Shown: positions 1-64,000 of the stretch, in pieces
How the letters are laid out: the number at the start of each line of letters is the position of its first letter
Numbering within the stretch: the stretch's first letter is position 1
Source of the DNA: a virus
Reading direction: 5' to 3' (one strand)
IMG/VR virus record: IMGVR_UViG_3300039008_000120
Span: 1 to 64,000 of that record
Length of the DNA stretch: 64,000 bases
Made by a program: the position numbers and the translations under genes
The notes under the pieces: generated by a model
Databases searched by the model: none
Told to the model about the DNA's origin: nothing
Seen by the model: only the letters and a program-made list of their open reading frames with translations

Positions 1-270
<270 letters not shown>

Positions 271-271
271 A

Positions 272-439
272 ATGTCAATTGAATATAAAATAAATAAAAA
301 CAATATCTCCGTAAAACTAAGCGGTATGGTGGTTGGACATATCAAACCGGTTCTAGGTGGTTATCAATACTTTCCCAAGGGTTCAAAAACAGGGGGAGAA
401 ATATATAAAACAATTGAAAAAGTTAAAAAAACATTATAA
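272..439 (+). CDS. small hypothetical protein (55 aa)
   Basis: ATG at 272 lies 2 nt after the previous stop. Open frame MSIEYKINKNN...KVKKTL ends at TAA 437-439. Below the track length cutoff. Confidence 0.4.
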   Translation: MSIEYKINKNNISVKLSGMVVGHIKPVLGGYQYFPKGSKTGGEIYKTIEKVKKTL

Positions 440-446
440 AAATTCA

Positions 447-475
447 TTGACAGATTGAAGGTGTATTGATATTCT
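447..475 (+). promoter_or_regulatory. sigma70-like promoter (TTGACA-N17-TATTCT)
   Basis: TTGACA at 447-452, exact 17-nt spacer, TATTCT at 470-475. It lies 39 nt upstream of the 514 ATG. Confidence 0.6.
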
Positions 476-513
476 TAACTTAACTTAAAATTTTAAATTA
501 TGGATATCAAAAA

Positions 514-948
514 ATGACAACATTAAACGAACTACAAAACAAGGCTATCTCAACACTAGGGAAATCTATAGTTTCAGCTAATATTATCAAGGTTGGTGAT
601 ACTGATTTTGATAATATTAAACTGTTGGATGGGATAAATCTTTCATATTACTATAGGTTGACTAAGGCTATAAGAAACTATAGTATTTGGACTGAGTCGA
701 ATCACATTGAAAATCTTGTAATAAACGTTTCAAATGTAAGTGATTTTGAATTTAAAATAGTTGAGGGAATACCTGTATTGAGTATTGGTAATAACCTCAA
801 ACATGTTATCATTCGAAATCTACAAATAACAACAAACAGTCAGGATAATTTCTATAACAAACAAAACGATGCATGGTGTAACATGTGTCGTTCTGAAAAA
901 TGCGAACACATAATGTCAACTTTTATAAAAATTGCAAGTCAAAATTAA
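514..948 (+). CDS. hypothetical protein
   Basis: 144-aa track ORF downstream of a consensus-like promoter. No family recognised. Confidence 0.6.
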   Translation: MTTLNELQNKAISTLGKSIVSANIIKVGDTDFDNIKLLDGINLSYYYRLTKAIRNYSIWTESNHIENLVINVSNVSDFEFKIVEGIPVLSIGNNLKHVIIRNLQITTNSQDNFYNKQNDAWCNMCRSEKCEHIMSTFIKIASQN

Positions 949-960
949 AAAGGAAAAAAC

Positions 961-1245
961 ATGAAAACAATGACAGAAATTGACAAAGTTACAGCAAGAT
1001 TACATTATCCCGAAATATTCAATAAATCTGCATTGATTAATCCCGGTGTGATAACTGCATATAATGCCTTCCAAAAACACCGTGAACTATTACCCGAAGA
1101 ATATCGGGAATATTTCAACCCCAATTATGAGTTTGACAACCCTGCACTAGATGAATGTTGGGTACTAACAGTAAAAAAAGATTTATTTGTATTTGGTGAT
1201 GGTGATCTCACATGCTCTAATAATTTATACATATTAGAAATGTGA
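961..1245 (+). CDS. hypothetical protein
   Basis: 94-aa track ORF, tightly packed, RBS AAAGGAAAA upstream. Ends in TGA. Confidence 0.6.
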   Translation: MKTMTEIDKVTARLHYPEIFNKSALINPGVITAYNAFQKHRELLPEEYREYFNPNYEFDNPALDECWVLTVKKDLFVFGDGDLTCSNNLYILEM

Positions 1246-1255
1246 GGTTTTAAAA

Positions 1256-1687
1256 ATGATTGTAAATTATGCAGATAAAAATAAAAAATGGTGCACAGGG
1301 GCTATATCTAAAATTGAAAAACTATTACGATTCTATAAAGATAGCACTGGGAACATGGATGTTGAAATCAACATTGTAAAGACTAAATATGATATACATG
1401 GTTATATATTTTTTAGTAATCAAGATGGGTTTGAGTGTAAATTCACAATACACTATACTAAACTAACAACAAAGAATATAACTCCAAACCCAGCAATTAA
1501 TATAAAGCTTCATCGTTTATCACTCACGGGTGTAAATAGTCCTAACAGTAGGGAAATAGTTATCAAAGTACTTGATATAATAGAAAAAAACTACCCCGGA
1601 AAAATTACGTTTGATTTAAGCCTAACAGACCTATGTATTTTTCCAGAATTTAAACAGTATGTTACAGATGTTGAATATCATATATAA
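1256..1687 (+). CDS. hypothetical protein
   Basis: 143-aa track ORF followed by a hairpin terminator. Confidence 0.6.
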   Translation: MIVNYADKNKKWCTGAISKIEKLLRFYKDSTGNMDVEINIVKTKYDIHGYIFFSNQDGFECKFTIHYTKLTTKNITPNPAINIKLHRLSLTGVNSPNSREIVIKVLDIIEKNYPGKITFDLSLTDLCIFPEFKQYVTDVEYHI

Positions 1688-1696
1688 ATAAACTCA

Positions 1697-1723
1697 AGGC
1701 CACATTAAGTTTATATGTGGCCT
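1697..1723. terminator. bidirectional hairpin terminator between convergent genes
   Basis: 9-bp stem AGGCCACAT/ATGTGGCCT with a 9-nt loop, between the ends of 1256..1687(+) and 1747..1968(-). Confidence 0.7.
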
Positions 1724-1746
1724 CATGCTAATCATACAATATGATG

Positions 1747-1968
1747 TTACAGTAAATCCAGTGTTTTCTTATACTGATCCTCATATTGATATTTTCCCCA
1801 AGATTGACCAACTAACCTAAAGCCACCATTGTTTCCAATCAACCGCTTACATTTAGTTGTTTTTTTACAATTTGGGCAATCATGCTCAGTAAATGCATTA
1901 TCTTTCATTGGGTGTTCTATCTCATATACTGCTTTACAATCCTGACATTCATAATCATATATAGTCAT
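1747..1968 (-). CDS. FmdB-family (CxxC_CxxC_SSSS) zinc-ribbon protein
   Basis: 73 aa. MTIYDYECQDC...EHDCPNCKK matches the Y-x-Y-x-C-x-x-C ... C-P-x-C pattern of FmdB-type regulators. RBS GAGGT. Confidence 0.6.
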   Translation of the reverse strand: MTIYDYECQDCKAVYEIEHPMKDNAFTEHDCPNCKKTTKCKRLIGNNGGFRLVGQSWGKYQYEDQYKKTLDLL

Positions 1969-2154
1969 TTTACTACCTCTATTTATTAATATAAGTTATG
2001 TTTGTAAATATAAAAATTACTCATATAAGTAATATTACTATTTTTACATTAATATTGAGTATATTAATTCTATGAATGTTTTTTATATTTTTTCTCTATA
2101 GTAAAATATGAACATAAATTATATACTATTTATCGAAATTAGTTCACAAATGTT

Positions 2155-2204
2155 ATCTGTTAAATTGTAAGCTCTGTTAAATTATAATACTCCCTCTGTT
2201 AAAC
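2155..2204 (-). promoter_or_regulatory. three closely spaced copies of the (A/G)TTTAACAGA motif
   Basis: Minus-strand AATTTAACAGAT (2165..2155), ATTTAACAGAG (2182..2173) and AGTTTAACAGAG (2204..2195). The second copy is followed by N3-TACAAT. Confidence 0.35.
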
Positions 2205-2211
2205 TGCAAAA

Positions 2212-2247
2212 GGGATAATGATAACCGCCAGTTTGATATCATTACCC
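2212..2247. other. imperfect 11-bp hairpin in a long intergenic region
   Basis: GGG(A)TAATGATA ... TATCATTACCC with a 13-nt loop. Confidence 0.4.
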
Positions 2248-2302
2248 CAAATGCATTTATATTAAGCCACTCAAAAAAGTAGAAGAACCCTAGTTTTTAG
2301 GT

Positions 2303-2363
2303 GGGTTGCTGTGGGTTTAAATGAGACATTACAGTCCAAAAGGTATAATAACCACAGCAACCC
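2303..2363. other. perfect 12-bp GC-rich stem with a 37-nt loop (structured RNA or terminator candidate)
   Basis: GGGTTGCTGTGG (2303-2314) pairs with CCACAGCAACCC (2352-2363). It sits just downstream of the 2384 gene end. Confidence 0.4.
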
Positions 2364-2383
2364 TTTAGTAGACACTTACACAC

Positions 2384-2593
2384 TTACATTGACACTAAAG
2401 AAGATAGCAGTTTGTATATTTCCGGGTTACAATTATCATTACGCTTCTTTAAATTCTTATGTAACCACTTAATGTTTTTTCCTTGGATCGTCACCTCTTT
2501 GCGGAAAGATGGTAAATCCAGTTTTTTTTCTTGCTTAAGAAGTTCATTTAACCTAGTAATCACAGACTCTTTGTACCCGGAATTTGTTGCCAT
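2384..2593 (-). CDS. hypothetical protein (69 aa)
   Basis: Track ORF 2384..2647 trimmed to the ATG at 2593, which has a strong GGAGG RBS (MATNSGYKES...). Confidence 0.6.
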   Translation of the reverse strand: MATNSGYKESVITRLNELLKQEKKLDLPSFRKEVTIQGKNIKWLHKNLKKRNDNCNPEIYKLLSSLVSM

Positions 2594-2651
2594 TTTTTCT
2601 TCTTTTCCTCCCCCACTAATTGTCAATGTTATGTGTTTCAAAAACAATTAT

Positions 2652-2680
2652 ACTATACTGCATTATGTTATATAAGTCAA
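2652..2680 (-). promoter_or_regulatory. sigma70-like promoter (TTGACT-N17-TATAGT)
   Basis: Minus-strand TTGACT at 2680..2675, 17-nt spacer, TATAGT at 2657..2652, upstream of the 2593 start. Confidence 0.55.
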
Positions 2681-2682
2681 CA

Positions 2683-3021
2683 CTAATTATCATAAAAATA
2701 TAATTTTAATTTATTTACATCAAATTTGGTATTTTTTAATCTATTATATACATTATCCCGGTTCACCACTATCACCTTGGTATCAGATACATGAAATAAA
2801 AATATATTATCACCCTTATATATTTTATCACAAATATATAAATTTATATCCACGTCTGTTAAATTCAATATTTCAGTTTTCACTCTGTTAAATATATCAT
2901 CGTCAGTAAGGTTTTCTATATTTTCTTTGTTAGTTCTTGAAAATATTCTATTCTTTTTACATTCCCGTATAATTGCCTTATCAAGCTCTGGGATTGGTTT
3001 CTTTTTTACTCTTGTTGCCAT
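2683..3021 (-). CDS. hypothetical protein
   Basis: 112-aa track ORF. Contains two coding copies of the TTTAACAGA motif. Confidence 0.55.
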   Translation of the reverse strand: MATRVKKKPIPELDKAIIRECKKNRIFSRTNKENIENLTDDDIFNRVKTEILNLTDVDINLYICDKIYKGDNIFLFHVSDTKVIVVNRDNVYNRLKNTKFDVNKLKLYFYDN

Positions 3022-3025
3022 TTTT

Positions 3026-4051
3026 TTATACTCCCCGGTGTTGTGCTACATGATAACAATTTTCCTTAAGCAAAATTCCATCCTAATTCTATTGAAATAT
3101 TATATTCCTATTTTCATATATACAATATGGTCTCTAATCTATATGTTCATAATCATCTATACCAACTAATGTTTTTTTATCAGTACTATTTGATTTTATA
3201 TATCTGTTAAATCCATTATACCATTGTGTATCAACAGATAATCTAGTGCGATAAAATATATACTGTAAACTGGGACTATTATACATATTACACATTAAAT
3301 GACTAAATCCACAGTCTCCACCAATATATACATTACATAATTGTGTTGCAATGTCAACTATATCACTCTATTTATAATTATCATCTAATATATTTATCTT
3401 TTTATCAGTCACGGTTTGTATATCTGTTAAATCTGATTGATAATTATCTTTTTTGATAATATAAAATTCCTTTACTGTGGCAGGGGAGCTATTAATAATA
3501 TTAATAATCATATCATTATCAAAATTACGTTCAATGTGATATAATTTACCGCTCACCGGCAAAATCATACAATTGGTCTTACTACCTTCATATATATTAT
3601 TATATTGGGGTAACAATGGAACACATGGAAACATATTTTCTTTTAATGTCTAATTATGTACCCGATAAAACATGTTCACTCTCTAATTATGAAATCTAGG
3701 CCATAGTTGACTAACATTATAATCATTATATAAATTATTTTTAATATCAATTTTATCAGGATTATAAACATGTGGTGCATATAACAATAAATCGTCAATA
3801 TCAACTAAATTATATCTTACATCATTTTGATATATAAAATATAAATTATTCCATTTAAATTTATCTGGATATAATTTAATTAACTTTCATTTAATATTAT
3901 ATAGTAGTGTTGTTAAAATGCACTAATCGCCTAGTCTCATATATGTAAAAAAATAAGTACTAGTTGCAATCAAATAGTACTTATCGTTTTGTTCTATGAA
4001 CCTACACTTTTCAACATCTGTTAAATTGATATTGTCAAGTAATTTATCCAT
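3026..4051 (-). pseudogene. paralogue of 4414..5496, with 7 in-frame TAG and one in-frame TGA (readthrough gene or decaying copy)
   Basis: One frame runs from the ATG at 4051 to TAA at 3026-3028 and includes track ORF 3368..3634. TAG at 3923, 3683, 3650, 3368, 3134, 3089 and 3083. TGA at 3887-3889. Aligns to 4414..5496 across KLYPDKF/CKYPDRF and GGDCGFSH/SGDCGLTH. Confidence 0.5.
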
Positions 4052-4395
4052 TATTTATTAGCTTTAAATAACATTTCGTCAATCTTCTTTAATTCTGCCT
4101 CGCAACTTTCTTTATCAGCGAAAAACCAGTATAATTTTAAATTATTATTAACTGACACAAACACAATGGCAGGGAACTTACCAAGTAATGGATGTATTGA
4201 ACTTGTATGATTACCTTGGTTAATTTGCTCATGCATAAAATGTGATGATGATGTATCGTTTTGATTATTATCAATCGGTACATCGTGAACAATATCATAT
4301 GTTAAAATATGATCAATGTTAATTGGTCTGTTTATAAACATTGTGTCTTCATTACAAATAATTAACTTACTAGGACATAACCACATTATTTTCAC
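4051..4395 (-). CDS. hypothetical protein
   Basis: 114-aa track ORF. Its TAA stop overlaps the next ATG by 1 nt. Confidence 0.55.
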   Translation of the reverse strand: MKIMWLCPSKLIICNEDTMFINRPINIDHILTYDIVHDVPIDNNQNDTSSSHFMHEQINQGNHTSSIHPLLGKFPAIVFVSVNNNLKLYWFFADKESCEAELKKIDEMLFKANK

Positions 4396-4413
4396 CTATA
4401 TATTTTTATTTAA

Positions 4414-5496
4414 TTAATTATTTTTTTGATATGGATTATATGGTTTAAAGTCTATTAATCCAAACTCGTTTTTATTATCAAATGCAAACCTATCAAAATG
4501 GTTTAATGTTTTTTTCATATCAAAATCTTTCGTGCGATAACGAATATCCATATCAGGTCTATAATCAGGATGAATCATTGATATAAAGTGAGTTAAACCA
4601 CAGTCTCCACTTATAAACTTACCACCTTTTGACATGATCTCTAAAAACAAGTGTGACCAATTATAATGCTGGCTAAGTATTTTAAATCTATACTTACATA
4701 TACGATTTAAATCCATAAGATCTATATCTGTTAAATCTTTTATTATTAATGTTACTGTATCATCTGGTTCATTATTAATAATATCTGCTATTTCGTTCAA
4801 TGTCATGTTGCGTTCACAATTATATTCTTTCTCCATAACTGGATAAAAGTATGTATTCTTTCTACCATTAGACGCTATCGCAAAGTGTCTTGGATCAACA
4901 ACGCCATAATCAAATCGATTATCAATATTAAGCTGTATACCATTTTTTTCTAAATAATACTTAAAACTCCAAATGTTACCACCACTTAATATTTGTTTAA
5001 CGTTATTTATATTAATATTATCAATATTGGCAGGATTATTATCATCTACAAATCTATTGATTGTGGTATTATAATAATCTTTCCATATATAAGGAAAAAA
5101 ACTTAAGAATACTGGCAGGGATCGAACAAGAACATCACCATGATTAGATCTATTTAAGATAAAGTATAAATTTTCACGATTAAATCTATCTGGATATTTA
5201 CATATCAATTCATTTTTTAAGAAATACAATAAACAACTTGTCATTGTTAAATCACCAACTCTCATCGGTGAACCCATCCAATCAGTATCTACAAATAGAT
5301 ATTCTATACCATCTTTCTTATATGTTGATATATTAAAATCAGGTGTTAATTTTTTAAACATATCTTTAGTTGAATTAAATGCATCTTGATTACCATGTAC
5401 ATACTCAATACCATCATTATTTATAACTAAATACCCATATTTACTTACTATATCTACCATTACTAAAGCTCCGTCAGTTATATTAGTTACACCCAA
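4414..5496 (-). CDS. hypothetical protein (GDCG-motif paralogue family)
   Basis: 360-aa track ORF with no TAG. Paralogous to 3026..4051. Confidence 0.65.
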   Translation of the reverse strand: MGVTNITDGALVMVDIVSKYGYLVINNDGIEYVHGNQDAFNSTKDMFKKLTPDFNISTYKKDGIEYLFVDTDWMGSPMRVGDLTMTSCLLYFLKNELICKYPDRFNRENLYFILNRSNHGDVLVRSLPVFLSFFPYIWKDYYNTTINRFVDDNNPANIDNININNVKQILSGGNIWSFKYYLEKNGIQLNIDNRFDYGVVDPRHFAIASNGRKNTYFYPVMEKEYNCERNMTLNEIADIINNEPDDTVTLIIKDLTDIDLMDLNRICKYRFKILSQHYNWSHLFLEIMSKGGKFISGDCGLTHFISMIHPDYRPDMDIRYRTKDFDMKKTLNHFDRFAFDNKNEFGLIDFKPYNPYQKNN

Positions 5497-6245
5497 AAAA
5501 GATCCAATACTTTATCAAAAGTATAATCTTCAACAACTTTGTTTATCTCATGAAGAAACTCCCACCTAATATTAAATTTATCAACTATACTACTATAACC
5601 TTTTCTTGTTATAATATTTAATTCAGTGTCATTAAACTTTAATACTAAATCATTATGCTTTACACTTACATATTGTTTCAATTCTTTTTGTAAATATGTA
5701 TAAAATTTTTTATCATTAATTATCTGTTTATCTAATGGAATTGTAATAAATGGGTTAAATTGTAACATCTCCCCAAACGCAAATTCATATAATTCAGTGA
5801 TTAGGTGACTAACTGTTAAACCTTTTTCCAACTCCACACCAAGATATATTGTACCATCACTATGAATAATAATCAAGTCATCTGGAACAACACTGTTAAA
5901 TCCTTTCAATGACGAAACTAATGCGTAAAAATAATAAATATCACTTGAATGACATTTCATAATATCTTCAGTTACACCTGAATAATATTTATTAATTATA
6001 CTATCTATTTCTTCTTTATTCATCAACTTAAAACATTTTTTATATATTTTCATTGACACTTTTAGATATAATATGTTATTATTCACTTTGTCTATATATA
6101 ATTTATCACTTACACCATATAACTTAATTGTTTCATATAATTGTGTGTGATTAAACTCATCGTCGTTTGATGTGATATTAGTGTATTTTTTTATTCTTTC
6201 ATCTTCAAGTTTTATAACATTTGTTTCATATGTATTGATTTCCAT
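5487..6245 (-). CDS. hypothetical protein
   Basis: 252-aa track ORF. RBS AAGGAG 8 nt upstream of the ATG. Confidence 0.65.
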   Translation of the reverse strand: MEINTYETNVIKLEDERIKKYTNITSNDDEFNHTQLYETIKLYGVSDKLYIDKVNNNILYLKVSMKIYKKCFKLMNKEEIDSIINKYYSGVTEDIMKCHSSDIYYFYALVSSLKGFNSVVPDDLIIIHSDGTIYLGVELEKGLTVSHLITELYEFAFGEMLQFNPFITIPLDKQIINDKKFYTYLQKELKQYVSVKHNDLVLKFNDTELNIITRKGYSSIVDKFNIRWEFLHEINKVVEDYTFDKVLDLFWV

Positions 6246-6283
6246 TGTTAAATCTCCTTACTTTTTTTCACTTTCTTTATACT

Positions 6284-6294
6284 ATCTGTTAAAT
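6284..6294 (-). promoter_or_regulatory. ATTTAACAGAT motif followed by N3-TATAAA
   Basis: Minus-strand GATTTAACAGATAGTATAAAG lies about 40 nt upstream of the 6245 ATG. Confidence 0.35.
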
Positions 6295-6398
6295 CGCTAA
6301 AATACAAGGACTTTATGGTGCTATTACTATGATACATTAAAATGTTTATTATCTCCTTGTATCTTTCTTGTTTGAAACTATTTTAAACTAATTATTAC

Positions 6399-6409
6399 AT
6401 CTGTTAAAC
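6399..6409 (-). promoter_or_regulatory. GTTTAACAGAT motif followed by N3-AATAAT
   Basis: Minus-strand GGTTTAACAGATGTAATAAT in the 415-nt intergenic region 6246-6661. Confidence 0.3.
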
Positions 6410-6661
6410 CTAAATTTTATATCAAAACATCGTAGATACCATCACGATATAAAAAAGGGGAAGGTCTGTTAAGGTCTTTTTTTATACAGCCAATCCCTAG
6501 AATATAACTCTTTTTCTCAGTAAATATATATTTCATAATATATGTTGATTCATAACTGGGTTAATATTTATACTTAATCCAACCAAAACAAAATCATTTC
6601 ATCTTCTGGAAATCTTATACCACTAATATCAATTCATTTGTCAAATTATTAAATATCCATG

Positions 6662-6886
6662 TCATTCATCACCCGGAGGAATTGAAACTTGAGGTGGATG
6701 AGGTGGTGGATGACCTAGACTTACTTCTGATGAGCTATTTATTTTATTTAAACATTTTTGCATGTTTCTCATATATCCTTCTGTCAACGGTGGCTTATTT
6801 GTTTTTTCTTTACCACTATTTTTAACTTTATTTATCTTATCTATTTTGGCTTTTATTGCTTTTAATAATTTTATTATTTTATTCAT
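6662..6886 (-). CDS. hypothetical basic protein with a Pro-rich C-terminus
   Basis: 74-aa track ORF with a K-rich N-terminus and a GHPPPHPPQVSIPPGDE tail. Ends in TGA. Confidence 0.45.
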   Translation of the reverse strand: MNKIIKLLKAIKAKIDKINKVKNSGKEKTNKPPLTEGYMRNMQKCLNKINSSSEVSLGHPPPHPPQVSIPPGDE

Positions 6887-7056
6887 TTAATTGATTCCAT
6901 TTTTAATATAACTATAAACAGTGTATATATCTATATACCACACTCATTAAAGAAAATCAATTCATTTTCACATAATATACCATCTATAATATATGATTAT
7001 ATTTAAAATAATATTTAATATACTAAGTGCAGTTGTTACATAGTGAAGCATTTTCA

Positions 7057-7437
7057 TTAACTTTCTTTTAACTCTTTAGCCATGTATTCGCATGCATCAT
7101 TTATTGTATTAAACACCCTTGCCCCCATAGCTTCCACAATGTTTTTTATTTCATTTATTTGTAGTCGTTCATCTTCTGTGAATTCTTTTCCATTATCTTT
7201 ATTATATATAACCAACAATGTATCGTAAATATCATATATATTTGATTCAACTAACTGTGCAATTTTATAATAAGTTATATTATTTGGGGAAATAACAAAA
7301 AACTGGAATCCAATACAATCTTCATCATATTCATTAACTAAAACACTTTTTGGAAAATGTTTATAACATGCCTCTTTAAATTCTTTATCATAGTCTAAAA
7401 CATTAAACCAACATTTTAAATATATATTATGTTTCAT
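7057..7437 (-). CDS. hypothetical protein
   Basis: 126-aa track ORF. Its start overlaps the stop of the upstream gene. Confidence 0.6.
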   Translation of the reverse strand: MKHNIYLKCWFNVLDYDKEFKEACYKHFPKSVLVNEYDEDCIGFQFFVISPNNITYYKIAQLVESNIYDIYDTLLVIYNKDNGKEFTEDERLQINEIKNIVEAMGARVFNTINDACEYMAKELKES

Positions 7438-8078
7438 TATATTACCCCTTTAATATTATTTTTATATATTTTTTCACATATAGTGTTGATTTCATTTAAT
7501 GATGGGAAATAATTAATATTATACAAATTTTTAACTGGAATATAATAATGATGATATTTAGTACAAATCCCTATTTCATATCTTGGTTCATTTACATAAA
7601 CTTCACGAATTTCAACATTTTCTAAAATACCACATTTAAATGTTTTACTTAGTTTATTTGGGTTTTTATATGTTACTAATACTTCAACAGGATTTTTTTT
7701 ATTTCTTAATAATCTATCTAAATGATTATGTAGTTGTCTAAGTACGCTAGATGGTATTGTGTCCCCCGGTATACATGTATATTTATTTAATTGAGATACC
7801 AGTCTAACATTAAGTGCAAATTTATCATTTCTATATGTTTCGTTTTTTTCAATCTCATAAAGTAAATCACTCCAGTTGATTATTGTTCTATGATCATCTG
7901 AGAAAAACCTTCTAATTTTTTTAAATTTACCTTTAATTTTGTGTTTATGTATGTAGTGTTCAATATCACTTATAAAACGAAAATGTTGAAAACCAAAAAT
8001 ATCTTCTATATCTAAATTATCATCTATTGTAAATATATACTTACTTAATTCAGGTTTATCTGAAATAACATATCGCAT
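7437..8078 (-). CDS. hypothetical protein
   Basis: 213-aa track ORF, contiguous with its neighbours. Confidence 0.6.
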   Translation of the reverse strand: MRYVISDKPELSKYIFTIDDNLDIEDIFGFQHFRFISDIEHYIHKHKIKGKFKKIRRFFSDDHRTIINWSDLLYEIEKNETYRNDKFALNVRLVSQLNKYTCIPGDTIPSSVLRQLHNHLDRLLRNKKNPVEVLVTYKNPNKLSKTFKCGILENVEIREVYVNEPRYEIGICTKYHHYYIPVKNLYNINYFPSLNEINTICEKIYKNNIKGVI

Positions 8079-8693
8079 TTATAGTTTATCCTTTTTATGA
8101 TTTATTTGATTATCTGGTGCAATAAATAGTATTTTGTCCTTAAATTTTTTATAATAAAACTTATCACATATATTTACATTAAACATATTATGCTTAACAA
8201 TGCTTTTGTTAAACATATATTCATTACAATGTTCTTCTATTATATGATTGAACTTCTTTGCACCTTCAATTTCAACAATAGTATCATTGGCTTCTATTAA
8301 TGGATATATAATTTCCCCTGTTCCATTATATAATATAAATATATACCCACCAATACTTTCATTTATATTTAGTGTTAAGTATATACTATTTTTTATTATT
8401 TCTACATCTACATTAAAATCATATGTTAAATATGTAATATTCATTTTATGAATGATAGGTGAAACTAGATGAATTAGGGTTAATATTTGTTCCTTCATTT
8501 CAATGTCATTAATATAATTCTGATGATCTCCAATTGTATCAATTGGTTTATACATACTTAAATAATAATTAATCTTATCTGTAAATAGTTTAGATATAAA
8601 CGATAAATCTGGTGATGGCACTGACCAACATAATTCTTTTTTATAACCAGTGAATATATCAACAATATTTAATATCTTTTGTTCAGTTGTCAT
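8079..8693 (-). CDS. hypothetical protein
   Basis: 204-aa track ORF, contiguous with its neighbours. Confidence 0.6.
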   Translation of the reverse strand: MTTEQKILNIVDIFTGYKKELCWSVPSPDLSFISKLFTDKINYYLSMYKPIDTIGDHQNYINDIEMKEQILTLIHLVSPIIHKMNITYLTYDFNVDVEIIKNSIYLTLNINESIGGYIFILYNGTGEIIYPLIEANDTIVEIEGAKKFNHIIEEHCNEYMFNKSIVKHNMFNVNICDKFYYKKFKDKILFIAPDNQINHKKDKL

Positions 8694-8998
8694 TATTCAT
8701 TACCTATTTTTAAATTATAACGTTCGTTTTTCATTATGTTTTGAGTAAGAACATGTAATTCTCCATCATCATCTATGGTTATAAAATCTCCAATTTCTAC
8801 AAGACAATCACCAGTTTTGTTGATTATGTACATATTAACTGCAAAACCGTTATGTTTTAAATAAACTTTATTGTCATTTACAGCTTTAACCATCCAAGCA
8901 GGTTCACTAATGTCAAAAGGATATTCATGATGATGATCCCACCTGAACACATCAATTTTTTTATCTTCTAATTCCATTTCATAATGTCCCATGTTCAC
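8693..8998 (-). CDS. hypothetical protein
   Basis: 101-aa track ORF, first gene of a minus-strand run. Confidence 0.6.
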   Translation of the reverse strand: MNMGHYEMELEDKKIDVFRWDHHHEYPFDISEPAWMVKAVNDNKVYLKHNGFAVNMYIINKTGDCLVEIGDFITIDDDGELHVLTQNIMKNERYNLKIGNE

Positions 8999-9066
8999 AC
9001 CTTTTTAAAATATTATATTACACAATATTATACTATTTTTATGATGTCAAATGATAATTGTGTTTA

Positions 9067-9095
9067 TTGACAGTTTTTATATTATATACTATACT
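9067..9095 (+). promoter_or_regulatory. sigma70-like promoter (TTGACA-N17-TATACT)
   Basis: TTGACA at 9067-9072, 17-nt spacer, TATACT at 9090-9095, upstream of the 9144 ATG. Confidence 0.6.
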
Positions 9096-9106
9096 CTGAT
9101 TTTACA

Positions 9107-9117
9107 ATCTGTTAAAT
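9107..9117 (-). promoter_or_regulatory. ATTTAACAGAT motif followed by N3-TAAAAT
   Basis: Minus-strand TATTTAACAGATTGTAAAAT, about 110 nt upstream of the 8998 start in a divergent intergenic region. Confidence 0.35.
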
Positions 9118-9143
9118 ATAAATGGGAGTTATTGGGGGTTATA

Positions 9144-9551
9144 ATGTACACGGATAACATAATAAATGAGATAGTATTTAAAGGAATTAATAAATCTAAT
9201 AATGAATGGGTTTATGGATCATATTTTTACTCAAATAATACACATTATATAATAAACTCAGATACAGAAACTGTTAAAATTGCTGGATTGTGTAACATTG
9301 AACATAATAGTATTAATCAAATTGAAATTTGGGGTAATACTATATGTCAATTTATCGGGTATTATGATCAAAAAGATAAAAAAATATTTAATCGAGATAA
9401 GGTTCAATATCATTATAATGGTAATGACTATATCAGTGAAATAATTTATACACCAAATAGATTAATTATATGTGATAAACCATATCATGTATTAAATGAT
9501 GGGATATTATATAACTGTAATGTTGTTGGTAATATATTTGATCATCAATAA
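9144..9551 (+). CDS. YopX-like protein
   Basis: Track ORF 9051..9551 trimmed to the ATG at 9144 (RBS GGGGGT). EWVYGSYFY ... IEIWGNTICQFIGYYDQKDKKIF fits the YopX pattern. Confidence 0.55.
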   Translation: MYTDNIINEIVFKGINKSNNEWVYGSYFYSNNTHYIINSDTETVKIAGLCNIEHNSINQIEIWGNTICQFIGYYDQKDKKIFNRDKVQYHYNGNDYISEIIYTPNRLIICDKPYHVLNDGILYNCNVVGNIFDHQ

Positions 9552-9601
9552 TATATATTATTTAAATATTAAAACTATAGGATTTGGGTTAATATTTTTC
9601 A

Positions 9602-9630
9602 TTGACAACTACAATTAAAGATGATACTAT
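9602..9630 (+). promoter_or_regulatory. sigma70-like promoter (TTGACA-N17-TACTAT)
   Basis: TTGACA at 9602-9607, 17-nt spacer, TACTAT at 9625-9630, upstream of the 9665 ATG. Confidence 0.55.
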
Positions 9631-9664
9631 TTAATAAAAAATAATAAATAAGGATATATAAATA

Positions 9665-10285
9665 ATGGATTACCTTGAGGATTTTAGATATGGAGAAGAC
9701 ATATTGTTCAAAGCAATAAGTAAAGAAAAAAGGGAGTGGGTGGAAGGGTTATACATCAATATACAAGATAAAAATAAACTAACCCATTATATAACAAGAC
9801 CTTCAGGTGAAAAAATTGAAATTTGGCACAGTACGCTATCTATATTTACAAATATGATTGATGTTGACAATGTTAAAATATTCACAAACGATATAATTCA
9901 ATGTAATCCAGATATAATAGATCCAGTAAGAGATCATATTAAGTTTGAATCCGCAATTGATCAAATGAGTGGGGAATATATAGTATCTGATGATGTAAAC
10001 AGTTATGATCCTGATGTACGAGAAACCCCAATTTTTACATTATCTGAAGTTAATAATATTAAGGTTGTTGGAAATAGATATGATGATGCAAAAGAAATAA
10101 GCTTTAAAAAACTAAAAACTAAACGACAAAAACAAAAAGATAGAATTAACAATATTATTGCTGTTGTTAATGACAAAGACGATGCACTAAATGTTGATTA
10201 TATAAAAATGGAATATAACAATAATACTATACATGCAATTGTTTCAATTGTTCAAAAAATGTTATCAGATATTAAAAATATTTAA
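9665..10285 (+). CDS. YopX-like protein with a C-terminal extension
   Basis: 206-aa track ORF. REWVEGLY ... IEIWHSTLSIFT...VKIFTNDI is paralogous to 9144 and 10300. Confidence 0.5.
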   Translation: MDYLEDFRYGEDILFKAISKEKREWVEGLYINIQDKNKLTHYITRPSGEKIEIWHSTLSIFTNMIDVDNVKIFTNDIIQCNPDIIDPVRDHIKFESAIDQMSGEYIVSDDVNSYDPDVRETPIFTLSEVNNIKVVGNRYDDAKEISFKKLKTKRQKQKDRINNIIAVVNDKDDALNVDYIKMEYNNNTIHAIVSIVQKMLSDIKNI

Positions 10286-10299
10286 TGAAGGAATAATAT

Positions 10300-10692
10300 A
10301 TGTACGAAGACATTAGATATGGTGAAAAATTATTTAAAGCTATCTGTAAAAATAGCTTAAAATGGGTATATGGTTCGTATATATTCAAAAAATATTTGGA
10401 AAAAAATCAACATTATATATATAATAATGGTAATGAAATCTTAGTTTGGGGGAATACTGTATGTCAGTTTACTCACTGTTTTGATAAAAACCAAAATAAA
10501 ATATTTGAAAACGATTTATTAAAATTCCATGCTGTTAAATTAAATTCAACCAACCAAGAATTTTCTTTTATCTCAAGTATTGTTTTTGTTAATGGAAAAT
10601 ATATATTGGCTGATGAAATGAACCCAAAAAAATCTGGTAGTGAAATATCAGATGGAATAATAATAGGAAATAAATATGATCCAATACAGTGA
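10300..10692 (+). CDS. YopX-like protein
   Basis: 130-aa track ORF. KWVYGSYIF ... ILVWGNTVCQFTHCFDKNQNKIFENDL. Confidence 0.55.
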   Translation: MYEDIRYGEKLFKAICKNSLKWVYGSYIFKKYLEKNQHYIYNNGNEILVWGNTVCQFTHCFDKNQNKIFENDLLKFHAVKLNSTNQEFSFISSIVFVNGKYILADEMNPKKSGSEISDGIIIGNKYDPIQ

Positions 10693-11329
10693 TATCAAAT
10701 ACCATTTAAATATATTGATTCGAACACTGATTGATACTGGTGATATATCTACAGTTAGTCATGGCTATAAACTTTTTAAAGAAATTGAACAACGATGGGA
10801 AGGAAAAAAATTAGAAAATTATATTATGCCATTACGAAATACCATGGAGTTGTTTGATATAGTATATACATATGCGATACTTATTGGGATTGATCTACAG
10901 CACATCCCACCATTATTAAGACACTCTCCAAAAACAGATGGTGATAACTGTCAATATTGTAATGGACAAAACCTACATAAACCAACTAGTGGCGGTGTAT
11001 ATTCTAACACACACTGGATATGTTTAGATTGTTTTAGGCAACATTATGAACCTGACGACTATCACTATTTAGATTTAAGTGACATTTTACCTAATAACAA
11101 TATGATCATTATTGATAAGTATAATATATTTGATAATACTACAATGACAAATGCATATATTAACTATTTATCTGATCGAAATACAAATAAAACATTTCTA
11201 AACTTAGTATTAGAGTCGTCTATGACTCAAAAAAAAGAAATAATTGATTCGGTTATATATAGATTTGTTAATATTTTCACCCGTGCATATTTTGATAGAT
11301 ATAAACCACTAAACCTATTTTTATATTAA
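10676..11329 (+). CDS. hypothetical Cys-containing protein
   Basis: 217-aa track ORF with CQYCNG ... CLDC. Overlaps the previous gene by 17 nt. Confidence 0.5.
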   Translation: MIQYSDIKYHLNILIRTLIDTGDISTVSHGYKLFKEIEQRWEGKKLENYIMPLRNTMELFDIVYTYAILIGIDLQHIPPLLRHSPKTDGDNCQYCNGQNLHKPTSGGVYSNTHWICLDCFRQHYEPDDYHYLDLSDILPNNNMIIIDKYNIFDNTTMTNAYINYLSDRNTNKTFLNLVLESSMTQKKEIIDSVIYRFVNIFTRAYFDRYKPLNLFLY

Positions 11330-11341
11330 GGATTTAACATC

Positions 11342-12064
11342 GTGAACGATAATAAAACATCTGAACCCACCGTTGTTTATGTTGCAGATTTAAATGATGA
11401 CATTGATGATTTAATTGCAATAGAATTTTTACACTACAATAATTATCTTAAATATGTTGTTTTGGATTCAGATAATGAAAATGTTGATATAACAAGAGTA
11501 AATTATCTGAAAAATATTGGGGTTATATTTAAATCTAAAATTGAAGATAATGAAAAATATATCTTTGTTGGTGGATCACTAAAGCCAGTAGTATCATTTA
11601 TGGAAAGAGGTAACAACCCAGAGCATCTAATAATACAGGGTGGTTTCGCTGGTACAGGGATTGTTGCACCAAAAGATGTATTAAAAAAATTTAAAGATAA
11701 AGAAGCTATAAGAACATATAATTTAAACAGAGATATGACATCATCAAAATATATAATAGCAAATATCAATAGAATGAAAAATCTACCTATTTTTGTGTCA
11801 AAAAATGTTTGCCATTCGAAAAAAAATACAATCAGCAAATTACATAATGATGATTTTTTAAAAAAATATAAAAATATTAGAAAAAAATTATTACATGATC
11901 TTCTTATGGTTAAAGAAGGTATTAATCATATCAAAAAAGTAGACACCATATTAGGTTACAAAAAAGTCAAATTAATGATATTTAAAGATAATGATATATA
12001 TTCAGAATGGGGTTCCATAACAACAGATACACCAAATTGCTACATTTCAACTTATTATAAATAA
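11342..12064 (+). CDS. nucleoside hydrolase-like protein (weak call)
   Basis: 240 aa, GTG start. The N-terminal VVYVADLNDDIDDLIAIEFL resembles the IUNH DxDxxxDDxxA(I/L) motif, recalled from RihA. Confidence 0.4.
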   Translation: MNDNKTSEPTVVYVADLNDDIDDLIAIEFLHYNNYLKYVVLDSDNENVDITRVNYLKNIGVIFKSKIEDNEKYIFVGGSLKPVVSFMERGNNPEHLIIQGGFAGTGIVAPKDVLKKFKDKEAIRTYNLNRDMTSSKYIIANINRMKNLPIFVSKNVCHSKKNTISKLHNDDFLKKYKNIRKKLLHDLLMVKEGINHIKKVDTILGYKKVKLMIFKDNDIYSEWGSITTDTPNCYISTYYK

Positions 12065-12067
12065 TAT

Positions 12068-12091
12068 AATAGGGGATAAGCTCCCCTTATT
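12068..12091. terminator. hairpin terminator between convergent genes
   Basis: GGGGA/TCCCC core stem with a TAAGC loop and AT extensions, between the 12064(+) end and the 12103(-) end. Confidence 0.55.
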
Positions 12092-12102
12092 ATATTTTAA
12101 TA

Positions 12103-13956
12103 TTAAATACCAAACATAGCACCCAAAGCACGAGACATTTTACTATCACCATTATTTTTCCCGGCACTTATTTGTTGTAATTGTCTCAATTGTAAATCTA
12201 AACCAGTATGATTAATATCGTTTGCAATTATATATTCTTTTACTACTCTATTTTTTAATGAATCTTCAACCTCTCTTTGAACATTGGTTGCAGTTTGATT
12301 ATGTTTATTTTTATTTTGTTTCTAATATGTTTTAAGAAACCTAAGTATTTTTCGTGAACTCTTATGTTTTGTTTGTGCTTGTGCTAAGATCTCAACAGTG
12401 AAAATACATATTGCAGTTGCCATTAATAGATCATCATGTTCTAAACCAACAGGTTTCCCCCTTCGTTTAATTACAAATTTCATTGCCTCATCAACTAAGT
12501 CTTCTGGTAATGTTTTATGTTTATATAATAAATTTGTTGATAATGTTATTAATGCTTTTTTACGTGTTGAATCAGTTGTTACAAAACCTAGCTTATTGGG
12601 TTTACCATCGTTATCAATGTCAAATTCATATGTATCTGTTTTCTTTACATACCGTATATTTGGTAATAATAAATGTGATAAATCAGATTCTTCAAATTTT
12701 TTAATTAAATAAAAACCCCTATTTCGTTCAATCATTATTTTTGCCCACTGATCAGTCTTAATATTTTTATAATATTTAGACAACTCAAGTAAATTATCAA
12801 AAATATTAAGTCTGGTTAAGCATGTGGCCTCTATACGAGATTGTGTTAAATTCTATACTGTTATTGCATTATAATGTGAACCCTCTTCCTGAACATCAGC
12901 AGATATTAAATAATCATCAGTTTTTGTTCGTTTATAATACACCTTAACGTGATCAAGCATTGTATCAATTTCTTTTTGTTGATCAATTAACATTAATTTT
13001 GTATCTTGAAAATATGTATCATACGGTAGAATCCACTGCATATCAAGCTCTGTTTTAATTGCTTTTTTATCATAATTAAGTAATTTACACTGCTCATCAT
13101 ACTAATCTTGATCACGATATGGTATTGTATCCCATGCTCCCTCAATTAGACGAAATCCAGACCCCTTAAATCCTTTTTTACGAACTGATTGGATTTGATT
13201 ATAAAACCATGAACCATATAAATTAGGTGTAGATAATACTATCATCTTACCATTTGTTGCAGATAGTGTGAATAATGAAGCCTTAAATATCTGTTCAACT
13301 CCATTTAGATAATCTGCTTCATCTAGTATAAGCCATGATGCTGACTGTGAACGACCAGATTGCTTTCCACTTGTCTGAGCAATAATTTTACTTGAATTTC
13401 TCTTATTACCTAAAACAAATTCTTTTTCATTTCTTTTAAGCTCTGATCTTCTTAAAAACCACGGAAGAGAATCATATTGAAACTTAAATTCACTAAGTGT
13501 CTCAATGGAATCTTTTTCGGTTTTAGAATATAATAATACTGTCTTGTTATTGTTAAATGTTAAAAACTATAATGCACACGCTAAGCTTGTCGTAGTGAAT
13601 CCAATTTGCCGTGATTTTGTACTGATAACTTTATCATCGTTAAATATGGCAGTTGCTAATTCAATCTGAATATCATACATTACAAATTTAACCATATCAC
13701 CCAGACATCTATTTTTTAATATTTCTGGCATAGTGTCTGGGTTATCAAACTTGTTCTTAACATATATATATTCATTTATAAAGTATAGCCAAGACTCTCT
13801 ACATTTTTTACGCTCTTCTTTAATTGTCTCTAATGTAGCATCACCTGTTATAAGTCTTCTTAACTATATTTTATCAACCTCATTAAGTTTACCTTGATCA
13901 TTTCTCACTTTTAATTTCTTTATTAAAGCTAATGTTTTTTTATCAAACTTTACCAT
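12103..13956 (-). CDS. terminase large subunit (617 aa, 5 in-frame TAG)
   Basis: One frame runs from the ATG at 13956 to TAA at 12103-05 and absorbs track ORFs 12853..13041 and 12322..12783. TAG at 13864, 13567, 13102, 12853 and 12322. Walker A-like KSRQIGFTTT, Walker B WLILDEADY, nuclease-half LEHDDLLMA. Confidence 0.8.
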
Positions 13957-13965
13957 AAATTTTAA

Positions 13966-13975
13966 CCTGTTAAAC
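13966..13975 (-). promoter_or_regulatory. GTTTAACAGG motif immediately upstream of the TerL start
   Basis: Minus-strand CAGTTTAACAGGTTAAAATTTATG; the motif ends 12 nt before the ATG. Confidence 0.25.
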
Positions 13976-14118
13976 TGTACATCTATTAAATTAATTATAT
14001 AAATATAATATAGGGGTTAATTAATAATACCAAATGGGGTGTTTATCTAAAGTCCACATAACCACTTGGTTGGTATGGGGTGCCCAAAATATGTACATAA
14101 AATATAAATGTTTTATTA

Positions 14119-14352
14119 TTATTCATATATATCTAGTATTTTTATCCAGCGATCCGTATTATTATAATGATCTCTAAGTAAAAATCTTAAATTATTATTT
14201 TTTATACGCACAACATCAAGATAATCATCTTCGCAAGCATCCTTTATATCATCTGTTAATTCTGCACATTTTCGTATTCTTCCAGATGTATATAATATTA
14301 AATATTGTTCCAATATATATAACTCCTTTATTTTTTTTATATCAATATACAA
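14119..14352 (-). CDS. hypothetical protein
   Basis: 77-aa track ORF upstream of TerL. No family recognised. Confidence 0.5.
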   Translation of the reverse strand: MYIDIKKIKELYILEQYLILYTSGRIRKCAELTDDIKDACEDDYLDVVRIKNNNLRFLLRDHYNNTDRWIKILDIYE

Positions 14353-14394
14353 TATTAGAATATTTTTTTCAATTAAATTTATATTATTTTTTTA

Positions 14395-14423
14395 TTGACA
14401 AATTAAATTAAATATTATATGTT
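14395..14423 (+). promoter_or_regulatory. sigma70-like promoter (TTGACA-N17-TATGTT)
   Basis: TTGACA at 14395-14400, 17-nt spacer, TATGTT at 14418-14423. A TGATATAAT extended -10 also lies near 14500. Confidence 0.5.
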
Positions 14424-14547
14424 TCTATAAAAAAATGAAGGACTATTATATAGAACATCTTATCCAATCAATTATAACGATTTTTTATTACCAAAGTACA
14501 TGATATAATAATACACCAAATAAAAAAAAAATAAGGAGAAATTAAGT

Positions 14548-14955
14548 ATGGAAAAAACGTATTTGATAATTTTTGATGATGATTATATGGTATCCACATC
14601 AGAAATCACAGACAATGAGATTAAAGGTGTTAAAGATGGTATAAATGAAATAGTAGAAATTGGTACACCATTAAAAAAACTGAACAGACATGGTGATTGG
14701 GTTGATATACCAATTATAAATGATATTGTAATAAACGATGATACACTTAAAATAACAATCAATGGAAAATCCGGTTCAGGTAAAACAACACTTGCACATG
14801 TCATAATGAATGCCTTGTCAAAATATGACACTGAAATAACTATACATAACGAAGCTGAAATTCGTTATGATGAAATACCAAAAATACTAAATGATGCACC
14901 AAATATACTTAAAGGTAAATCAATTGATATTTATGATGCACAGTTACAACGATAA
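14548..14955 (+). CDS. P-loop NTPase-like protein
   Basis: 135-aa track ORF. RBS AAGGAG. Walker A GKSGSGKTT. Confidence 0.6.
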   Translation: MEKTYLIIFDDDYMVSTSEITDNEIKGVKDGINEIVEIGTPLKKLNRHGDWVDIPIINDIVINDDTLKITINGKSGSGKTTLAHVIMNALSKYDTEITIHNEAEIRYDEIPKILNDAPNILKGKSIDIYDAQLQR

Positions 14956-15028
14956 AAATAACTTAAGGATAATTATAAAATGGAAAACAACAAACTAGCG
15001 GTTTTAAACACAAGTATTGCAACAGTGG

Positions 15029-15265
15029 ATGGTGGAATATGATATCGAAATTGAAAAATATATGAAAGAAATAAAAGCAGAATTAAAAACGGATAAACAG
15101 GGTTATGATTTATATTTATTAATCGTTAACACTTTAACTCAACACCCAGAATATAAAGAATGGAAAAGATGGGGGAGCATTGATTCAAGGGAGGTTGGTC
15201 ATCTCGACTTAAACCAAGATGAATTTAACAATTTATGCTCTAATCCTAAATTTAATCAACTTTAG
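15029..15265 (+). CDS. hypothetical protein
   Basis: Track ORF 15017..15265 trimmed to its first ATG. Preceded by a 20-codon ORF (14980..15042) that has the better RBS. Confidence 0.45.
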   Translation: MVEYDIEIEKYMKEIKAELKTDKQGYDLYLLIVNTLTQHPEYKEWKRWGSIDSREVGHLDLNQDEFNNLCSNPKFNQL

Positions 15266-15310
15266 AATTAATAAACTAACACACAATAAACATGGGCTGT
15301 TGAGGTAATA

Positions 15311-15736
15311 ATGAACACAAGTACAAGTAAAATATTAAAATTTGTACACTTTAAGCGTGTTTTTTTATATAAAAAAACACGGATTGTTTGGTGCGATGGT
15401 CGAGATATTCAAGAAATCCACAAATAGGATGACAAAATTACTTATAAAATCTGGACAGTTTTTATGAATTATGCCAATAACAACATAATTAACGATTATA
15501 ATCCATGGTGCGAATATAATATAATTAAAGGATACGTATCAACATGTGATATGTGCTTATATGGTAAAAATAATAGAATTTGTAAAAAAACTGATCCAGA
15601 TAATCTTAGTTATTATCAAGAAATTATAAATAAACTTAAAGTTAATTTTAATAATAATAACATCACCTCTATTGGTGAGGTGTTTGCCACAAAATTCAAA
15701 GATGAAATTTTAAAAATTGATAATGAATTTTATTAA
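15311..15736 (+). CDS. hypothetical protein (141 aa, 1 in-frame TAG)
   Basis: ATG at 15311 with a GAGGT RBS. The frame runs through TAG at 15425-27 into track ORF 15464..15736. Confidence 0.55.
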
Positions 15737-15748
15737 GATAATAACAAC

Positions 15749-15922
15749 ATGAACCGCAATGAATTTATTATAGTTGAAAATTTAAAGCTTTTAAAAATTA
15801 TAGGCAAAAGCCATTATGATATCCATCAAATTATGGAATATCATATGGGATTTGAGTATAATAAAAAATACATCAATAAATTATTAAAAGACTTAGAGGT
15901 AGAAAATAGTGGAGACAACTGA
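15749..15922 (+). CDS. small hypothetical protein (57 aa)
   Basis: ATG at 15749, open to TGA at 15920-22. Below the track cutoff. Overlaps the next GTG start. Confidence 0.4.
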   Translation: MNRNEFIIVENLKLLKIIGKSHYDIHQIMEYHMGFEYNKKYINKLLKDLEVENSGDN

Positions 15923-16274
15923 GCTACAAAAAGCACTAGAAGAAATTAAAAAATTAGAAAAATATAAAGATGACCTTTTAAAACAAAAAAGACAAAACAC
16001 TAGATCTAATTATGTTAATATGGTTAAAAATATACATCATATAATAAAAGATGATAATGATATTCAAGACATACCATTATCTAAGGTTGATTTAATTTTA
16101 CAATCAGCAATGAATTTAAATGAAAATAATAATAAATATTCTGATGTAACAATATCATTAGATTATAAAACCGCAAAGTACCTAAAAGAATATTTAAAAA
16201 ATCCTAATCAAAAAAGAGATAATAAAATAAAAGATAATATATTGACATTATTAAACTCAAAAATACCAGATTAA
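15909..16274 (+). CDS. hypothetical coiled-coil-like protein
   Basis: 121-aa track ORF, GTG start with GAGGT 9 nt upstream. A terminator follows. Confidence 0.5.
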   Translation: METTELQKALEEIKKLEKYKDDLLKQKRQNTRSNYVNMVKNIHHIIKDDNDIQDIPLSKVDLILQSAMNLNENNNKYSDVTISLDYKTAKYLKEYLKNPNQKRDNKIKDNILTLLNSKIPD

Positions 16275-16280
16275 ATAGGT

Positions 16281-16297
16281 GGCATCCAAGCGATGCC
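16281..16297. terminator. bidirectional hairpin terminator
   Basis: GGCATC-CAAGC-GATGCC followed by GTTTATTT, between the 16274(+) and 16304(-) gene ends. Confidence 0.65.
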
Positions 16298-16303
16298 GTT
16301 TAT

Positions 16304-16627
16304 TTAATTAACAATATATTTGATATCCAGTGCTGTTAAAATCGTTTCCAAATCCTAATTATTAATTTGACCAATATAATTATCATTGTGTTTAACTGTT
16401 ATATAATCATCTAACATTATTAATGTAATACCATTTGTATGTTTCAAAATATTACTCTATTTTTCAATATCATCATTGGACTTATTTAATTTAGTTGTTA
16501 AGTCAACAGATACATCTATTTCTGATTCATCAAACGGCTTTTCGATATCCATTTTATCTAACTCATCAAGCTGTTTCGCTATTTCTATACACAATGATTC
16601 AATATTATCATTTCTTTCACTTTTCAT
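16304..16627 (-). CDS. hypothetical protein (107 aa, 2 in-frame TAG)
   Basis: ATG at 16627 with an AGGTGG RBS. Hand translation MKSERNDN...IEK*SNILK...INN*DLETIL...VN ends in TAA. No ORF in the track because of the TAGs. Confidence 0.6.
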
Positions 16628-16737
16628 AATAACCACCTAAGTATAAGTTAATTTATATATAATATATCAATAATAAAGGTGTACATTTTTATAAACATAC
16701 ACCTTTTTATTGTATCTATAAATTTAATTATTTAATA

Positions 16738-17196
16738 TTATACTACTTGTTGAGTTTGAGTAATTCTACCACTTGCATCATACGTATACTTCTATTTCTC
16801 AACTACTTTATTATCTGATGTTCTAGTATATGTTATATACTCAACTTTTTTATTACTATTGTATGTTATATTCGCTTCATACCCACTTTCGTATGTTGTT
16901 TTAACAACATTGCCTTCATTTCCGGGTGTAGTTGAATATTCAATATTAGTAACATTATCAGATTGCAAAATTTGAAACATAGATGAACCATGTACTGGTG
17001 TCTATTTTACAGTAGGTGTTATTTGTGATAATCGCTAATAACTGTTATTATCTTTTTGTAATGCCAAACGGTTTATTTCCCATGCTTGGAAATCTGCTGG
17101 TTTTTTACTTATTCTTTCAGCCCTATCTGTATATTCAAATGAATGTGGAGCATGTGATTGATTAAATGGAACTTTTTTATGTGGTACTGTCTGCAT
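16738..17196 (-). CDS. tail-fibre-associated protein (152 aa, 3 in-frame TAG)
   Basis: ATG at 17196. Absorbs track ORF 16792..16980. TAG at 17035, 17002 and 16792. N-terminal HAPHSFEY is shared with the next gene. YTYDASGRI is YD-repeat-like. Confidence 0.55.
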
Positions 17197-17208
17197 ATTA
17201 TTAACCTA

Positions 17209-18711
17209 TTATATATTAATGTTTATTTTAATATTTGATTCACCACCTGATAGCTTAGTTACCTTTGTATTTGATGGTGAATATTCAAGCTTATAATTAT
17301 TTATATTTTCTTCTTCCTATTTGCCAGCCTTTTTATAATTAATAGTTAGTTTTTTAATTGACGGAGTTTCATTGATATCACAAGGAGTTTTGAATATAAA
17401 TGCAAAATCAATAAATTGTTTATTTGACATATCATAATTAGTAAAACCCTCTCTTAATGTGGCACGTAATGACTGGATGCCTAATCCAGTTGCACTATCT
17501 GCTTGTAAGTCACTTAAAATCTAAGTACACCATTTGTTTGTATACTAAGTATTCCCTTTGTCGAAACTTACTGCCCAGTTTATGAATGTATGTGCCGGTA
17601 TCTCAGCATCCACTATAACAGATTCAATCATCTTGCAATTTTCAAGCTTAATTTGGTTTGGTTTAGTTTTTATTACACATGATTTATTACATGTATATTC
17701 TCCAGTTTCAGAAAAAAAACCATTTTTATAACCCCCACTCGATATCAAATTATTAACATCTTGAACTTGATTTCGCCTAGATTCTAACTCAAATATTAAT
17801 CCAACCGATAAAACATTATTATCATCAAAGTATGGAACATATACCTCATCATTATTAATAGAACCCAATGATAATGTTTTTAATAAATTCCCAAGACTAT
17901 TATAATATTTTATAGTTCGATTGTCAAAATCACACAATATTAACATTTTTTCATTTCGAGGGCATTTCTATTTATAAACCATATTATTATCTGGGTAATC
18001 TGCACCACCAAAACCCTACGTACTATTAGTCTTGCTTATACGCAATACACCAATATTATGTTCTGTACTAGTTGCTTTAATGTTAAATGATACCTTCCCT
18101 GATGATACACCTGTGCTAGGTGGGCAATACATACTTAAAAATTTACTAGCAACAGCACCATTAAATGCACACCTTAAGTTTGAGTGTTGATCTAATTCGA
18201 TTCCATTTGTATTTTTACTGCTCGAATATGTGGTATCAAAATATGAGTGTTGATCTAATGCTGGATTAACAACTTTCTTTAATTGTATTTTATCATTATC
18301 CGCATCAAATATATTATCTGGTGTATCAAAATCACTAAGGGTGCTACTATTATAATTTAATACATTATTATATTGTGTCGTATTTGGCACTTCTTTACGC
18401 ATAGTTACAAATCTAATTAAATTAGGATCTGCATTATGTGAAATCTCTTTTATATCATTGTTATTAAAATTTAAACACTCAACTTGTTTTACATATCTAT
18501 CTGTTGTAGGTGTTGATATTGTTACCTTATTCTATTGTATTGGCTCAATTGCATCCAAGACGTAATATTCATTTACAACTTTTGCCCATTTTCCAACATC
18601 AGTTTCTTTAAATCCAATTGCACCATTTAGTTCTGTAACGTTTGCATATTCAAACGCATGAGGTTTGTGAATATCTTTTCCACCTAGATCACTATGACGT
18701 ATTGTATTCAT
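17209..18711 (-). CDS. tail fibre or tail protein (500 aa, 6 in-frame TAG)
   Basis: One frame from the ATG at 18711 to TAA at 17209-11 joins track ORFs 18016..18402 and 17545..17946. TAG at 18532, 18016, 17968, 17545, 17521 and 17317. Confidence 0.65.
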
Positions 18712-18730
18712 TTTATATGACCCATATGTT

Positions 18731-18760
18731 AAAAAAGTAGGTCTTTCAACCTACTTTTTT
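18731..18760. terminator. A-run/T-run flanked hairpin terminator
   Basis: AAAAAAGTAGG-8 nt-CCTACTTTTTT between two tail-fibre genes. Confidence 0.6.
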
Positions 18761-18854
18761 TTATTAGAATACTTATGCGATTAGTTTTTTTCCTGACTGA
18801 TCTACTATAAACTCACCTGAGTCTGTAATTATATACTTCTTATTCTCTTGCGGG

Positions 18855-20543
18855 TTAAAGAGACACCGCATATGCAACTGATAGCTTAACAACAGGCTCA
18901 CGAACTGTGCTACCAGATACATATACTTGGACAATATCACCTTCAGCTAAGGCAATATTTAAGTCATCTTTATGACCCCCATTTGTATTTGTTATTGTTA
19001 ATTTACCAAGTGAAATTCTCTCTCCATTTTTAAATATATGAATATCACTTGTACCTGTAACATTCGCACCTAAGTGAGCTGTGATGCCAGTTACACACAT
19101 ATCTTTAGATACTCGGATTGATGATGCGTTTGTTAATATATCACCACCAATTTTAAGGTATTTACTATTTACCATACCTTTCCTTGAATATATGTATGTT
19201 TCTCTGGATGACAACCATTTATTACGTGTGGTGTCTTTTCCATACACTGTACCATCAATCAATTTAATATCATTGACAGTCATCCCAAAATTTTCAATTG
19301 CAGTACTGTTTGCTGATATTTCATCCGCATTCTTTTTAACTTCAGCATCAAGTAACTCTCTTGCACTAAATGCTGTGGTTGCACTATCCATATAGTTAGT
19401 ACCGGAATGTGCCTTAAAAGTACCATCTGCATTTAAATTTAATGCAGATTCAATTGCATCAATTTCGGCTTGTGTATTCCCTGCACCAATCGCATTTGGT
19501 GTATAGCCAAATTCTATATCATCTACATCAACTTTTCGTGCAACATCATGTTTACCAAGTATATAAAACTGATATCCTGCCTATCTATCACCCTCATATA
19601 CTGGGATTGTTGTTCCCGGTAACAGTTCATTTTCAGGTTTACCATCAAGATCTGGGCGACGTGTTAAAACCTACGGCTTTGATGCATCACCAACTTCAGT
19701 TACATCATATACACCGTTTTGTTTTTTATCTGCCTGTCCAGCTAATAATATAGTTGATGTTGCTGTTATTGTATGTGAATCTATTGATACCAATTTTCCA
19801 TTTGCATTAGCTGTTAATTTTGATGCATTATCATCTGCAACTGGGGTATATGTACACGCAGGTAAAGGATCAGTTGTTGCACATGATACATGTGCCTTCG
19901 GGGATACACCTTGCATCATTGTTAAAATCTATGATTTTCGAGCAACGGAATTCATTGTTTTAGGATCAGTTGTAGTTGTGACTTCGTTGTCACCCATACT
20001 AAGATCACCGGTCATTGTGTCACCGGCTTTATTAACTTTTTTATTTAAATCATCAGCAACAGTTGTTTTTAAAGTTTCTAATTTGGTGTCAACCGCTTTC
20101 AATTCAGCATCTAATAATGTACTATCTTCTTTAAGTGAACCTGACGCATTAAGATAATTTGATGTTGTTCTTGCTTTATATGAACCATCATCTTCTAAAC
20201 CACTACCTGTTTCAATCGCATCAATCTCTGCCTGAAGTTCAGTATCTTTTTGTTCAAATGCAGTGCGTAACTCAGCATCCTTATCATCTATATACTTTTT
20301 GGATGCTCTCTTGATCTAATCAATACCATCTGAAGCACTAAGATCATCTGTTCCATCATTAACCACAATTGAACCAGCGGTAATTAATGTCTTAAGATCA
20401 CCTTGTAGTGCTGTGCTTAGTTCATCAGATGTAAATTCACCTGATAAAATATCACCACTAGCACCATCGGGCATATCCTACCCTAAACTCTCAACAAATA
20501 ACACGTCTCCCGTCTTATTTATTAAATTAATAATCTATTCCAT
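18855..20543 (-). CDS. tail fibre protein A (562 aa, 6 in-frame TAG)
   Basis: One frame from the ATG at 20543 to TAA at 18855-57 joins track ORFs 19671..19919 and 18855..19391. TAG at 20535, 20478, 20316, 19929, 19671 and 19581. Contains NGVYDVTEVGDASKP*VLTRRPD, a common tail-fibre motif. Confidence 0.75.
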
Positions 20544-20608
20544 TGAATTTAACCTTTATTTTTTTGTTAGATTAAAATAATTAACCATATTATATAAAAT
20601 TAATTATG

Positions 20609-20618
20609 TTTTTTTATA
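20609..20618 (-). promoter_or_regulatory. TATAAAAAAA box (late-promoter candidate)
   Basis: Minus-strand CTGTATAAAAAAACATAAT, about 65 nt upstream of the tail-fibre ATG. The same box occurs upstream of the scaffold and capsid genes. Confidence 0.25.
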
Positions 20619-20634
20619 CAGTATGATCAATAAA

Positions 20635-21015
20635 TTAATTGATTATGTTACTTTTACATTTTTTATTTTTACATGTATAACTGATAGAATTTCTTTGCTT
20701 TTTAGTTATATGGTTTTTCTTCATAAAACATCCACATACTTTACACCTATTTACTGATAAGTCCAAAACTTTTGACCTTGAAACGTTATACATGTTTGAA
20801 ACATATTGACGTAATTGTTTTTTAGATAGATCACCAACACTTTCAATGTAACATTCATCAATTATTGTCACCTCAATATTATTATCAATAAAATAATCAA
20901 CATCTCCATCATATAGATATATTTTATTTATAACATGTGTACAATTGCCAATGAAATCTTCAAATTTAGAATTCGGGCAATAATCTAAAATTATTAATTT
21001 AACTAAAAATTCCAT
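20635..21015 (-). CDS. hypothetical Cys-rich protein
   Basis: 126-aa track ORF with CKVCGC ... CKNKKCKS at the C-terminus. Confidence 0.55.
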   Translation of the reverse strand: MEFLVKLIILDYCPNSKFEDFIGNCTHVINKIYLYDGDVDYFIDNNIEVTIIDECYIESVGDLSKKQLRQYVSNMYNVSRSKVLDLSVNRCKVCGCFMKKNHITKKQRNSISYTCKNKKCKSNIIN

Positions 21016-21024
21016 TAATTATCC

Positions 21025-21303
21025 TTACCAATTATAATCACCTGTTTTGATATCTTCGCAAATGTCAATAAAAGCAACAGGATCAATATAATTATTACCC
21101 ATAATTATATCATATAACTCTCCAAATATCACATCTTCATATGTTCCATTGTTAAGCTGAACTTTATACCCTATACCCGGATCACCATACAATTTACCAT
21201 TAACAAAATCCAGATATGCCATGATTAAATTTTTGAACTTTACTTTTTTATCAGTATCATTAAGTTCATTAATGATTGGTGTAATTGCATTAGATAATTC
21301 CAT
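21025..21303 (-). CDS. hypothetical protein
   Basis: 92-aa track ORF. Confidence 0.55.
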   Translation of the reverse strand: MELSNAITPIINELNDTDKKVKFKNLIMAYLDFVNGKLYGDPGIGYKVQLNNGTYEDVIFGELYDIIMGNNYIDPVAFIDICEDIKTGDYNW

Positions 21304-21323
21304 AATAACTCCATTATGTTTTT

Positions 21324-21965
21324 TTATATTATACTTGTAATAAATTTTTTAGCTAAAGTTATATCAATATTCATTTTAAATAAAATATCATATGCTGAAT
21401 AAAAGTCAATAGATTTTTTATATGGTCTATCATTAACTAACGCATCAAATATGTCAATAATACTAACTAGCTTAACATAATTATTACATATTTTAATATT
21501 ATATGGATAACCAGTTCCATTTATATTCTCATGATGAAATAATGCAGTTTGTGCAACGATACTTGGCAATTTTAATGTAGATATAATATTATAACTATAA
21601 ATTGGATGCATATGAATTAAATCATATTCATTATCTGTTAATTGTTCTTTTTTTTGTAAAATTTGTGATGGTATATATAGTTTACCAATATCATGTAATA
21701 CCAACATATATCCCATTAATTTCATTTCACTATAATTAAATTTATAAAACGATGAATACTTTAACATAAATAACATTGATGTGATTAAATGTAATGCAGT
21801 ATAATAATCATGTGATAACATTAATTTTAACTATACTTTAATTTGTTCATCTTCAATAATTTCACATGCAATATTTTTAATTTGTAAATTAAACGAATTT
21901 AATAATAATTTTAATTCATTTTTTAAAGTTCCACCATTGTTAATAATTTCATATAAATTATCCAT
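21324..21965 (-). CDS. HD-GYP domain phosphohydrolase (213 aa, 1 in-frame TAG)
   Basis: Track ORF 21324..21821 extended through TAG at 21831-33 to the ATG at 21965. LHDIGK, HMHP and HHENINGTGYP motifs. Confidence 0.7.
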
Positions 21966-22102
21966 TATATAAACCTAATATAAATATCTACTATTATATA
22001 TATTTAACATTATTAAATAACAAATTAATTATAACTAAAACATAATAAAAAATAACAATTAATTATATAATAATTTTTTAATTTTTTTTTGGAGAATATA
22101 TA

Positions 22103-22723
22103 ATGAATGTTAATATTGAATCTATACGACAAAAAATAAATGAGATAACTGAAAAAATTAATAATGCAACATCTCAAGATGAACGTGATGAGTTGTTCCG
22201 TAAACGTAAATTTTAGTTAAACTCATTACATACTAAAAAACATAAAACTCGACTTGCAGAAATACAACGTTGTGCTAAAAATGCAAAACCTGAACCAGTT
22301 GAACCAAAAACACCTATTAAGGTTGTAATTAAAGAGGTTCCTGTTGAAATCATTAAAGAGGTTCCTGTTGAGGTTCCTGTTGAGGTTCCTGTTGAAAAAG
22401 AAATTTTAGTTGCAACAGATTCATCGGGTATTCCAGATATAATACATACTGATGAATTTATAGCAATACTGAAACAAATTAGAGAAAATTATATTAACAC
22501 CCAAACAAATCTAAAAGTTGGTGATATTGTTACAACCGCAGATAATACCAAAGTAAAAATAAAAGAATTTATCATTGATGAAAAAAGCGTTTTTAATAAA
22601 AATGGTGGAATTTTTGCTAAGGTTAAAAAAATAATGAACAATAAAAATGAAAGTAAACGATTTTTTGGTAAAGATCCAAGAGGGATCCAAGTAACTTTAT
22701 TAAACAAGGTTGAATCAAAATGA
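22103..22723 (+). CDS. hypothetical head-module protein with EVPV repeats (206 aa, 1 in-frame TAG)
   Basis: ATG at 22103 with a GGAG RBS. TAG at 22214-16. The TGA stop overlaps the next ATG (ATGA). Confidence 0.55.
22334..22393 (+). repeat. GAGGTTCCTGTT 12-nt coding repeat (4 copies, 3 in tandem)
   Basis: Copies at 22334, 22358, 22370 and 22382, encoding EVPV units. Confidence 0.85.
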
Positions 22724-24177
22724 CAAATAAAATAAATTTTTTAGATATTTTGCATAATCACGATAAAAAAGAATCAACATCTAGTGCAGATTTTGAACAT
22801 AATGCTCTGTTAAATAATGTAAAATATAAAGAAACTGATACACATATGTAGATTTATAATTTCCCGGGGAGTTTTGGTGACACCCAAAATAAAAATAACA
22901 GAGTATATGATTAGTCAACATTAAAACAAGCAACCACGTAGTTCCTTGATATTAAGGATTCAAACCCCTATTTTACATACATTTTCGATGGACATAGGGA
23001 TGATGATAGCTATGAAAATATTATAGGACGGATAGTAAATCTACACCCTGATGAAAGCACTAAGTGCATTTTAGTTGATCTTAAACTTAACAAAGGTTCA
23101 AAATCTTACAAAACAATCGAAAATATTATCAAAGATAAGGATCCTATCGGAATATCAATGAGAATAATTTCACCAGACACATTAGTTATGTCAAAAGAAG
23201 AGATTAGTCAAATAAATGAAAGTATATTATGGTTAGAAAATGATAACCCTAGTCTTTCAAAATTAATGTCTAATGACGATGAGATTGAATATGTTGTTGG
23301 AGAAGCATTTATATGGAGATTTGATCTAACATAGTTTCCTAGTTTTAACCGATCGTTTGTTGGTGAATTAGGTAAAACAAAAAACGAATCAGCCATTTCA
23401 TTTACAAAAACAATAGATTCATGTGGTTTGTTTGCTAAAAATGATAAGTGTATAACCGACTCTTGTAAGTTTAAACATACAATTAAAAGCTTTTTAGATA
23501 TTATCAATAATAGTAAAGATGAATCAATTACACTAATAAATGAACATCCCACATTATACGATGACATGCTAAAATTTGCATATATGAATTTATCAGAATT
23601 TAACTTTGATGAAATAAATTCAGAAAAATATTTAAGAGAAAAATTATCTGATTTTGAAATATCAAGCGGTGACAAAGATGATTAGATAAAAACCATCAAT
23701 GATATATGTGGTAAAAATAACATATTATCATATGTTACATCAAATAATTTAATTGATGTTGATAAATATGTTAAATTGGTTAATACTACTTTAACTAAGC
23801 TCATTAACGTTGATGAGATTTTTTATCAAATGGTAAGCACTAATTACTTACACTAGTTAATAGTCTCAACATTAATATTAGACAATAAAGTTAATGTAAA
23901 AATAAAAAATATTGACAATTTAAAAACCTTATTACAAGATACTGCTGATATAGAAAAAGATACCAACATTGATATTTTAGTAAAATTTCTAAATGATATG
24001 GATAAAACTGAAATCAATGTATATGATTTTACTAATATGATATTTACTTATATATATGGATACTTTGTTAGGTATACTGATGAAATACCACCAATCACAA
24101 TTCTAAATGAATCATTTAAAAGATTTTATAAACCAAATACAAAAAAACTATTTAAACACTCTTTTGCCAAAAAATAA
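22720..24177 (+). CDS. prohead protease-like protein (T4 gp21-like N-terminal half; 485 aa, 6 in-frame TAG)
   Basis: One frame from 22720 to TAA at 24175-77. TAG at 22849, 22912, 22939, 23332, 23683 and 23854. NKNNRVYD / FDGH / FDLT*FPSF resemble my recollection of gp21 NRNKRLYP / LNHP / VDAVWGPSA. Lies directly upstream of the scaffold and capsid genes. Confidence 0.5.
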
Positions 24178-24208
24178 GCGTTTTACAAAAACTACAAAAA
24201 AACCGATA

Positions 24209-24241
24209 ATGCTCATATATTAAATATATGGGCATTTTTTT
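24209..24241 (+). terminator. rho-independent terminator
   Basis: 12-bp stem ATGCTCATATAT/ATATATGGGCAT (one G-U pair), a 3-nt loop, then a T-run. Confidence 0.6.
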
Positions 24242-24266
24242 ATATAAAAAATCTCTGTTTTTAAAT

Positions 24267-24280
24267 TATATAAAAAAATA
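24267..24280 (+). promoter_or_regulatory. TATATAAAAAAATA box (late-promoter candidate)
   Basis: About 60 nt upstream of the scaffold ATG. A second TATATAAAAAAT lies at 24241-24252. Confidence 0.25.
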
Positions 24281-24339
24281 TAATTAATATGGTAACATTA
24301 TTTAGTTTTAAAATAACCAACAATAAAAAGGTAATATAC

Positions 24340-26040
24340 ATGTTAAAGAATAAGTTAATTAAACAGTTAAAAGACCTTATTTCTACAAAGAAAGAAGGTG
24401 AAATGACTGTTAAATTAGATGATGAGTCATCTAATATTTATGCAGAATTGTTAATACCGTTTATGGAGTTAACTCAGTCTGAAACACTAGAAGAGCTATC
24501 AATTGCTTTAAATGCATTAGTTGATAATAATGAAGCAGATGAACTCTATAAAAGTATTATCACAATTTTCATGGAAGAAATTAGTGAAGTAGATGAGTAT
24601 GATAAGGAACTTGATACACTTTCAGATAATATCATTGCCGTTTCTAATACATTCAATAATCTTAAAGAACAAAAAATAGTAAACGATGACAAAACTGAAT
24701 CTACTGAATTTGATAAGCTATCAGATGAAATTGTTAAATTTCTAAATGAAGATAATAATGGTGATACTAATGATGGTGGCGATGTAAATAACACTGATGG
24801 TACTGGAGACGTCAATACAAACGATGGTAATACCCCTGATAATACACCATCTGGTGATGAGAATGTTTTAGGTGACTATATACTATCCGATGATATTGAT
24901 GAAACTAAATGGTCTGAGATAAATAAAATCGAGTTAAAAAATCGTCTTGAAACAGAATTAACAAATGCTCCTGATGATAAAAAAGAAGATATAAAAAAAG
25001 TAATTAATGAAGTATATGCGATCGTTAGATCAGATGATAAAGCAGACTAGCTTTACCCACATCATACAATAAATGATAAAAATGAAATTCAACTAAATAA
25101 AAATGGTTTAACATCCGCAACACTAATGTTCCTTAAACCAAGTAATAGTAAAAATCTAACAACAGATGAAAAAACTGCTATTGCAAAACACCTAGTTAAA
25201 CATTACTCAAAAAATGAGATTGATGCACCTGCTAAACTTACTAAATTATCAGAATCTAAAGAGTCCACCATCATAATCAACGTAACAGATGATGAAATGA
25301 CAGAATTTGGTGAATTTTTTAAAGTCGGGGCTGGTGATGTTGGTGTATATGTTGGACTCATTGAAAACCTTTTAACTGACTTAACAAATTCTGGAATTAT
25401 TCAGTTAGATGGAAATGATGATAACAGCAACTATGATGAATCAGTTATTAGTGTTAAGTTGAACAAAGATCAAGTTAAAGAGGTTATCAATTATTTAGAT
25501 ATTATAAGCACTGATGTAATTAAATTACTATCGAATGATTTTGACTCTCTTTCATATAAAGCAACTGATGATGAATTAACTACATCATTTAAAGAAGCAA
25601 CCGCTATGGTAACATCTTTAAAAGAAAACGTTGAAGAGCTTGAGTCAACAATTGCTGAGCGAGATGAAGAAATTGCATCATTAAAGCTCAAAACTGATAG
25701 TGAAACATTAAATAAAAGCAAGTTTGAAGCAATTATCAACTTTATAAAAACAATTGAAGATGTAGATGATAATATTTTAAATTTCATGGAAAGTGTTATC
25801 GAAACAAATAATGAAAATGAAATTAATTATCTCCTTAAATTAAGTGGAAATTTCATGAAACAAACAAATAAACCACCTACATTTAAAAAGGTTAGTATGA
25901 TTAATCAGGTTGATTCTCAAAGTTTAGAAAGATTTAATAACATTCTAAATAATGATGTAGTAAATCAATCAAACAACGAATCAACTAAAATTACAGATGA
26001 AGTTTCAAAAACCGTTAATTCTATTGCGGAATTATTTTAA
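24340..26040 (+). CDS. scaffolding-like acidic protein (566 aa, 1 in-frame TAG)
   Basis: Track ORFs 24289..25050 and 25126..26040 share a frame and are joined by TAG at 25048-50. Start moved to the ATG at 24340 (AAGGT RBS). Acidic and coiled-coil-like, with an AD*LYPHH motif. Confidence 0.55.
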
Positions 26041-26083
26041 TAAGTAATGTAATAAAAGATAATTAATTAATAAACTACTAAAA

Positions 26084-26095
26084 TATAAAAAAATA
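26084..26095 (+). promoter_or_regulatory. TATAAAAAAATA box (late-promoter candidate)
   Basis: Lies 14 nt before the capsid gene's AAAGGG RBS. Confidence 0.25.
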
Positions 26096-26108
26096 AAGGG
26101 TTAAAATA

Positions 26109-27236
26109 ATGAAAAAACCGATGATTGATATTAGTAAGATTGGATTAGACAATAAAGAATCATTAGAAGTTGCAGGGTTCACTTCTAAAGCTAAAGAAAA
26201 GTATCAATTAGATGCTCATAAAAGTGATACTCTAAATTTAATGTATTCAAACATTTATCGTCAATTTAAAGTATTTAAGGAATCCAATGCTGGACAGGTT
26301 TCCAGCGATATTGAACCATTTAGAAATATTGCGATTGTTGCTACAACTAAATTCTTCACTCAAAATATTTTAAATAAATTGGTATCCATGCAGACAACAG
26401 ATAGTCCATATGGTTTAATTACATATGTTGATTTTCAGTATGCTGATGATCATACACCTGATAATATAAAAGCTGGGGATTCTATAGTAAAAAGATCAAA
26501 AACATATGGAAATCACGACACTGAACAAACAAAATCAAGAAGAATTAAAACAAGCGTAACAAACAAGCCTATTACTGCTGGTGTGAGAACAATTGAAGCG
26601 AGTTATACATTAGAATCTTGGTTGGCTATGGCATCTATTAAAGGACAAAAAGATGCCAAAAACTTTTTAGATAAAACATATCTCGAAGTAATTGCATCTA
26701 AATTAAGGGATGAAGCAGAATTTGCTACAATGGATGCACTTTATTCTGCATGTTTACCTCAGCATATTGTACCATTTAGTGTTGATGGTACTGATTGTGA
26801 TGCAAGAGATTGTGATGCTAGAAAATTCCTAGATAGCATCGAAGAGGCTGGGCAGAGAGTGTACGATACACACAAAGTATAGCCTAACACAATTGTAGTT
26901 GGTTCAGACGCAATGAAAATCATTCGCCGTGGTGAAGTGAAGATTGTTAATAAAAAAGGTTCTGATGGTTTACCATCATCTGTTGCTCGAAATTATCAGG
27001 GTGTAATGGATGATAGATATTCAATACTATATGACCCAGAGCTTTCGGGAGCATTAATGACTTGGAAAGACTCTAATTCAACGTTCGGAGCATCCGCCGT
27101 ATATACAAGTGTGGTGCCTCTTGCTGTAACTCCACCTATAACAGAGAAAGACTTAAGCACTTACCGTGTAGTTTATACAGTTGACAGTGTTGACGTAGTT
27201 CATCCAGAGTTAATTGCACGAGTAGATATAGTTTAA
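26109..27236 (+). CDS. major capsid protein (375 aa, 1 in-frame TAG)
   Basis: Track ORFs 26109..26882 and 26913..27236 share a frame and are joined by TAG at 26880-82. Follows the protease and scaffold genes, and a strong terminator follows it. Confidence 0.65.
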
Positions 27237-27245
27237 TAAATAAAA

Positions 27246-27272
27246 AGGTGCTTGAAATATAGCACCTTTTTT
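27246..27272 (+). terminator. rho-independent terminator after the capsid gene
   Basis: AGGTGCT/AGCACCT stem with an 8-nt loop and a T6 run. Confidence 0.75.
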
Positions 27273-27672
27273 GATAAGATATAAATCAGTTTATGTAATA
27301 GACTTACCTATCACATAAGGGGATTATAATATGACAGCAATATGTGAAATATGTAATGAAAATTTTTATGATAATTATAGAAAATTATCCCATCATTTAC
27401 GTTCAGTTCATGGATTAAATGCCAAAGAATATCATGACACTATATTAAAAACACCAAATTCATGTAATAATACTAATTGCTCAAAACATGTTAATTTTAA
27501 AAACTTACAAATTGGTTATTTAAAATATTGTAGTAAATCTTGTGCAATAAATGAAATGGATAGAGAAAAAGCAACAAAAGAATATAAAAAAAACATGATC
27601 AATAAATATGGAGTAGATAATCCTTCTAAAATTAAACATGTTAAAGATAAAAGAAAAAAAACAAACATCAAG

Positions 27673-27747
27673 CGATACGGCGGTATCGCTCCGATATGCT
27701 CTGATGTAATTAAAAGTAAAATAAAAGAAACTAATATTAAACGATAT
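27673..27747 (+). repeat. 75-nt perfect direct repeat, copy 1
   Basis: Identical to 27949-28023 (offset 276 nt = 92 codons). Encodes RYGGIAPICSDVIKSKIKETNIKRY. Confidence 0.9.
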
Positions 27748-27948
27748 GGAGTAGATAACCCGTCTAAGCATCAAGATATCAAAGATCGGATTAAACACAC
27801 AAATAAGCAAAGATATGGTGTTGAAAATGTTTTCCAATGTGTTCATATTCAAAATCAAATAAAACAACAATATTTAGTGCAATATGGGGTAGATAACCCA
27901 TCTAAGTGCGAAGATGTAAAGAATAAAAAACAAAAAACTAATATTGAA

Positions 27949-28023
27949 CGATACGGCGGTATCGCTCCGATATGCTCTGATGTAATTAAAAGTAAAATAA
28001 AAGAAACTAATATTAAACGATAT
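27949..28023 (+). repeat. 75-nt perfect direct repeat, copy 2
   Basis: Identical to 27673-27747. Confidence 0.9.
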
Positions 28024-29122
28024 AACACTGATAATTATATGCAATCAGAAACACTTATTGAATATTATAAAACTAAATACAATTTGATATTAGCTCAAAA
28101 TAATTTAAAATTTATATCAGATTATACAACAACTGACAATATATATGATTTTGAATGTACTAAGTGTGGTCATAAATTTACACGCTATTTTAATACTACA
28201 TCAATGCCGAAACTCACATGCCCTAATTGCAATAAAGGAACAATGATAGAAAACTTAATAAAAGAAATTTTAAATAACAATAATATCAAATTTATAGTTA
28301 ATGATAGAAATGTTATAGCCCCATATGAATTAGATTTTTATTTACCTGAGTATAATATTGGAATTGAATGTCATGGTTTATATTGGCATTCTGAACAGTT
28401 TTTAAAAAAACATACAAAAGGTAATCCTAAACACTATCATTTAAACAAATTAAATTACTGTACCAATGCAGGTATAGAATTATTACAATTTTATGAAGAT
28501 GAAATTTTAAATAAATTTGATATAATTTCAGGTATTATTTTATCAAAGTGTAATAGATTAAAACCGATTTGTTATGCCCGTAATACTGAAATTAAACTTA
28601 TAAATAATTCGGTTGCTAATGATTTTCTTGAATTAAACCATTTACACGGTAGATCAAGTAAAGAAATATCACTGGGTGCATATTTTGATGATACATTAAT
28701 TGCTGTTATGACATTTAAAAAATCTGCAATAAGTCGATCTAATTATGATACATGGGAATTAGATCGATTTTGTACATTAAATAATTGTCATATACCGGGA
28801 ATCGCAAGTAAATTATTTAAATATTTTATTAAACACAATCCTGATATTAATAAAATTACAACATACGCTGACTTGAGATTTAGTGTAGGTAACTTGTATA
28901 AACAATTAGGATTTAATTTTATACACCAAAGTAAACCAAATTATTTTTACATAATCAATAAATCTCGTAAACATAGATTTTCTTTTAGAAAGTCAATATT
29001 AAAATCCAAATTAAGTGGATTTGATAATAACTTAACTGAATATAATAATATGCTAAACCATGGTATTGATAGAATTTGGGATTGCGGTCACTTAAAATTT
29101 GAATGGAATCGTTAATAATAAA

Positions 29123-29168
29123 TGTGCTATTTTTTAACGTTTATTAAAAAACTACAAAAAATAGCACA
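29123..29168. terminator. 13-bp hairpin between convergent genes
   Basis: TGTGCTATTTTTT pairs with AAAAAATAGCACA around a 20-nt loop. Confidence 0.6.
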
Positions 29169-29187
29169 AAATAATATTCAAAAAAGC

Positions 29188-29730
29188 TTATTTTATTTTA
29201 TGTTGTAAGTCTTTTTGCATTTGTGTAATGTACATAGTTGAACACCGCTTTGCTATATATGTAAGATGACGATCATCTAAATTTTTATGTAATAACCCTG
29301 ACCGCTTTCTAACACTTAGCACTGAACTATTTTTATAAATTTGTCTTTTTTTATTAATGTTTTTTATAAATTCATCTGTTTTAAATTCAATAACACCATA
29401 CTTGTTATTAATTTTTTCAGCATATGATATAGCATCTGAAACTAAGAAGGTTGGTACACAAAAATAATATCGATTAGGTATCAACCATGGTAATATTGTT
29501 TCATTTTTTTTAATCTGATATGACTTATGTTTATCAGATTTATGTTTCAATTCGTTTAATAAGTCTGATTTTGAAATTTTTATTTCAACTTCAACAATTT
29601 CTTTTTTCTTTAAATTTAATGCAACTACATCCATATAATTATACTCAGTTGCACTTATACAACCCTTTTCAAAACGATACTATTCCATAAGGGCTAATTT
29701 TAATTCAAAACTTGTAATTTTATAATTCAT
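29188..29730 (-). CDS. MmcB-like / PD-(D/E)XK nuclease-fold protein (180 aa, 1 in-frame TAG)
   Basis: Track ORF 29188..29634 extended through TAG at 29680-82 to the ATG at 29730 (AAAGGA RBS). DVVALN...EVEIKISKSD pattern. Confidence 0.45.
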
Positions 29731-29879
29731 CAATATTTTGTCCTTTCAATTATTGGATGAGAATTTGGTGTCAGTTTTATATCGCATTTGTATATATATG
29801 TAAACATAATAAATATTACTAAATATACAATAAATGATATAACAGTTATCTTATTATCTATATTATTTTTTAATTGCAT
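29730..29879 (-). CDS. small membrane protein (49 aa)
   Basis: ATG at 29879 with an AGGTGA RBS. TM-like ITVISFIVYLVIFIMFTYIY. The TGA stop overlaps the next ATG (TGATG). Below the track cutoff. Confidence 0.45.
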   Translation of the reverse strand: MQLKNNIDNKITVISFIVYLVIFIMFTYIYKCDIKLTPNSHPIIERTKY

Positions 29880-29903
29880 AATACAACTTTCACCTATACT
29901 ATT

Positions 29904-30152
29904 TTAATATTTATCCATATTGGCAACTGATTGTGCAAAAATTACTGCATATTTCTGCTCCCCAAATAACCCATGTACTCTTGGTGGTACTTCACCCTTA
30001 TTTGATATAGTTTCAACAACTGCCCACGTTGTATGTATATTATCACAGTTAAGACGTTTTTGGGGATCATGACAAACTATTAGGTTACCAGCAACGGGTA
30101 GATCCTGTAACGGAATATCTAAATAATTACTATTATATATTATAACTTCCAT
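29904..30152 (-). CDS. hypothetical protein
   Basis: 82-aa track ORF. Confidence 0.55.
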   Translation of the reverse strand: MEVIIYNSNYLDIPLQDLPVAGNLIVCHDPQKRLNCDNIHTTWAVVETISNKGEVPPRVHGLFGEQKYAVIFAQSVANMDKY

Positions 30153-30163
30153 ATCAGAACCTC

Positions 30164-30388
30164 CTATTCACCCTTCATTTTCCAACATTCATATAAATAT
30201 AAAAACGGTGCTATATTTTCTCTTTCTTCACTCCATAAAACAACATTCCCGGATTCTTTTTCAACAAGACACCACATTTTTTTTCTAAATGTTTCATATT
30301 TATAATGACATTCACCATGATAGAAGTCCGTACAAACACGTCCTTCTATTTCAAAGTCTCTTTTTTCGATACTAAACATTTTATACAT
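30164..30388 (-). CDS. hypothetical protein
   Basis: 74-aa track ORF. Confidence 0.5.
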   Translation of the reverse strand: MYKMFSIEKRDFEIEGRVCTDFYHGECHYKYETFRKKMWCLVEKESGNVVLWSEERENIAPFLYLYECWKMKGE

Positions 30389-30661
30389 TTATTGGTTATC
30401 CTTTATAATCAATGAATATTTATCTTCAAAAAGTTCGGCAGACATAAAAGATATTTCACTATTGGAATTTACTATATAATATCCACCTATATGAGGATCA
30501 TATTTTAAAACATAGTGTTTACTAACTGTAACTGGTGGATATTTTTTTAATTCTGGATAAATTATAGCATATTTATTTTTATACTCAATTCGTCCTATCT
30601 TTAGTCCATATACCTCTTCATGTCGTCCATATTTTGGGAGTTCCGATATTAGTTTATCCAT
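30389..30661 (-). CDS. hypothetical protein
   Basis: Track ORF trimmed to the ATG at 30661, which overlaps the upstream TGA (TGATG). Confidence 0.55.
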   Translation of the reverse strand: MDKLISELPKYGRHEEVYGLKIGRIEYKNKYAIIYPELKKYPPVTVSKHYVLKYDPHIGGYYIVNSNSEISFMSAELFEDKYSLIIKDNQ

Positions 30662-30891
30662 CAACCCACCTGAATTAACTTAATAGATTTTTCAAAATCT
30701 TTCCATGCTTTACTTTGTTTTATAATATCATGGTCACACAGTACATCATCAATAACTTGAGTAGAAACCATTGCTAGTTTTAATAATATTTTAGAACAAC
30801 TTGCGGATGGCTGTTCAAATGTTCGTATTTGCCATTCACAAAATTCAAAAAACTCTGATAGTTCCATATAATCATCCAATCTACTTTTCAT
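30661..30891 (-). CDS. hypothetical protein
   Basis: Track ORF 30661..30993 trimmed to an internal ATG (30891; 30867 is the alternative) because the upstream gene occupies 30872..31072 in another frame. Confidence 0.45.
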   Translation of the reverse strand: MKSRLDDYMELSEFFEFCEWQIRTFEQPSASCSKILLKLAMVSTQVIDDVLCDHDIIKQSKAWKDFEKSIKLIQVG

Positions 30892-31072
30892 GTTTATATT
30901 TATATGATAATTCACCTGTACAAGTTTCTCTGCAATTTTTATCATATCGGTTTTCAAGCCACTCGATGTAATCATCGGTAAAGATAAAATCACCCATTGC
31001 TAAACTACCAACATGTGGTTTTTTTCCTGTTTCATATGTATATATATCATGTAAGTTCATACACTCTACCAT
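30872..31072 (-). CDS. hypothetical protein (66 aa, 1 in-frame TAG)
   Basis: Track ORF 30881..31072 ends in TAG. Two more codons lead to TGA at 30872-74. Confidence 0.5.
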
Positions 31073-31080
31073 AAATATTG

Positions 31081-31437
31081 TTAAATAAATTTGATATTTT
31101 GAACATAAACATTCTCTACTGTTCCATCGGATTTTTCAATCAAAGCCGTTGAAAAATTTCCTGCTCCTGATTCAAATTCTTCATAATCAATACCAAATTG
31201 ATGAAACACACCAATATACATTAAATGCTGTTTTTTACAATTATCATAGACTTCAACTTTCCTCACTGTATTATCCTTAACAACAGCATCAGTCGGTTTT
31301 TTTTCAGTATCAGAATATTTATCCATAACACTATTAATAGCACTCCACACTTCCGACTTATATCCATGAAAATCTTCACCAGTTAATTCAACTAGTCTAT
31401 CAATTAATTCACTTATAAATTGGTATTTAGTATTCAA
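31081..31437 (-). CDS. hypothetical protein
   Basis: Track ORF 31081..31515 trimmed to TTG at 31437, preceded by a GGAGG RBS and lying downstream of the chemoreceptor stop. Confidence 0.45.
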   Translation of the reverse strand: MNTKYQFISELIDRLVELTGEDFHGYKSEVWSAINSVMDKYSDTEKKPTDAVVKDNTVRKVEVYDNCKKQHLMYIGVFHQFGIDYEEFESGAGNFSTALIEKSDGTVENVYVQNIKFI

Positions 31438-31459
31438 TATTATTTCCTCCAGATATATA

Positions 31460-33418
31460 TTAAACTTTAAATTTTGATATAATGTTTTTAAAATTGGAAA
31501 TACAATTAACATCAAGTTTTTCTATAATTTGAACCAACTTGCTAAAATCATCAGATATAGATTTATTAACCTCATCGATCGTGGTTATATTATTTGACAT
31601 ATTATTTATATCTACCATCATTTTTTTAAGATTTGAAAAAATTAACTCAATTCCACCCGAAACATCTGTCACATTTTTAGACATTTCATCACTTGAAATT
31701 GATTGTTCTTCGGTTGATGAGGCAACTGTGTTCATAACATCATTTACTTTATTCATATCAGTATTCACAGATGAAAGACCAGATTTTGATATTGATGTTT
31801 GTTCTTGAACATGTGATATTTTCTGTTTAATATCAACAGTTGCATTCGCTGTTTGTTTGGATAGTTCCTTTATTTCATTTGCAACAACAGCAAAACCCTT
31901 TCCAGCTTCACCTGCTCTTGCTGATTCTATCTGTGCATTTAATGATAATAAATTGGTTTGATCTGCTATATCAGAAATTAGCTCTATTATAGTATTTATA
32001 TCTAATGCTGACTGGTCTAAGCTATCAACAACTGTAAAGTTATCATTTAACTTTTTAATAGTTTCATCTATCATACCTTTGACACAATCCGCATTTTCAG
32101 CAATTTCATTTACTGTATATGACATCTCTTCTATACCAGACACTATAGTAGAAATGTTCCCAGATGATTCATCCGCTGATTGTAATATCTGTTTACAATT
32201 ATTATCAACAGAGTTACTAGTTGTATCAATATTTTGGATATTCTCAGTATTTTTATTTAATTCTAACTGTGATTCATTTGATAAATGAATAATTTCATTA
32301 AAATTATTAGATAAGTCATCATTTGCAATTTTTATATCAGTAATAATTGTATGAAGCGACTCGAAAAAAATATTAAACCAATGAATCAAATTATCCAATT
32401 CATCACCTGAGTTATTTTGTGGTAACCTAACTCTCAAATCACCATCACCTGTAGCAATATCTTTAATATTACTTTTAAGGTTTAAAATTGGTTTTAGTAT
32501 TTTATGATCAAAAATAAAAGTTACAATTACCAATAAAATAACTAATCCAATAAAACTAATTATACATCCAGCAATATTTAAATGTTTAATTTCACTAAAA
32601 AAAACATTTTCATCAACCACGACACCAAGTGACCATGATTTGATACCATAATTAAATAATATTGGTGTGAATGTATAAAACGAGTTTATTTTGCTTTGAC
32701 TTGATGTCATTTGCCAATTAAACGAGTTTTCACGTTGAATATTTTCTGTTATGTTAATAACATCATAGAACTCATTTACATTTCGATTTACTATATGCTT
32801 TTGTGGATGCCCAACAATATATCCATTATTATTTGATATAATAATATAACCACTATTAAATGGTTTAATGGTTTTTGCTATATTAACAAACTCTTGTGTT
32901 AAAATATCAATTTCAATATAACCAATATGTTTTTTATTTTTTTTAATTGAATATGTAATTGTAAATATTAATTCATCTGCATATGTTTTATATGGATCAG
33001 AAATTGCAAATCCTTCTATATTATATTTGATTTTATTTATATGCTTATTTTCTTTACTGAAAATAATTTTATTGTTAATCTCATATGCGTTTATATTATA
33101 ATTATTTGTTTTTATTCGAATACCAATAATATCAGTATTAACTAATTGATATTTTAACTCCTTCTTAATATTTGATACACCAACTATTTGTGATATCTTT
33201 ATACTTGTATTGGTGATCTGATTAATATATAATGACATTTTTCTATAGATTGATTTAGAATATGCTTCTGAACTTTTTTGTAACGCATACATACTTTTAT
33301 CATATATTATGTCTGATGCAATATGATTTGCAACTGATATTATTGCCACACATACCAATGTTATAACTATACTTATTGGTATAAGTAATTTTAATTTTAA
33401 ACTTTCAGAATATTTCAT
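31460..33418 (-). CDS. methyl-accepting chemotaxis protein (two TM segments, Cache-like sensor, HAMP, MA domain)
   Basis: 652-aa track ORF. TM segments at about aa 10-35 and 285-310. HAMP-like segment. Signalling hairpin [40 protein letters not shown]. Confidence 0.85.
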
Positions 33419-33605
33419 TACATCAACCCATAAATCTATTTTGTTTTTATTTTACTGTTGTTAAGCTTAATTTCAATATTATCAATGATAACACTTTTAC
33501 CTGAAGTAATAATACTTATATCATTTTCTGTCAATCTTATTATATTGCCACATCTTTATATATTCGTATTATCATTGAGATTTAATTCCCATTTCTCAAT
33601 ACCAA

Positions 33606-34160
33606 TTATGTTTTTTTATTTAAAAAAATATCATATAAAGCCCCACAACACCTCGCATCACTCAATGCGTCATGGTGATTTAGTTTTATATTATAATGTA
33701 ATGCCAATTCATTTAATTTTGTATTTTTATAACCTAGCTTTTTATAAATATTTTTCGTACAAACCCAATTATTGTTTTCACATAAACCATAATCATTTGC
33801 AATCCCATAATATTTTATACACTCACACATTACACTTTTATCAAATACTGCATTATGTGCAACAATTGTCGATCCAGATAAAATTTTTGCAATTTCTGGG
33901 AATATTTGAACAAATAAGGGTGCTTTTTGTGTCATTTCTGGTGTAATGCCCGTCAGATTAATATTGTCTTTGTGGTGATAATTATTAGGTGGTCGTATTA
34001 ATTGGTTATACTCATATACTATATTTGAATTTTCAAAAACAACTATAGCAACAGAGCTTGCTGATATCCTAGTAAATCTATTTGCAGTCTCAAAGTCGAT
34101 TGCACAATATTTCAATCTAATACCTCCATATCTATACTTAATTCCATGTAATTTCATCAT
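33606..34160 (-). CDS. DnaQ/epsilon-like DEDDh 3'-5' exonuclease
   Basis: 184-aa track ORF. AIDFETAN (ExoI), HNAVFDKSV (ExoII), HHDALSDA (ExoIII). Confidence 0.8.
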   Translation of the reverse strand: MMKLHGIKYRYGGIRLKYCAIDFETANRFTRISASSVAIVVFENSNIVYEYNQLIRPPNNYHHKDNINLTGITPEMTQKAPLFVQIFPEIAKILSGSTIVAHNAVFDKSVMCECIKYYGIANDYGLCENNNWVCTKNIYKKLGYKNTKLNELALHYNIKLNHHDALSDARCCGALYDIFLNKKT

Positions 34161-34455
34161 TCTGTTTTAATTTAGTTATCCCAAAATCATCAATACTACC
34201 AAACGCCTCAAAAAATTTCAGTAGATCTTCTATGAAATTTGGATCTGCTTTCAATCTCGTTATAATAGCAGACAATACAACGATATTATCATTAACTTCA
34301 TCAGCACCATGGTCTTCTTTATCTTCGAATATAAAATTAACATCCATATTTTTAGATAAGATCAAAACAGCATCCGTTTTTTTTACTGATATTTTATATA
34401 TATCTTCATCTTTTTCAACAACATTTTCAAACACAATATTTTTTACATTATTCAT
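34138..34455 (-). CDS. hypothetical acidic protein
   Basis: 105-aa track ORF. Confidence 0.5.
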   Translation of the reverse strand: MNNVKNIVFENVVEKDEDIYKISVKKTDAVLILSKNMDVNFIFEDKEDHGADEVNDNIVVLSAIITRLKADPNFIEDLLKFFEAFGSIDDFGITKLKQNDEITWN

Positions 34456-34477
34456 ATATTATTCCTTAAAAAAAACT

Positions 34478-35014
34478 TTAACAATTACTATCTGATACGT
34501 GTGTAAGTTCACCACATATAGGACACCGTAAATCATAATCCCATGATCGTGCATCATAACAATCAAGTGAATATTCTGATCGTACATCATAATTTGATAC
34601 AAAACTATGGGGGTACACAATCATTTTAGGACAACCACATTCTATATTTAAATGATGTTTAATTTTATTATAGTCATATAATACATTTTTATTATTTTTA
34701 ATAAACTCATATAATACTTCATTACAATAATTATTAATATTAAATTCAATTGTTGAATATAAATCAATTTGCTTATAATAATAATTATAATGACAACCAC
34801 TATTATGAATTTGAACATAATATGGTTCTTTAAATAACTCATCAGGAAATTCAAACCCACATGAACAACACTTATGTTCATGTCGATAATTACCACATAC
34901 CATACACTCAATAATATGTTTGCTTGTTATATCGTGTGGTGTATAACCATCGCAATCATTACAATATAAATAATTATCTGGCATATCAGAATTGAATTCC
35001 ATTAATATTTCCAA
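34478..35014 (-). CDS. Cys-rich multi-zinc-ribbon protein
   Basis: 178-aa track ORF with repeated CxxC pairs (CNDCDG, CMVCGN, CCSCG, CPICG). Confidence 0.55.
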   Translation of the reverse strand: MEILMEFNSDMPDNYLYCNDCDGYTPHDITSKHIIECMVCGNYRHEHKCCSCGFEFPDELFKEPYYVQIHNSGCHYNYYYKQIDLYSTIEFNINNYCNEVLYEFIKNNKNVLYDYNKIKHHLNIECGCPKMIVYPHSFVSNYDVRSEYSLDCYDARSWDYDLRCPICGELTHVSDSNC

Positions 35015-35125
35015 TCAATTTATGCGTTCATTTATATTTTTTTTTTAAATTCGTTCATCACTTAATCCCATTATACACCCCTTATATATTTTTTTTATAT
35101 TTACATTAATGGTTAACACAACTAA

Positions 35126-35154
35126 AGTATATTAAAATTTTATATATATGTCAA
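35126..35154 (-). promoter_or_regulatory. sigma70-like promoter (TTGACA-N17-TATACT)
   Basis: Minus-strand TTGACA at 35154..35149, 17-nt spacer, TATACT at 35131..35126, upstream of the 35014 start. Confidence 0.55.
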
Positions 35155-35169
35155 TATAATTATAATATA

Positions 35170-36453
35170 TCAATCTAAATCTCCACCATCTTCAGCGAAG
35201 AATAGTATAATTTTACCGTCTCGTGCATTACTATCTGTTGTACATTTTACTAGAACTGTATCGTTCTCCTTAAAATCAACATTCAAATCATTAACCACAA
35301 CACCTGTTGCAGATGAAATTGTTATTATACTCAAATCATTTGGTTCGTTGTTTTTTCTTACATGAAACTTTAAATTAGATGTAGATCTAATTGTTGCACT
35401 AGCACCAACTAAAACTGAATTTTTGGGTATTTTCAACCCCCCAAGATTTGACGGAATATTCCCTATTGTACGTAAATACATATTTCTACATATACCAGTT
35501 TTACCAAGCTCAAATTGAAAGCGATTTCCTAGCTATTTCTCACGTTCACTGTCTTTTATATAGTATGTATTATTAATAATTTTGAAATTATTTAAAACAT
35601 TATCACATGATTTTAATTTTTTATCAATCAGTTCGAGTACTTTGGATAAAGATTCTCCGACCTTTGAACCAATTGTACTAAGGTCTGCAATTGTTGAAAT
35701 TTCGGTGGTTTTGTGTTTTCCGGGTTTACCATTTAAATGTGATCCAAAATCAATATCACCGATTTTCCCCCATGATGTAGTTGTGGTGGTACCATCACTA
35801 TCAATGCCATGCACATACTGAGCTTGTTTACCGTCACCATCGTCATCAATTACAACACCATAGTTATCTTTAACTGGGTTATCTGCTGACAATACAAAGT
35901 CAGTGCCATCATATTCATAAACTTTATTATCGGTTATATTAATAATTCTATCAGCAATTTTAACATCACCAATTGATACCCACTTACCATCAATTACTTT
36001 GAAATATGATTTTGATGTAGAATTGTAATATATACTACCTTCTTTACCAACATCCGGTTCAGTTGCAGATATATTTAAAAAATATTTAATTGGTGTTAAC
36101 TAAACACTAGGTGAACCAAAACTTGGGGCACCGAATATATTGTCCCAGTGAACCTTTGATTCACCTGCTTTCCCCAGTTGTTTTTTGCTATAATAATGTC
36201 GCTCAAGATCTAAGACATTTTGTCGCCTTAAATACTTCAGTGCATCTTCAATAGATAGGTCATCATCACCATCATTTACAATAATTGAACCGGCAGTAAT
36301 TAATGTCTTAAGATCTTCTGATGAACATAGCTCACCATAGTCAAATTGATCACTGGTTAGTATATTCTCTGATCCCTCCAATACCAAACCAATATCTGGT
36401 ATTTCCAAATCACCCGGATTTTGATTTTTTAAATATATAGTCTAATCTGCCAT
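35170..36453 (-). CDS. tail fibre protein B (427 aa, 3 in-frame TAG)
   Basis: One frame from the ATG at 36453 to TGA at 35170-72 joins track ORFs 36100..36408, 35533..35892 and 35170..35481. TAG at 36442, 36100 and 35533. Shares the N-terminal DLKTLITAGSI(I/V)VNDG module with fibre A. Confidence 0.7.
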
Positions 36454-36471
36454 AGTTAATTACCTCATTAT

Positions 36472-37092
36472 TTAAATTAACTGTAATGTTAATATTGGTT
36501 TATCTAATCCATCTTTTGAATCGATATAACATGAAATATTATCATTTTTATTAAACATTATATCTTTATCAAAACCGGTTGCATATTTAGCATTATCTAA
36601 ACTTATTGTTAAAATAACATTATTATTATTTTTTATTTCAACAACCCCAGTGTTGTGCTTGCTTGTTCTTAAAATCTACCGTTTTAGCGTTTTTTTACGC
36701 AAAACAGTATAACCATGTAAATTAGTTGGTATTCTAGTTAACTAATGCATATATCGTTTTTTTACGTGATTAGTATTAATATAAAAATGTATTTCACTTA
36801 TATCAACTACTGTACTATCTAGTGGTATACTTGCTTTTCCTAGTTTTTCCTAATTATTAATATCTTGGAAATTTTCATCAGTTAACCGATATAAACCATT
36901 ATTCGTTTCAATATCATTATAAACTGAAACAATCATACCACGATATGTATATACATACCCATCATTTGCTTCCCAGATACTTGTTTTACACAAATCTGAT
37001 TTATATTCAACTCGACTCCTAGCATCAAGTGGTGCTGATTTTTGAGGTTCGAAGTTAGCGGAAAAACTACTAGTTCCTTTTTCTCTTCCCAT
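36472..37092 (-). CDS. tail or baseplate-region hypothetical protein (206 aa, 3 in-frame TAG)
   Basis: ATG at 37092 with a GAGGT RBS. Track ORF 36850..37092 continues through TAG at 36850, 36742 and 36676 to TAA at 36472-74. Confidence 0.55.
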
Positions 37093-37113
37093 CTTACACT
37101 AACCTCTTTTTTA

Positions 37114-38004
37114 TTAATTTGTGTACCATCTTAGTGACCTATAACCGGTTTTACTACCATTATGTATATACCTAACATAATCAATAGTATTACCATGTAT
37201 TTCATGCTGAGTTGAAGTTTTTGTGAACGTTCTTAAACTATTTTCTTTTGTTCCTGATATCTATTCCTACTTCCCCGAAACAGTATTATAAAATTGAATA
37301 CCTGTTATATTTTTCCATAGTACCGGAAAATCAACTGTTTGTTTCTTGTCAGTTTCTTCAATTTCAACCACACACTCTACATATGTACTTGACATTGATG
37401 CAAGTTTTTGTTTAGAAAGCATCGATATATGTTTTGATGTTGCAAAAAATGGATATACACCGATAATCTCACAGCTACTATAATTAGTATACCCACTATT
37501 TAATTTTTTTTTGTAAGGTCTACCTTTATTTGTCAGTGGCTGTTCACCACCTTCAAACAAAACTCTACATTTCTATTGTGTAGAACCACGTATAACTTCA
37601 TATGAAATTGTTTGTGTATTTGATAGTTGATTTGATATAATTTTATCTGGAACTGTTTTTCCTAAAAAATTGTATTCTTTTGGTAAACCAGAACGAAACC
37701 CACTAGTACCATATGCTGGATTAATATATCCCCGGTTAAAATTTGCAATAATATCAAGATTCGGTATAATTTCACCAATTTCTCGAAACCCACTTACAGA
37801 GCTTCGAAGTGTTACGCTTGGGTTACCTAACCTAGGATAACGTTCTGGATATAATAACATATCCTACATTTCAGTCATTGTATTCTCATCGAAGGTTTGA
37901 CCTATATTTATACCCCCAACTGCAATTTCAACCGGATCATCATTTGAATATAAAACATCACATGATGTTGAAGTTGAATCATATTTATTGTTATATTTTA
38001 ACAT
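37114..38004 (-). CDS. tail or baseplate-region hypothetical protein (5 in-frame TAG; in-frame TGA at 37201-03)
   Basis: ATG at 38004. The frame joins track ORFs 37573..37860 and 37267..37560 through TAG at 37864, 37573, 37267, 37261 and 37237. It then meets TGA at 37201 but stays open 28 more codons to TAA at 37114-16, just before the next RBS. The true end is either 37201 or 37114. Confidence 0.5.
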
Positions 38005-38069
38005 ATTTTAATTTACCAAAAAAATAAAATTATTGCTAAATTAATTCTAACTATCTATATTATAAAATA

Positions 38070-38110
38070 AAAAAAGCATTTGATCTTTATTTACAATCTA
38101 ATGCTTTTTT
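38070..38110. terminator. 11-bp hairpin terminator
   Basis: AAAAAAGCATT pairs with AATGCTTTTTT, immediately after the 38118 gene end. Confidence 0.6.
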
Positions 38111-38117
38111 TATAGAA

Positions 38118-39305
38118 TCAATTAAAGATATATTTAATTGATTTAAAACCTTCTATGTGCGTAGGTAATATATATTGATCGAACATGTTATATATTATCT
38201 CCTTTTCTATTTTTTTACCCTTCACTTCGGATACTCTAAGCATATTCCTATTTACTAATTTATCCTTTTCTACTAATAACGCAACAGAGTGAACATTTGC
38301 ATTATTCGTTTTACCAATCCCAATTAGACTTTTTCTAGCCTTTCTGGTTAACGAAACATTTGCAATTGCTATATTATTATAGCCATTTTTATATAATTTT
38401 GTTACAAGTTGTTGTGTTTCTTGTAATAAATTAATATTTTTTTGTTCGCTACACCACGCAAAAGCTTTATGATATAGCTCATTATATGTTTCATTTATGT
38501 CGTTTTCATTATTATCCAGATAAAGGGAGACACGGATATCATCCCACGATACAACAATGTCTATTTTTTTAGAAAGATGATTTTTACAAACAAAATCTTT
38601 ACCAGAACCAGAACAACCACTAATTATATATAGGTTTCGTTTATATGATGGCTTATCATCAACTTTTTTAATATTATTAAAATCTAATTTTAAAAATTCT
38701 TTTAATAAATCAACATCATCTTTACCTGACCTACTTGAATTTGATCTAATTTGTCCCCTTGCATCAACTGATGCAAGTAATGTATATAATTTTATTAAAT
38801 CATGTCTATAATTTAATAATGCATATACTTTATTAATATCATTAACCTGATAATATAATGTATGTGATTGTATAATCAGCATCATACCAATAATATCTTC
38901 ATCTGATACACTAAATACAGACTTAATTATTTTATAATTATTTAACATAATTTGCATCGAACGATAATCATGTTGATTAAATGTTCTTTTTTTCTTTTCT
39001 ATATCATCTTGATAACAAGTTGGCTTACCAATATCATGAAATAATACAATGATACATAATAATACTATTTCATGTTCGTCTAATTTTACATTTTCTAATA
39101 CACTTTTTATATGTGAATATGACATACATGTATGTGTCCACACGTTCCCCTCTAAGTGATATTGATGGGGAATATATGAAAAACCATGTTCACAATTTAA
39201 CATTTCAAAAACGTAATCATTAAAATTGTGAATAAATTTTTCAAATGTATCAGATATTATATAATCAATATTATTTTCCATTTCCGATTTCCAATACTTT
39301 TTCAA
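38118..39305 (-). CDS. HD-domain phosphohydrolase fused to a P-loop kinase (putative RNA/tRNA end-repair enzyme)
   Basis: 395-aa track ORF (TTG start; an ATG alternative lies at 39281). H..GNVWTHT and LFHDIGKP in the N-terminal half, ISGCSGSGKDF Walker A in the C-terminal half. Confidence 0.55.
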   Translation of the reverse strand: MKKYWKSEMENNIDYIISDTFEKFIHNFNDYVFEMLNCEHGFSYIPHQYHLEGNVWTHTCMSYSHIKSVLENVKLDEHEIVLLCIIVLFHDIGKPTCYQDDIEKKKRTFNQHDYRSMQIMLNNYKIIKSVFSVSDEDIIGMMLIIQSHTLYYQVNDINKVYALLNYRHDLIKLYTLLASVDARGQIRSNSSRSGKDDVDLLKEFLKLDFNNIKKVDDKPSYKRNLYIISGCSGSGKDFVCKNHLSKKIDIVVSWDDIRVSLYLDNNENDINETYNELYHKAFAWCSEQKNINLLQETQQLVTKLYKNGYNNIAIANVSLTRKARKSLIGIGKTNNANVHSVALLVEKDKLVNRNMLRVSEVKGKKIEKEIIYNMFDQYILPTHIEGFKSIKYIFN

Positions 39306-39357
39306 ATGTTAGTGGTCTATATCCAATCACGTCACATCACACATTAAATTTCCGATT

Positions 39358-39385
39358 TTCATACGAAATCACATTTCGGTATGAA
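39358..39385 (-). terminator. hairpin after the 39410 gene end
   Basis: TTCATACGAAAT-CAC-ATTTCG(G)TATGAA, a 12-bp stem with one bulge. Confidence 0.45.
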
Positions 39386-39409
39386 AAATGAGTATCACTT
39401 ATGGTATAT

Positions 39410-41536
39410 TCAGTCATTCTTTTTTTCTCTTTGTCTAAAAGCATTATTTAAAATTTCGGGTAAAACATGTTCATTACCAGAATCATCTGTATATACATAT
39501 GACAATTTGGGGGACAGCTTTAATTCTTCACCATTATTATTATAAACAAACTCACCATTATTATTATATTTAAATTCTGAAATTTTATCTAATATTAATA
39601 ATTTAACATCATTATATGTTACCGGAGCTTTATTTTCTATTATATTCTTATCATTATTTACCACATCTGTAAATTTATTTTTTTGACAAAATACCTTTTC
39701 ATAGTGATTTTTAAATTTTATGAAATTAAATAATTTTTTACCGCTGAAATGACTACATTTATATTTAGAATAACTTATTTTTTTAGATACATTCGTGAAC
39801 TTAACTTGTTTATTTGATTTAAGATTACATAAATAATCACCAAAATTTAAAAGATTTGATTGGATTGTTTCAAACTCACCTCTTAATATTAATGTATACA
39901 GATCCTGTATAAAATATTTATATGCACCAATAACATCATCTTTATGTATGAGTGAACTCATTACTACATATAATATATATTGATTAACTATCGTTGATAC
40001 AATATCTTTCTTACCTTTAACCATAAAAATGCATGATGATAAATTAAATGGTTCATCTCGTCTAGTTACCATAGTAGCATTATTTGAACTAATTGACGGA
40101 TAAATAACGTCTAATATATTAACGTTCTGTAAACCTTTTTTACTAACATAAACAGATAGAAACTGATCAGGTTTACTTACATTTAATGAAATTTTTAAAT
40201 GTTTCAATAAACCTAAAAAATGTAGATATGAAAACACATTTTTTGACATATAATATGGTATTGGTGGTAAATAATAATGTTTACCATCAATTAAAATTGG
40301 TTTATTGGTAAATAATAATATGACCCCCTCACCATTTTGAATTGTATTATAATAAACCTTTCCACTTTTATTTAACAAATCTTCTGGTTTATTATAAAGA
40401 TTTTCCAGCATTTCATAATTTGATGGTAATTCTTTAACCCCAATATCAGATAATTTAATATGTTTTTTAATATTATCATTATATATTGACAAGAAATGAG
40501 CTTTTTTATCCAAATTATCTAAATTCACATTTTTATCTGATATATAATGTTCAATATATTTTAAATGATTATATGCCCCTATAAAATGTGCTTGTTTTTC
40601 CATAATAATATCATATGCATATGATATCGCTTTATCCAATTCACCCGATTCTATATCAACAGTTTTTAAATTTTCCACAGTATTATCTCCTTTTAATAAA
40701 ACTCTATTACTCATTATATCTCGAATTGGAAAAAATTTATTATTATGTTTAATTGTAATATACTCAAGCCAAATCCAAACATAATCACTATTTTTCCCAC
40801 TATACTGATTGTTTATTACAGTATCAGCTCCATTTATGTCTAAAACTAACAGTTCCCATTTTGATTCATCTGCAATATTATATAATTTTAATCCCATACT
40901 TTTAGGATCAATGGCACTTAATGCAGAAACTTTTGGTAATTTTTTACTATTTTCAAATTCACTTTTTAATTTTAATTCATCTTTTTTAACTTTCATGTAT
41001 AATAAACCCCTGTGATTTATTATATGTGGTAAATATGTAGTTAAAACTAATTTTTTATTGATATAAAACTCTGTTGGCTTATTTTTTAAATTATACCATT
41101 TTGTTACTATGTCACCACCATGTTTAACGTGTCTGTTTAGGTTATTATAATCAGACATCATATATGTAATATAATCACTACATTTGGGTGAGATAGTATA
41201 AAATTCTGAACTACCGCTCACATTATTCATTGTGATTGGTGGTTCGCATTTCTTTAGAAATGAAAAATGCTGTGGTAAATAATAATGAAATTGGTGTTCA
41301 AACACCGTTGCTTCTAGTATATTACTAAAAACAAAACTCGCATATGACTTTTTAATTACATAATTTTTATGCAACTCATCAATTTTATCAAATAAATTAA
41401 GGTTGTTTGAAACTATATCATTTATTAATTGTTCTCGTCTTTTTTCAGGAGACTGTCTAGTTAATCCAATTTTAAAAAAAGGTGGAATAAAAGGTACGTT
41501 CATTTCAAAACAATATATATTAGTTACAAGGTTCAT
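39410..41536 (-). CDS. large protein with an N-terminal T5orf172/GIY-YIG-like motif
   Basis: 708-aa track ORF with no TAG. FFKIGLTRQSPEKRREQL resembles the T5orf172 signature. The rest is unrecognised. Confidence 0.5.
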   Translation of the reverse strand: MNLVTNIYCFEMNVPFIPPFFKIGLTRQSPEKRREQLINDIVSNNLNLFDKIDELHKNYVIKKSYASFVFSNILEATVFEHQFHYYLPQHFSFLKKCEPPITMNNVSGSSEFYTISPKCSDYITYMMSDYNNLNRHVKHGGDIVTKWYNLKNKPTEFYINKKLVLTTYLPHIINHRGLLYMKVKKDELKLKSEFENSKKLPKVSALSAIDPKSMGLKLYNIADESKWELLVLDINGADTVINNQYSGKNSDYVWIWLEYITIKHNNKFFPIRDIMSNRVLLKGDNTVENLKTVDIESGELDKAISYAYDIIMEKQAHFIGAYNHLKYIEHYISDKNVNLDNLDKKAHFLSIYNDNIKKHIKLSDIGVKELPSNYEMLENLYNKPEDLLNKSGKVYYNTIQNGEGVILLFTNKPILIDGKHYYLPPIPYYMSKNVFSYLHFLGLLKHLKISLNVSKPDQFLSVYVSKKGLQNVNILDVIYPSISSNNATMVTRRDEPFNLSSCIFMVKGKKDIVSTIVNQYILYVVMSSLIHKDDVIGAYKYFIQDLYTLILRGEFETIQSNLLNFGDYLCNLKSNKQVKFTNVSKKISYSKYKCSHFSGKKLFNFIKFKNHYEKVFCQKNKFTDVVNNDKNIIENKAPVTYNDVKLLILDKISEFKYNNNGEFVYNNNGEELKLSPKLSYVYTDDSGNEHVLPEILNNAFRQREKKND

Positions 41537-41729
41537 TATTAACCTTTCCTTTTGTTTTATTTCTGGCTTTTATTTTTTCTTTATTTTCATGATAATATTG
41601 TTTATTTTTTTCTTTTAATCGCTCTTTATTTTTTTTATACCACTCTTGTTTACGTTTTTTTTCTGATGTTATATTATCTTTATAATATTTTTTATTATAT
41701 TCACTTTTTTCAACTGTAGTACCAACCAT
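41520..41729 (-). CDS. small Lys-rich basic protein
   Basis: Track ORF trimmed to the ATG at 41729 (AAGGTGA RBS). KKRKQEWYKKNKERLKEKNK... Confidence 0.5.
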   Translation of the reverse strand: MVGTTVEKSEYNKKYYKDNITSEKKRKQEWYKKNKERLKEKNKQYYHENKEKIKARNKTKGKVNNEPCN

Positions 41730-41764
41730 AACTATCACCTTTCATTAATTAAAAATACTACTAT

Positions 41765-41793
41765 AGTATACAATTAAACAAACAAACTGTCAA
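41765..41793 (-). promoter_or_regulatory. sigma70-like promoter (TTGACA-N17-TATACT)
   Basis: Minus-strand TTGACA at 41793..41788, 17-nt spacer, TATACT at 41770..41765. Confidence 0.6.
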
Positions 41794-41839
41794 TAAAATT
41801 TGACCAATATTTAATATTTTTAATTACAATAACAAAAAA

Positions 41840-41877
41840 AAATGGCACATAAATGATATATAAATTATGTGCCATTT
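41840..41877. terminator. 13-bp hairpin terminator
   Basis: AAATGGCACATAA pairs with TTATGTGCCATTT, after the 41905 gene end. Confidence 0.65.
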
Positions 41878-41904
41878 TTACTATATTATATAACTTATAA
41901 AAAA

Positions 41905-42699
41905 TTATTTTATAAAATCAGGTGGAGTATTACTATTAGTCAACATTTTAATATCTCCACTTTTAAATTTAGACAAGCCTAGTTGTGAAATCTTATTATT
42001 AAAAAACGCCTCAATTTCACCCTTTGCATGTACGGTTGTTTTATCAACCGCCTCATCGATACATCTGTGTAAAAATGGCAAGTCTGCTTCAAGTTTACGC
42101 TTAATATCTTCAAATATACGTAATATTTTATTTCGTTCCTTTTTATTTATTGCCCCATGCTTATTTAAAATATCATCAAGCTCAGATCCATATATACCGA
42201 GTTGCTGACTAAACTCCTTAAATACACTTTCTAAATCATCTGAAATTTTTTCACGGATATTATATTCTGGGCACATTGGCATTACCTCCCCTGCAAACTT
42301 TCTTAGTGTTACAGGAACCCCACATCCTAGATTTAATGAGGTTATTGCCTCACTGAATTGTGAATGTGACATATCAACTTCAATAAGTGGTGTTGTAGCA
42401 TCTTTATACCCCTCATCATACTCATTGAAATATTTAGTCGATTGACTAATCCTAAGTTTTATAAAGTTTTGATGCTTAATTGATGATCCATATAAATCAC
42501 ATTTACCACCTGTTACCCTTGAAAATGAAATTTGAGCATATGATGGATGTGTTTCATTAATATTATTAAGTGTATCAATTGATGTTTCAGTTGCAACGTG
42601 TCCATTAGATAACTCTCCAATATATTTTCCACAATTTGGACAATGTTTAAACTCTGGATATTTTTCTTTATTTATAATGCAATGTTTACATGATTTCAT
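41905..42699 (-). CDS. hypothetical protein with an N-terminal zinc ribbon
   Basis: Track ORF 41905..42756 trimmed to the ATG at 42699 with a strong GGAGG RBS. CKHC...CPNC. Confidence 0.55.
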   Translation of the reverse strand: MKSCKHCIINKEKYPEFKHCPNCGKYIGELSNGHVATETSIDTLNNINETHPSYAQISFSRVTGGKCDLYGSSIKHQNFIKLRISQSTKYFNEYDEGYKDATTPLIEVDMSHSQFSEAITSLNLGCGVPVTLRKFAGEVMPMCPEYNIREKISDDLESVFKEFSQQLGIYGSELDDILNKHGAINKKERNKILRIFEDIKRKLEADLPFLHRCIDEAVDKTTVHAKGEIEAFFNNKISQLGLSKFKSGDIKMLTNSNTPPDFIK

Positions 42700-42765
42700 A
42701 TATAACCTCCAGTTTATATTTTTTTTTGTAATATAGTCAAAATCAATTAAAAACAATATACTATA

Positions 42766-44058
42766 TTAAATATAATCTGTCAATGAAATTCTTTTATTAA
42801 ATTCTTCAACTCTCCAATTCAACACTCTATTTGAGATTTCAATACCATTTTTACCATTAAATAAATCAGATATATGATTTGGTACATTAAGCATATTTAC
42901 AATCTCAGCGTTTTTAATATGCTTTATTATTATACCATCAATACCACTTAAACCTTTACTAACTTTAATACTATTTACAACACTCAATACATCACTTAAC
43001 GTTTTTCTTTTTTGTAAGTGATGTATAATTTTTAAAATCTGCACTGGTTTCATTTTATAAATTTCATTGATAGTTAAATGAAATTTAATAGTATCTTCTA
43101 TAGTTTTCTTAATATTGTTGGGTAATTTTAGGCGTTTACTTATATATGGCACTAGAAATAGCCCTGTTCTATCATGATCACAATGATATGGTAGCTGTGA
43201 ATCATTAGTAAAAATTTTACCGATATCATGATATAATGCACCCCATAGTGCAGGAATTGAATCAGTTGACATTTTAGTTATATCAACTACATTCATCACA
43301 TGATCATATACATCAAGGTAATGAATGTGTGTCAACCCAACTAAGTGTGAAATAACAGGAAACCATATATCTAAATTTTCTGTTTCTTTTAAAACATTAA
43401 AAAATATACTAGGTGAATTAGACGATTTAAATGTTTTATCAACTTCAATATATATTCGTTCACCTGAAAGCCCCTCGGTTTGTACCGACAAGTCTTTCAT
43501 TAAATTTAATGTTTTTTTATCAACATCAAAATTAAAACGGGAAGCTAACCGTCCTGTTCGAAATATCCGTAATGGATCATCTGCATATGCATCACTAGTA
43601 TGACACAAAACTTTAGAACGAATAGACTCCATGCCTTTATATGGATCAATTATATTATTTAAATCACTAATTGGTATTGCCATAGAGTTAATTGTCAAAT
43701 CTCGACGCTTTAGATCGTCTTCAATTGTGATGTTTTTTCCATATACAACATCAAAATCAGTATGACCATTACCAGTTGACCGCTCTTGACGTGCAACTGC
43801 TAATTCTATTTTTTCAATACCACTTGATGATTCTATTTCTAATAAAAATACTGGAAATGATGACCCAATTAGTTTAAATCTTTCATTTAGTTTATGTAGT
43901 TGTGGTTCTGTTATTTTTTCAATACACAAATCAATATCATTTGATTTGATATTTAATAAATGATCTCTACATATCCCACCAACGAGATAAACTTGTGATA
44001 GCATATCTAAATCACTGAACAATGCAATAAGATTATCATATAAAATTTTATCTATCAT
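42766..44058 (-). CDS. cca: CCA-adding enzyme / poly(A) polymerase-family tRNA nucleotidyltransferase with an HD domain
   Basis: 430-aa track ORF. GGICRDHLL, DIDL, RRDLTINSMA and a C-terminal YHDIGK. Confidence 0.8.
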   Translation of the reverse strand: MIDKILYDNLIALFSDLDMLSQVYLVGGICRDHLLNIKSNDIDLCIEKITEPQLHKLNERFKLIGSSFPVFLLEIESSSGIEKIELAVARQERSTGNGHTDFDVVYGKNITIEDDLKRRDLTINSMAIPISDLNNIIDPYKGMESIRSKVLCHTSDAYADDPLRIFRTGRLASRFNFDVDKKTLNLMKDLSVQTEGLSGERIYIEVDKTFKSSNSPSIFFNVLKETENLDIWFPVISHLVGLTHIHYLDVYDHVMNVVDITKMSTDSIPALWGALYHDIGKIFTNDSQLPYHCDHDRTGLFLVPYISKRLKLPNNIKKTIEDTIKFHLTINEIYKMKPVQILKIIHHLQKRKTLSDVLSVVNSIKVSKGLSGIDGIIIKHIKNAEIVNMLNVPNHISDLFNGKNGIEISNRVLNWRVEEFNKRISLTDYI

Positions 44059-44086
44059 TATAGCTCCAACTATTAAGGTTTATTTG

Positions 44087-44115
44087 AATATATAATAAAT
44101 CTTAATAGTTGTCAA
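44087..44115 (-). promoter_or_regulatory. sigma70-like promoter (TTGACA-N17-TATATT)
   Basis: Minus-strand TTGACA at 44115..44110, 17-nt spacer, TATATT at 44092..44087, upstream of the cca-like gene. Confidence 0.55.
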
Positions 44116-44124
44116 TTAATAATT

Positions 44125-45900
44125 TTATATATCAAACAAATTAGTATCCTCATCATCTAAACCAATTTTTTCACGGAGATTAATGATTTTTGTATCTGGG
44201 TGATCAATTTTATATTGAGTCATATTACTAATAATATAATCACTCATATTACTAGTTAAAAAAATTTGTAAATTATATTTAACTGATATATTATATATAA
44301 TATTTAATATATTTAAAATATTCTCAGGATCAATGTTATCTAAAAGCTCATCAAGAATGAACGTTTTAAACTTTAGCTCTTGTGATAAATATGCAACATA
44401 TGCAATAATAAATGCTAAATCGACTATTTTACGCTCTGATGTGGACAGTGATTCATATATTACACTACCATTAAAAACTGGGTAGTTATTGAGATCAATT
44501 GTAACCGTATTATATTTACCATTAGTAAAATCATATAAAATTTTACTATATAGTTTAGTAAATCCTGATATTTTTTTTGTATAAAATTTATTAATATACT
44601 CACCTTTTTTATTTAAAAGCTTTGAATATATATTTTCAAGTATTACAAATTCACGTTCAAATTCTGATATTTCTTTTTGTGCAGAATCAATATTTTTTAT
44701 AATTTCCTCAATTATAGTTGTATTGTTATGATTCGTAATTTCACTCTGTTCTATTTTGTGTTTCAGTTGTGAAATTTGATTATTTAACATAATAATTTCA
44801 TTATTAATTTTTTGCTCAATATTATATATTTCATTTTGAAATTGATTTATATTATATAATGCCTTTTCAATTTCTTTAATTCCATTTTGCACAGCATCTA
44901 AATCGTTTTTTAATTTAATACCATCTTGAAATATTTGATTTAAATCATCCGAATATAATTCTTTGTTTATTTTTTGTGAACACGTTGGACATTTTCCAGC
45001 TTTTATAAGCTTATTATAATGCACGTGTTGTTGCCTTTTATGTGAAAGAGTCGCCTCAATTTTTGCCCGTTGTTCTTGTTGAACATTTAGACTTAGCTGA
45101 CGCTTTTCTTTATTTACATTTGCTTGTTTTTTTCTCCTAAGTTGACGATCACTTTCATCTTTTGTTATCCTTAATTTTTTTTCCAATTCGGATAATATTT
45201 TTATATTATCTTGTTTTTCCGTTTGATTGATATCAACCTCTTTTAATCTTTCTTTTGTTGAGTTTAATAAATTATGTTGATTATCAATGTGTGACTTTTT
45301 TATATTTAAGGTTGATTTTAAATCTTTGACTATACCATGAAAATCGGTGCGTAAATCACTAAAATATTGAACTTTAGTAATTGATGTTAATAAAGTACTA
45401 TTACTTTCAAACAAAGATCCAGAATATGGACTTTTTAGATATAAAATCGAAAACTTATTTTCATCCATTTCAAGTAAACTCTTTAAATATGTATTAAGTT
45501 TATCTACCTTACTTAAATTACACATATCTTCAAATATACCTGATTCGTCATTATTTGATGATATTTCAAACTTTCGATCAGATCCAGTTATATATCTTTT
45601 TATATCTAAATACATAGTTGGATTAGTTTTATTATTAATCGATAATTTTATATTAGCAAAAGATTCTCCACTAACATAAAATCGACTCAGTAGGTTTTGA
45701 ATTTTTTTAAATCGTAATGACCTACCAAAAAATGAATAATATAAACCTTCTGAGGTGAGCGTTGATTTACCGGTTGCATTACTACTCATAATAAAAATAA
45801 TTTTATATTTATCTAAATTAGATAATTCTATATCTTTAAACGACATAAAATTCTTGAGTCGAATATAATTTAATTTAACATATGAACCAATTTCTAACAT
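44125..45900 (-). CDS. Rad50/SbcC-like recombination ATPase (T4 gp46-like)
   Basis: 591-aa track ORF. Walker A SSNATGKST, central coiled coil with a CPTC zinc hook, signature LSTSERK, Walker B FILDELLD. Confidence 0.75.
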   Translation of the reverse strand: MLEIGSYVKLNYIRLKNFMSFKDIELSNLDKYKIIFIMSSNATGKSTLTSEGLYYSFFGRSLRFKKIQNLLSRFYVSGESFANIKLSINNKTNPTMYLDIKRYITGSDRKFEISSNNDESGIFEDMCNLSKVDKLNTYLKSLLEMDENKFSILYLKSPYSGSLFESNSTLLTSITKVQYFSDLRTDFHGIVKDLKSTLNIKKSHIDNQHNLLNSTKERLKEVDINQTEKQDNIKILSELEKKLRITKDESDRQLRRKKQANVNKEKRQLSLNVQQEQRAKIEATLSHKRQQHVHYNKLIKAGKCPTCSQKINKELYSDDLNQIFQDGIKLKNDLDAVQNGIKEIEKALYNINQFQNEIYNIEQKINNEIIMLNNQISQLKHKIEQSEITNHNNTTIIEEIIKNIDSAQKEISEFEREFVILENIYSKLLNKKGEYINKFYTKKISGFTKLYSKILYDFTNGKYNTVTIDLNNYPVFNGSVIYESLSTSERKIVDLAFIIAYVAYLSQELKFKTFILDELLDNIDPENILNILNIIYNISVKYNLQIFLTSNMSDYIISNMTQYKIDHPDTKIINLREKIGLDDEDTNLFDI

Positions 45901-45912
45901 ATATAATATTCC

Positions 45913-46191
45913 TTATTTTTTTGAAAAATATTTAATGTTAATAATCTTATTAAAAAATAATTCACTTTTTCTAAACCTTCCTATATCTACCAATTCATCA
46001 TATAATTCAATCAACTCACCTATACTACATTTAGTTGAATATGCATATATTCCCATATCGTTCTTAGTTGCATAATTTAATGCATAATATGATCGAACAC
46101 TGGGATCAAATTTTAAAATTATACAATCTGCATTTTCTTCATCCCACATATTAAATGTAGGATAAACGTTAGTAATATAACTATACCCCAT
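45913..46191 (-). CDS. hypothetical protein
   Basis: 92-aa track ORF. Confidence 0.55.
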   Translation of the reverse strand: MGYSYITNVYPTFNMWDEENADCIILKFDPSVRSYYALNYATKNDMGIYAYSTKCSIGELIELYDELVDIGRFRKSELFFNKIINIKYFSKK

Positions 46192-46211
46192 TATAAACCA
46201 CCACTAAATTA

Positions 46212-47498
46212 TTATATATTAATACAAATAAATTCTTCATTATTATTACTTTTAAATATTGACATCATCTCATTTATTTCATAATCCATTTCATCTCGTG
46301 ATATATATGGTATATCTTTAATTAAATCATTAAGCACCAAAGAATATTTATCAATTATATCATCATCATAAATATTCTTTATCTTTAAATAATCCTTTTT
46401 TTCTATATCAGATATATTTAATATAAATGATAAAAATACATTATCGGAACTATCTTTAATAAAAGATGCATCGTGGATATCAAAGTCAGAATTACTTAAA
46501 TCAACTGGTTTAATAACAGTGAAATCATCAGAAACACTATTTCTAGGATTTTCTGATACAATATGGATAACCGTATCAGATAGAGGAATATCAACATCTT
46601 TTTGACTTTTAAATAATGCTGATGCAACATTTGCATCCAAATTTGCAACAAGATGTTGTTGTAATGGTTTAATATCGTTTTCTCTAACAATGGTATTATT
46701 AATATCTATCCAAATATTCCATAATTTAATTTCAGTTTCATTTAATTGGATTGGATTCGGTAAATATATATTATCATTACCATCAGAATATAATGTTGAT
46801 ACAACACCGCTTAAACTATCTAGTTTATCATTCAGTAAATACATATTCAATATATTTACTGGATTTAAATATTTAAACATGTATTCATTTAAAAAATCTT
46901 GTGGATTATATGATTCTTTCTTTAATATATTTAATCGTAATATTTTTTCTATTTGTCCGTGGTTTTGAAATGAAGAAAGCATCCCTGTCATTGCATAATC
47001 TGAAATGTTGGCTTTATTGTTCATTAATGAATTTAATATTGATGAACACATTGAATCCGTTTGGGGTACACTGTTTATAGCTAACATCGTATCATCTAAT
47101 AATGATTTATAATCCGATATATTATCATTACTAAAAAAACCTTCTGATAATATTGGATTAAAAAAACCATCCATCATGGCAGACTCATCTTTTTTCGTTT
47201 TTATTTTAGGTGTTAACTTCTTTATAGTATGAACACCAACTTGACCATTTATAACGTGAATATCATCTAAATATTCACTTATTTTCTTATTTTTCCGATT
47301 ATCTATTATGTTTTTAAACTGCTCTGCTGGATTGTTATCAATATTGGTTTTTGCTTTATTTTTACCTTTTTTATTATTATATGGGTTTGAATAGTATCGT
47401 TGTTGAAAAAAGCTAACCTTTCCTGATTTTTTATTTACTCGCATAACATTTTTTCTAACAGTAGGCAACCCTTTTTTTGATGACCTGTTATTAACCAT
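46212..47498 (-). CDS. hypothetical protein
   Basis: 428-aa track ORF with no TAG and no recognised family. Confidence 0.6.
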   Translation of the reverse strand: MVNNRSSKKGLPTVRKNVMRVNKKSGKVSFFQQRYYSNPYNNKKGKNKAKTNIDNNPAEQFKNIIDNRKNKKISEYLDDIHVINGQVGVHTIKKLTPKIKTKKDESAMMDGFFNPILSEGFFSNDNISDYKSLLDDTMLAINSVPQTDSMCSSILNSLMNNKANISDYAMTGMLSSFQNHGQIEKILRLNILKKESYNPQDFLNEYMFKYLNPVNILNMYLLNDKLDSLSGVVSTLYSDGNDNIYLPNPIQLNETEIKLWNIWIDINNTIVRENDIKPLQQHLVANLDANVASALFKSQKDVDIPLSDTVIHIVSENPRNSVSDDFTVIKPVDLSNSDFDIHDASFIKDSSDNVFLSFILNISDIEKKDYLKIKNIYDDDIIDKYSLVLNDLIKDIPYISRDEMDYEINEMMSIFKSNNNEEFICINI

Positions 47499-47510
47499 AT
47501 ATTCAATACC

Positions 47511-48002
47511 TTATTTTTTTAAATCGTCTATATTATTTATTTCATATATTTTCATATTATAACAATTACTTTTTACTTTGTAATTATTACTAATATCGAT
47601 TTCACCTTTTTTCATATAAATCGAATTATCATAATATTCCGATTTATACATATAACCTAAAATCCAACCACAACTAAAATTTTTTAAAACACGAGCAAAA
47701 ACATAAATATCACATTTCTGATCTATATTATGAGAACTAACTGAACAATCATAATGCATTTGGGGTTCAACGCCAGTTTGTTTTGTCTTAACATCGATTT
47801 TAAGACCATTATGTAATATTAAATCATAATCCTATGTATTTTCAATTGTTGCACCTAGATATGAAGCTACAATATATTCACCCAAAAAACCTGCTAAATT
47901 TCCAGCCCCTTTCAAAATAGAATTGTTCAATGTACCAAGTGATACTGCTTTTTTTCTTGCTGATATTAACATATAATCAGTTATTTCAACTTTTTTAATC
48001 AT
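47511..48002 (-). CDS. PD-(D/E)XK nuclease-fold protein (163 aa, 1 in-frame TAG)
   Basis: Track ORF 47511..47759 extended through TAG at 47832-34 to the ATG at 48002. GEYIVASYL ... DYDLIL ... KIDVKTK. Confidence 0.5.
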
Positions 48003-48033
48003 ATCAAAACCCTATTAATTTATTAATAATAAA

Positions 48034-48062
48034 AAAGCCTATCAATTTAACTAATAGGCTTT
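48034..48062 (-). terminator. rho-independent terminator
   Basis: AAAGCCTAT pairs with ATAGGCTTT, with a T-run on the minus strand after the 48089 gene end. Confidence 0.65.
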
Positions 48063-48088
48063 AACTATAATACATTATTATACATAAA

Positions 48089-48757
48089 TCAATCTAAAAG
48101 ATAATTATATCCTCTAATATAATTATCACCATTATTTGCATTAAATGTTAAGTGTATAAACTTTAAATTATCTTTTTTATACCAAAATAAATTAAAAATA
48201 TTAAAATTATCATCATTTATAGCAGTATAACCAAAATTCTTTAAATTATGTATTTTAGAATAATTCTTAACCTCAGCTAGAAATGATCGTGATATTAATG
48301 ATGAAATATCTTTTTGTTTAGCAGATTTGCTTATATTATTAATAAACTCCTTATCAACCATAATACTAATTATATTATTAGCATTATTACTTGTTAATAA
48401 TATATTATTACGATAATCTAAAGAACTATCCTCAATAATATTCGTATACTTATCTATTTTTTTAAATATATAATATGCACCCATATCAGATTTATCATTA
48501 ACTTTCATCAATATAGGCATTATTTTTCCATTAAATGATATTAATGGAATGGTTATGTTATAATCAAAATCATTGTTTGTTTTTATAGTGTAACTATATA
48601 AATCAACACTAATCACATCAACATCATTAATTTTTAATTGCTTGGTACAATAACTAATATTATCTGTTATAATATCTAATCCACTATCTCGTAATAAATC
48701 CCGACCAAAATTTACTTTCTGGATATTAACTAAACAGCTACTACGACCTGATGACAT
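48089..48757 (-). CDS. hypothetical protein
   Basis: 222-aa track ORF. Confidence 0.6.
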   Translation of the reverse strand: MSSGRSSCLVNIQKVNFGRDLLRDSGLDIITDNISYCTKQLKINDVDVISVDLYSYTIKTNNDFDYNITIPLISFNGKIMPILMKVNDKSDMGAYYIFKKIDKYTNIIEDSSLDYRNNILLTSNNANNIISIMVDKEFINNISKSAKQKDISSLISRSFLAEVKNYSKIHNLKNFGYTAINDDNFNIFNLFWYKKDNLKFIHLTFNANNGDNYIRGYNYLLD

Positions 48758-48820
48758 AAAAACCCCTTGTTTATTAAGTTTACAAATATATAATTGGCAT
48801 TAATTAATGCCAATTATATA

Positions 48821-49576
48821 TTAAAATGGAATATCGTCATCATCAACAGGTGGACTGTTAAATTCATTTCTAATATTATTCATCATACCATCGTTAAATT
48901 GACCGGGACTAGTGTTCGGTTGTCCATTATTATTCTGGTTGTATTGACCACTAGAATTGTTATATGGTTGATTCTGTTGATATTTTCCATTATTATTCTG
49001 ATTATATTGATTGTTACCGTTATTATTATTCTGTTTATGCTTACCTACCATTTGATACCAATAATCATATCGCACAAGTGCATTTTGTGCAATTGTAGGA
49101 TATTGACTAAGAAGATTTTTTAAATATGCATACATACCTGTAAATTCAGTTTCATCAAGTGAACAACTGCACTGAAATTTATTACCATTATCATCAGAAC
49201 CACTGGTATATGAAAACATATACCAAATCTTGTTATTATTTGTATCTATGTTTTTCCGTAATGTTAAATATTTCTGTTTTTTTGGATTTTTAAAATTTGC
49301 ATATGCACTATCTGAACCAGCTTCAGTCTTTAATAATGCTCCCATCTTGGAAACAAGATCAACTAAACCTGCAAAATTTGGAAACCAATATGCATTTTGG
49401 TTATTATTCCAATTAGCCCCTTCATTCGCACTTTGTCTTGTCCCAAAGCGGAACTGCAACATAGGAGTTGTACTATTATATTGTACCGATATAGAAGATT
49501 CCATTATCATTATACACTTTGTGCGATATATTTCGATTTTATTCAAAATATTCTGCATGTTAACATTTTGTGCCAT
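48821..49576 (-). CDS. putative ssDNA-binding protein with a bacterial SSB-type C-terminal tip
   Basis: 251-aa track ORF. A long Q/N/G-rich linker ends in DDDDIPF, the canonical SSB-Ct motif. The N-terminal domain is not a recognisable OB-fold SSB. Confidence 0.5.
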   Translation of the reverse strand: MAQNVNMQNILNKIEIYRTKCIMIMESSISVQYNSTTPMLQFRFGTRQSANEGANWNNNQNAYWFPNFAGLVDLVSKMGALLKTEAGSDSAYANFKNPKKQKYLTLRKNIDTNNNKIWYMFSYTSGSDDNGNKFQCSCSLDETEFTGMYAYLKNLLSQYPTIAQNALVRYDYWYQMVGKHKQNNNNGNNQYNQNNNGKYQQNQPYNNSSGQYNQNNNGQPNTSPGQFNDGMMNNIRNEFNSPPVDDDDIPF

Positions 49577-49578
49577 TT

Positions 49579-49881
49579 TTATTGCTCCTCATATAATTTT
49601 AATAACTTTAAATATTTATCTTTTTGTAAACCATCTACAGTTACAAAAATTAATACATCATCCTCATTAATATAAATTATTGTTGATGATGTATTAAAAA
49701 ACACCACTGGGATAAGTGATGGTGTATATAACAATGAAACATCCATTCCATCGCTTGTTGTATCTATAGCTGGTACTGGTATCAATTTATATGGGTTTTT
49801 TATTGCATGGCTATTTTTTTTTATACCCATATGCTCACCGATATAACTGATACCATTTTTTAGTACAAATTCACATATCAT
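49579..49881 (-). CDS. hypothetical protein (small tandem paralogue 1)
   Basis: 100-aa track ORF. N-terminal F-V-L-K-N-G-x-S-Y-I-G-E pattern is shared with the next two genes. Confidence 0.5.
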   Translation of the reverse strand: MICEFVLKNGISYIGEHMGIKKNSHAIKNPYKLIPVPAIDTTSDGMDVSLLYTPSLIPVVFFNTSSTIIYINEDDVLIFVTVDGLQKDKYLKLLKLYEEQ

Positions 49882-49895
49882 ATCAATATCTATCT

Positions 49896-50279
49896 TTATG
49901 GTGAAACGATTGAAATATTACTACCTTCTTTTATTTTCTCTTTTTCATACATACTATACATTTTTTTGTATAGTTCAATAAATTCATTACCAGAAACAAC
50001 TGCAATATAATTAATATCACTATCATTAAATTTAAACGCACTTTCTAATGAATAGTAATTAATGATATTCATTTTAGGTACCATTACAAAATTAGTACTA
50101 CCACCTATATCGTTTGGAACTGGCATAGGTGTTAAATCAACCCTCATTACCTTTTCAAAATTAACAATACCATCTTTTTCTGAAAATGAACTAAATTCAC
50201 CTATGTAACTGGTACCTTGAGCAATAAATTCTACGACCTGATGTTTAGTATAATTATACTTCATTTGATTCCCTTTCAT
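49896..50279 (-). CDS. hypothetical protein (small tandem paralogue 2)
   Basis: 127-aa track ORF (the start may instead be the ATG at 50264). VVEFIAQGTSYIGEF. Confidence 0.5.
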   Translation of the reverse strand: MKGNQMKYNYTKHQVVEFIAQGTSYIGEFSSFSEKDGIVNFEKVMRVDLTPMPVPNDIGGSTNFVMVPKMNIINYYSLESAFKFNDSDINYIAVVSGNEFIELYKKMYSMYEKEKIKEGSNISIVSP

Positions 50280-50745
50280 TATCTTTAAGATTTAACTGAT
50301 GTACATTAAAAATATCATTCATGGTTGTATAAATATATTCAATGTAATCTTCAAATGTTTTCTTAATATCCAACACATTTGATGAATTGTCAATGTTTTT
50401 ATCTTTATTATCTTTATTATTATCTTTATTATTATCATATAGTGGTACAAATAAAAACATATCAATATTCAAATATGTAATGTGTTTATCATTATAATTT
50501 GGATATATTGTTGATGCTGGCAATGTTAAAACGTTGCCATCTACCGCTTGATATTTACCAGTTATAATCGCATCCATTGTTCCGGCCGGATCACTATTGA
50601 ATTTATTCATTGATATAATAGCTTTATTTAATACTATTGTATTACCTTTTACATCTTCTAAATATCCATAAATTTCCGCACCATTATTAAAATTTACTAA
50701 TTTAATAATAGTGCCTTTATATAAATCTAAATTAAAAAAAAACAT
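50254..50745 (-). CDS. hypothetical protein (small tandem paralogue 3)
   Basis: 163-aa track ORF. IIKLVNFNNGAEIYGYL. NNKDNNKDNKDKN low-complexity insert. Confidence 0.5.
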   Translation of the reverse strand: MFFFNLDLYKGTIIKLVNFNNGAEIYGYLEDVKGNTIVLNKAIISMNKFNSDPAGTMDAIITGKYQAVDGNVLTLPASTIYPNYNDKHITYLNIDMFLFVPLYDNNKDNNKDNKDKNIDNSSNVLDIKKTFEDYIEYIYTTMNDIFNVHQLNLKDNERESNEV

Positions 50746-50778
50746 TAGTATAATCCCCCATATTATATTTTTATATAA

Positions 50779-52659
50779 TTACCATATTACATTTAACTTA
50801 AAATCATAAGAATATATACTATAATTATGACTTTTAGATACAAGATTAATTTTCCTCGATGAACGTTTACGTTTAAATTTATTTGAATCATGATTTTTAT
50901 TAGTTATATTTGTTAATACATTATTTCCTGATTCAAATAGAGATAGAATATCTTCATCTTCAACCGGTTCAATATTATTTTCTAAGTCTTCGTCGGTGAT
51001 ATCCTCTAATATATCAGACATTACATCATTCGGAAATAGTTTATTAAGAATAAATTCATCTTTAATGTTCATTCCCAACATTTGTTCTAACTGGGTAAAC
51101 ATTGTAACAAATTTTGACGACTTATCTAAATCTGTTTCTTTTCGTTCACTCATTGGAACAAATTCAGGTATATTAACATTTAAATATTTAATGTCTAAAT
51201 CTTTATAATTAACACCTAACTACTTTTCCATCTAAAACGTTAATATATTATTTAACATTACTTGATAATGGCGAATTTTCATTGAATAAACATTATCATG
51301 TAGTGCCAACATGCTATTATTCTGATATGTTTTGGCATTACTTGATTTTCTATAATGTAAAGGAATACCCATAGTATGATATACCTTATCCTACCAGTAA
51401 TCAATGTCATCCAGTAGTGGCTTGTATTCAGATTTTAATGTGTCTATTTTTAAATTTTCACCCTCAGTTGGAACAATCAAATTTGAATCTATGAGATTTT
51501 TTACAATATCAAAACTCATTTGATCTGTTGTTTCATCAAAATTCATTGCTGATTTCGATTTTACTAAATTTCGATATAACATAAGTGTGTTTGCAATGTC
51601 TTCATCTTCAATTTTTTCTAAATCCAATTTCCAAATGTGAGTTGTTTTAGATTTCGATAATCTCTCTATTAATAATGACAACTCTAACAGCTCGATAACT
51701 TTTAAATAATTTATAACTTTGTCAACTTGAGATTTTCCAATTACACCTTTTTCAGCAATGAAAAACATGTTCTCGGATTTTAATTCTGTACCATCTTCGA
51801 TTTTAAATATACTAATATTCTTATTGGTTATTTTTTTTAAATGATCATCTTCATCTATTGTTTTAAACATAGTGGTTGATGAATTACCTGATGATTCAAG
51901 TAAATCATTACTAATTTTTGTTGAATTTATTGTAGTGTTACCATTTGAAGTTTCCTTAAACACTACCTCATCAAGGCTATAAAAACTAACATCTGAATAT
52001 GTCTTAACGTCATCAAAATAAAAAATTCCACACCCATACCGCAAAATACTGTTTACTAAATTATACAATGAAAGTTTAATATTATTTCTCTTTAATAAAT
52101 TTCCAATCGCTAGTGATATTTCTTTGTGATGTGAATCAACTTTTTCAACGTTGTTGTTATAAATAAGCTGATCAACCTCTATATTTGGAACATTGATATC
52201 ATCGATAATATCAGTAGAATCGGATGTAGTACTATCGTTTATATATCTAGTATCTATTTTTTTCTCCAAAACTTTATACTCACCGAATAAATTAACCTCA
52301 ATCTTTCTTTTATTTGATGATGATGTATATATAATAGATGATGCTAACATATCTATTAAATATTCAATTTCTGGAAAACGATCTAAATATAAATTAACTC
52401 TATTAATTAATGATAATTTAGAATCAAAGCCACCATTAACTGTAACAATACCTAACCTATTAAATAAATCAGTGCTAACATTATTAATAAATTCATTCGA
52501 TTCATTTAACACATTATATGCACTACTTCGTGCAGTTGGTAACGACTTTGATATTAAATTATCAAGCTCCCCAGTTTTAACTAATTCTTTACCCTAAGAC
52601 ACCCCATTACTTTTTTTCTCAAAGTTAAGTGAATGTCGTTTTTTTGTAAAATTTATCAT
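50779..52659 (-). CDS. portal protein (626 aa, 4 in-frame TAG)
   Basis: One frame from the ATG at 52659 to the stop at 50779 joins track ORFs 51391..52512 and 50779..51153. TAG at 52594, 51391, 51232 and 51220. DMLASSIIYTS and DDIDYW*DKVYHTMGIPLHYR resemble T4 gp20 segments as I recall them. Acidic C-terminal tail. Confidence 0.7.
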
Positions 52660-52700
52660 TTTTTTTTGACCTTATCGTTAAAAACTCATATTTTATTCAA

Positions 52701-53144
52701 TTAATTTTGGTTTTTGTCATAAACACTAATATATCTATCATACATTTCTGCATAATTTTCAACCATTTCATCTATATGATTGAAAATATCATGTTTTTCA
52801 AAGAAAAATTGAAATAAAATACCAATAAAAAAACGTAGATCATTAGAAAATTCTTTAAAAAAGTCTTCTTCACCAAAGATCATTGCCAATATTTGATTTT
52901 TGTTAAGTTTTAATGAAGTACGAACACGTAATCGACTTTCTTTTTTTCCAATAAAATCAATAATAGTGGCTAAAAATAACAATATATCCTTTTTACAAAA
53001 ACGCCTATTTTCTAAATCCAAGCTGTGATAATCTTTTAAATATTTTTCAAAAATACCAGCATCTACCAAACATAGCATTTTTGAAAAGTTATCAATCATG
53101 TCAGTAATTTCGGTATCTGTAAAGTTTATTGATACTTTAGACAT
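52701..53144 (-). CDS. hypothetical protein
   Basis: 147-aa track ORF. Confidence 0.55.
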   Translation of the reverse strand: MSKVSINFTDTEITDMIDNFSKMLCLVDAGIFEKYLKDYHSLDLENRRFCKKDILLFLATIIDFIGKKESRLRVRTSLKLNKNQILAMIFGEEDFFKEFSNDLRFFIGILFQFFFEKHDIFNHIDEMVENYAEMYDRYISVYDKNQN

Positions 53145-53183
53145 ATTTTACCCTCTCTATTTTACTAATAACATATCATTTTT

Positions 53184-54086
53184 TTACATTACATTAATAT
53201 TATTTTTTAACAAAAATTGATGTAATAATATATCCATTGATAGGCGTTGTTGTTTAGTAAACGTATTATTATTAAATATATCAATTAAATATGTATTATT
53301 TAATATATCTTTTTCCTCAATTTTATCATTAAAATCGGGCATATGTTTAATGATAAAATCTAAATTATATGTATTATGTATGTCATATATTTTATTTAAA
53401 AAAGCAATTACTTTACTTTTTGTTAATAATTGTTTAATATTATCAATATTATCACCATTTAACAACAAATAATAATAATACTGACTTATGCTGTTCATAT
53501 TTAATTTGTTTAAATTAAAAACATTTTTAAAATCATTTAAATAATTGGGATTATTTTTAAAATAAAACTAATAGAATTTTTTATTTTTTTGACGTTTTAA
53601 TAATACATTACTTTTAATTGATGCTAATACTAAATCTTTATCATTAGCTACAGTTAATATATTATCTACATCAACTGAGGTTTTCTCAGAAATATATCTT
53701 AAAATATAACCAATTTTAAAATCAGCCTCACCTGTCAAATAGAATGTCAACCGGTTTTTAAATTGTGAATCGATTTTATGTATTCGATTTATATATACTT
53801 TAAATTTATTATTTTTATTAAAACTATTTAAATTACTAATACTATGATTTTCTTTTGAGGTGACTCGATTACCTTTATATTCTGGAAATAATCGAGTCAT
53901 CCGACGATTTAAACCATTATCAATAACATTAATAAATATTGTATCTTTGTTAATACTTTCAATAAATGATATAAAATCATTTAATTTTTTAACTGGATTT
54001 TTACTAAATAAAAAAACCGAGTTAACATCAATTATAACAATTTTAGACGACTAAAACATTTTTTTATTTAATTTATCAGCTATCAT
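53184..54086 (-). CDS. FEN / 5'-3' exonuclease (T4 RNase H-like) paralogue (300 aa, 2 in-frame TAG)
   Basis: ATG at 54086 with an AAGGA RBS. TAG at 54051 and 53568 join unannotated sequence, track ORF 53568..53900 and track ORF 53184..53498. IIDVNS, PEYKGNR, GEADFKIGY, ANDKDL and NGDNIDNI motifs. Confidence 0.65.
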
Positions 54087-54095
54087 TTTTAATCC

Positions 54096-54308
54096 TTATT
54101 TAACAATGGTTGATATTCTTTTTTGCTTTTTTTTAACACGACGGCTTGACGTAAACTCTTTAAATTTTTTTCGTTCTTCCCTTGACATCATCACATTACA
54201 TTTATAATCCTTAAGAACACTTTCGCTTTCGACTTTTCTTCTAAATCTCAATAAAAGTGATTCAAATGGTTCTTTGGAACCTCTTTTTACACATACATTT
54301 GTACTCAT
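54096..54308 (-). CDS. rpsU: ribosomal protein bS21 homologue
   Basis: 70-aa track ORF with a GGAG RBS. V.VKRGSKEPFESLLLRFRRKVESESVLKDYK...REERKKFKE fits the S21 pattern (compare E. coli [32 protein letters not shown]). Confidence 0.7.
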   Translation of the reverse strand: MSTNVCVKRGSKEPFESLLLRFRRKVESESVLKDYKCNVMMSREERKKFKEFTSSRRVKKKQKRISTIVK

Positions 54309-54322
54309 TATTTGTTATCTCC

Positions 54323-55318
54323 TTACTTTAATAGCCTATATTTACATATTGATGAATATTGACAATATGTACAATTATAACTCAGGTTAGTTTTTTTACA
54401 TTCATCCTTATTAACAAAATTAAATTTATCATTATATTTATTTTTTATCATATCAATATTAATATCATTTTTATCTACTTTATGTAATGGTAATATTATA
54501 TTATTAATATCATCAAACATTTCATCAATAAACTTTGAAAAATCCGCAGAATTCAATAAAACATTTGTATTGTCACCATCACGCAATTTAAAAATAATAC
54601 CTTTTTTTATTGCAGATGATGTTAACACTTCTTTTAAAAACTGAATAATTGATGTTTTATCCGGGTTATCAATTATATTTTTATTTGTATTGAAATTATA
54701 TTGAATAATATTATAACAATAAAAATATAATTGATGTATTGCAAAAATATCAATAGTCTTACCAGTTTTAAAATCGGCAAGATATAAATATTTACAGATT
54801 TCATTCTCCATTTTCCAAAAAATTAAGTCAATTGAACCATATAATAATAATGAATCTTCATTATTTAATTTTACAATATTATTAAATGTAAACTCTGATT
54901 CAATATTGTTGTCTTCAATTTTATAAGCAATATCACTAATATATTGCTTAAATAATTTAAAAGCATGGAAAAATACAACTTCATTATTTTTTATAAACTC
55001 TATCAATTCAGTTGTATTTTTAGTTCTATCCATACTTTTAACCATATATGAACCACTATTGAAATCTTTAGCTAAAAAATTTAATGTAATATGTTCATGT
55101 AAAATATCAAGATTATCTTTGATATTTTTTATTTCATATATTTCCCATCTATTTTTATGATATAGTTCTATAAATAAATGAGTTAAAACCCCTAATACTA
55201 AAGGATATGATTGTGGCATATCGGGTACTGGGGGTTTTAGTATATACGAATAAATGTATTTAAGTATACATTTTTTACTAACACTATATTTTGAAAACGA
55301 TAATAATAAATCCATCAT
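54323..55318 (-). CDS. Cas4/RecB-like PD-(D/E)XK exonuclease with a C-terminal Cys cluster
   Basis: 331-aa track ORF. N-terminal SFSKYS..KKC, GSIDLIF ... LADFKTGK, C-terminal C-x8-C-x2-C-x5-C. Confidence 0.6.
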   Translation of the reverse strand: MMDLLLSFSKYSVSKKCILKYIYSYILKPPVPDMPQSYPLVLGVLTHLFIELYHKNRWEIYEIKNIKDNLDILHEHITLNFLAKDFNSGSYMVKSMDRTKNTTELIEFIKNNEVVFFHAFKLFKQYISDIAYKIEDNNIESEFTFNNIVKLNNEDSLLLYGSIDLIFWKMENEICKYLYLADFKTGKTIDIFAIHQLYFYCYNIIQYNFNTNKNIIDNPDKTSIIQFLKEVLTSSAIKKGIIFKLRDGDNTNVLLNSADFSKFIDEMFDDINNIILPLHKVDKNDINIDMIKNKYNDKFNFVNKDECKKTNLSYNCTYCQYSSICKYRLLK

Positions 55319-55330
55319 ACCAACGTATAT

Positions 55331-55813
55331 TTATATTTTTTTTAAATTAGCCACAAAAACAGAAAAATCCGTATTATTAAATAACCATGAATTTTGTACA
55401 CTTTCATCTAATAATATATTTAAAGGATTAAGTTTATCATTTTCAATTTTAAATTTATAAAATTTAATACACCTTTTCAATAAATAAATTATATTATTCT
55501 TAATTGATTTTGGATAATCAATGTTTTCAGGAATTTGTATAATATCATCAATAATGTTAATATTGTTGATATAAATATTATTTAATTTATTTTTATATGC
55601 GTTTAACAATGCTAATTCAAAGCCGGTTTTTTTATCAAATTTATCGACCTTGTTACACAATGAATAACCAATATACACACGATTATCACTTTTAAATCGA
55701 CATGCTAATACAATACCGATTTTATTGTTGTTTTTTTTATCTTTAACATAATTAAAAATAATGTTGTTAATTTTAAAATCAACTTCAACTGGAATAGTAT
55801 TACCTTTTTTCAT
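55331..55813 (-). CDS. hypothetical protein
   Basis: Track ORF 55331..55864 trimmed to the ATG at 55813 with a GGAGG RBS. Confidence 0.55.
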   Translation of the reverse strand: MKKGNTIPVEVDFKINNIIFNYVKDKKNNNKIGIVLACRFKSDNRVYIGYSLCNKVDKFDKKTGFELALLNAYKNKLNNIYINNINIIDDIIQIPENIDYPKSIKNNIIYLLKRCIKFYKFKIENDKLNPLNILLDESVQNSWLFNNTDFSVFVANLKKI

Positions 55814-55945
55814 GATACCTCCATTTATATTTTTTATATTATCAATAAATATATATTTTTTCAAAAAATGTCAACTAAAATTTTATCAATCATAATTAAC
55901 AAAGAATTTATATGTTGATATAAAAAATTAATAAATTCATTTATA

Positions 55946-56236
55946 TTATAATAAAAATTGTTTTTCATAGTCGCTAATATTTTCATATATATCACCTTCT
56001 AATTTCATTAACATTTTTATATCTAAATAATTAACATTTTCAACATCTTTAAAGGTTCCAATTACCTTATATGAACCTTTTTGTGGTGCTGATAAAACAA
56101 TTGACATATTTAATGTCTTTAATGTTGTTATATTTTTAGGCATTTTAATACCAGATGGTACATTAAATGCTTTTATTATTGGCATACGTTTTTTATTTCC
56201 ATTATTTTGAAAAAAAATTACAACTCTTTTATTCAT
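55946..56236 (-). CDS. hypothetical protein
   Basis: 96-aa track ORF. Confidence 0.5.
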   Translation of the reverse strand: MNKRVVIFFQNNGNKKRMPIIKAFNVPSGIKMPKNITTLKTLNMSIVLSAPQKGSYKVIGTFKDVENVNYLDIKMLMKLEGDIYENISDYEKQFLL

Positions 56237-56483
56237 CTGTTTTTACCTTAATATTAGATGTTACATCTTCTGATAATATAATATCTTTATTATCACTCAC
56301 TTTACATTCACATCCATTATTTAAATAATAATAACTATCACAGTTACTACATTTAAACAGTGTAACAATACTCCCATCTCCTTGTGAAAATATTGTTTTA
56401 CAATTATGACATACAACTACTTCAATATTATTATTTACTTCAATTTCTAACATTTTTTTACAATTGGGACACCTATCATTCAT
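56229..56483 (-). CDS. double zinc-ribbon protein
   Basis: 84-aa track ORF. CPNC..CHNC..CSNC..C.C. Confidence 0.5.
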   Translation of the reverse strand: MNDRCPNCKKMLEIEVNNNIEVVVCHNCKTIFSQGDGSIVTLFKCSNCDSYYYLNNGCECKVSDNKDIILSEDVTSNIKVKTDE

Positions 56484-57106
56484 ACTTTATCATATCCATT
56501 TTTAATATATTCTGATATTCGGTTTATATCTATATCATTTTTAACAATACTAAAATCAAAGTTTTTTGGTGGTTCTATATCTATAGATTTAAATAAATAT
56601 TCTAAACTAACTTTAGGATGTCTACAAATATCACCAATATTTAATACTACAAAATCATAATATTTTCCATTGTTAATTTTAGATAATGAACTAAAAATAT
56701 CAATATATGCTGTTTTAATTCTGTTCGTTGGATTTGATAAAAACGTGTTAACAGGATTGTTTTTAATATGTAAATTTTTTATTGTACTTACAATTTGACT
56801 AGGCCAAAATCTAGTAGTTATTATTGTATATACTTTATCAAAACCTGAAAATATTAATCTATTATACCAATCATCTAATCTAGGTAGATTGCTACCATGT
56901 GGGTAGCTTTGTCTGACTAAAAGCTTATCTATTTTTTCAGCAATAACCCAAGATCTAAATCCATTATCATCATACATAACATTTTGGAACTCTTGTGTAT
57001 GCTTATCGGTACCACGGATTTGTTTATCCGCTGATAATATAAATTTACTAACGGCTCGACAACCAGTACTTTCACCAGTACCATATACTAAGTATGCAGA
57101 TTTCAT
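56480..57106 (-). CDS. putative sulfotransferase-like protein (weak call)
   Basis: 208-aa track ORF, ATGA-coupled to the APS kinase gene. The N-terminal YGTGESTGCRA loop and TRFWPSQIVS segment loosely resemble the 5'-PSB and 3'-PB motifs. Confidence 0.3.
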   Translation of the reverse strand: MKSAYLVYGTGESTGCRAVSKFILSADKQIRGTDKHTQEFQNVMYDDNGFRSWVIAEKIDKLLVRQSYPHGSNLPRLDDWYNRLIFSGFDKVYTIITTRFWPSQIVSTIKNLHIKNNPVNTFLSNPTNRIKTAYIDIFSSLSKINNGKYYDFVVLNIGDICRHPKVSLEYLFKSIDIEPPKNFDFSIVKNDIDINRISEYIKNGYDKV

Positions 57107-57642
57107 ATGATAAACCCTTTTTTATAATCAATAACACGATCTAAGCATAATTTTAAAACTATATATTGTAAACATGAATATATATCATGTAAACCTGTAT
57201 CAACTGTCAAATTTGGGTTAATTGGTTTTTCATATGGATCATTAACACCACTTTGATTAGTTGGATTTTTATATAACCCTTTTGTATCTCTTTGTCTTAA
57301 AATAGAAATATCACAGTGACAATAAATTTCATAAAAAATATTCCCACTTTTTTCAATTAATTTTCGATTATTTAATCTGGTTTCATTATATGGTGCAATA
57401 GATGCAATAATGGTATTAATATTATGTTTATTAAGATAGTTTCCAAGTATACCAAGAGAAGATACGTTGATATCTCGGTCTTTCTTACTAAAGCCAAGGT
57501 TTTTATTATATAGCTGACGATATGTATTACCATCAATTAATTCAATAACTGAATCTTTTTTTAAATAATTATATAACTCTCTTGATAAAGTTGTCTTACC
57601 GGAATCAGTTAAACCGGTAAACTAAATTGTATAGTTTTTCAT
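57103..57642 (-). CDS. cysC: adenylyl-sulfate (APS) kinase (179 aa, 1 in-frame TAG)
   Basis: ATG at 57642 (AAGGGTG RBS) to TGA at 57103-05; absent from the track because of TAG at 57622-24. TI*FTGLTDSGKTT, LIDGNTYRQ..LGFSKKDR, IASIAPY, RDTKGLYK and NDPYEKP follow CysC motif order. Confidence 0.8.
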
Positions 57643-57762
57643 TAAAAAACACCCTTTCTATACTTAATAATATATCATAATTTTAACATTTTATAAATTA
57701 ATATAATATATAAGAATTTATATTATAAATATAACAAAAAATAAAAAAAATAGGTAAAAATA

Positions 57763-58521
57763 ATGGCTATTAGATTTGGATCAGATTCAGGATTCCAGAC
57801 TCGAACCGACTATCGAGTCAGTGAGTCCGAGCTTGATTGTGGAACAGTTGTACATCTATTCATCAGAAATATAGAGAAATCATATTCATTTACCGATGAA
57901 ATTTCTCTTTGTAATATAGGAGTTATTGGTTCATCAAATGATGAAGTTGATTAGTGTTTTGAAAATACTTCAATGAGAATTTCTGAAGAAGCCAGTCCAA
58001 AATATAAACCAACTGATGAAGCTCTTGGTGTTACAGCGGAAGAACTTGCACAACTTGCACAAAAAGGTATTGCATCAACAAAACTTGCATGTGTACCTCT
58101 TAAAATTAAATCAGTTACCGTTGAAGTTTCCGCTAGTTACAGGGAAATGGATCGTGACCCATCGGTTGAAGATATTTTACAATCAACAACATCCGATGGA
58201 CTGGTTACACTTGGTGAATTTTTTACATTACCAGATAATGGAACATACATTTTAACAAGTAAAAGCACAGATTCACCCATGGATAATTTCGGAACTAGAA
58301 GTATTACATATCGTAAAAAAATTGCATATCCAACTACACAGGCAAGGGATGTCTACCTAGGTGGAGTTGAACAATACTTTAGTGGTTCCGGTGGTGGTGA
58401 TTCCTTTAATAAGGACGAATCAACCGTTGAAAGAGAGGCACAGTTGAGACAAGGTGAGGTTCCAAGTCAAACCGTTTCCGTTACACGTTATGGTGTACCA
58501 GATGTAACATCAGCATTGTAA
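57763..58521 (+). CDS. hypothetical protein in a GC-richer, opposite-strand unit (252 aa, 1 in-frame TAG)
   Basis: Track ORFs 57763..57954 and 57973..58521 share a frame and are joined by TAG at 57952-54. Visibly higher GC and different codon choice than the neighbours. Has its own terminator. Confidence 0.55.
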
Positions 58522-58532
58522 TAAAAATAATT

Positions 58533-58558
58533 AAGGGGGACACATTAACGTCCCCCTT
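58533..58558. terminator. strong GC hairpin shared by convergent genes
   Basis: AAGGGGGA pairs with TCCCCCTT around a 10-nt loop. Confidence 0.75.
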
Positions 58559-59258
58559 ATATTTTCGAAAATAAATACTTTTTATTTTTAAAAATAAACA
58601 TCAATAAATAATCTTTTTTAATCATATAATCAGCGTCATCAAAATCATATGTATTATAAAAACAATCCAACAACGTACTATCAAACTCTAATATATTTTG
58701 ATTTAATAATTTAGGTGTTTTAATCTCAAACTTTAATGCAATATCTGATAAAATATTCCATTTAAAAATTTCATTTTTTGTGCATATATTATTTAAATAT
58801 ATATTATTATCTATATCATTATAAATAATTTCAATCGTTGATTCTTTATAAGAATCCATCAGATATTTTAAACGAAGATCTTTTTTAAGTTTATTTGTTA
58901 GTTTTATATTATTCTAACTCCCAAATTCTCTTGCGAAATAATATCGACCTGAACATCCATATTTACTTAAATAATATGTTTCTCCATAAATTTTTGGTTT
59001 AATATAATATTCTGTCCGTATTGGTAATTTATCTATTTCTATTTCATGGTATTGACCCACATATTTTAAATTAGGTCTACTTTTTGTAGTAATATTGTAT
59101 GTCTTAATTGATTGTAAATTTCCATTGGTATTGTATACAAATGATCCTTGTAGTTTTGTATGTGTAATATCACCAAGGGCAGTGGGATAATCAATAATAC
59201 AATTATCCCACTGCCCTCTATTTTTTTTACAAAAATCACTTACATACACATTTTTCAT
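58557..59258 (-). CDS. hypothetical protein (233 aa, 1 in-frame TAG)
   Basis: Track ORFs 58914..59258 and 58557..58859 share a frame and are joined through TAG at 58914-16. Confidence 0.5.
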
Positions 59259-59262
59259 AATA

Positions 59263-59823
59263 TTATTTTGGTGGTATAATATTGGATAAACTTTTAAGCA
59301 ATATTTTTAAATTACTCATAACAAGTTTTATATCATCAATATTTACATCCGTTTTATTATTTATGTTTTTCTTCATATCTAATATTTGATTATATAATAA
59401 TTTAACATGTAAATCAAAATTATTCAAACTGGTTATATCGTCATCACCAAACTTATCAATATTATTAACGATAATTGATCTTACATTTAAATAATCATCA
59501 ACAATATTAGTATAAAGTTCTATATATATATTAATTTTATTTTTAATCATTAATATATCAGTATTGCTAGTTTTAGTGTTTATATCTGCTTTAATTTTTT
59601 CAAACTTTTTTGATACTATTATAATTGTATCTTGTTCGGCTTTTTTAAATTTATGCAAATTAGTGAATATAATTCTATTGACATTTTCATAACTATTAAG
59701 TAAATATGTTGTCGAACCTACAGTTATCGCAGTATCAGAAACTACATCTGTATTTTTAATAATATCACAACCATAACAAATAATACTCATGACCATTAAC
59801 ACATAAAAAATTTTTAATTTCAT
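59263..59823 (-). CDS. membrane-anchored or secreted coiled-coil protein
   Basis: 186-aa track ORF. The N-terminal MKLKIFYVLMVMSIICYGC is signal- or anchor-like. The rest looks helical. Confidence 0.5.
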   Translation of the reverse strand: MKLKIFYVLMVMSIICYGCDIIKNTDVVSDTAITVGSTTYLLNSYENVNRIIFTNLHKFKKAEQDTIIIVSKKFEKIKADINTKTSNTDILMIKNKINIYIELYTNIVDDYLNVRSIIVNNIDKFGDDDITSLNNFDLHVKLLYNQILDMKKNINNKTDVNIDDIKLVMSNLKILLKSLSNIIPPK

Positions 59824-59849
59824 TTTTATTTAACCCTTAGTTTTTTGTA

Positions 59850-60449
59850 TTATTCTTGTAATAATTGAACAGTTTTATTTTCATATTGGGCTTTTTCATT
59901 TATATATTTAATTATTGCCTAATATGATGTCTCATATACATAACTGTGAAACTGAGACTTATTTTTATCATATTTATTTTTTGAAATTTTATCTAAAACG
60001 TCAACAACACAAGCAGTAAATGTATCTTGAAAATGTTGTGGATATAGCGTTTTAAATTTTTTAATAACGGATGACATTACGATTGTACTAAGGTTGATTA
60101 ACCTAGTTTGATAAAATATTACATATTGCTGTAAATTATCAAACAACTCATCTTTGGTACGGTTATCTGATATGTTTAAAAATTTTACTGGTGTATCATC
60201 TATTTCATTTAAAATATCAGAAATGTCATCATAATCTTGAAACTTTTTTAAATTTTCCTGAATCTATATTATAATATCATAATATTTAACAGCACGGGGA
60301 GAAATATGGCGAGGTGGTAAAACCATATGACTCTTTAATTTACCAGTATTTTCTAAATAATCCAAAGTAGACTCAATCAATGCCGGATCGATTTCTTTAT
60401 AATCTGTCCGTGATTGAGTTCTTGAATAATTATTTTCACGTTTCGCCAT
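59850..60449 (-). CDS. possible late-transcription sigma factor (T4 gp55-like; 199 aa, 2 in-frame TAG)
   Basis: ATG at 60449 (AAGGA RBS). TAG at 60264 and 59919 join track ORFs 60264..60449 and 59919..60146. YDKNKSQFHSYVYETSY*AIIKYINEK resembles gp55 [28 protein letters not shown] as I recall it. Confidence 0.3.
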
Positions 60450-60453
60450 TATA

Positions 60454-60888
60454 TTATCCTTGTGATTTTTTTACTGTGATAATTTTGATATACTCGTTTT
60501 TAAACTCAGTTTCAACTTCAACAGATAAATCTTGAATATCTTTTAATAATTCCTCATATTTATCTGATAGTTCAACTGCAATATCAAAAAAATGGCTATC
60601 TGTTATTTGATTACTATCATTAATAATTATTTTAGGACGAATTGTTAAATCTTTAAACTCACTATCATAATCAATTTCAATAACAACATCAACATCTTTC
60701 AAAGAAATAATGTCATTTACAATAATTTTTAACAATTCTATAACAGTATCATAGCTATCATCATCTGCTTTTTGGTTTAACTATTTAGATACTTTTGAAT
60801 TTACAACAATACTTTTATATAACTTTGTAAATTCAATAGTATCACTATCATTTCTTGACAAAGTAATGTAACTAATGTCTTCGGTCAT
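60454..60888 (-). CDS. hypothetical acidic protein (144 aa, 1 in-frame TAG)
   Basis: ATG at 60888 with a GGGGAGG RBS. TAG at 60781-83. Absorbs track ORF 60454..60735. Confidence 0.55.
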
Positions 60889-60938
60889 TTAAAATCCTCC
60901 CCTGTTAATATTATTATTATAATATATCATAATTTATA

Positions 60939-61709
60939 TTAAAACGAATCAACTATTTCATCGATTAGTTTTAGTTCTAATGCATCTTTAGCCATAATAT
61001 ATGATTCACCTTTCATAAAGGTGTCAATTGCTTCTTTTTTTGCACCAGTATTGTCTTTTAAAATTTGACTTAGGGTTTCTTGTAGTTGTGTCTAAAATTT
61101 AGCATAGTCCATGAGTTGGCTATATTTACCATGGGCACCGGCAGAAATAGAATGGATCATTAAAACTGAATTTTTTGTTGCTTTTTTGACTGCACCAGCG
61201 GAGCTTATTATAATTCCCATACTAGCGGCGATTCCAGAAACAATAGTAGTTACAGGATATTTATTCGACTTAATAGCATCATGAAAACGGAGACCTTCAA
61301 TAACACTACCACCGTTACTATTTATGATCACAGTTGGTGTTAGTGTCCCTTTTAATGATGGATAATCGTGTTCCATCGCATTGATGTTTTTGTTTATTCT
61401 TTTTAATTGATCAAGTGCCCGATTAATTGTATATTTTTCTACATAACCATCAAAAAATAATGTTGTGGCATTCAGCATTCGAACATCACCATAATCCATC
61501 TAATAATAATTTTCAGGTTGATCATCATCGGTATTTATGCTTTCACTACGGTCACTAAAATCAACATCATCTGGTGTTAATTTTGTGGATTCATTAAGTA
61601 ATTGATCAGTTGGAAAAAAAGGACTTTTATTTAATAAACCTTCTTCAACACTGGGCATTTTATTAACTTTTGTTTTATTATCAACAGCATTTTTATTTTT
61701 TTTTGACAT
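60939..61709 (-). CDS. ClpP-family (S14) serine protease (256 aa, 2 in-frame TAG)
   Basis: ATG at 61709 (AAGGT RBS). TAG at 61500 and 61092 join track ORFs 61500..61766 and 61092..61499 plus a 51-codon tail. INSNGGSV, GIAASMG (Ser) and LMIHSIS (His) motifs. Confidence 0.65.
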
Positions 61710-61722
61710 TGTATTTGTACCT

Positions 61723-62775
61723 TTATCGTTGTAAATATTTAAATAAATTTTCACTATCACTTTCACCCATTAAGCCATATTGCTTAATGAATTGCTGTAT
61801 TGAATTAATTTGAATTTTATTATCTTTAGGATAAATAATATCATCAAAAATCTTATTTAATTTAACTTTATCTAATTCACTAATAATATCATCGTTGAAA
61901 ATATTACAAATATATAAGTTTCTCCTGAACTCTTTTTCAAATTTACTCAATATTTGGGGTGTTTTAAATTTCTTAGAAAAATATTGTAATATTGAATCAT
62001 ATGTAACATCAATATCATCCAAATAACAATCTCTAAAAAAATTTTCAAAAATAGTCTTCGATTTTATACCAAATGGCTTTTTAATGTTATCTGAACTATC
62101 ACCCATTAATGCTTTATATAAAATAAATTCCGATATATTTTTTAAATACGGAAAATCTATTATATCACATATACAATCAATATTTTTTATTAAAAAATTT
62201 TTTGAACCTTTATTGGGTGCAGTATATTTATAAATTACATCAGTATTGTTTTCATCAAACGCCATTAGATAATCTTTATCATGACTAATCACTAAACTTT
62301 TTTGTTTAATATTATTATCTTTTAATTTTTTAAGAAAATATCCAATTACAAAATCTGCTTCATTTGTTACCAGATTTGATGGAACAACAACTTCATTGAG
62401 TAAACCAAATATTTCGGTTAACAATAAGCAATTATAATCATATAAGTTTTTTGTATTCCAATCAAATACTCCTTTGGTTCGTTTTGATTTACTTCGATTT
62501 AGTTTATATTCTGGATATATTTTTTTTATGTTAATAGATATTCCACCATCAAATGTAAATATAAACTTACTTTGTGGTAAAACTTGTTTCAAGTTAATAT
62601 AAAATTTTATAGTTTCAATGAATGGAGTTATATTTATTCGATCCATTGATAAATTTTTTTCTAAATTCAAATAGGGAGTAATTGTCAATGAACTAACATC
62701 AACAAAAACATAATTGTATTTATTATACAAAGCTTTTTTATTATTAATAAAATTCAAAATTTCACAATTACTCAT
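61723..62775 (-). CDS. FEN / 5'-3' exonuclease (T4 RNase H-like)
   Basis: 350-aa track ORF. VFVDVSS, YPEYKLNR, NEADFVIGY, SHDKDY and GDSSDNIK motifs. Confidence 0.7.
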   Translation of the reverse strand: MSNCEILNFINNKKALYNKYNYVFVDVSSLTITPYLNLEKNLSMDRINITPFIETIKFYINLKQVLPQSKFIFTFDGGISINIKKIYPEYKLNRSKSKRTKGVFDWNTKNLYDYNCLLLTEIFGLLNEVVVPSNLVTNEADFVIGYFLKKLKDNNIKQKSLVISHDKDYLMAFDENNTDVIYKYTAPNKGSKNFLIKNIDCICDIIDFPYLKNISEFILYKALMGDSSDNIKKPFGIKSKTIFENFFRDCYLDDIDVTYDSILQYFSKKFKTPQILSKFEKEFRRNLYICNIFNDDIISELDKVKLNKIFDDIIYPKDNKIQINSIQQFIKQYGLMGESDSENLFKYLQR

Positions 62776-63122
62776 ATTAACTCCGATAATTTTTTAACAA
62801 CTATTGCATTAGTTGACAAATGGTTGTTATAATTAATTTTTTTTATCTTCTTTAAATTTAAATTAGTATTAATTACTTTTTCTGCAAATAATGCATCTAT
62901 TGTCAAATTTGATGCATTAATTGTATTAACTGAAATAAAATAATTTCTTTTTTTATAAGTAATTTTTTCTATTATTTTTTGTTCAATGAAGTGATTGATA
63001 ATTTTTTTTATTTTATAATCAGTAATGTTATCATTTTCAAAAAGACTAACCAAATCATCTTTAGTTTCTGATAATGATTTAAATTCTTTTATTTCTTCAA
63101 AAAAAAATTTATATTTTTCCAT
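62772..63122 (-). CDS. hypothetical protein
   Basis: 116-aa track ORF, first gene of the minus-strand run. Confidence 0.55.
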   Translation of the reverse strand: MEKYKFFFEEIKEFKSLSETKDDLVSLFENDNITDYKIKKIINHFIEQKIIEKITYKKRNYFISVNTINASNLTIDALFAEKVINTNLNLKKIKKINYNNHLSTNAIVVKKLSELI

Positions 63123-63258
63123 TAATTTTTTCTCACTTTTAATATTATTTAATTAATTCAACTAATATTAAAAAATGAAAAAGTCAAATACTTTTTTCAT
63201 TTTTTTCCCCTGTTAATAATATTTAAATTTATTTATTTATAATTAATATAAATAATAT

Positions 63259-63288
63259 ATAAATAATAATATTTATATTATTATTTAT
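63259..63288. repeat. perfect 13-bp inverted repeat with a TTTA loop
   Basis: ATAAATAATAATA-TTTA-TATTATTATTTAT within an almost pure A/T intergenic region. Confidence 0.8.
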
Positions 63289-63296
63289 ATATAAAT

Positions 63297-63337
63297 ATAT
63301 ATAATATATATCCCTTTAGGGGATATATATTATATAT
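63297..63337. repeat. 18-bp inverted repeat with a TTTA(G) loop
   Basis: ATATATAATATATATCCC-TTTAG-GGGATATATATTATATAT. Confidence 0.8.
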
Positions 63338-63486
63338 ATTATTAAATATACTTAATTCTTAATAATATTTTATATTAATTAAATATATTTAATTATAATT
63401 ATTATTAAGTATTATTAACAGACACACACACCCGTGGGTTTTTTTGTGATATATATATAATTAAAATATAATTTTGGAGTTGTTAG

Positions 63487-64000
63487 ATGAGTTCACAAAT
63501 TGATTGTTACTTTGGAATTAGACCAACTGGTAATAAGCTTCACTTAGGTCACTTAATGACACTTTTTGATATGTTTGATTTTATAGTAACAAACATAAAT
63601 CACGTTAATAATATATATATTCTTTTAGCTGAAATCCATGCTCAAATATCAAAAATTTCAATAGAAAAAATTAAGTTAAATTCTAAAGATTTACATATTC
63701 AAATTTTAGAAGTATTTAATATATTTTTGAGAATGAGAAATATATCTCCTGAAAAAATTAAATATTTAAATAATAAAATTAAATTTATATATCAGTCTGA
63801 TTTTGAAACTCATGTTAATATCACATATACATATTTACCACTTGTAAACACAAATAAAGTATTAAAAAATCCAATTTTCAAAAACAATAATAACAACAGT
63901 GTCGGCTTTTTAATTTATCCAATTTTACAAACGTTTGATATTATATTATACTCACCAAACAGCAAAGATACTGATCTTTATGTTTTTGTGGGTGGTGATC
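63487..64000 (+). CDS. trpS: tryptophanyl-tRNA synthetase-like class Ic aaRS, 3' end outside the window
   Basis: ATG at 63487 with a GGAG RBS, open to the window end. GIRPTGNKLHLGH (HIGH), ILLAEIHA, ISPEK, FIYQSDFETH, IFK, SVGFLIYPILQTFDIILY and VFVGGD align in order and spacing with bacterial TrpRS: G.QPSG..TIGN, CIVDQHA, IDPEK, F.QS.VPEH, QFK, AGL..YP.LMAADILLY and VPVGEDQ. Confidence 0.7.
   Translation, partial: MSSQIDCYFGIRPTGNKLHLGHLMTLFDMFDFIVTNINHVNNIYILLAEIHAQISKISIEKIKLNSKDLHIQILEVFNIFLRMRNISPEKIKYLNNKIKFIYQSDFETHVNITYTYLPLVNTNKVLKNPIFKNNNNNSVGFLIYPILQTFDIILYSPNSKDTDLYVFVGGD

Follow-up and report, generated by a model that had tools for sequence, protein, structure and literature searches.

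What does a bacteriophage do with an APS kinase whose gene runs directly into that of a sulfotransferase-like protein, and can such a kinase be made when its reading frame contains a stop codon? These questions were raised by a locus in a 64,000-nt stretch of viral DNA (positions 1 to 64,000 of IMG/VR record IMGVR_UViG_3300039008_000120), referred to here as the window, which has a G+C content of approximately 26%. The reading that we favour, with a probability of roughly 60%, is that a jumbo T4-like phage carries a four-gene operon coupled by overlaps, of which the first two products form a self-contained late sulfation step, and that TAG is read as tryptophan (Trp) in this phage.

The first gene of the operon (57103-57642, minus strand, 179 codons) encodes a protein of the CysC family and contains one in-frame TAG. 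Its stop codon (57103-57105) and the start codon of ORF208 (57104-57106) share the ATGA at 57103-57106, exactly as a preliminary description of this DNA had stated. ORF208 (56480-57106, minus strand) is a clean 208-aa open reading frame. The chain of overlaps continues beyond the pair given there. The stop of ORF208 overlaps the start (56483) of a gene for an 84-aa double zinc-ribbon protein (56229-56483, minus strand; weak Zn_ribbon matches), again at an ATGA, and this gene overlaps, in the 56229-56236 region, the gene for a 96-aa protein taken from the ORF list (55946-56236, minus strand), which is the last of the chain. The 96-aa protein had no family match in Pfam, PHROGs or PADLOC, and has an orthologue with 43% identity in the related locus L016/L017. 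In the same locus a zinc-ribbon orthologue lies 3' of the transferase gene, and in locus L005 a Cys-rich ORF with CxxC pairs lies directly 3' of it, such that a small Cys-rich or zinc-ribbon gene downstream of the transferase is a feature of the relatives.

The CysC homologue reported at 57103-57642 was confirmed by matches to Pfam PF01583 (E-value 5.9e-34, 117.7 bits; cutoff 21.1) and to the solved APS kinases in the PDB (E-value 2e-25). Its identity to bacterial and phage CysC proteins was 40-56%, and 40-50% to the bacterial enzymes. It had been presented as a clear homologue, which holds, but the frame is not open in the standard code; the TAG at codon 7 (57622-57624, minus strand) had been overlooked. 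The translation begins MKNYTI-(TAG)-FTGLTDSGKTT, with the TAG directly 5' of the P-loop, and because of this codon the kinase gene is missing from the standard-code ORF list.

The kinase column occupied by the TAG is Trp in 57/57 aligned homologues. The kinase orthologue of locus L001 (approximately 50% identity) has a TAG at the same codon 7, and the codon is retained in independent assemblies of this phage. Many long frames in the window are broken by TAG alone, with 71 in-frame TAGs overall, including five in the gene for the T4-type large terminase (TerL; 12103-14016) and six in each of two tail-fibre-like genes. When TAG was read through, 82 genes covering 88% of the window were obtained. 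TAG and TGG together account for 0.96% of codons, which is normal for Trp, and TGG alone for 0.59%.

Alignments with relatives were used to assign an amino acid to this codon. At the TerL TAG columns in the contexts LACALxFLTF and RDQDxYDEQ, each of the 14 distant standard-code homologues has Trp, and members of the clade show W or 'Q'; in the DNA behind three database proteins, every such 'Q' was a TAG translated under genetic code 15. Over 10 conserved-Trp columns of TerL, TAG occupied 19 of 120 clade cells, compared with 0 of 84 cells over seven conserved-Tyr columns. A structural alignment to T4 gp17 placed His, Ile and Ile at three of the TerL TAG columns, and is uninformative at 24% identity. 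The window genes were also aligned codon-wise with those of seven related loci, yielding 13,292 codon pairs. TAG was paired with TGG 31 times, with TAT 12 times, with TAC four times and never with CAA or CAG. As a share of the pairings of each codon, TAG accounted for 25% for TGG (31/124), 1% for TAT, 0/475 for CAA and 0/154 for CAG, and the summed BLOSUM62 scores for the reading of TAG were 304 for W, 145 for Y and -100 for Q. Judged from these alignments, the phage clade reads TAG as Trp, so that codon 7 of the kinase gene supplies the invariant Trp in front of the P-loop and the gene is intact.

In public gene calls the TAGs of these genes are translated as glutamine, and code 15 is a described amber reassignment in phages (10.1101/2021.08.26.457843; PMC9523058). 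The notion that the codon-7 TAG encodes Gln in this way, or is a real stop reflecting a pseudogene or a sequencing error, is hardly credible when set against its presence in an orthologue with only half of the residues in common and in independent assemblies, and against the invariant Trp of the kinase column. The lack of any pairing with CAA or CAG, the position of TAG as the commonest partner of TGG, its occurrence at conserved-Trp TerL columns and the coding density of 88% given by a sense reading all run counter to it as well. Tyrosine was also considered as the meaning of TAG, as TAT was the commonest partner in a first small sample and the window encodes an aminoacyl-tRNA synthetase with an HLGH motif. 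It was ruled out by the absence of TAG from conserved-Tyr TerL columns, by the 1% of TAT pairings against 25% of TGG pairings, and by the synthetase scoring best as a tryptophanyl-tRNA synthetase (TrpRS). The combination of a transferase, a synthetase and amber codons might suggest genetically encoded sulfotyrosine, which is very unlikely because TAG lies at invariant Trp sites such as that directly before the kinase P-loop.

The synthetase, of class I, is encoded from 63487 (63487-64000, plus strand, N-terminal part) and continues past the end of the window; its full sequence of 338 aa was taken from locus L003. Its best family score was for TIGR00233 trpS (E-value 2.5e-22), under the equivalog cutoff, and its best match in the PDB was the Thermotoga maritima TrpRS 2g36 (E-value 1.8e-14), with the Cys motif aligned. 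The gene contains no TAG, and the IMG/VR relative L005 has an orthologue. A tRNA search of the 64-kb window and seven related loci, in a phage whose genome is at least 232 kb, found none. In Escherichia coli, amber suppressors derived from tRNA-Trp are mainly charged with Gln, and such mischarging would explain the need for a dedicated TrpRS.

Known recoded phages have their in-frame stops mainly in structural and late genes, and the other genes are compatible with the standard code. The same distribution was found here. TAG is frequent in the structural genes, and the kinase falls in the TAG-containing gene class that these dominate, whereas the block 38118-47498 has 0 TAG and 14 TGG. The pattern of recoded phages is thus present as a code-change gene, that for TrpRS, and a block without TAG, i.e. 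in the standard code. The described reassignments are TAG to Gln (code 15) in crAss-like and Lak phages and TGA to Trp (code 4) in Jade and Agate phages (10.1101/2021.08.26.457843; PMC9523058), and the main survey of recoded phages contains only these two kinds (10.1101/2021.08.26.457843). Two TGA-recoded Jade phages encode a TrpRS in the standard code (10.1101/2021.08.26.457843), as does the phage of the window, which differs from both groups in the reassignment of TAG to Trp. A literature search found no paper on TAG to Trp in a phage. The same reassignment is present in the extremely AT-rich genome of the Balanophora plastid, where UAG as Trp is called exceptionally rare (10.64898/2026.01.09.698701, citing Su et al. 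2019). The codon is read there by a tRNA-Trp whose anticodon is CUA, and release factor 1 has been lost. Unlike the plastid, a virus must impose its code on the host cell during infection.

If true, TAG as Trp would join the two described kinds of stop-codon reassignment in phages as a third, and the phage TrpRS would offer a natural UAG-decoding Trp pair. Gene callers using code 15 put Gln at all these positions, conserved Trp sites of the terminase and the kinase among them, which makes annotation and structure prediction poorer across the clade. The TAG to Trp code is more surprising than the sulfation module, which alone is of moderate interest.

With the codon read as Trp, the kinase could be compared in full with bacterial CysC (PF01583). 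The fold is common to both and the Walker-A P-loop is kept (GLTDSGKTT), with G10, G15, K16 and T18 invariant in 58 sequences. For the substrate site, the APS-contact residues R92, F101, R106, N109 and F185 of human PAPSS1 were taken by us to be the reference. The equivalents of the first four are kept (R42, F51, R56 and N59), and the equivalent of F185 is Q130. The phage-borne protein further differs from bacterial CysC in the invariant Trp encoded by TAG, in DGN for the DGD motif (D37-G38-N39) and in NVSS for NVRR (N59-V-S-S62), D39 and R62 being invariant in 53 homologues. The F130Q substitution and a deletion that leaves the lid five residues shorter are likewise at positions that are invariant or near-invariant in these 53 homologues. 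R62S is common to the closest phage relatives and D39N is common to the relative P0193, and since the changes are partly common to these relatives they are best regarded as lineage traits rather than as decay. With NCBIfam apsK the kinase scored 120 bits, under the equivalog cutoff of 138.7, and these sub-equivalog scores together with D39N, R62S, F130Q and the short lid mean that activity on APS is not assured.

APS kinases are very rare in phages. Five matches were obtained in 50,697 GenBank phage records, and PHROGs has no APS-kinase family. One huge-phage record (LR756500.1) encodes a canonical CysC with no obvious transferase alongside. Single-protein searches of IMG/VR for related loci, with the kinase or TerL as query, found none.

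ORF208 itself had no match in Pfam (E-value ≤ 1), NCBIfam, PHROG or PADLOC, and none was obtained with a seq-based profile of seven members against PDB sequences or by tblastn against GenBank phages. A search with a degenerate DNA pattern for GPESSGTR matched only two MAG contigs. The family was identified only through a 77-sequence profile and structure comparison. There are just six close relatives (47-57% identity). When 1.84 billion representative sequences were searched with a profile, 321 relatives were recovered, mostly of 165-215 aa, and every context examined looked phage- or prophage-like. No library searched contains an annotated member of this subfamily. Among the 77 aligned members, 38 matched PF13469 Sulfotransfer_3, 10 PF00685 Sulfotransfer_1 and eight PF09037 Stf0, with a best E-value of 1.2e-6. 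The 77-sequence profile also matched the tyrosylprotein sulfotransferase TPST1 (E-value 1.2e-5).

An AlphaFold (AF2) model of ORF208 built from the 77-sequence alignment had a pLDDT of 95.5 and a pTM of 0.92. When this model was compared with the PDB by Foldseek, ranks 1 to 33 were all sulfotransferases, although with TM-scores of only 0.5-0.57. These were led by TPST2 (E-value 2.1e-5, query-normalised TM-score 0.56) and included TPST1, the sulfotransferase domains of CurM and OLS, heparan-sulfate 3-O-sulfotransferases (3-OSTs) and cytosolic SULTs; the first match of another kind, at rank 34, was a UMP/CMP kinase. An earlier model from seven sequences (pLDDT 77.5), superseded by the deeper one, had given the same top matches with NMP kinases intermixed. 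The proposal that ORF208 is sulfotransferase-like, and not of another fold, was therefore upheld by the structure comparison, and ORF208, as modelled, has the sulfotransferase fold and belongs to an uncharacterised subfamily.

The best viral structural matches, in BFVD, were annotated sulfotransferases of a cyanophage (Synechococcus phage S-SCSM1) and of giant and marine viruses (E-values of approximately 1e-4, TM-scores of approximately 0.5), and so viruses with this fold are not new. The annotated viral proteins are larger and belong to other subfamilies, and none is shown here with a linked APS kinase.

The two segments that had been likened to PAPS-binding motifs, YGTGESTGCRA (residues 8-18) and R99-F-W-P-S-Q-I-V-S107, lie on invariant or near-invariant columns of the family, which also shows the motifs G9-x-P-E12-S-S/T-G15-T-R17, H36-x-Q38, R65-R-S67-x-P69-H70, R99-D-W101, S107 and H113. 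The comparison is sound for the second segment. R99 and S107 align to the 3'-PB motif of TPST1 (RDGRASVHS) and are present in 70/70 and 67/70 distant members, respectively, at the canonical eight-residue spacing. It is less so for the first, which is a 5'-PSB loop after strand 1 without the canonical Lys/Arg; Glu (E12) is found at this position in 66/70 distant members. To our knowledge, all characterised sulfotransferases have Lys or Arg here. An Arg (R17), which is Arg or Lys in 68/70 distant members, follows the Gly-Thr of the loop. Compared with TPST1/2, PF13469 proteins and the 3-OSTs, ORF208 has the same alpha/beta fold, the same P-loop-like PSB loop and the same 3'-PB Arg/Ser spacing, and its C-terminal Y-E-x-L...P segment also aligns with TPST1. 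It differs in being approximately 70-90 residues shorter, in the Glu of the PSB loop and the Arg after Gly-Thr, and in the extra conserved RRSxPH and HxQ motifs. The catalytic base could be H36/Q38, approximately 22 residues past the loop, or H70; TPST and the heparan-sulfate enzymes have their base at a position comparable to H36/Q38. The sulfotransferase subfamily defined by ORF208 is minimal and uncharacterised, and its donor-binding loop is unusual.

Both proteins might have the right fold and another chemistry, the kinase acting on a different nucleotide or metabolite, and ORF208 being kinase-like, hydrolytic or ligand-binding. The kinase substitutions at invariant positions, its shorter lid and its scores under the NCBIfam equivalog cutoffs would agree with this, as would the Glu of the ORF208 loop and the NMP kinases among its weaker fold matches. 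We nevertheless regard it as unlikely, given that the 33 top structural matches of ORF208 are all sulfotransferases, that the PAP(S)-specific Arg and Ser of the 3'-PB motif vary little or not at all and can be aligned to TPST1, that ORF208 has no Walker-A Lys, and that the kinase retains four APS-contact residues. A conserved pairing of an APS kinase with a sulfotransferase fold is, moreover, what a PAPS pathway predicts. We infer PAPS-dependent transfer by ORF208.

This pairing, first noted in the window alone, was found to be kept in four lineages. The kinase gene lies immediately 5' of the transferase gene in the window and in loci L001, L002 and L016/L017, where the two genes either overlap by 4 nt or are 1 nt apart, with identities across the lineages of 46-53% for the transferase and 51-58% for the kinase. 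The ORF208 orthologues carry two or three TAGs, and in L016/L017 the gene caller had dropped the N-terminus of the transferase at three TAGs. In more distant relatives (L005, L006, L007, L012 and L013) the transferase occurs with no kinase. A SAM methyltransferase gene directly precedes that of the transferase in L007, L013 and a Chloroflexota MAG contig, and overlaps it in L007 and L013; genes for a glycosyltransferase and a cytidylyltransferase lie close by in L013.

Such overlapping adjacency, kept across approximately 50% sequence divergence, bears on whether the kinase is a plain auxiliary metabolic gene that boosts assimilatory sulfate reduction and the supply of cysteine in the host, with ORF208 functionally unrelated and merely adjacent. 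The cysC gene does appear among viral auxiliary genes in metagenome surveys (e.g. PMC8306916, PMC12482060), and locus L011 encodes a different, canonical CysC beside a capsid gene, and the 22 kb retrieved contain no transferase. The kinase of the window has no accompanying cysH, cysD or cysN in the window or flanks and belongs to the TAG-containing class dominated by structural genes, and an auxiliary role of this kind is considered quite improbable. The preliminary description had called for a search for ATP sulfurylase, and the window and its flanks yielded neither this enzyme nor CysH or CysQ; motif scans for Sat, CysD, CysN, CysH and CysQ likewise returned nothing. As no ATP sulfurylase was found, the supply of APS is assumed to come from the host.

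The kinase and ORF208 are likely to form a PAPS-sulfation module that is expressed late in infection. As to how this would operate, we lean slightly towards a mechanism in which UAG as Trp is imposed on a standard-code host by the divergent TrpRS of the phage and a putative tRNA(CUA) encoded elsewhere in its genome, the codon-7 TAG locks the operon until the code switches, and a macromolecule of the virion or envelope is sulfated late. Early in infection the host would read TAG as a stop and the kinase would end after six codons; ORF208 would also be poorly made, because its start lies on the kinase stop codon. Once the TAG-free TrpRS gene and the putative tRNA(CUA) were expressed, the kinase would be translated, and would convert APS made by the host to PAPS by phosphorylation. 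Ribosomes ending on the kinase would reinitiate at ORF208, which would move the sulfate from PAPS onto an acceptor hydroxyl. With a kinase of its own, the phage would not rely on PAPS from the host, a compound that many bacteria with direct APS reduction do not make. The gene for ORF208 in the window contains no TAG and has an AAGGG approximately 10 nt upstream of its start, and so its translation may be independent of the kinase. A promoter scan at the locus was uninformative in DNA of 24% G+C.

As for the acceptor, our guess is that it is macromolecular, a protein or glycan belonging to the virion or to the cell envelope. This is favoured because the closest structures are of enzymes that modify proteins, heparan sulfate or carrier-bound acyl chains, because ORF208 is a bare core without a cap over a small-molecule pocket, and because distant homologues adjoin the SAM methyltransferase, glycosyltransferase and cytidylyltransferase genes mentioned above. 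A private PAPS supply encoded beside the transferase that uses it is found in the rhizobial NodPQ-NodH and the Xanthomonas RaxPQ-RaxST systems, which are cellular and include ATP sulfurylase. The phage pair would follow the same logic, but with the kinase step only and in a virus. We know of no established role for sulfation in phage biology, and a conserved pair of self-supplied PAPS and transferase would provide a cloneable entry to what phages sulfate and why.

A gene for a 252-aa protein (57763-58521, plus strand) is divergent from the kinase operon and has an in-frame TAG at 57952-57954. Its G+C content is above that of its surroundings, and the protein had no match in Pfam, PHROG or PDB. 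In every related locus (L001, L005, L006 and L016/L017) the divergent gene on the upstream side is a homologue with 43-57% identity. The gene is followed by a strong, GC-rich hairpin (58532-58559; stem of 10-12 bp with six GC pairs, and T-runs on either strand), a bidirectional terminator that closes both the 252-aa gene and a converging gene on the minus strand.

In-frame TAG codons were found 71 times across the whole window and were clustered in the terminase, capsid-region, tail-fibre-like and portal-like genes (for example at 12103-14016, 16304-20555, 22714-24177, 35170-38007 and 50779-52671). These codons behave as Trp codons rather than Gln codons, and a genetic code in which TAG specifies Trp would be one without a known report in phages. 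Two tail-fibre-like paralogues (18855-20555 and 35170-36459, minus strand) have N- and C-terminal segments in common, and in their alignment a TAG of one (SEREKxLGN) was placed opposite a TGG of the other (TRNKWLSS). Another pair of paralogues, encoded by neighbouring minus-strand genes (3026-3886 and 4414-5511), has the segment YPD[KR]F...NLYF in common, with one member rich in TAG and the other lacking it. Three successive plus-strand genes (9045-10692) encode tandem paralogues with the common N-terminus RYGE...W[VE][YE]G[SL]Y.

A divergent TrpRS of the Thermotoga type is encoded on the plus strand at 63487-64000, and the gene continues in locus L003 (2604-3620, minus strand). Its Cys motif aligns with that of 2g36. 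The phage TrpRS gene contains no TAG codons, is followed outside the window by a Glyco_transf_9 gene, and has an orthologue that is kept in an IMG/VR relative.

Code 15, in which TAG is read as Gln, was used by the public gene calls in the clade (proteins P0007, P0165, P0166 and P0192, and the related phage loci L001, L010 and L011). As these gene calls render TAG as Gln, the clade's database proteins present Gln at conserved Trp positions. In the related loci L016/L017, the N-terminus of the transferase was missing from the prediction of one caller.

Locus L011 harbours a canonical CysC (19746-20255, minus strand) which is distinct from that of the window, has intact DGD, NVRR and FTG motifs, and adjoins a gp23-like capsid gene. 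No transferase was found in the 22 kb of L011 sequence that was covered. This different CysC suggests that the APS kinase was gained more than once in the clade. Among the related phages, the constant divergent upstream neighbour of the kinase and transferase genes is a gene for a 252-aa protein (57763-58521, plus strand), with a G+C content above that of the surrounding DNA. No homologue of this protein was detected in Pfam, PHROGs or PDB; its invariable position makes the protein a candidate for a partner or a substrate.

Other cargo genes, all on the minus strand, encode an RNase T-like exonuclease (33606-34160), a CCA-adding enzyme (42766-44058; PolyA_pol and HD), a PD-(D/E)XK nuclease (54323-55318), a ClpP protease with an extended N-terminus and two TAG codons (60939-61709), and a 5'-3' exonuclease (61723-62775). 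A 652-aa methyl-accepting chemotaxis protein with dCache_1, HAMP and MCPsignal domains is also encoded on this strand (31460-33418), which implies that the host of the phage is motile. Such a protein is uncommon as phage cargo.

Follow-up and report, generated by a model that had tools for sequence, protein, structure and literature searches.

The DNA analyzed here, which we call the window, is a stretch of 64,000 nucleotides (positions 1 to 64,000 of IMG/VR virus record IMGVR_UViG_3300039008_000120). It is phage DNA of 26% GC and encodes a terminase, a major head protein, and a ClpP-like prohead protease, as judged from PHROG matches. Exact-protein look-ups matched the window to a 160 kb contig in Logan and a 232,818 bp contig in JGI, and we therefore regard the window phage as a jumbo phage of about 233 kb. 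The genes and features discussed below are as follows.

12103..13956, minus strand: terminase large subunit (phrog_2), with five in-frame TAG and seven TGG codons
17209..20543, minus strand: two tail-fibre-like genes (phrog_30390), with six TAG each and three and one TGG
22720..24177, plus strand: structural-module protein of 485 aa, with six TAG; relatives have TAG, TGG, TAT, CAT or TTT
26109..27236, plus strand: major head protein (phrog_138), with one TAG that lies opposite TGG in L008 and L009 in the codon alignment
35170..38004, minus strand: three structural (fibre-like) genes, with three, three and four TAG
42766..44058, minus strand: CCA-adding tRNA nucleotidyltransferase (PF01743, PF12627, PF01966), with no TAG and three TGG
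50779..52659, minus strand: late-gene candidate of 626 aa, with four TAG and no PHROG match
57103..57642, minus strand: APS-kinase-like gene (PF01583) of 179 codons, with one in-frame TAG at codon 7
57622..57624, minus strand: this TAG codon, read as Trp from the homolog column, directly preceding the P-loop FTGLTDSGKT
60939..61709, minus strand: ClpP-like head maturation protease (phrog_94), with two TAG
63487..64000, plus strand: 5' part of a tryptophanyl-tRNA synthetase (TrpRS) gene that continues past the window end, with no TAG and no TGG

A megablast search of 24 kb of the window against GenBank phages returned zero matches. In a tblastn search of the same phages, the best terminase match had 27% identity and the TrpRS was unmatched, and we conclude that no fully readable relative exists among GenBank phages. 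Single-protein scans of IMG/VR yielded no clade contig, and an exact 40-mer from an NCBI-deposited relative was unmatched in the genome collection. The two IMG/VR clade contigs, of 276 kb and 180 kb, were recovered only with family alignments. A family search of IMG/VR found no standard-code sister lineage for the clade.

An amber codon ahead of an APS-kinase P-loop

The open reading frame at 57642..57103 on the minus strand begins M-K-N-Y-T-I-TAG-F-T-G-L-T-D-S-G-K-T-T. The first-pass annotation had described an in-frame TAG at 57622-24 of a CysC-like gene, one residue ahead of the P-loop, and re-reading the sequence confirmed it. The protein matches the Pfam APS_kinase family (PF01583) with 118 bits against a cutoff of 21.1, with residues 3-148 spanning profile positions 2-152 of 152, and it can be aligned with solved APS kinases over residues 3-165. 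The stretch from the TAG to the P-loop contains no ATG, GTG or TTG, and the ATG at 57642 is preceded by an SD-like AAGGGTG. The gene therefore needs read-through of its TAG.

We searched 1.84 billion representative proteins with the part of the open reading frame downstream of the TAG and tallied the residue before the P-loop in the best 150 of 6181 homologs. Among the 127 of these with a recognizable P-loop, the residue is W in 93 (73%), F in 22 (17%), L in 5, Q in 4 (3%), and Y, M and V in 1 each. The closest homolog among the best 150 of 6181, at 57% identity, reads MDNFTI[W]FTGLTDSGKT and has the unusual GLTDSGKT loop in common with the window protein. Solved APS-kinase structures have W (PAPSS1) or F (3cr8) at this column, and the clade orthologs in L009 and L230 carry F (TTT) there. 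The tryptophan that the first-pass annotation had called invariant is thus strongly conserved but not invariant, whereas its preference for W over Q at this column agrees with the counts of 93 and 4.

The catalytic and substrate motifs of APS kinases are LDGD and ENxRR. The window protein has IDGN and INVSS in their place, and the ortholog in L009 retains LDGD and ENVRR. With both motifs replaced, the window protein may act on a different substrate or have lower activity.

Identity of the amino acid inserted at TAG

Numerous long, conserved genes in the window close only when TAG is read as a sense codon, and open reading frames lengthen under this reading. The terminase, major head protein, protease, and fibre genes are conserved genes that are interrupted by TAG alone and are full length on read-through. 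Across 83 gene models, 72 in-frame TAGs fall in 31 genes and the remaining 52 are TAG-free; the stop codons are TAA in 71 and TGA in 12. The TAG-free genes include a block at 38-50 kb, the TrpRS, and the CCA-adding enzyme, while structural genes have up to six TAG. The sequence context around the 72 TAGs contains no motif (at most 0.22 bits per position), and the same is true around TGG. Two genes, 2677-3081 and 15029-15271, have a TAG two codons ahead of their TAA or TGA; these TAGs near the gene ends could be true stops with back-up stops.

A terminase search returned 38 homologs ranging from 75% down to 22% identity. The window terminase TAGs at 13567-13569 and 13102-13104 fall in two columns where distant homologs have a near-invariant W; in close relatives, W at these columns alternates with a database "Q." For three relatives, the DNA shows that wherever the terminase departs from table 11, a TAG was rendered as Q under code 15 by the database pipeline. 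One relative's terminase has 11 TAG and zero TGG. The sum of TAG and TGG per clade terminase is 9-13, compared to 11-12 W in most distant homologs, and TGG is absent in two relatives. A composition test, which asked if TGG and TAG together restore a normal Trp frequency, did not discriminate amino acids.

Since TAG is one mutation away from both TGG and TAT/TAC, a test on invariant columns was needed. We defined an invariant column as one with at least 80% of one residue in 23 distant standard-code terminases and scored seven recoded phages. The three invariant-W columns retained in the clade (21 cells) hold 14 TAG, 6 TGG, and 1 His. By comparison, TAG is absent both from the four invariant-Y columns (28 cells, with 24 Tyr) and from the two invariant-Q columns, in which 14 Gln were counted. 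The terminase columns thus speak for Trp over both Gln and Tyr.

We also tallied the codons opposite TAG in codon-level alignments of orthologous genes from ten clade genomes. The tally is free of the bias of pre-translated proteins, because it was done on DNA. TAG lies opposite TAG in 288 pairs. The 563 sense codons opposite TAG include 193 TGG, 142 Tyr, 50 Phe, 25 Leu, 23 Asp, 23 His, and a single Gln codon. TAG-partner counts were then scored with substitution profiles learned from those same alignments. Trp had the best log-likelihood, followed by Tyr (-437 nats), Phe (-811), His (-1086), and Gln (-1328), and smaller genome sets agreed with the ten-genome result. At single sites, position 34 of a GT9-like protein is encoded by TAG in four genomes and by TGG in two others, and the TAG in the ClpP domain of the protease aligns to TGG (L010), TTT (L011), and I/L in solved ClpP structures. 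The first-pass annotation had proposed that TAG encodes Trp rather than Gln and had named profile-based inference over all TAG columns as the check; this Codetta-style tally favours Trp over Tyr, Phe, His, and Gln.

We consider a Gln reading, in which the phage uses genetic code 15 and the Trp match in the APS-kinase-like gene is a coincidence, to have a negligible probability. Gln is the only phage TAG reassignment reported in the literature searched, and public protein databases show Q at these TAG positions. However, the database Qs are artefacts: wherever the underlying DNA was inspected, the codon is a TAG that had been translated under code 15. Together with the lone Gln codon among 563 partners, the lack of TAG at invariant-Q terminase columns, and the suppressor tRNA described below, this excludes the Gln reading for practical purposes.

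Tyr is the sole serious competitor on raw counts. Under this alternative, TAG would derive from TAT or TAC, a single mutation away, and the synthetase would be TyrRS-like. Tyr is the second commonest TAG partner, and the 276 kb contig taken alone has 30 Tyr codons against 12 Trp opposite TAG. Even so, with the 276 kb contig included, TAG occupies 0 of the 28 cells in invariant-Y terminase columns, as against 14 of 21 in the retained invariant-W columns, so Tyr fails this test, which is free of the one-mutation adjacency. The likelihood places Trp over Tyr by 437 nats, and Y occurs in 1 of 127 homologs at the APS-kinase column. The synthetase and the tRNA, considered below, have features on both sides, and overall we find the Tyr reading highly improbable.

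From these alignments, TAG almost certainly encodes Trp in the window phage and its small clade of relatives. TAG and TGG are interchangeable there; TAG occurs chiefly in structural and other presumably non-early genes, and every gene terminates with TAA or TGA.

The clade suppressor tRNA and the phage TrpRS

We searched for tRNA genes in the window together with 10 kb to its left and 20 kb to its right (~94 kb). ARAGORN, relaxed ARAGORN, and Rfam at both thresholds found none; the relaxed ARAGORN and permissive Rfam runs on the window and flanks gave noise only. A generic amber-suppressor DNA pattern run against IMG/VR had no clade contig among the matches listed. On the 276 kb contig, 13 tRNAs form a cluster extending to the locus edge. 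On the 180 kb clade contig, we identified a tRNA with anticodon CUA at L267 14643-14716 (Rfam tRNA, 59.4 bits). At its start, L267 shares synteny with the window phage's right flank, and by collinearity the equivalent tRNA site in the window phage would lie ~5 kb past the analyzed right flank. The window phage presumably carries the same tRNA-CUA as its relative. The TAG-free CCA-adding enzyme in the window is evidence that the phage handles tRNAs.

The L267 tRNA is a class I tRNA with a 4-nt variable loop, the anticodon loop CUCUAAA, and an encoded CCA. Its acceptor and body have C1-G72, U2-A71, C3-G70, A10, and U73. By textbook E. coli rules, it is without almost all GlnRS identity elements (U1-A72, G2, G3, G10, G73, and U38), so the clear Gln identity that the first-pass annotation thought would speak against Trp is not seen in this tRNA. 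It also has U73, not the G73 expected of a bacterial tRNA-Trp, and its body clusters with no isotype in a panel of 335 tRNAs. The tRNA-CUA is therefore an orphan and plausibly needs a dedicated enzyme. The anticodon loop would be equally expected of a Tyr-derived amber suppressor, but the variable loop is short, unlike that of bacterial tRNA-Tyr.

A candidate for this enzyme is the phage TrpRS. Its start lies at the right edge of the window, the strongest contextual clue there, and was overlooked in the first-pass annotation. The full gene (L001 8273-9289, minus strand) has 338 codons and belongs to the PF00579 family. It matches the NCBIfam trpS model TIGR00233 with 79.6 bits, under the trusted cutoff of 176.75, and is therefore best described as a divergent relative that is not filed as an equivalog. 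The tyrS models match it with 45-55 bits, a point on the side of the Tyr reading. To place the enzyme among solved structures, we searched the PDB with a profile of eight TrpRS family members. Ranks 1-16 were all TrpRS (86.6 to 31.3 bits), and the first TyrRS followed at 30.8 bits. The best solved relative is Thermotoga maritima TrpRS (2g36), which aligns at 86.6 bits over nearly the full length. By this ranking the phage synthetase is closer to TrpRS than to TyrRS, and it is predicted to charge Trp.

The motifs HIGH (HLGH), GxDQ (GGDQ), and KMSKS as well as four cysteines are invariant across the eight family members. The phage TrpRS shares these motifs with 2g36, and its four cysteines align with cysteines of 2g36, which in that enzyme ligate a [4Fe-4S] cluster within the anticodon-binding domain. 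The alignment with 2g36 is a distant one, however, and the phage enzyme, in contrast to 2g36, is almost devoid of Trp; Fe-S binding is putative. Aligning the TrpRS against the genome collection gave only cellular TrpRS with 22-32% identity, the nearest of which have 24-32%. In six clade genomes, the neighbourhood of the gene consists of the protease, a 5'-3' exonuclease, a small ORF, TrpRS, the GT9-like protein, an rIIA-like protein, rIIB, dUTPase, and DNMK. The TrpRS gene has no TAG in six of six of these genomes and no TGG in five of the six.

The 180 kb contig carries the tRNA-CUA (L267), the TrpRS (L017), and a terminase with 9 TAG and 0 TGG (L230) together. Its TrpRS, with 41% identity to that of the window phage, lies at about 134-135 kb and its tRNA-CUA at about 108.7 kb, ~25 kb apart. 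In six genomes, the 10-20 kb around the TrpRS yielded no tRNA, and the annotated loci showed no release-factor gene.

We propose the following mechanism. The phage would supply an amber suppressor with a CUA anticodon, whose C1-G72, U73 acceptor fits neither host GlnRS nor canonical TrpRS. The divergent, Thermotoga-type phage TrpRS, with its four conserved cysteines, would charge this tRNA-CUA with Trp. Expression of the pair would then make genes with TAG translatable, the APS-kinase-like gene among them. The TrpRS itself could be made under the standard code of the host, because TAG is absent from its gene and usually there is no Trp codon at all, and the system may function as a timing switch. 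We infer charging of the tRNA-CUA by the phage TrpRS from their co-occurrence, conservation, and the logic of identity elements.

The bacterial TrpRS recognizes the anticodon CCA as a major identity element and G73 as another, following the E. coli and B. subtilis rules. The change from CCA to CUA and the presence of U73 each remove one of these elements, so host TrpRS should be a poor charger of the clade tRNA. This bears on an alternative in which TAG does encode Trp but a host enzyme charges the suppressor, with the phage TrpRS serving in Trp-tRNA supply or counter-defence, or in which the host supplies the suppressor tRNA. Many recoded phages are without a dedicated synthetase, the TrpRS and tRNA-CUA lie 25 kb apart, and the ~94 kb of the window phage yielded no tRNA, all of which fit this alternative. 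Against these points stand the identity rules for host TrpRS and the phage TrpRS itself, which has the same location in each of the six clade genomes compared and is far from any cellular TrpRS. We therefore consider a host-charged or host-supplied suppressor unlikely.

The lack of a tRNA in that ~94 kb would also suit explanations that need no dedicated tRNA at all: the TAG-bearing genes could be pseudogenes, UAG could be changed to UIG by A-to-I editing of the mRNA, or it could be passed by low-level near-cognate read-through. Editing has a precedent, as UAG-to-UIG editing yields Trp at the amber/W site of hepatitis delta virus. But TAG positions are kept (the 288 TAG-TAG pairs) between genomes whose proteins share only about 50% identity, and essential genes such as the terminase and major head protein have up to 11 TAG, which excludes pseudogenisation. 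Site-directed editing is unlikely because the 72 TAGs have no common context, and a genuine tRNA-CUA is present in the clade. As a group, these explanations are extremely improbable.

Returning to the proposed mechanism, we consider it probable that UAG is read as Trp in this jumbo-phage clade by means of a tRNA-CUA and a phage TrpRS. The specific TrpRS/tRNA-CUA mechanism we hold to be reasonably likely. We also lean toward the view that the cysteine-motif TrpRS and the tRNA(CUA) with C1-G72/U73 form a natural, phage-encoded orthogonal pair that reassigns UAG to Trp in part of the genes.

Relation to known recodings and implications

The phage recodings in the literature searched are TAG to Gln and TGA to Trp or Gly. 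A broad survey found only TAG-to-Gln and TGA-to-Trp in phages that differ from their host and gave the natural susceptibility of GlnRS and TrpRS as the reason. In Jade phages, TrpRS genes accompany the TGA-to-Trp change. A 2025 screen of 29 phage tRNA-CUAs assigned 28 to Gln and 1 to Ala and reported a natural TrpRS:tRNA(UCA) pair for UGA. UAG as Trp was found only in the Balanophoraceae plastid, in a library that is incomplete and leaves room for an earlier description. The first-pass annotation likewise knew phage amber recoding as Gln and UAG as Trp from a plastid only.

The clade resembles the TAG-to-Gln phages of code 15 (crAss-like, Lak, phAss-1, and others) in several respects. In both, TAG occurs in frame in conserved genes that are mostly structural, is avoided by another set of genes, and leaves TAA and TGA as the stops. 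A tRNA-CUA suppressor is a further parallel, in our clade seen in the 180 kb member. The differences are the amino acid, here Trp, the tRNA-CUA without GlnRS elements, and a phage TrpRS conserved in the clade. Like the Jade phages, the clade has a phage TrpRS proposed to charge a stop suppressor with Trp, encoded by a synthetase gene that is readable in the standard code. The codon, however, is UAG and not UGA: a tRNA-Trp reads UGA by a near-cognate step, but for UAG the middle position of the anticodon has to change. Jade phages have a "code-change module" of adjacent suppressor tRNA, TrpRS, and release factor, while in our clade the components are unclustered, ~25 kb apart, and no release factor was found.

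The Balanophoraceae plastid code (table 32) likewise has TAG as Trp and TAA and TGA as stops, and both the plastid and phage genomes are strongly AT-biased, so the change of TGG to TAG is mutationally favoured. The plastid recodes its whole genome; the phage uses the code in part of its genes and has its own synthetase.

A practical consequence concerns annotation. Gene-callers that recode TAG write Gln, and the clade proteins in databases show Q at conserved Trp positions, an error that corrupts alignments, structure predictions, and profile models. The TrpRS:tRNA(CUA) pair, without GlnRS or canonical TrpRS elements, is also a candidate orthogonal amber system for genetic-code expansion, in parallel to a UGA-Trp pair recently engineered from phage metagenomes. 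If the assignment and pairing are true, the clade holds a ready-made UAG-Trp orthogonal translation system.

Stop-codon recoding in phages is itself known; against the literature searched, what appears new here is the assignment of UAG to Trp and a TrpRS not previously linked to UAG. If true, UAG as Trp would be a phage code absent from those listed for viruses and bacteria, and it would extend the known phage codes by UAG-to-Trp. Such a change is unreachable through the natural susceptibility of host GlnRS or TrpRS, which would explain why these phages have a synthetase of their own.

Tryptophan positions in stored proteins and TAG near gene ends

Proteins P0001-P0009, public database entries from this phage clade, are stored with glutamine at every TAG, as confirmed on the DNA for P0002, P0008 and P0009, and P0054 is probably stored in the same way. 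The glutamines arise because the gene-caller applied genetic code 15, and conserved tryptophan positions of clade proteins therefore appear as glutamine. Among the phage tryptophanyl-tRNA synthetase genes (window 63487-64000 and L013, L010, L011, L016 and L017), those of five of six genomes are free of both tryptophan codons, TGG and TAG. Two window genes carry a TAG two codons ahead of another stop:

2677-3081, minus strand: gene ending TAG-TGT-TGA
15029-15271, plus strand: gene ending TAG-AAT-TAA-TAA

These near-terminal TAGs could be the true stops of early genes, with the second stop serving perhaps as a back-up once suppression switches on.

tRNA genes and a tRNA-like element

tRNA and tRNA-like features were located in the same phage left of the window (L003/L004) and on the 276 kb clade contig IMGVR_UViG_3300021166_000052 (L265 and L229):

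L003/L004 800-974, plus strand: tRNA-like gene, ~8.7 kb outside the left end of the window
L265 14104-20068 (about 5-11 kb on the contig): cluster of 13 tRNAs reaching the edge of the fetched locus
L229 13262-13347: single tRNA-Leu(UAA)

The tRNA-like gene has a GC content of 48% vs a 27% background, a 7 bp acceptor stem, a good T-arm, a long variable arm and a D-arm of the tRNA-Leu type (GCGGAATTGGTAGACGC). The anticodon arm is replaced by a structured insert of ~90 nt, with a TTACG direct repeat on both sides. ARAGORN called the element as Val(tac) with an 86-nt intron under relaxed settings only, and no anticodon is assignable. The clustered isotypes are Pro, Thr, Gly, Ile, Ala, Asp, Val, Phe, Tyr, Ser, Glu, His and Lys.

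Kinase-like and RNA-repair-type genes

57103-57642, minus strand: APS-kinase-like gene
56480-57106: 208-aa gene without a Pfam match, overlapping the stop of the APS-kinase-like gene
38118-39305, minus strand: HD-like N-terminal region fused to an AAA_33 kinase domain
L009 270-896: RNA ligase (PF09414) of a clade relative

In the window APS-kinase-like protein, IDGN replaces LDGD and INVSS replaces ENxRR; the L009 ortholog retains both motifs. The window protein may act on another substrate or be impaired in catalysis. The HD-like fusion, whose HD-like region was recognised by eye and is not a Pfam hit, and the L009 ligase are RNA-repair-type genes additional to the CCA-adding enzyme.

Variable and auxiliary genes

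Strain polymorphism adjoins the PfkB-like gene (L014 1192-1554 and L015 1276-1638 vs L013 11044-12369). Some assemblies carry a Cas12f1-like TNB (TnpB-type) ORF, and a 441-aa gene lies at that place in the 160 kb contig; L012 holds an ORF similar to that of L014/L015. The ribonucleotide reductase large subunit has an intein in one relative (L010) and is intein-free, at 818-824 aa, in other clade members; an auxiliary chemotaxis gene lies in the window:

L010 19039-21023: ribonucleotide reductase large subunit with a LAGLIDADG intein, 1149 aa
Window 31460-33418, minus strand: TAG-free methyl-accepting chemotaxis protein, 652 aa, with dCache_1, HAMP and MCPsignal domains

As an auxiliary gene of a phage, the chemotaxis gene is unusual, and it hints that the host is motile.

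Follow-up and report, generated by a model that had tools for sequence, protein, structure and literature searches.

A putative TAG-to-tryptophan code and a candidate Fe-S-type tryptophanyl-tRNA synthetase in a clade of AT-rich jumbo phages

Among phages whose genetic code is unlike that of their hosts, only two reassignments, TAG to Gln and TGA to Trp, have been seen (Borges et al., bioRxiv 10.1101/2021.08.26.457843), a limit that surveys of recoded phages explain by the tolerance of the host glutaminyl- and tryptophanyl-tRNA synthetases (GlnRS and TrpRS). The Jade phages encode a TrpRS, a tRNA-UCA and release factor RF1 for TGA-to-Trp in a single operon beside the lysis genes (Borges et al., bioRxiv 10.1101/2021.08.26.457843). 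Two TrpRS:tRNA-UCA pairs, AP1 and HF2, insert Trp at UGA, and one of them is orthogonal in E. coli (Seki et al., PMC12636597). Phages with a TAG-to-Gln code, including crAss-like, Lak, Agate and phAss-1 phages, carry TAG mainly in structural genes and encode a tRNA-CUA and sometimes RF2, in hosts presumed to use the standard code; Gln is supplied by the host GlnRS and no dedicated synthetase is involved (PMC10607447). Outside viruses, TAG is read as Trp in the extremely AT-rich plastid genome of Balanophora (bioRxiv 10.1101/2025.03.29.646081).

We have analysed 64,000 nucleotides of phage DNA (positions 1 to 64,000 of IMG/VR record IMGVR_UViG_3300039008_000120; hereafter the window), together with further contigs of the same phage and of its relatives. 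We propose, at a probability of roughly 0.6, that this phage reads UAG as Trp in roughly one gene in three, chiefly those of the virion, by means of a dedicated system of TrpRS, RF2 and tRNA-CUA. The arrangement appears to be a mirror image of the TGA-to-Trp module, and the reassignment seems to have no precedent in viruses; the literature searched, a limited collection of papers, contained no account of a phage with TAG-to-Trp. As with Jade, AP1 and HF2, a phage TrpRS would act with a suppressor tRNA and a release factor that spares the recoded stop, and Trp would be inserted. Also as in Jade, the code-change genes keep to the standard code and most recoded stops are in presumed late genes. 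Unlike Jade, the recoded stop is TAG rather than TGA, the tRNA anticodon would be CUA rather than UCA, the release factor is RF2 rather than RF1, and the parts are spread over ~30-37 kb instead of forming one operon. The tRNA-CUA appears to be of class II with U73, unlike the AP1 and HF2 tRNAs, which carry G73 or A73, and the TrpRS appears to be of the Fe-S type, the Jade and AP1 enzymes having been compared by description and not by sequence. The bias of TAG towards structural genes, the presumed tRNA-CUA and a presumed standard-code host, and in some cases the RF2, are shared with the TAG-to-Gln phages, from which this phage would differ in inserting Trp. The Balanophora plastid shares the meaning of TAG and the AT-richness, yet its reassignment is organellar and genome-wide, and the parts of that preprint consulted mention no dedicated TrpRS/RF2/tRNA kit. 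For the related phages taken together, we lean towards a clade of AT-rich jumbo phages with a TAG-to-Trp code that is new to viruses, operated by an orthogonal Fe-S TrpRS and a class-II tRNA-CUA with U73 and backed by RF2.

The synthetase gene lies at the very end of the window, where an ATG at position 63487 opens a frame of 171 codons that runs without stops to the last base, in DNA with a local GC content of ~20%:

63487 to 64000, plus strand: trpS-like gene, first 171 of 338 codons, in which residues 19-22 read HLGH and the Trp-pocket motif is YPILQTFDIILY; no TAG and no TGG codon.

A reading of the sequence alone (the sequence-only reading) had identified a class Ic synthetase here, and the motifs on which it relied (HLGH, ILLAEIHA, ISPEK, FIYQSDFETH, GFLIYPILQTFDIILY and VFVGGD) are all found in the 171-residue frame. 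This fragment matches Pfam PF00579 (tRNA-synt_1b, W and Y; E=3.5e-17). It does not separate TrpRS from tyrosyl-tRNA synthetase (TyrRS), as its NCBIfam scores are 40.9 and 40.5 bits for tyrS and 39.4 bits for trpS; its PDB sequence matches are a mix of families, and a word-index protein search with it returned no match. A Logan contig of 160,307 bp, with 100% identity to the window across the overlap, supplied the full trpS gene, which encodes 338 aa and, unlike the fragment, clearly favours TrpRS over TyrRS. The full-length protein, with which relatives surfaced in the protein search, scores 79.6 bits on trpS (TIGR00233) versus 54.7 bits on the best tyrS model, with the NCBIfam equivalog cut-off of 176.75 not reached. 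Its top PDB sequence match is the Thermotoga maritima TrpRS 2g36 (E=1.8e-14, ~21-25% identity). An AF2 model (pLDDT 87, pTM 0.87) has a fold of the TrpRS type, with a small helical anticodon-binding domain and without the C-terminal domain of TyrRS, and the top 50 Foldseek matches of this model in the PDB are all TrpRS, with TM-scores of 0.53-0.68 and 2g36 first. The closest cellular homologues are 23-27% identical, and every named full-length database relative is annotated as TrpRS.

The motifs of the complete protein are in keeping with this assignment. KMSKS is intact at residues 208-212, and D151 is the equivalent of the Trp-binding Asp132 of Bst TrpRS and is invariant in the phage clade. 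The same Asp is also present in TyrRS. The HIGH motif takes the TyrRS-like form HLGH, the position of TrpRS Phe5 is Tyr in seven of eight phage homologues, and the synthetase has a Tyr at what we take to be the position of TyrRS Tyr32. Residues C249, C272, C279 and C282 show exactly the C-x22-C-x6-C-x2-C spacing defined for [4Fe-4S] TrpRS (PMC2954223); they align to the four cysteines of 2g36, and all five cellular homologues that were aligned have the same motif. Across the phage clade, HLGH, KMSKS (KISKS in one of eight), a YP[IV]LQxFD[IV] pocket motif with the invariant Asp, D-Q and the four Cys are conserved. The gene very probably encodes a TrpRS-family enzyme. Judged by its sequence, this would be an active-looking TrpRS of the [4Fe-4S] type, neither a TyrRS nor a dead paralogue; HIGH, KMSKS and the Trp-pocket Asp are all kept.

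TAG is essentially never a true stop in the window. Standard-code open reading frames of at least 100 aa end with TAA in 45 cases, TGA in 9 and TAG in 12, and 11 of the 12 that end with TAG run on in frame for 50-329 codons. With TAG read through, there are 19 frames of at least 300 aa instead of 12, whereas readthrough of TGA brings no such merging. In-frame TAG codons, one to six per gene, are present in ~25 of the ~75 genes of the window, mostly virion genes; those for the terminase, the fibres, the head protein, baseplate-like proteins and a ClpP-like protease are among them. TAG is absent from trpS, the rII operon and the release-factor gene. The genes and codons that bear most on the argument are as follows:

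12103 to 13956, minus strand: large terminase (TerL; T4 gp17-like), 5 in-frame TAG; served to decode TAG.
13567 to 13569, minus strand: TAG codon at TerL residue 130; W in 114 of ~140 homologues.
13102 to 13104, minus strand: TAG codon at TerL residue 285; W in 114 of ~130 homologues; TAG at this site in two other phage lineages.
17209 to 18711 and 18855 to 20543 (17209 to 20543 overall), minus strand: two fibre-like or structural genes, 6 in-frame TAG each.
22714 to 24177, plus strand: gene without assigned function, 6 in-frame TAG.
35170 to 38004, minus strand: three structural genes with 3, 3 and 4 in-frame TAG.
50779 to 52659, minus strand: 626-codon gene, 4 in-frame TAG, no PHROG family match; a portal gene at a guess, from its size and position only.
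60939 to 61769, minus strand: ClpP-like protease gene, 2 in-frame TAG, one of them aligned to W or F in relatives.

A protein search with a 4158-aa concatenate of TAG-containing proteins gave just three irrelevant fibre-repeat matches. When a TAG-free segment of the terminase was run with HMMER against 1.84 billion representatives, 150 homologues were returned; at the sites of TAG codons 130 and 285, where W predominates, Q occurs in 2-3. A TerL profile was built from 92 standard-code homologues, and log-odds were summed over the TAG columns of three TAG-recoded TerLs, those of the window and of two relatives. The sums were +31.4 bits for W, +8.4 for Y, +8.0 for F and -11.4 for Q. For the window TerL alone W scored +10.2 bits, and W was ahead of Q by 14 bits (43 over the three TerLs). 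Two of the columns that hold TAG are 52% and 72% W in the profile. The W content of the terminase family averages 1.95%, and the 7 TGG and 5 TAG codons of the window terminase together amount to 1.94%. Of the closest database terminases, two carry 'Q' where W is conserved (P0044 in both columns, P0041 in one of them), and the underlying DNA is TAG in each case; TAG thus fills conserved Trp columns in several lineages, mistranslated with code 15.

Comparison within the clade led to the same amino acid. In these alignments TAG is most often opposite TAG, next W and next Y; of 186 informative pairs, 55 are with W. As controls, genuine TGG-encoded Trp aligns with W in 58% of cases, with Y in 15% and with TAG in 8.4%, while genuine Tyr aligns with Y in 62% and with W or TAG in less than 1.8%. 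By empirical likelihood, with substitution frequencies taken from these very alignments, the lead of W in the window phage is 36 bits over Y and 98 bits over Q, and Q trails W by 517 bits clade-wide, although the clade bits count sites against several relatives and so overstate independence, the ranking being unaffected. W is the maximum-likelihood meaning of TAG in seven of the eight phages, and Tyr is second-best in all tests. The weakest case is a relative with a 276-kb contig, where W is ahead of Y by only 9.7 bits; in a genome so rich in TAT, a surplus of Y partners would be expected if single-base TAT-to-TAG changes replace Tyr by Trp. The contigs of the window phage itself are 99.9-100% identical to the window, so that there is no strain variation to show TAG/TGG swaps. 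Three independent approaches (deep homologues, shared TAG sites and the within-clade comparison with controls) concur, and TAG very probably means Trp in this phage, which upholds what the sequence-only reading had claimed for these codons.

A release factor is encoded at a distance from the synthetase. In the window phage its N-terminus (the first 145 aa of a 362-aa protein) is found ~29 kb downstream of trpS (L078:20116-20552), and the fragment scores 78 bits on prfB versus 37 on prfA, which identifies it as RF2. The 276-kb relative has a 370-aa release factor with the SPF and GGQ motifs ~36 kb downstream of trpS (prfB 357.5 versus prfA 228 bits). The two phages have a common gene order in this region, namely a PolB-like gene, a patatin gene on the opposite strand, four small genes, a gene for a 506-aa DnaB, a metallophosphatase gene, a small gene and the release factor. 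In the relative, ARAGORN predicted a 91-nt tRNA with a CUA anticodon (L035:17273-17363), 409 nt past the RF2 stop codon; a CCA-adding enzyme and a tRNA-Leu(UAA) are also encoded there. The trpS gene and the RF2-tRNA pair are thus 29-37 kb apart and not in a single operon. The ~104 kb of window phage DNA that were read yielded no tRNA, the syntenic site being expected 1-2 kb past the last locus read, and no Rfam family was found in the window even at E<=1 or in the loci around the synthetase. By analogy with the relative, the window phage probably carries the same tRNA-CUA just after RF2.

The tRNA-CUA of the relative stands out as GC-rich from the AT-rich intergenic spacer around it and has a cloverleaf as its fold of minimum free energy, with a fold z-score of only -1.5. 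In our own structural reading, it has a 7-bp acceptor stem (C1-G72), U73, an encoded CCA end and a 5-bp anticodon stem with the loop CUCUAAA. The variable arm is long (4-bp stem, 6-nt loop) and gives it a class-II shape. The D-loop is without the usual GG and the T-loop is UUUGAAU, with U for C56; both partners of the 19-56 tertiary pair could thus have changed together. A scan for stem pairing found this to be the only credible CUA cloverleaf across all phage loci. In a search of 421 nt, the Rfam tRNA model did not detect it at a threshold as loose as E<=10. A degenerate pattern of this tRNA had 39 matches in JGI metagenomes, of which 37 were without a tRNA and two were a different class-II tRNA-CUA of another element, and scans with an RF2 alignment of IMG/VR and GTDB genomes retrieved just the known contig and cellular prfB, mostly from Neisseriaceae. 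The tRNA-CUA that the sequence-only reading looked for has therefore been located beside RF2 in a syntenic relative and not in the portion of the window phage that was read, and it lacks the Trp-like acceptor and discriminator features expected of it, its variable arm being long and its discriminator U73 in place of G73. Of the self-contained recoding system that was envisaged, TrpRS and TAG as Trp are supported in the window phage, which also has an RF2 gene, while the tRNA-CUA part comes from the relative only.

We envisage the following course of events. The first gene of what would be an early operon is trpS, ahead of genes for a glycosyltransferase, rIIA, rIIB, dCTP deaminase and dNMP kinase. 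Early in infection the phage would make TrpRS, tRNA-CUA and an RF2 that terminates at UAA and UGA and not at UAG. The code-change genes are free of TAG and hence translatable by a standard-code host. Going by E. coli identity rules, the tRNA-CUA, being of class II with U73 and C1-G72, should be a poor substrate for the host GlnRS, LeuRS, SerRS and TyrRS, and such poor use would explain the need for a dedicated synthetase. The phage TrpRS would then load the tRNA-CUA with Trp, allowing late genes with in-frame TAG to be translated. On the simplest view, the code-change system is a dispersed one whose TAG-free TrpRS and RF2 genes and tRNA-CUA are expressed first. That charging would be done by the phage TrpRS rather than by a host enzyme is suggested by the co-occurrence of the parts.

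The competing accounts differ in the amino acid assigned to TAG or in the role given to the synthetase. Membership of the ordinary code 15, the TAG-to-Gln code of crAss-like, Lak and phAss phages, with an incidental TrpRS, is the default assumption of present pipelines; the database proteins of two relatives carry Q at TAG, and RF2 with tRNA-CUA is the known kit of TAG-to-Gln phages. The homologue alignments of TAG go against Gln, which is the only residue of the four with a negative TerL score and has the deficits of 98 and 517 bits given above, and in one within-clade comparison not one TAG of the phage or of its relatives was aligned with Q, so that this account is barely credible. A Tyr code is improbable, if less so. 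It would involve a supF-like tRNA-CUA derived from a class-II tRNA-Tyr and charged either by the phage synthetase, acting as a TyrRS, or by the host TyrRS. True Y almost never pairs with W or TAG, yet over a quarter of the informative TAG pairs are with W; TAG sits in two TerL columns that are largely W; the full-length protein, the Fe-S motif and the fold all indicate TrpRS; and the tRNA-CUA has U73 where tRNA-Tyr has A73. These points outweigh a number of observations that a Tyr code would accommodate, namely that Tyr is second-best in every decoding test, that TAG in the 276-kb relative is aligned with Y 12 times and with W 9 times (with W nevertheless in the lead), that the long variable arm is as in bacterial tRNA-Tyr and recalls the tRNA-Tyr amber suppressors, and that the N-terminal fragment of the synthetase scores alike on tyrS and trpS and has both HLGH and a Tyr where we take TyrRS Tyr32 to lie.

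Even if TAG is Trp, the synthetase might be a general translation booster for Trp-tRNA(CCA) that is unrelated to TAG, with a host enzyme charging the suppressor. We consider this unlikely, but of the alternatives it is the one to be taken most seriously. Other large phages, such as Microcystis phage MaAM05, have trpS with no recoding reported, the TrpRS and the RF2-tRNA pair are 29-37 kb apart, and host synthetases often charge phage suppressors, as proposed by Borges et al. (bioRxiv 10.1101/2021.08.26.457843). On the other hand, all sampled members of the clade combine TrpRS with in-frame TAG that behaves as W. The identity elements of bacterial TrpRS are the anticodon and G73, and an amber tRNA-Trp is charged with Gln (PMC9976931), so a host enzyme is unlikely to put Trp on a class-II tRNA-CUA with U73. 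GlnRS in turn requires U35 along with the discriminator base and particular pairs at 1-72 and 3-70 (PMC9976931). In its anticodon-binding domain the phage enzyme is also far from cellular Fe-S TrpRS, which favours a dedicated TrpRS for tRNA-CUA over a booster.

This domain is strongly diverged throughout the phage enzymes. The Fe-S cluster and R224 of the T. maritima enzyme (TmTrpRS) have been modelled as readers of C34 that penalise U34 (PMC2954223, PMC4027196). The R224 equivalent is kept in P0001-P0004 and deleted in P0005-P0008, and the H242 position is Phe in the phage enzyme, so that the R-FeS-H motif is incomplete; by calculation, H242 is dispensable for cytosine binding (PMC4027196). 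The basic loop ahead of the first Cys is altered relative to cellular Fe-S TrpRS and is deleted in four of eight phage homologues. The window phage enzyme thus resembles 2g36 in the Cys motif, the R224 equivalent, HIGH, KMSKS and the Trp-pocket Asp, and differs from it in H242 (Phe), in the rewritten loop before the first Cys, in HLGH versus HIGN and in the low overall identity. As C34 is common to the CCA and CUA anticodons, only the recognition of position 35 would have to change, and the altered loop beside the Fe-S cluster would fit such a change.

If the TrpRS:tRNA-CUA reading is true, these phages evade the limit set by host GlnRS and TrpRS by bringing a synthetase of their own, and more codes are open to viruses than the two seen so far. 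Gene callers that apply code 15 insert Gln at conserved Trp positions of these phages. A TrpRS:tRNA-CUA pair ignored by host enzymes would also be an amber-suppressing tool for code expansion and a complement to the UGA-reading AP1 pair (PMC12636597), and the Fe-S cluster in the anticodon-binding domain offers a handle for testing the proposed role of the cluster in reading C34.

The genome in which this gene set lies is that of a jumbo phage. From the coordinates of window and contigs it is at least 219 kb long, and the longest contig with the synthetase has 232,818 bp; whole contigs were found by exact look-up of two neighbouring window proteins in JGI and Logan contigs. The phage has 25% GC, and the window stays at 20-34% throughout. 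Its other genes include a T4-like large terminase, rIIA/rIIB-like genes, a ClpP-like protease and a major head protein. Neither a blastn search with 4 kb of the window against GenBank phages nor a search of IMG/VR with TerL 8-mer patterns found a match or a relative, respectively. An exact 42-mer of the window had no match in IMG/VR either, but nor did a control 41-mer taken from an IMG/VR locus, which makes negatives of this exact search unreliable. Relatives were identified through the TrpRS, which has seven further homologues at 41-48% identity on contigs of up to 166 kb and two more on IMG/VR contigs of 276 and 180 kb. In at least eight related jumbo phages that also use in-frame TAG, the gene is in conserved synteny as the first of the rIIA/rIIB operon. 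Each context that was read has a divergent junction, with a FEN-like nuclease gene and a small gene on one strand and the trpS operon on the other, in the order trpS, family-9 glycosyltransferase, rIIA-like, rIIB, dCTP deaminase/dUTPase and dNMP kinase. In the window, the region between the two operons contains the following elements:

63295 to 63339, no strand assigned: AT-rich hairpin (20-bp stem, CCCC/GGGG core) in the intergenic region from which the FEN-side operon (minus strand) and the trpS-rII operon (plus strand) diverge.
63444 to 63472, plus strand: sigma-70-like hexamers TTGTGA-17-TATAAT, 15 nt upstream of the trpS start codon.

The hexamers are weak evidence for a promoter, as the scan that found them yielded fewer sites than shuffled sequence did. 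A GGAG lies 8 nt upstream of the trpS ATG. The hairpin is terminator-like on the minus strand.

Two window genes are each divided by a single in-frame TAG that links two open reading frames of the standard code. At 26097-27236 the linked frames are of 257 and 107 aa and together constitute the major head protein, so read-through of TAG is needed for a complete capsid protein. At 24274-26040 one TAG likewise joins frames of 253 and 304 aa. Two further features of the window are as follows:
9051-10692: three YopX-domain genes, paralogues in a row (166, 206 and 130 aa), within a TAG-free block.
63230-63350: an extended AT-rich palindrome that includes a hairpin of 20 bp (core CCCTTTAGGGG). It lies within the 364 bp that separate trpS from the divergent gene upstream.

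The TrpRS encoded by trpS (window 63487-64000 together with L001:8273-9289, from a contig of the same phage) has no tryptophan codon, TGG or TAG, among its 338 codons.

In public proteins of related phages, TAG has been rendered as Gln by translation under code 15. This applies to 4 TAG codons of the terminase P0044 (L018:10001-11797) and 13 of the terminase P0041 (L021:8610-10673), and the codons so rendered include terminase columns with a conserved Trp. If it is true that TAG means Trp, both database entries are mistranslated.

Two tRNA-related features were found in a 276-kb IMG/VR relative (locus L032) and in ENA metagenome contigs (L056 and L074):
L032:18513-19826: an open reading frame for a candidate CCA-adding tRNA nucleotidyltransferase, with GGxVRD and DIDIV head motifs and an HD domain.
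L056:3989-4079 and L074:644-734: a second 91-nt, class-II-shaped tRNA-CUA.

The L032 frame bears the hallmarks of a CCA-adding enzyme as judged by eye from its motifs, and CCA is encoded in both tRNA genes of this relative. The L056/L074 tRNA-CUA belongs to an unrelated element, where it lies within a tRNA cluster adjoining a group I intron, and has in common with the tRNA-CUA of the 276-kb relative an unusual T-loop, UUUGAAU. Given this second tRNA, long-arm amber suppressors may form a wider family. Negatives of the viral-contig DNA pattern scan are untrustworthy, since it failed to recover an exact 41-nt pattern taken from an IMG/VR locus.

Gene calls differ in places. The glycosyltransferase gene beside trpS is called in two pieces (33 and 284 aa) in contigs L002 and L013, as opposed to a single gene of 413 aa. 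Between the PfkB-like gene and a 164-aa gene, the gene calls of contig L076 differ from those of L077:1192-1554 (Logan SRR21418663_684, a different assembly of the window's phage, from another sequencing run), which include a 120-aa Cas12f1/TnpB-like fragment.
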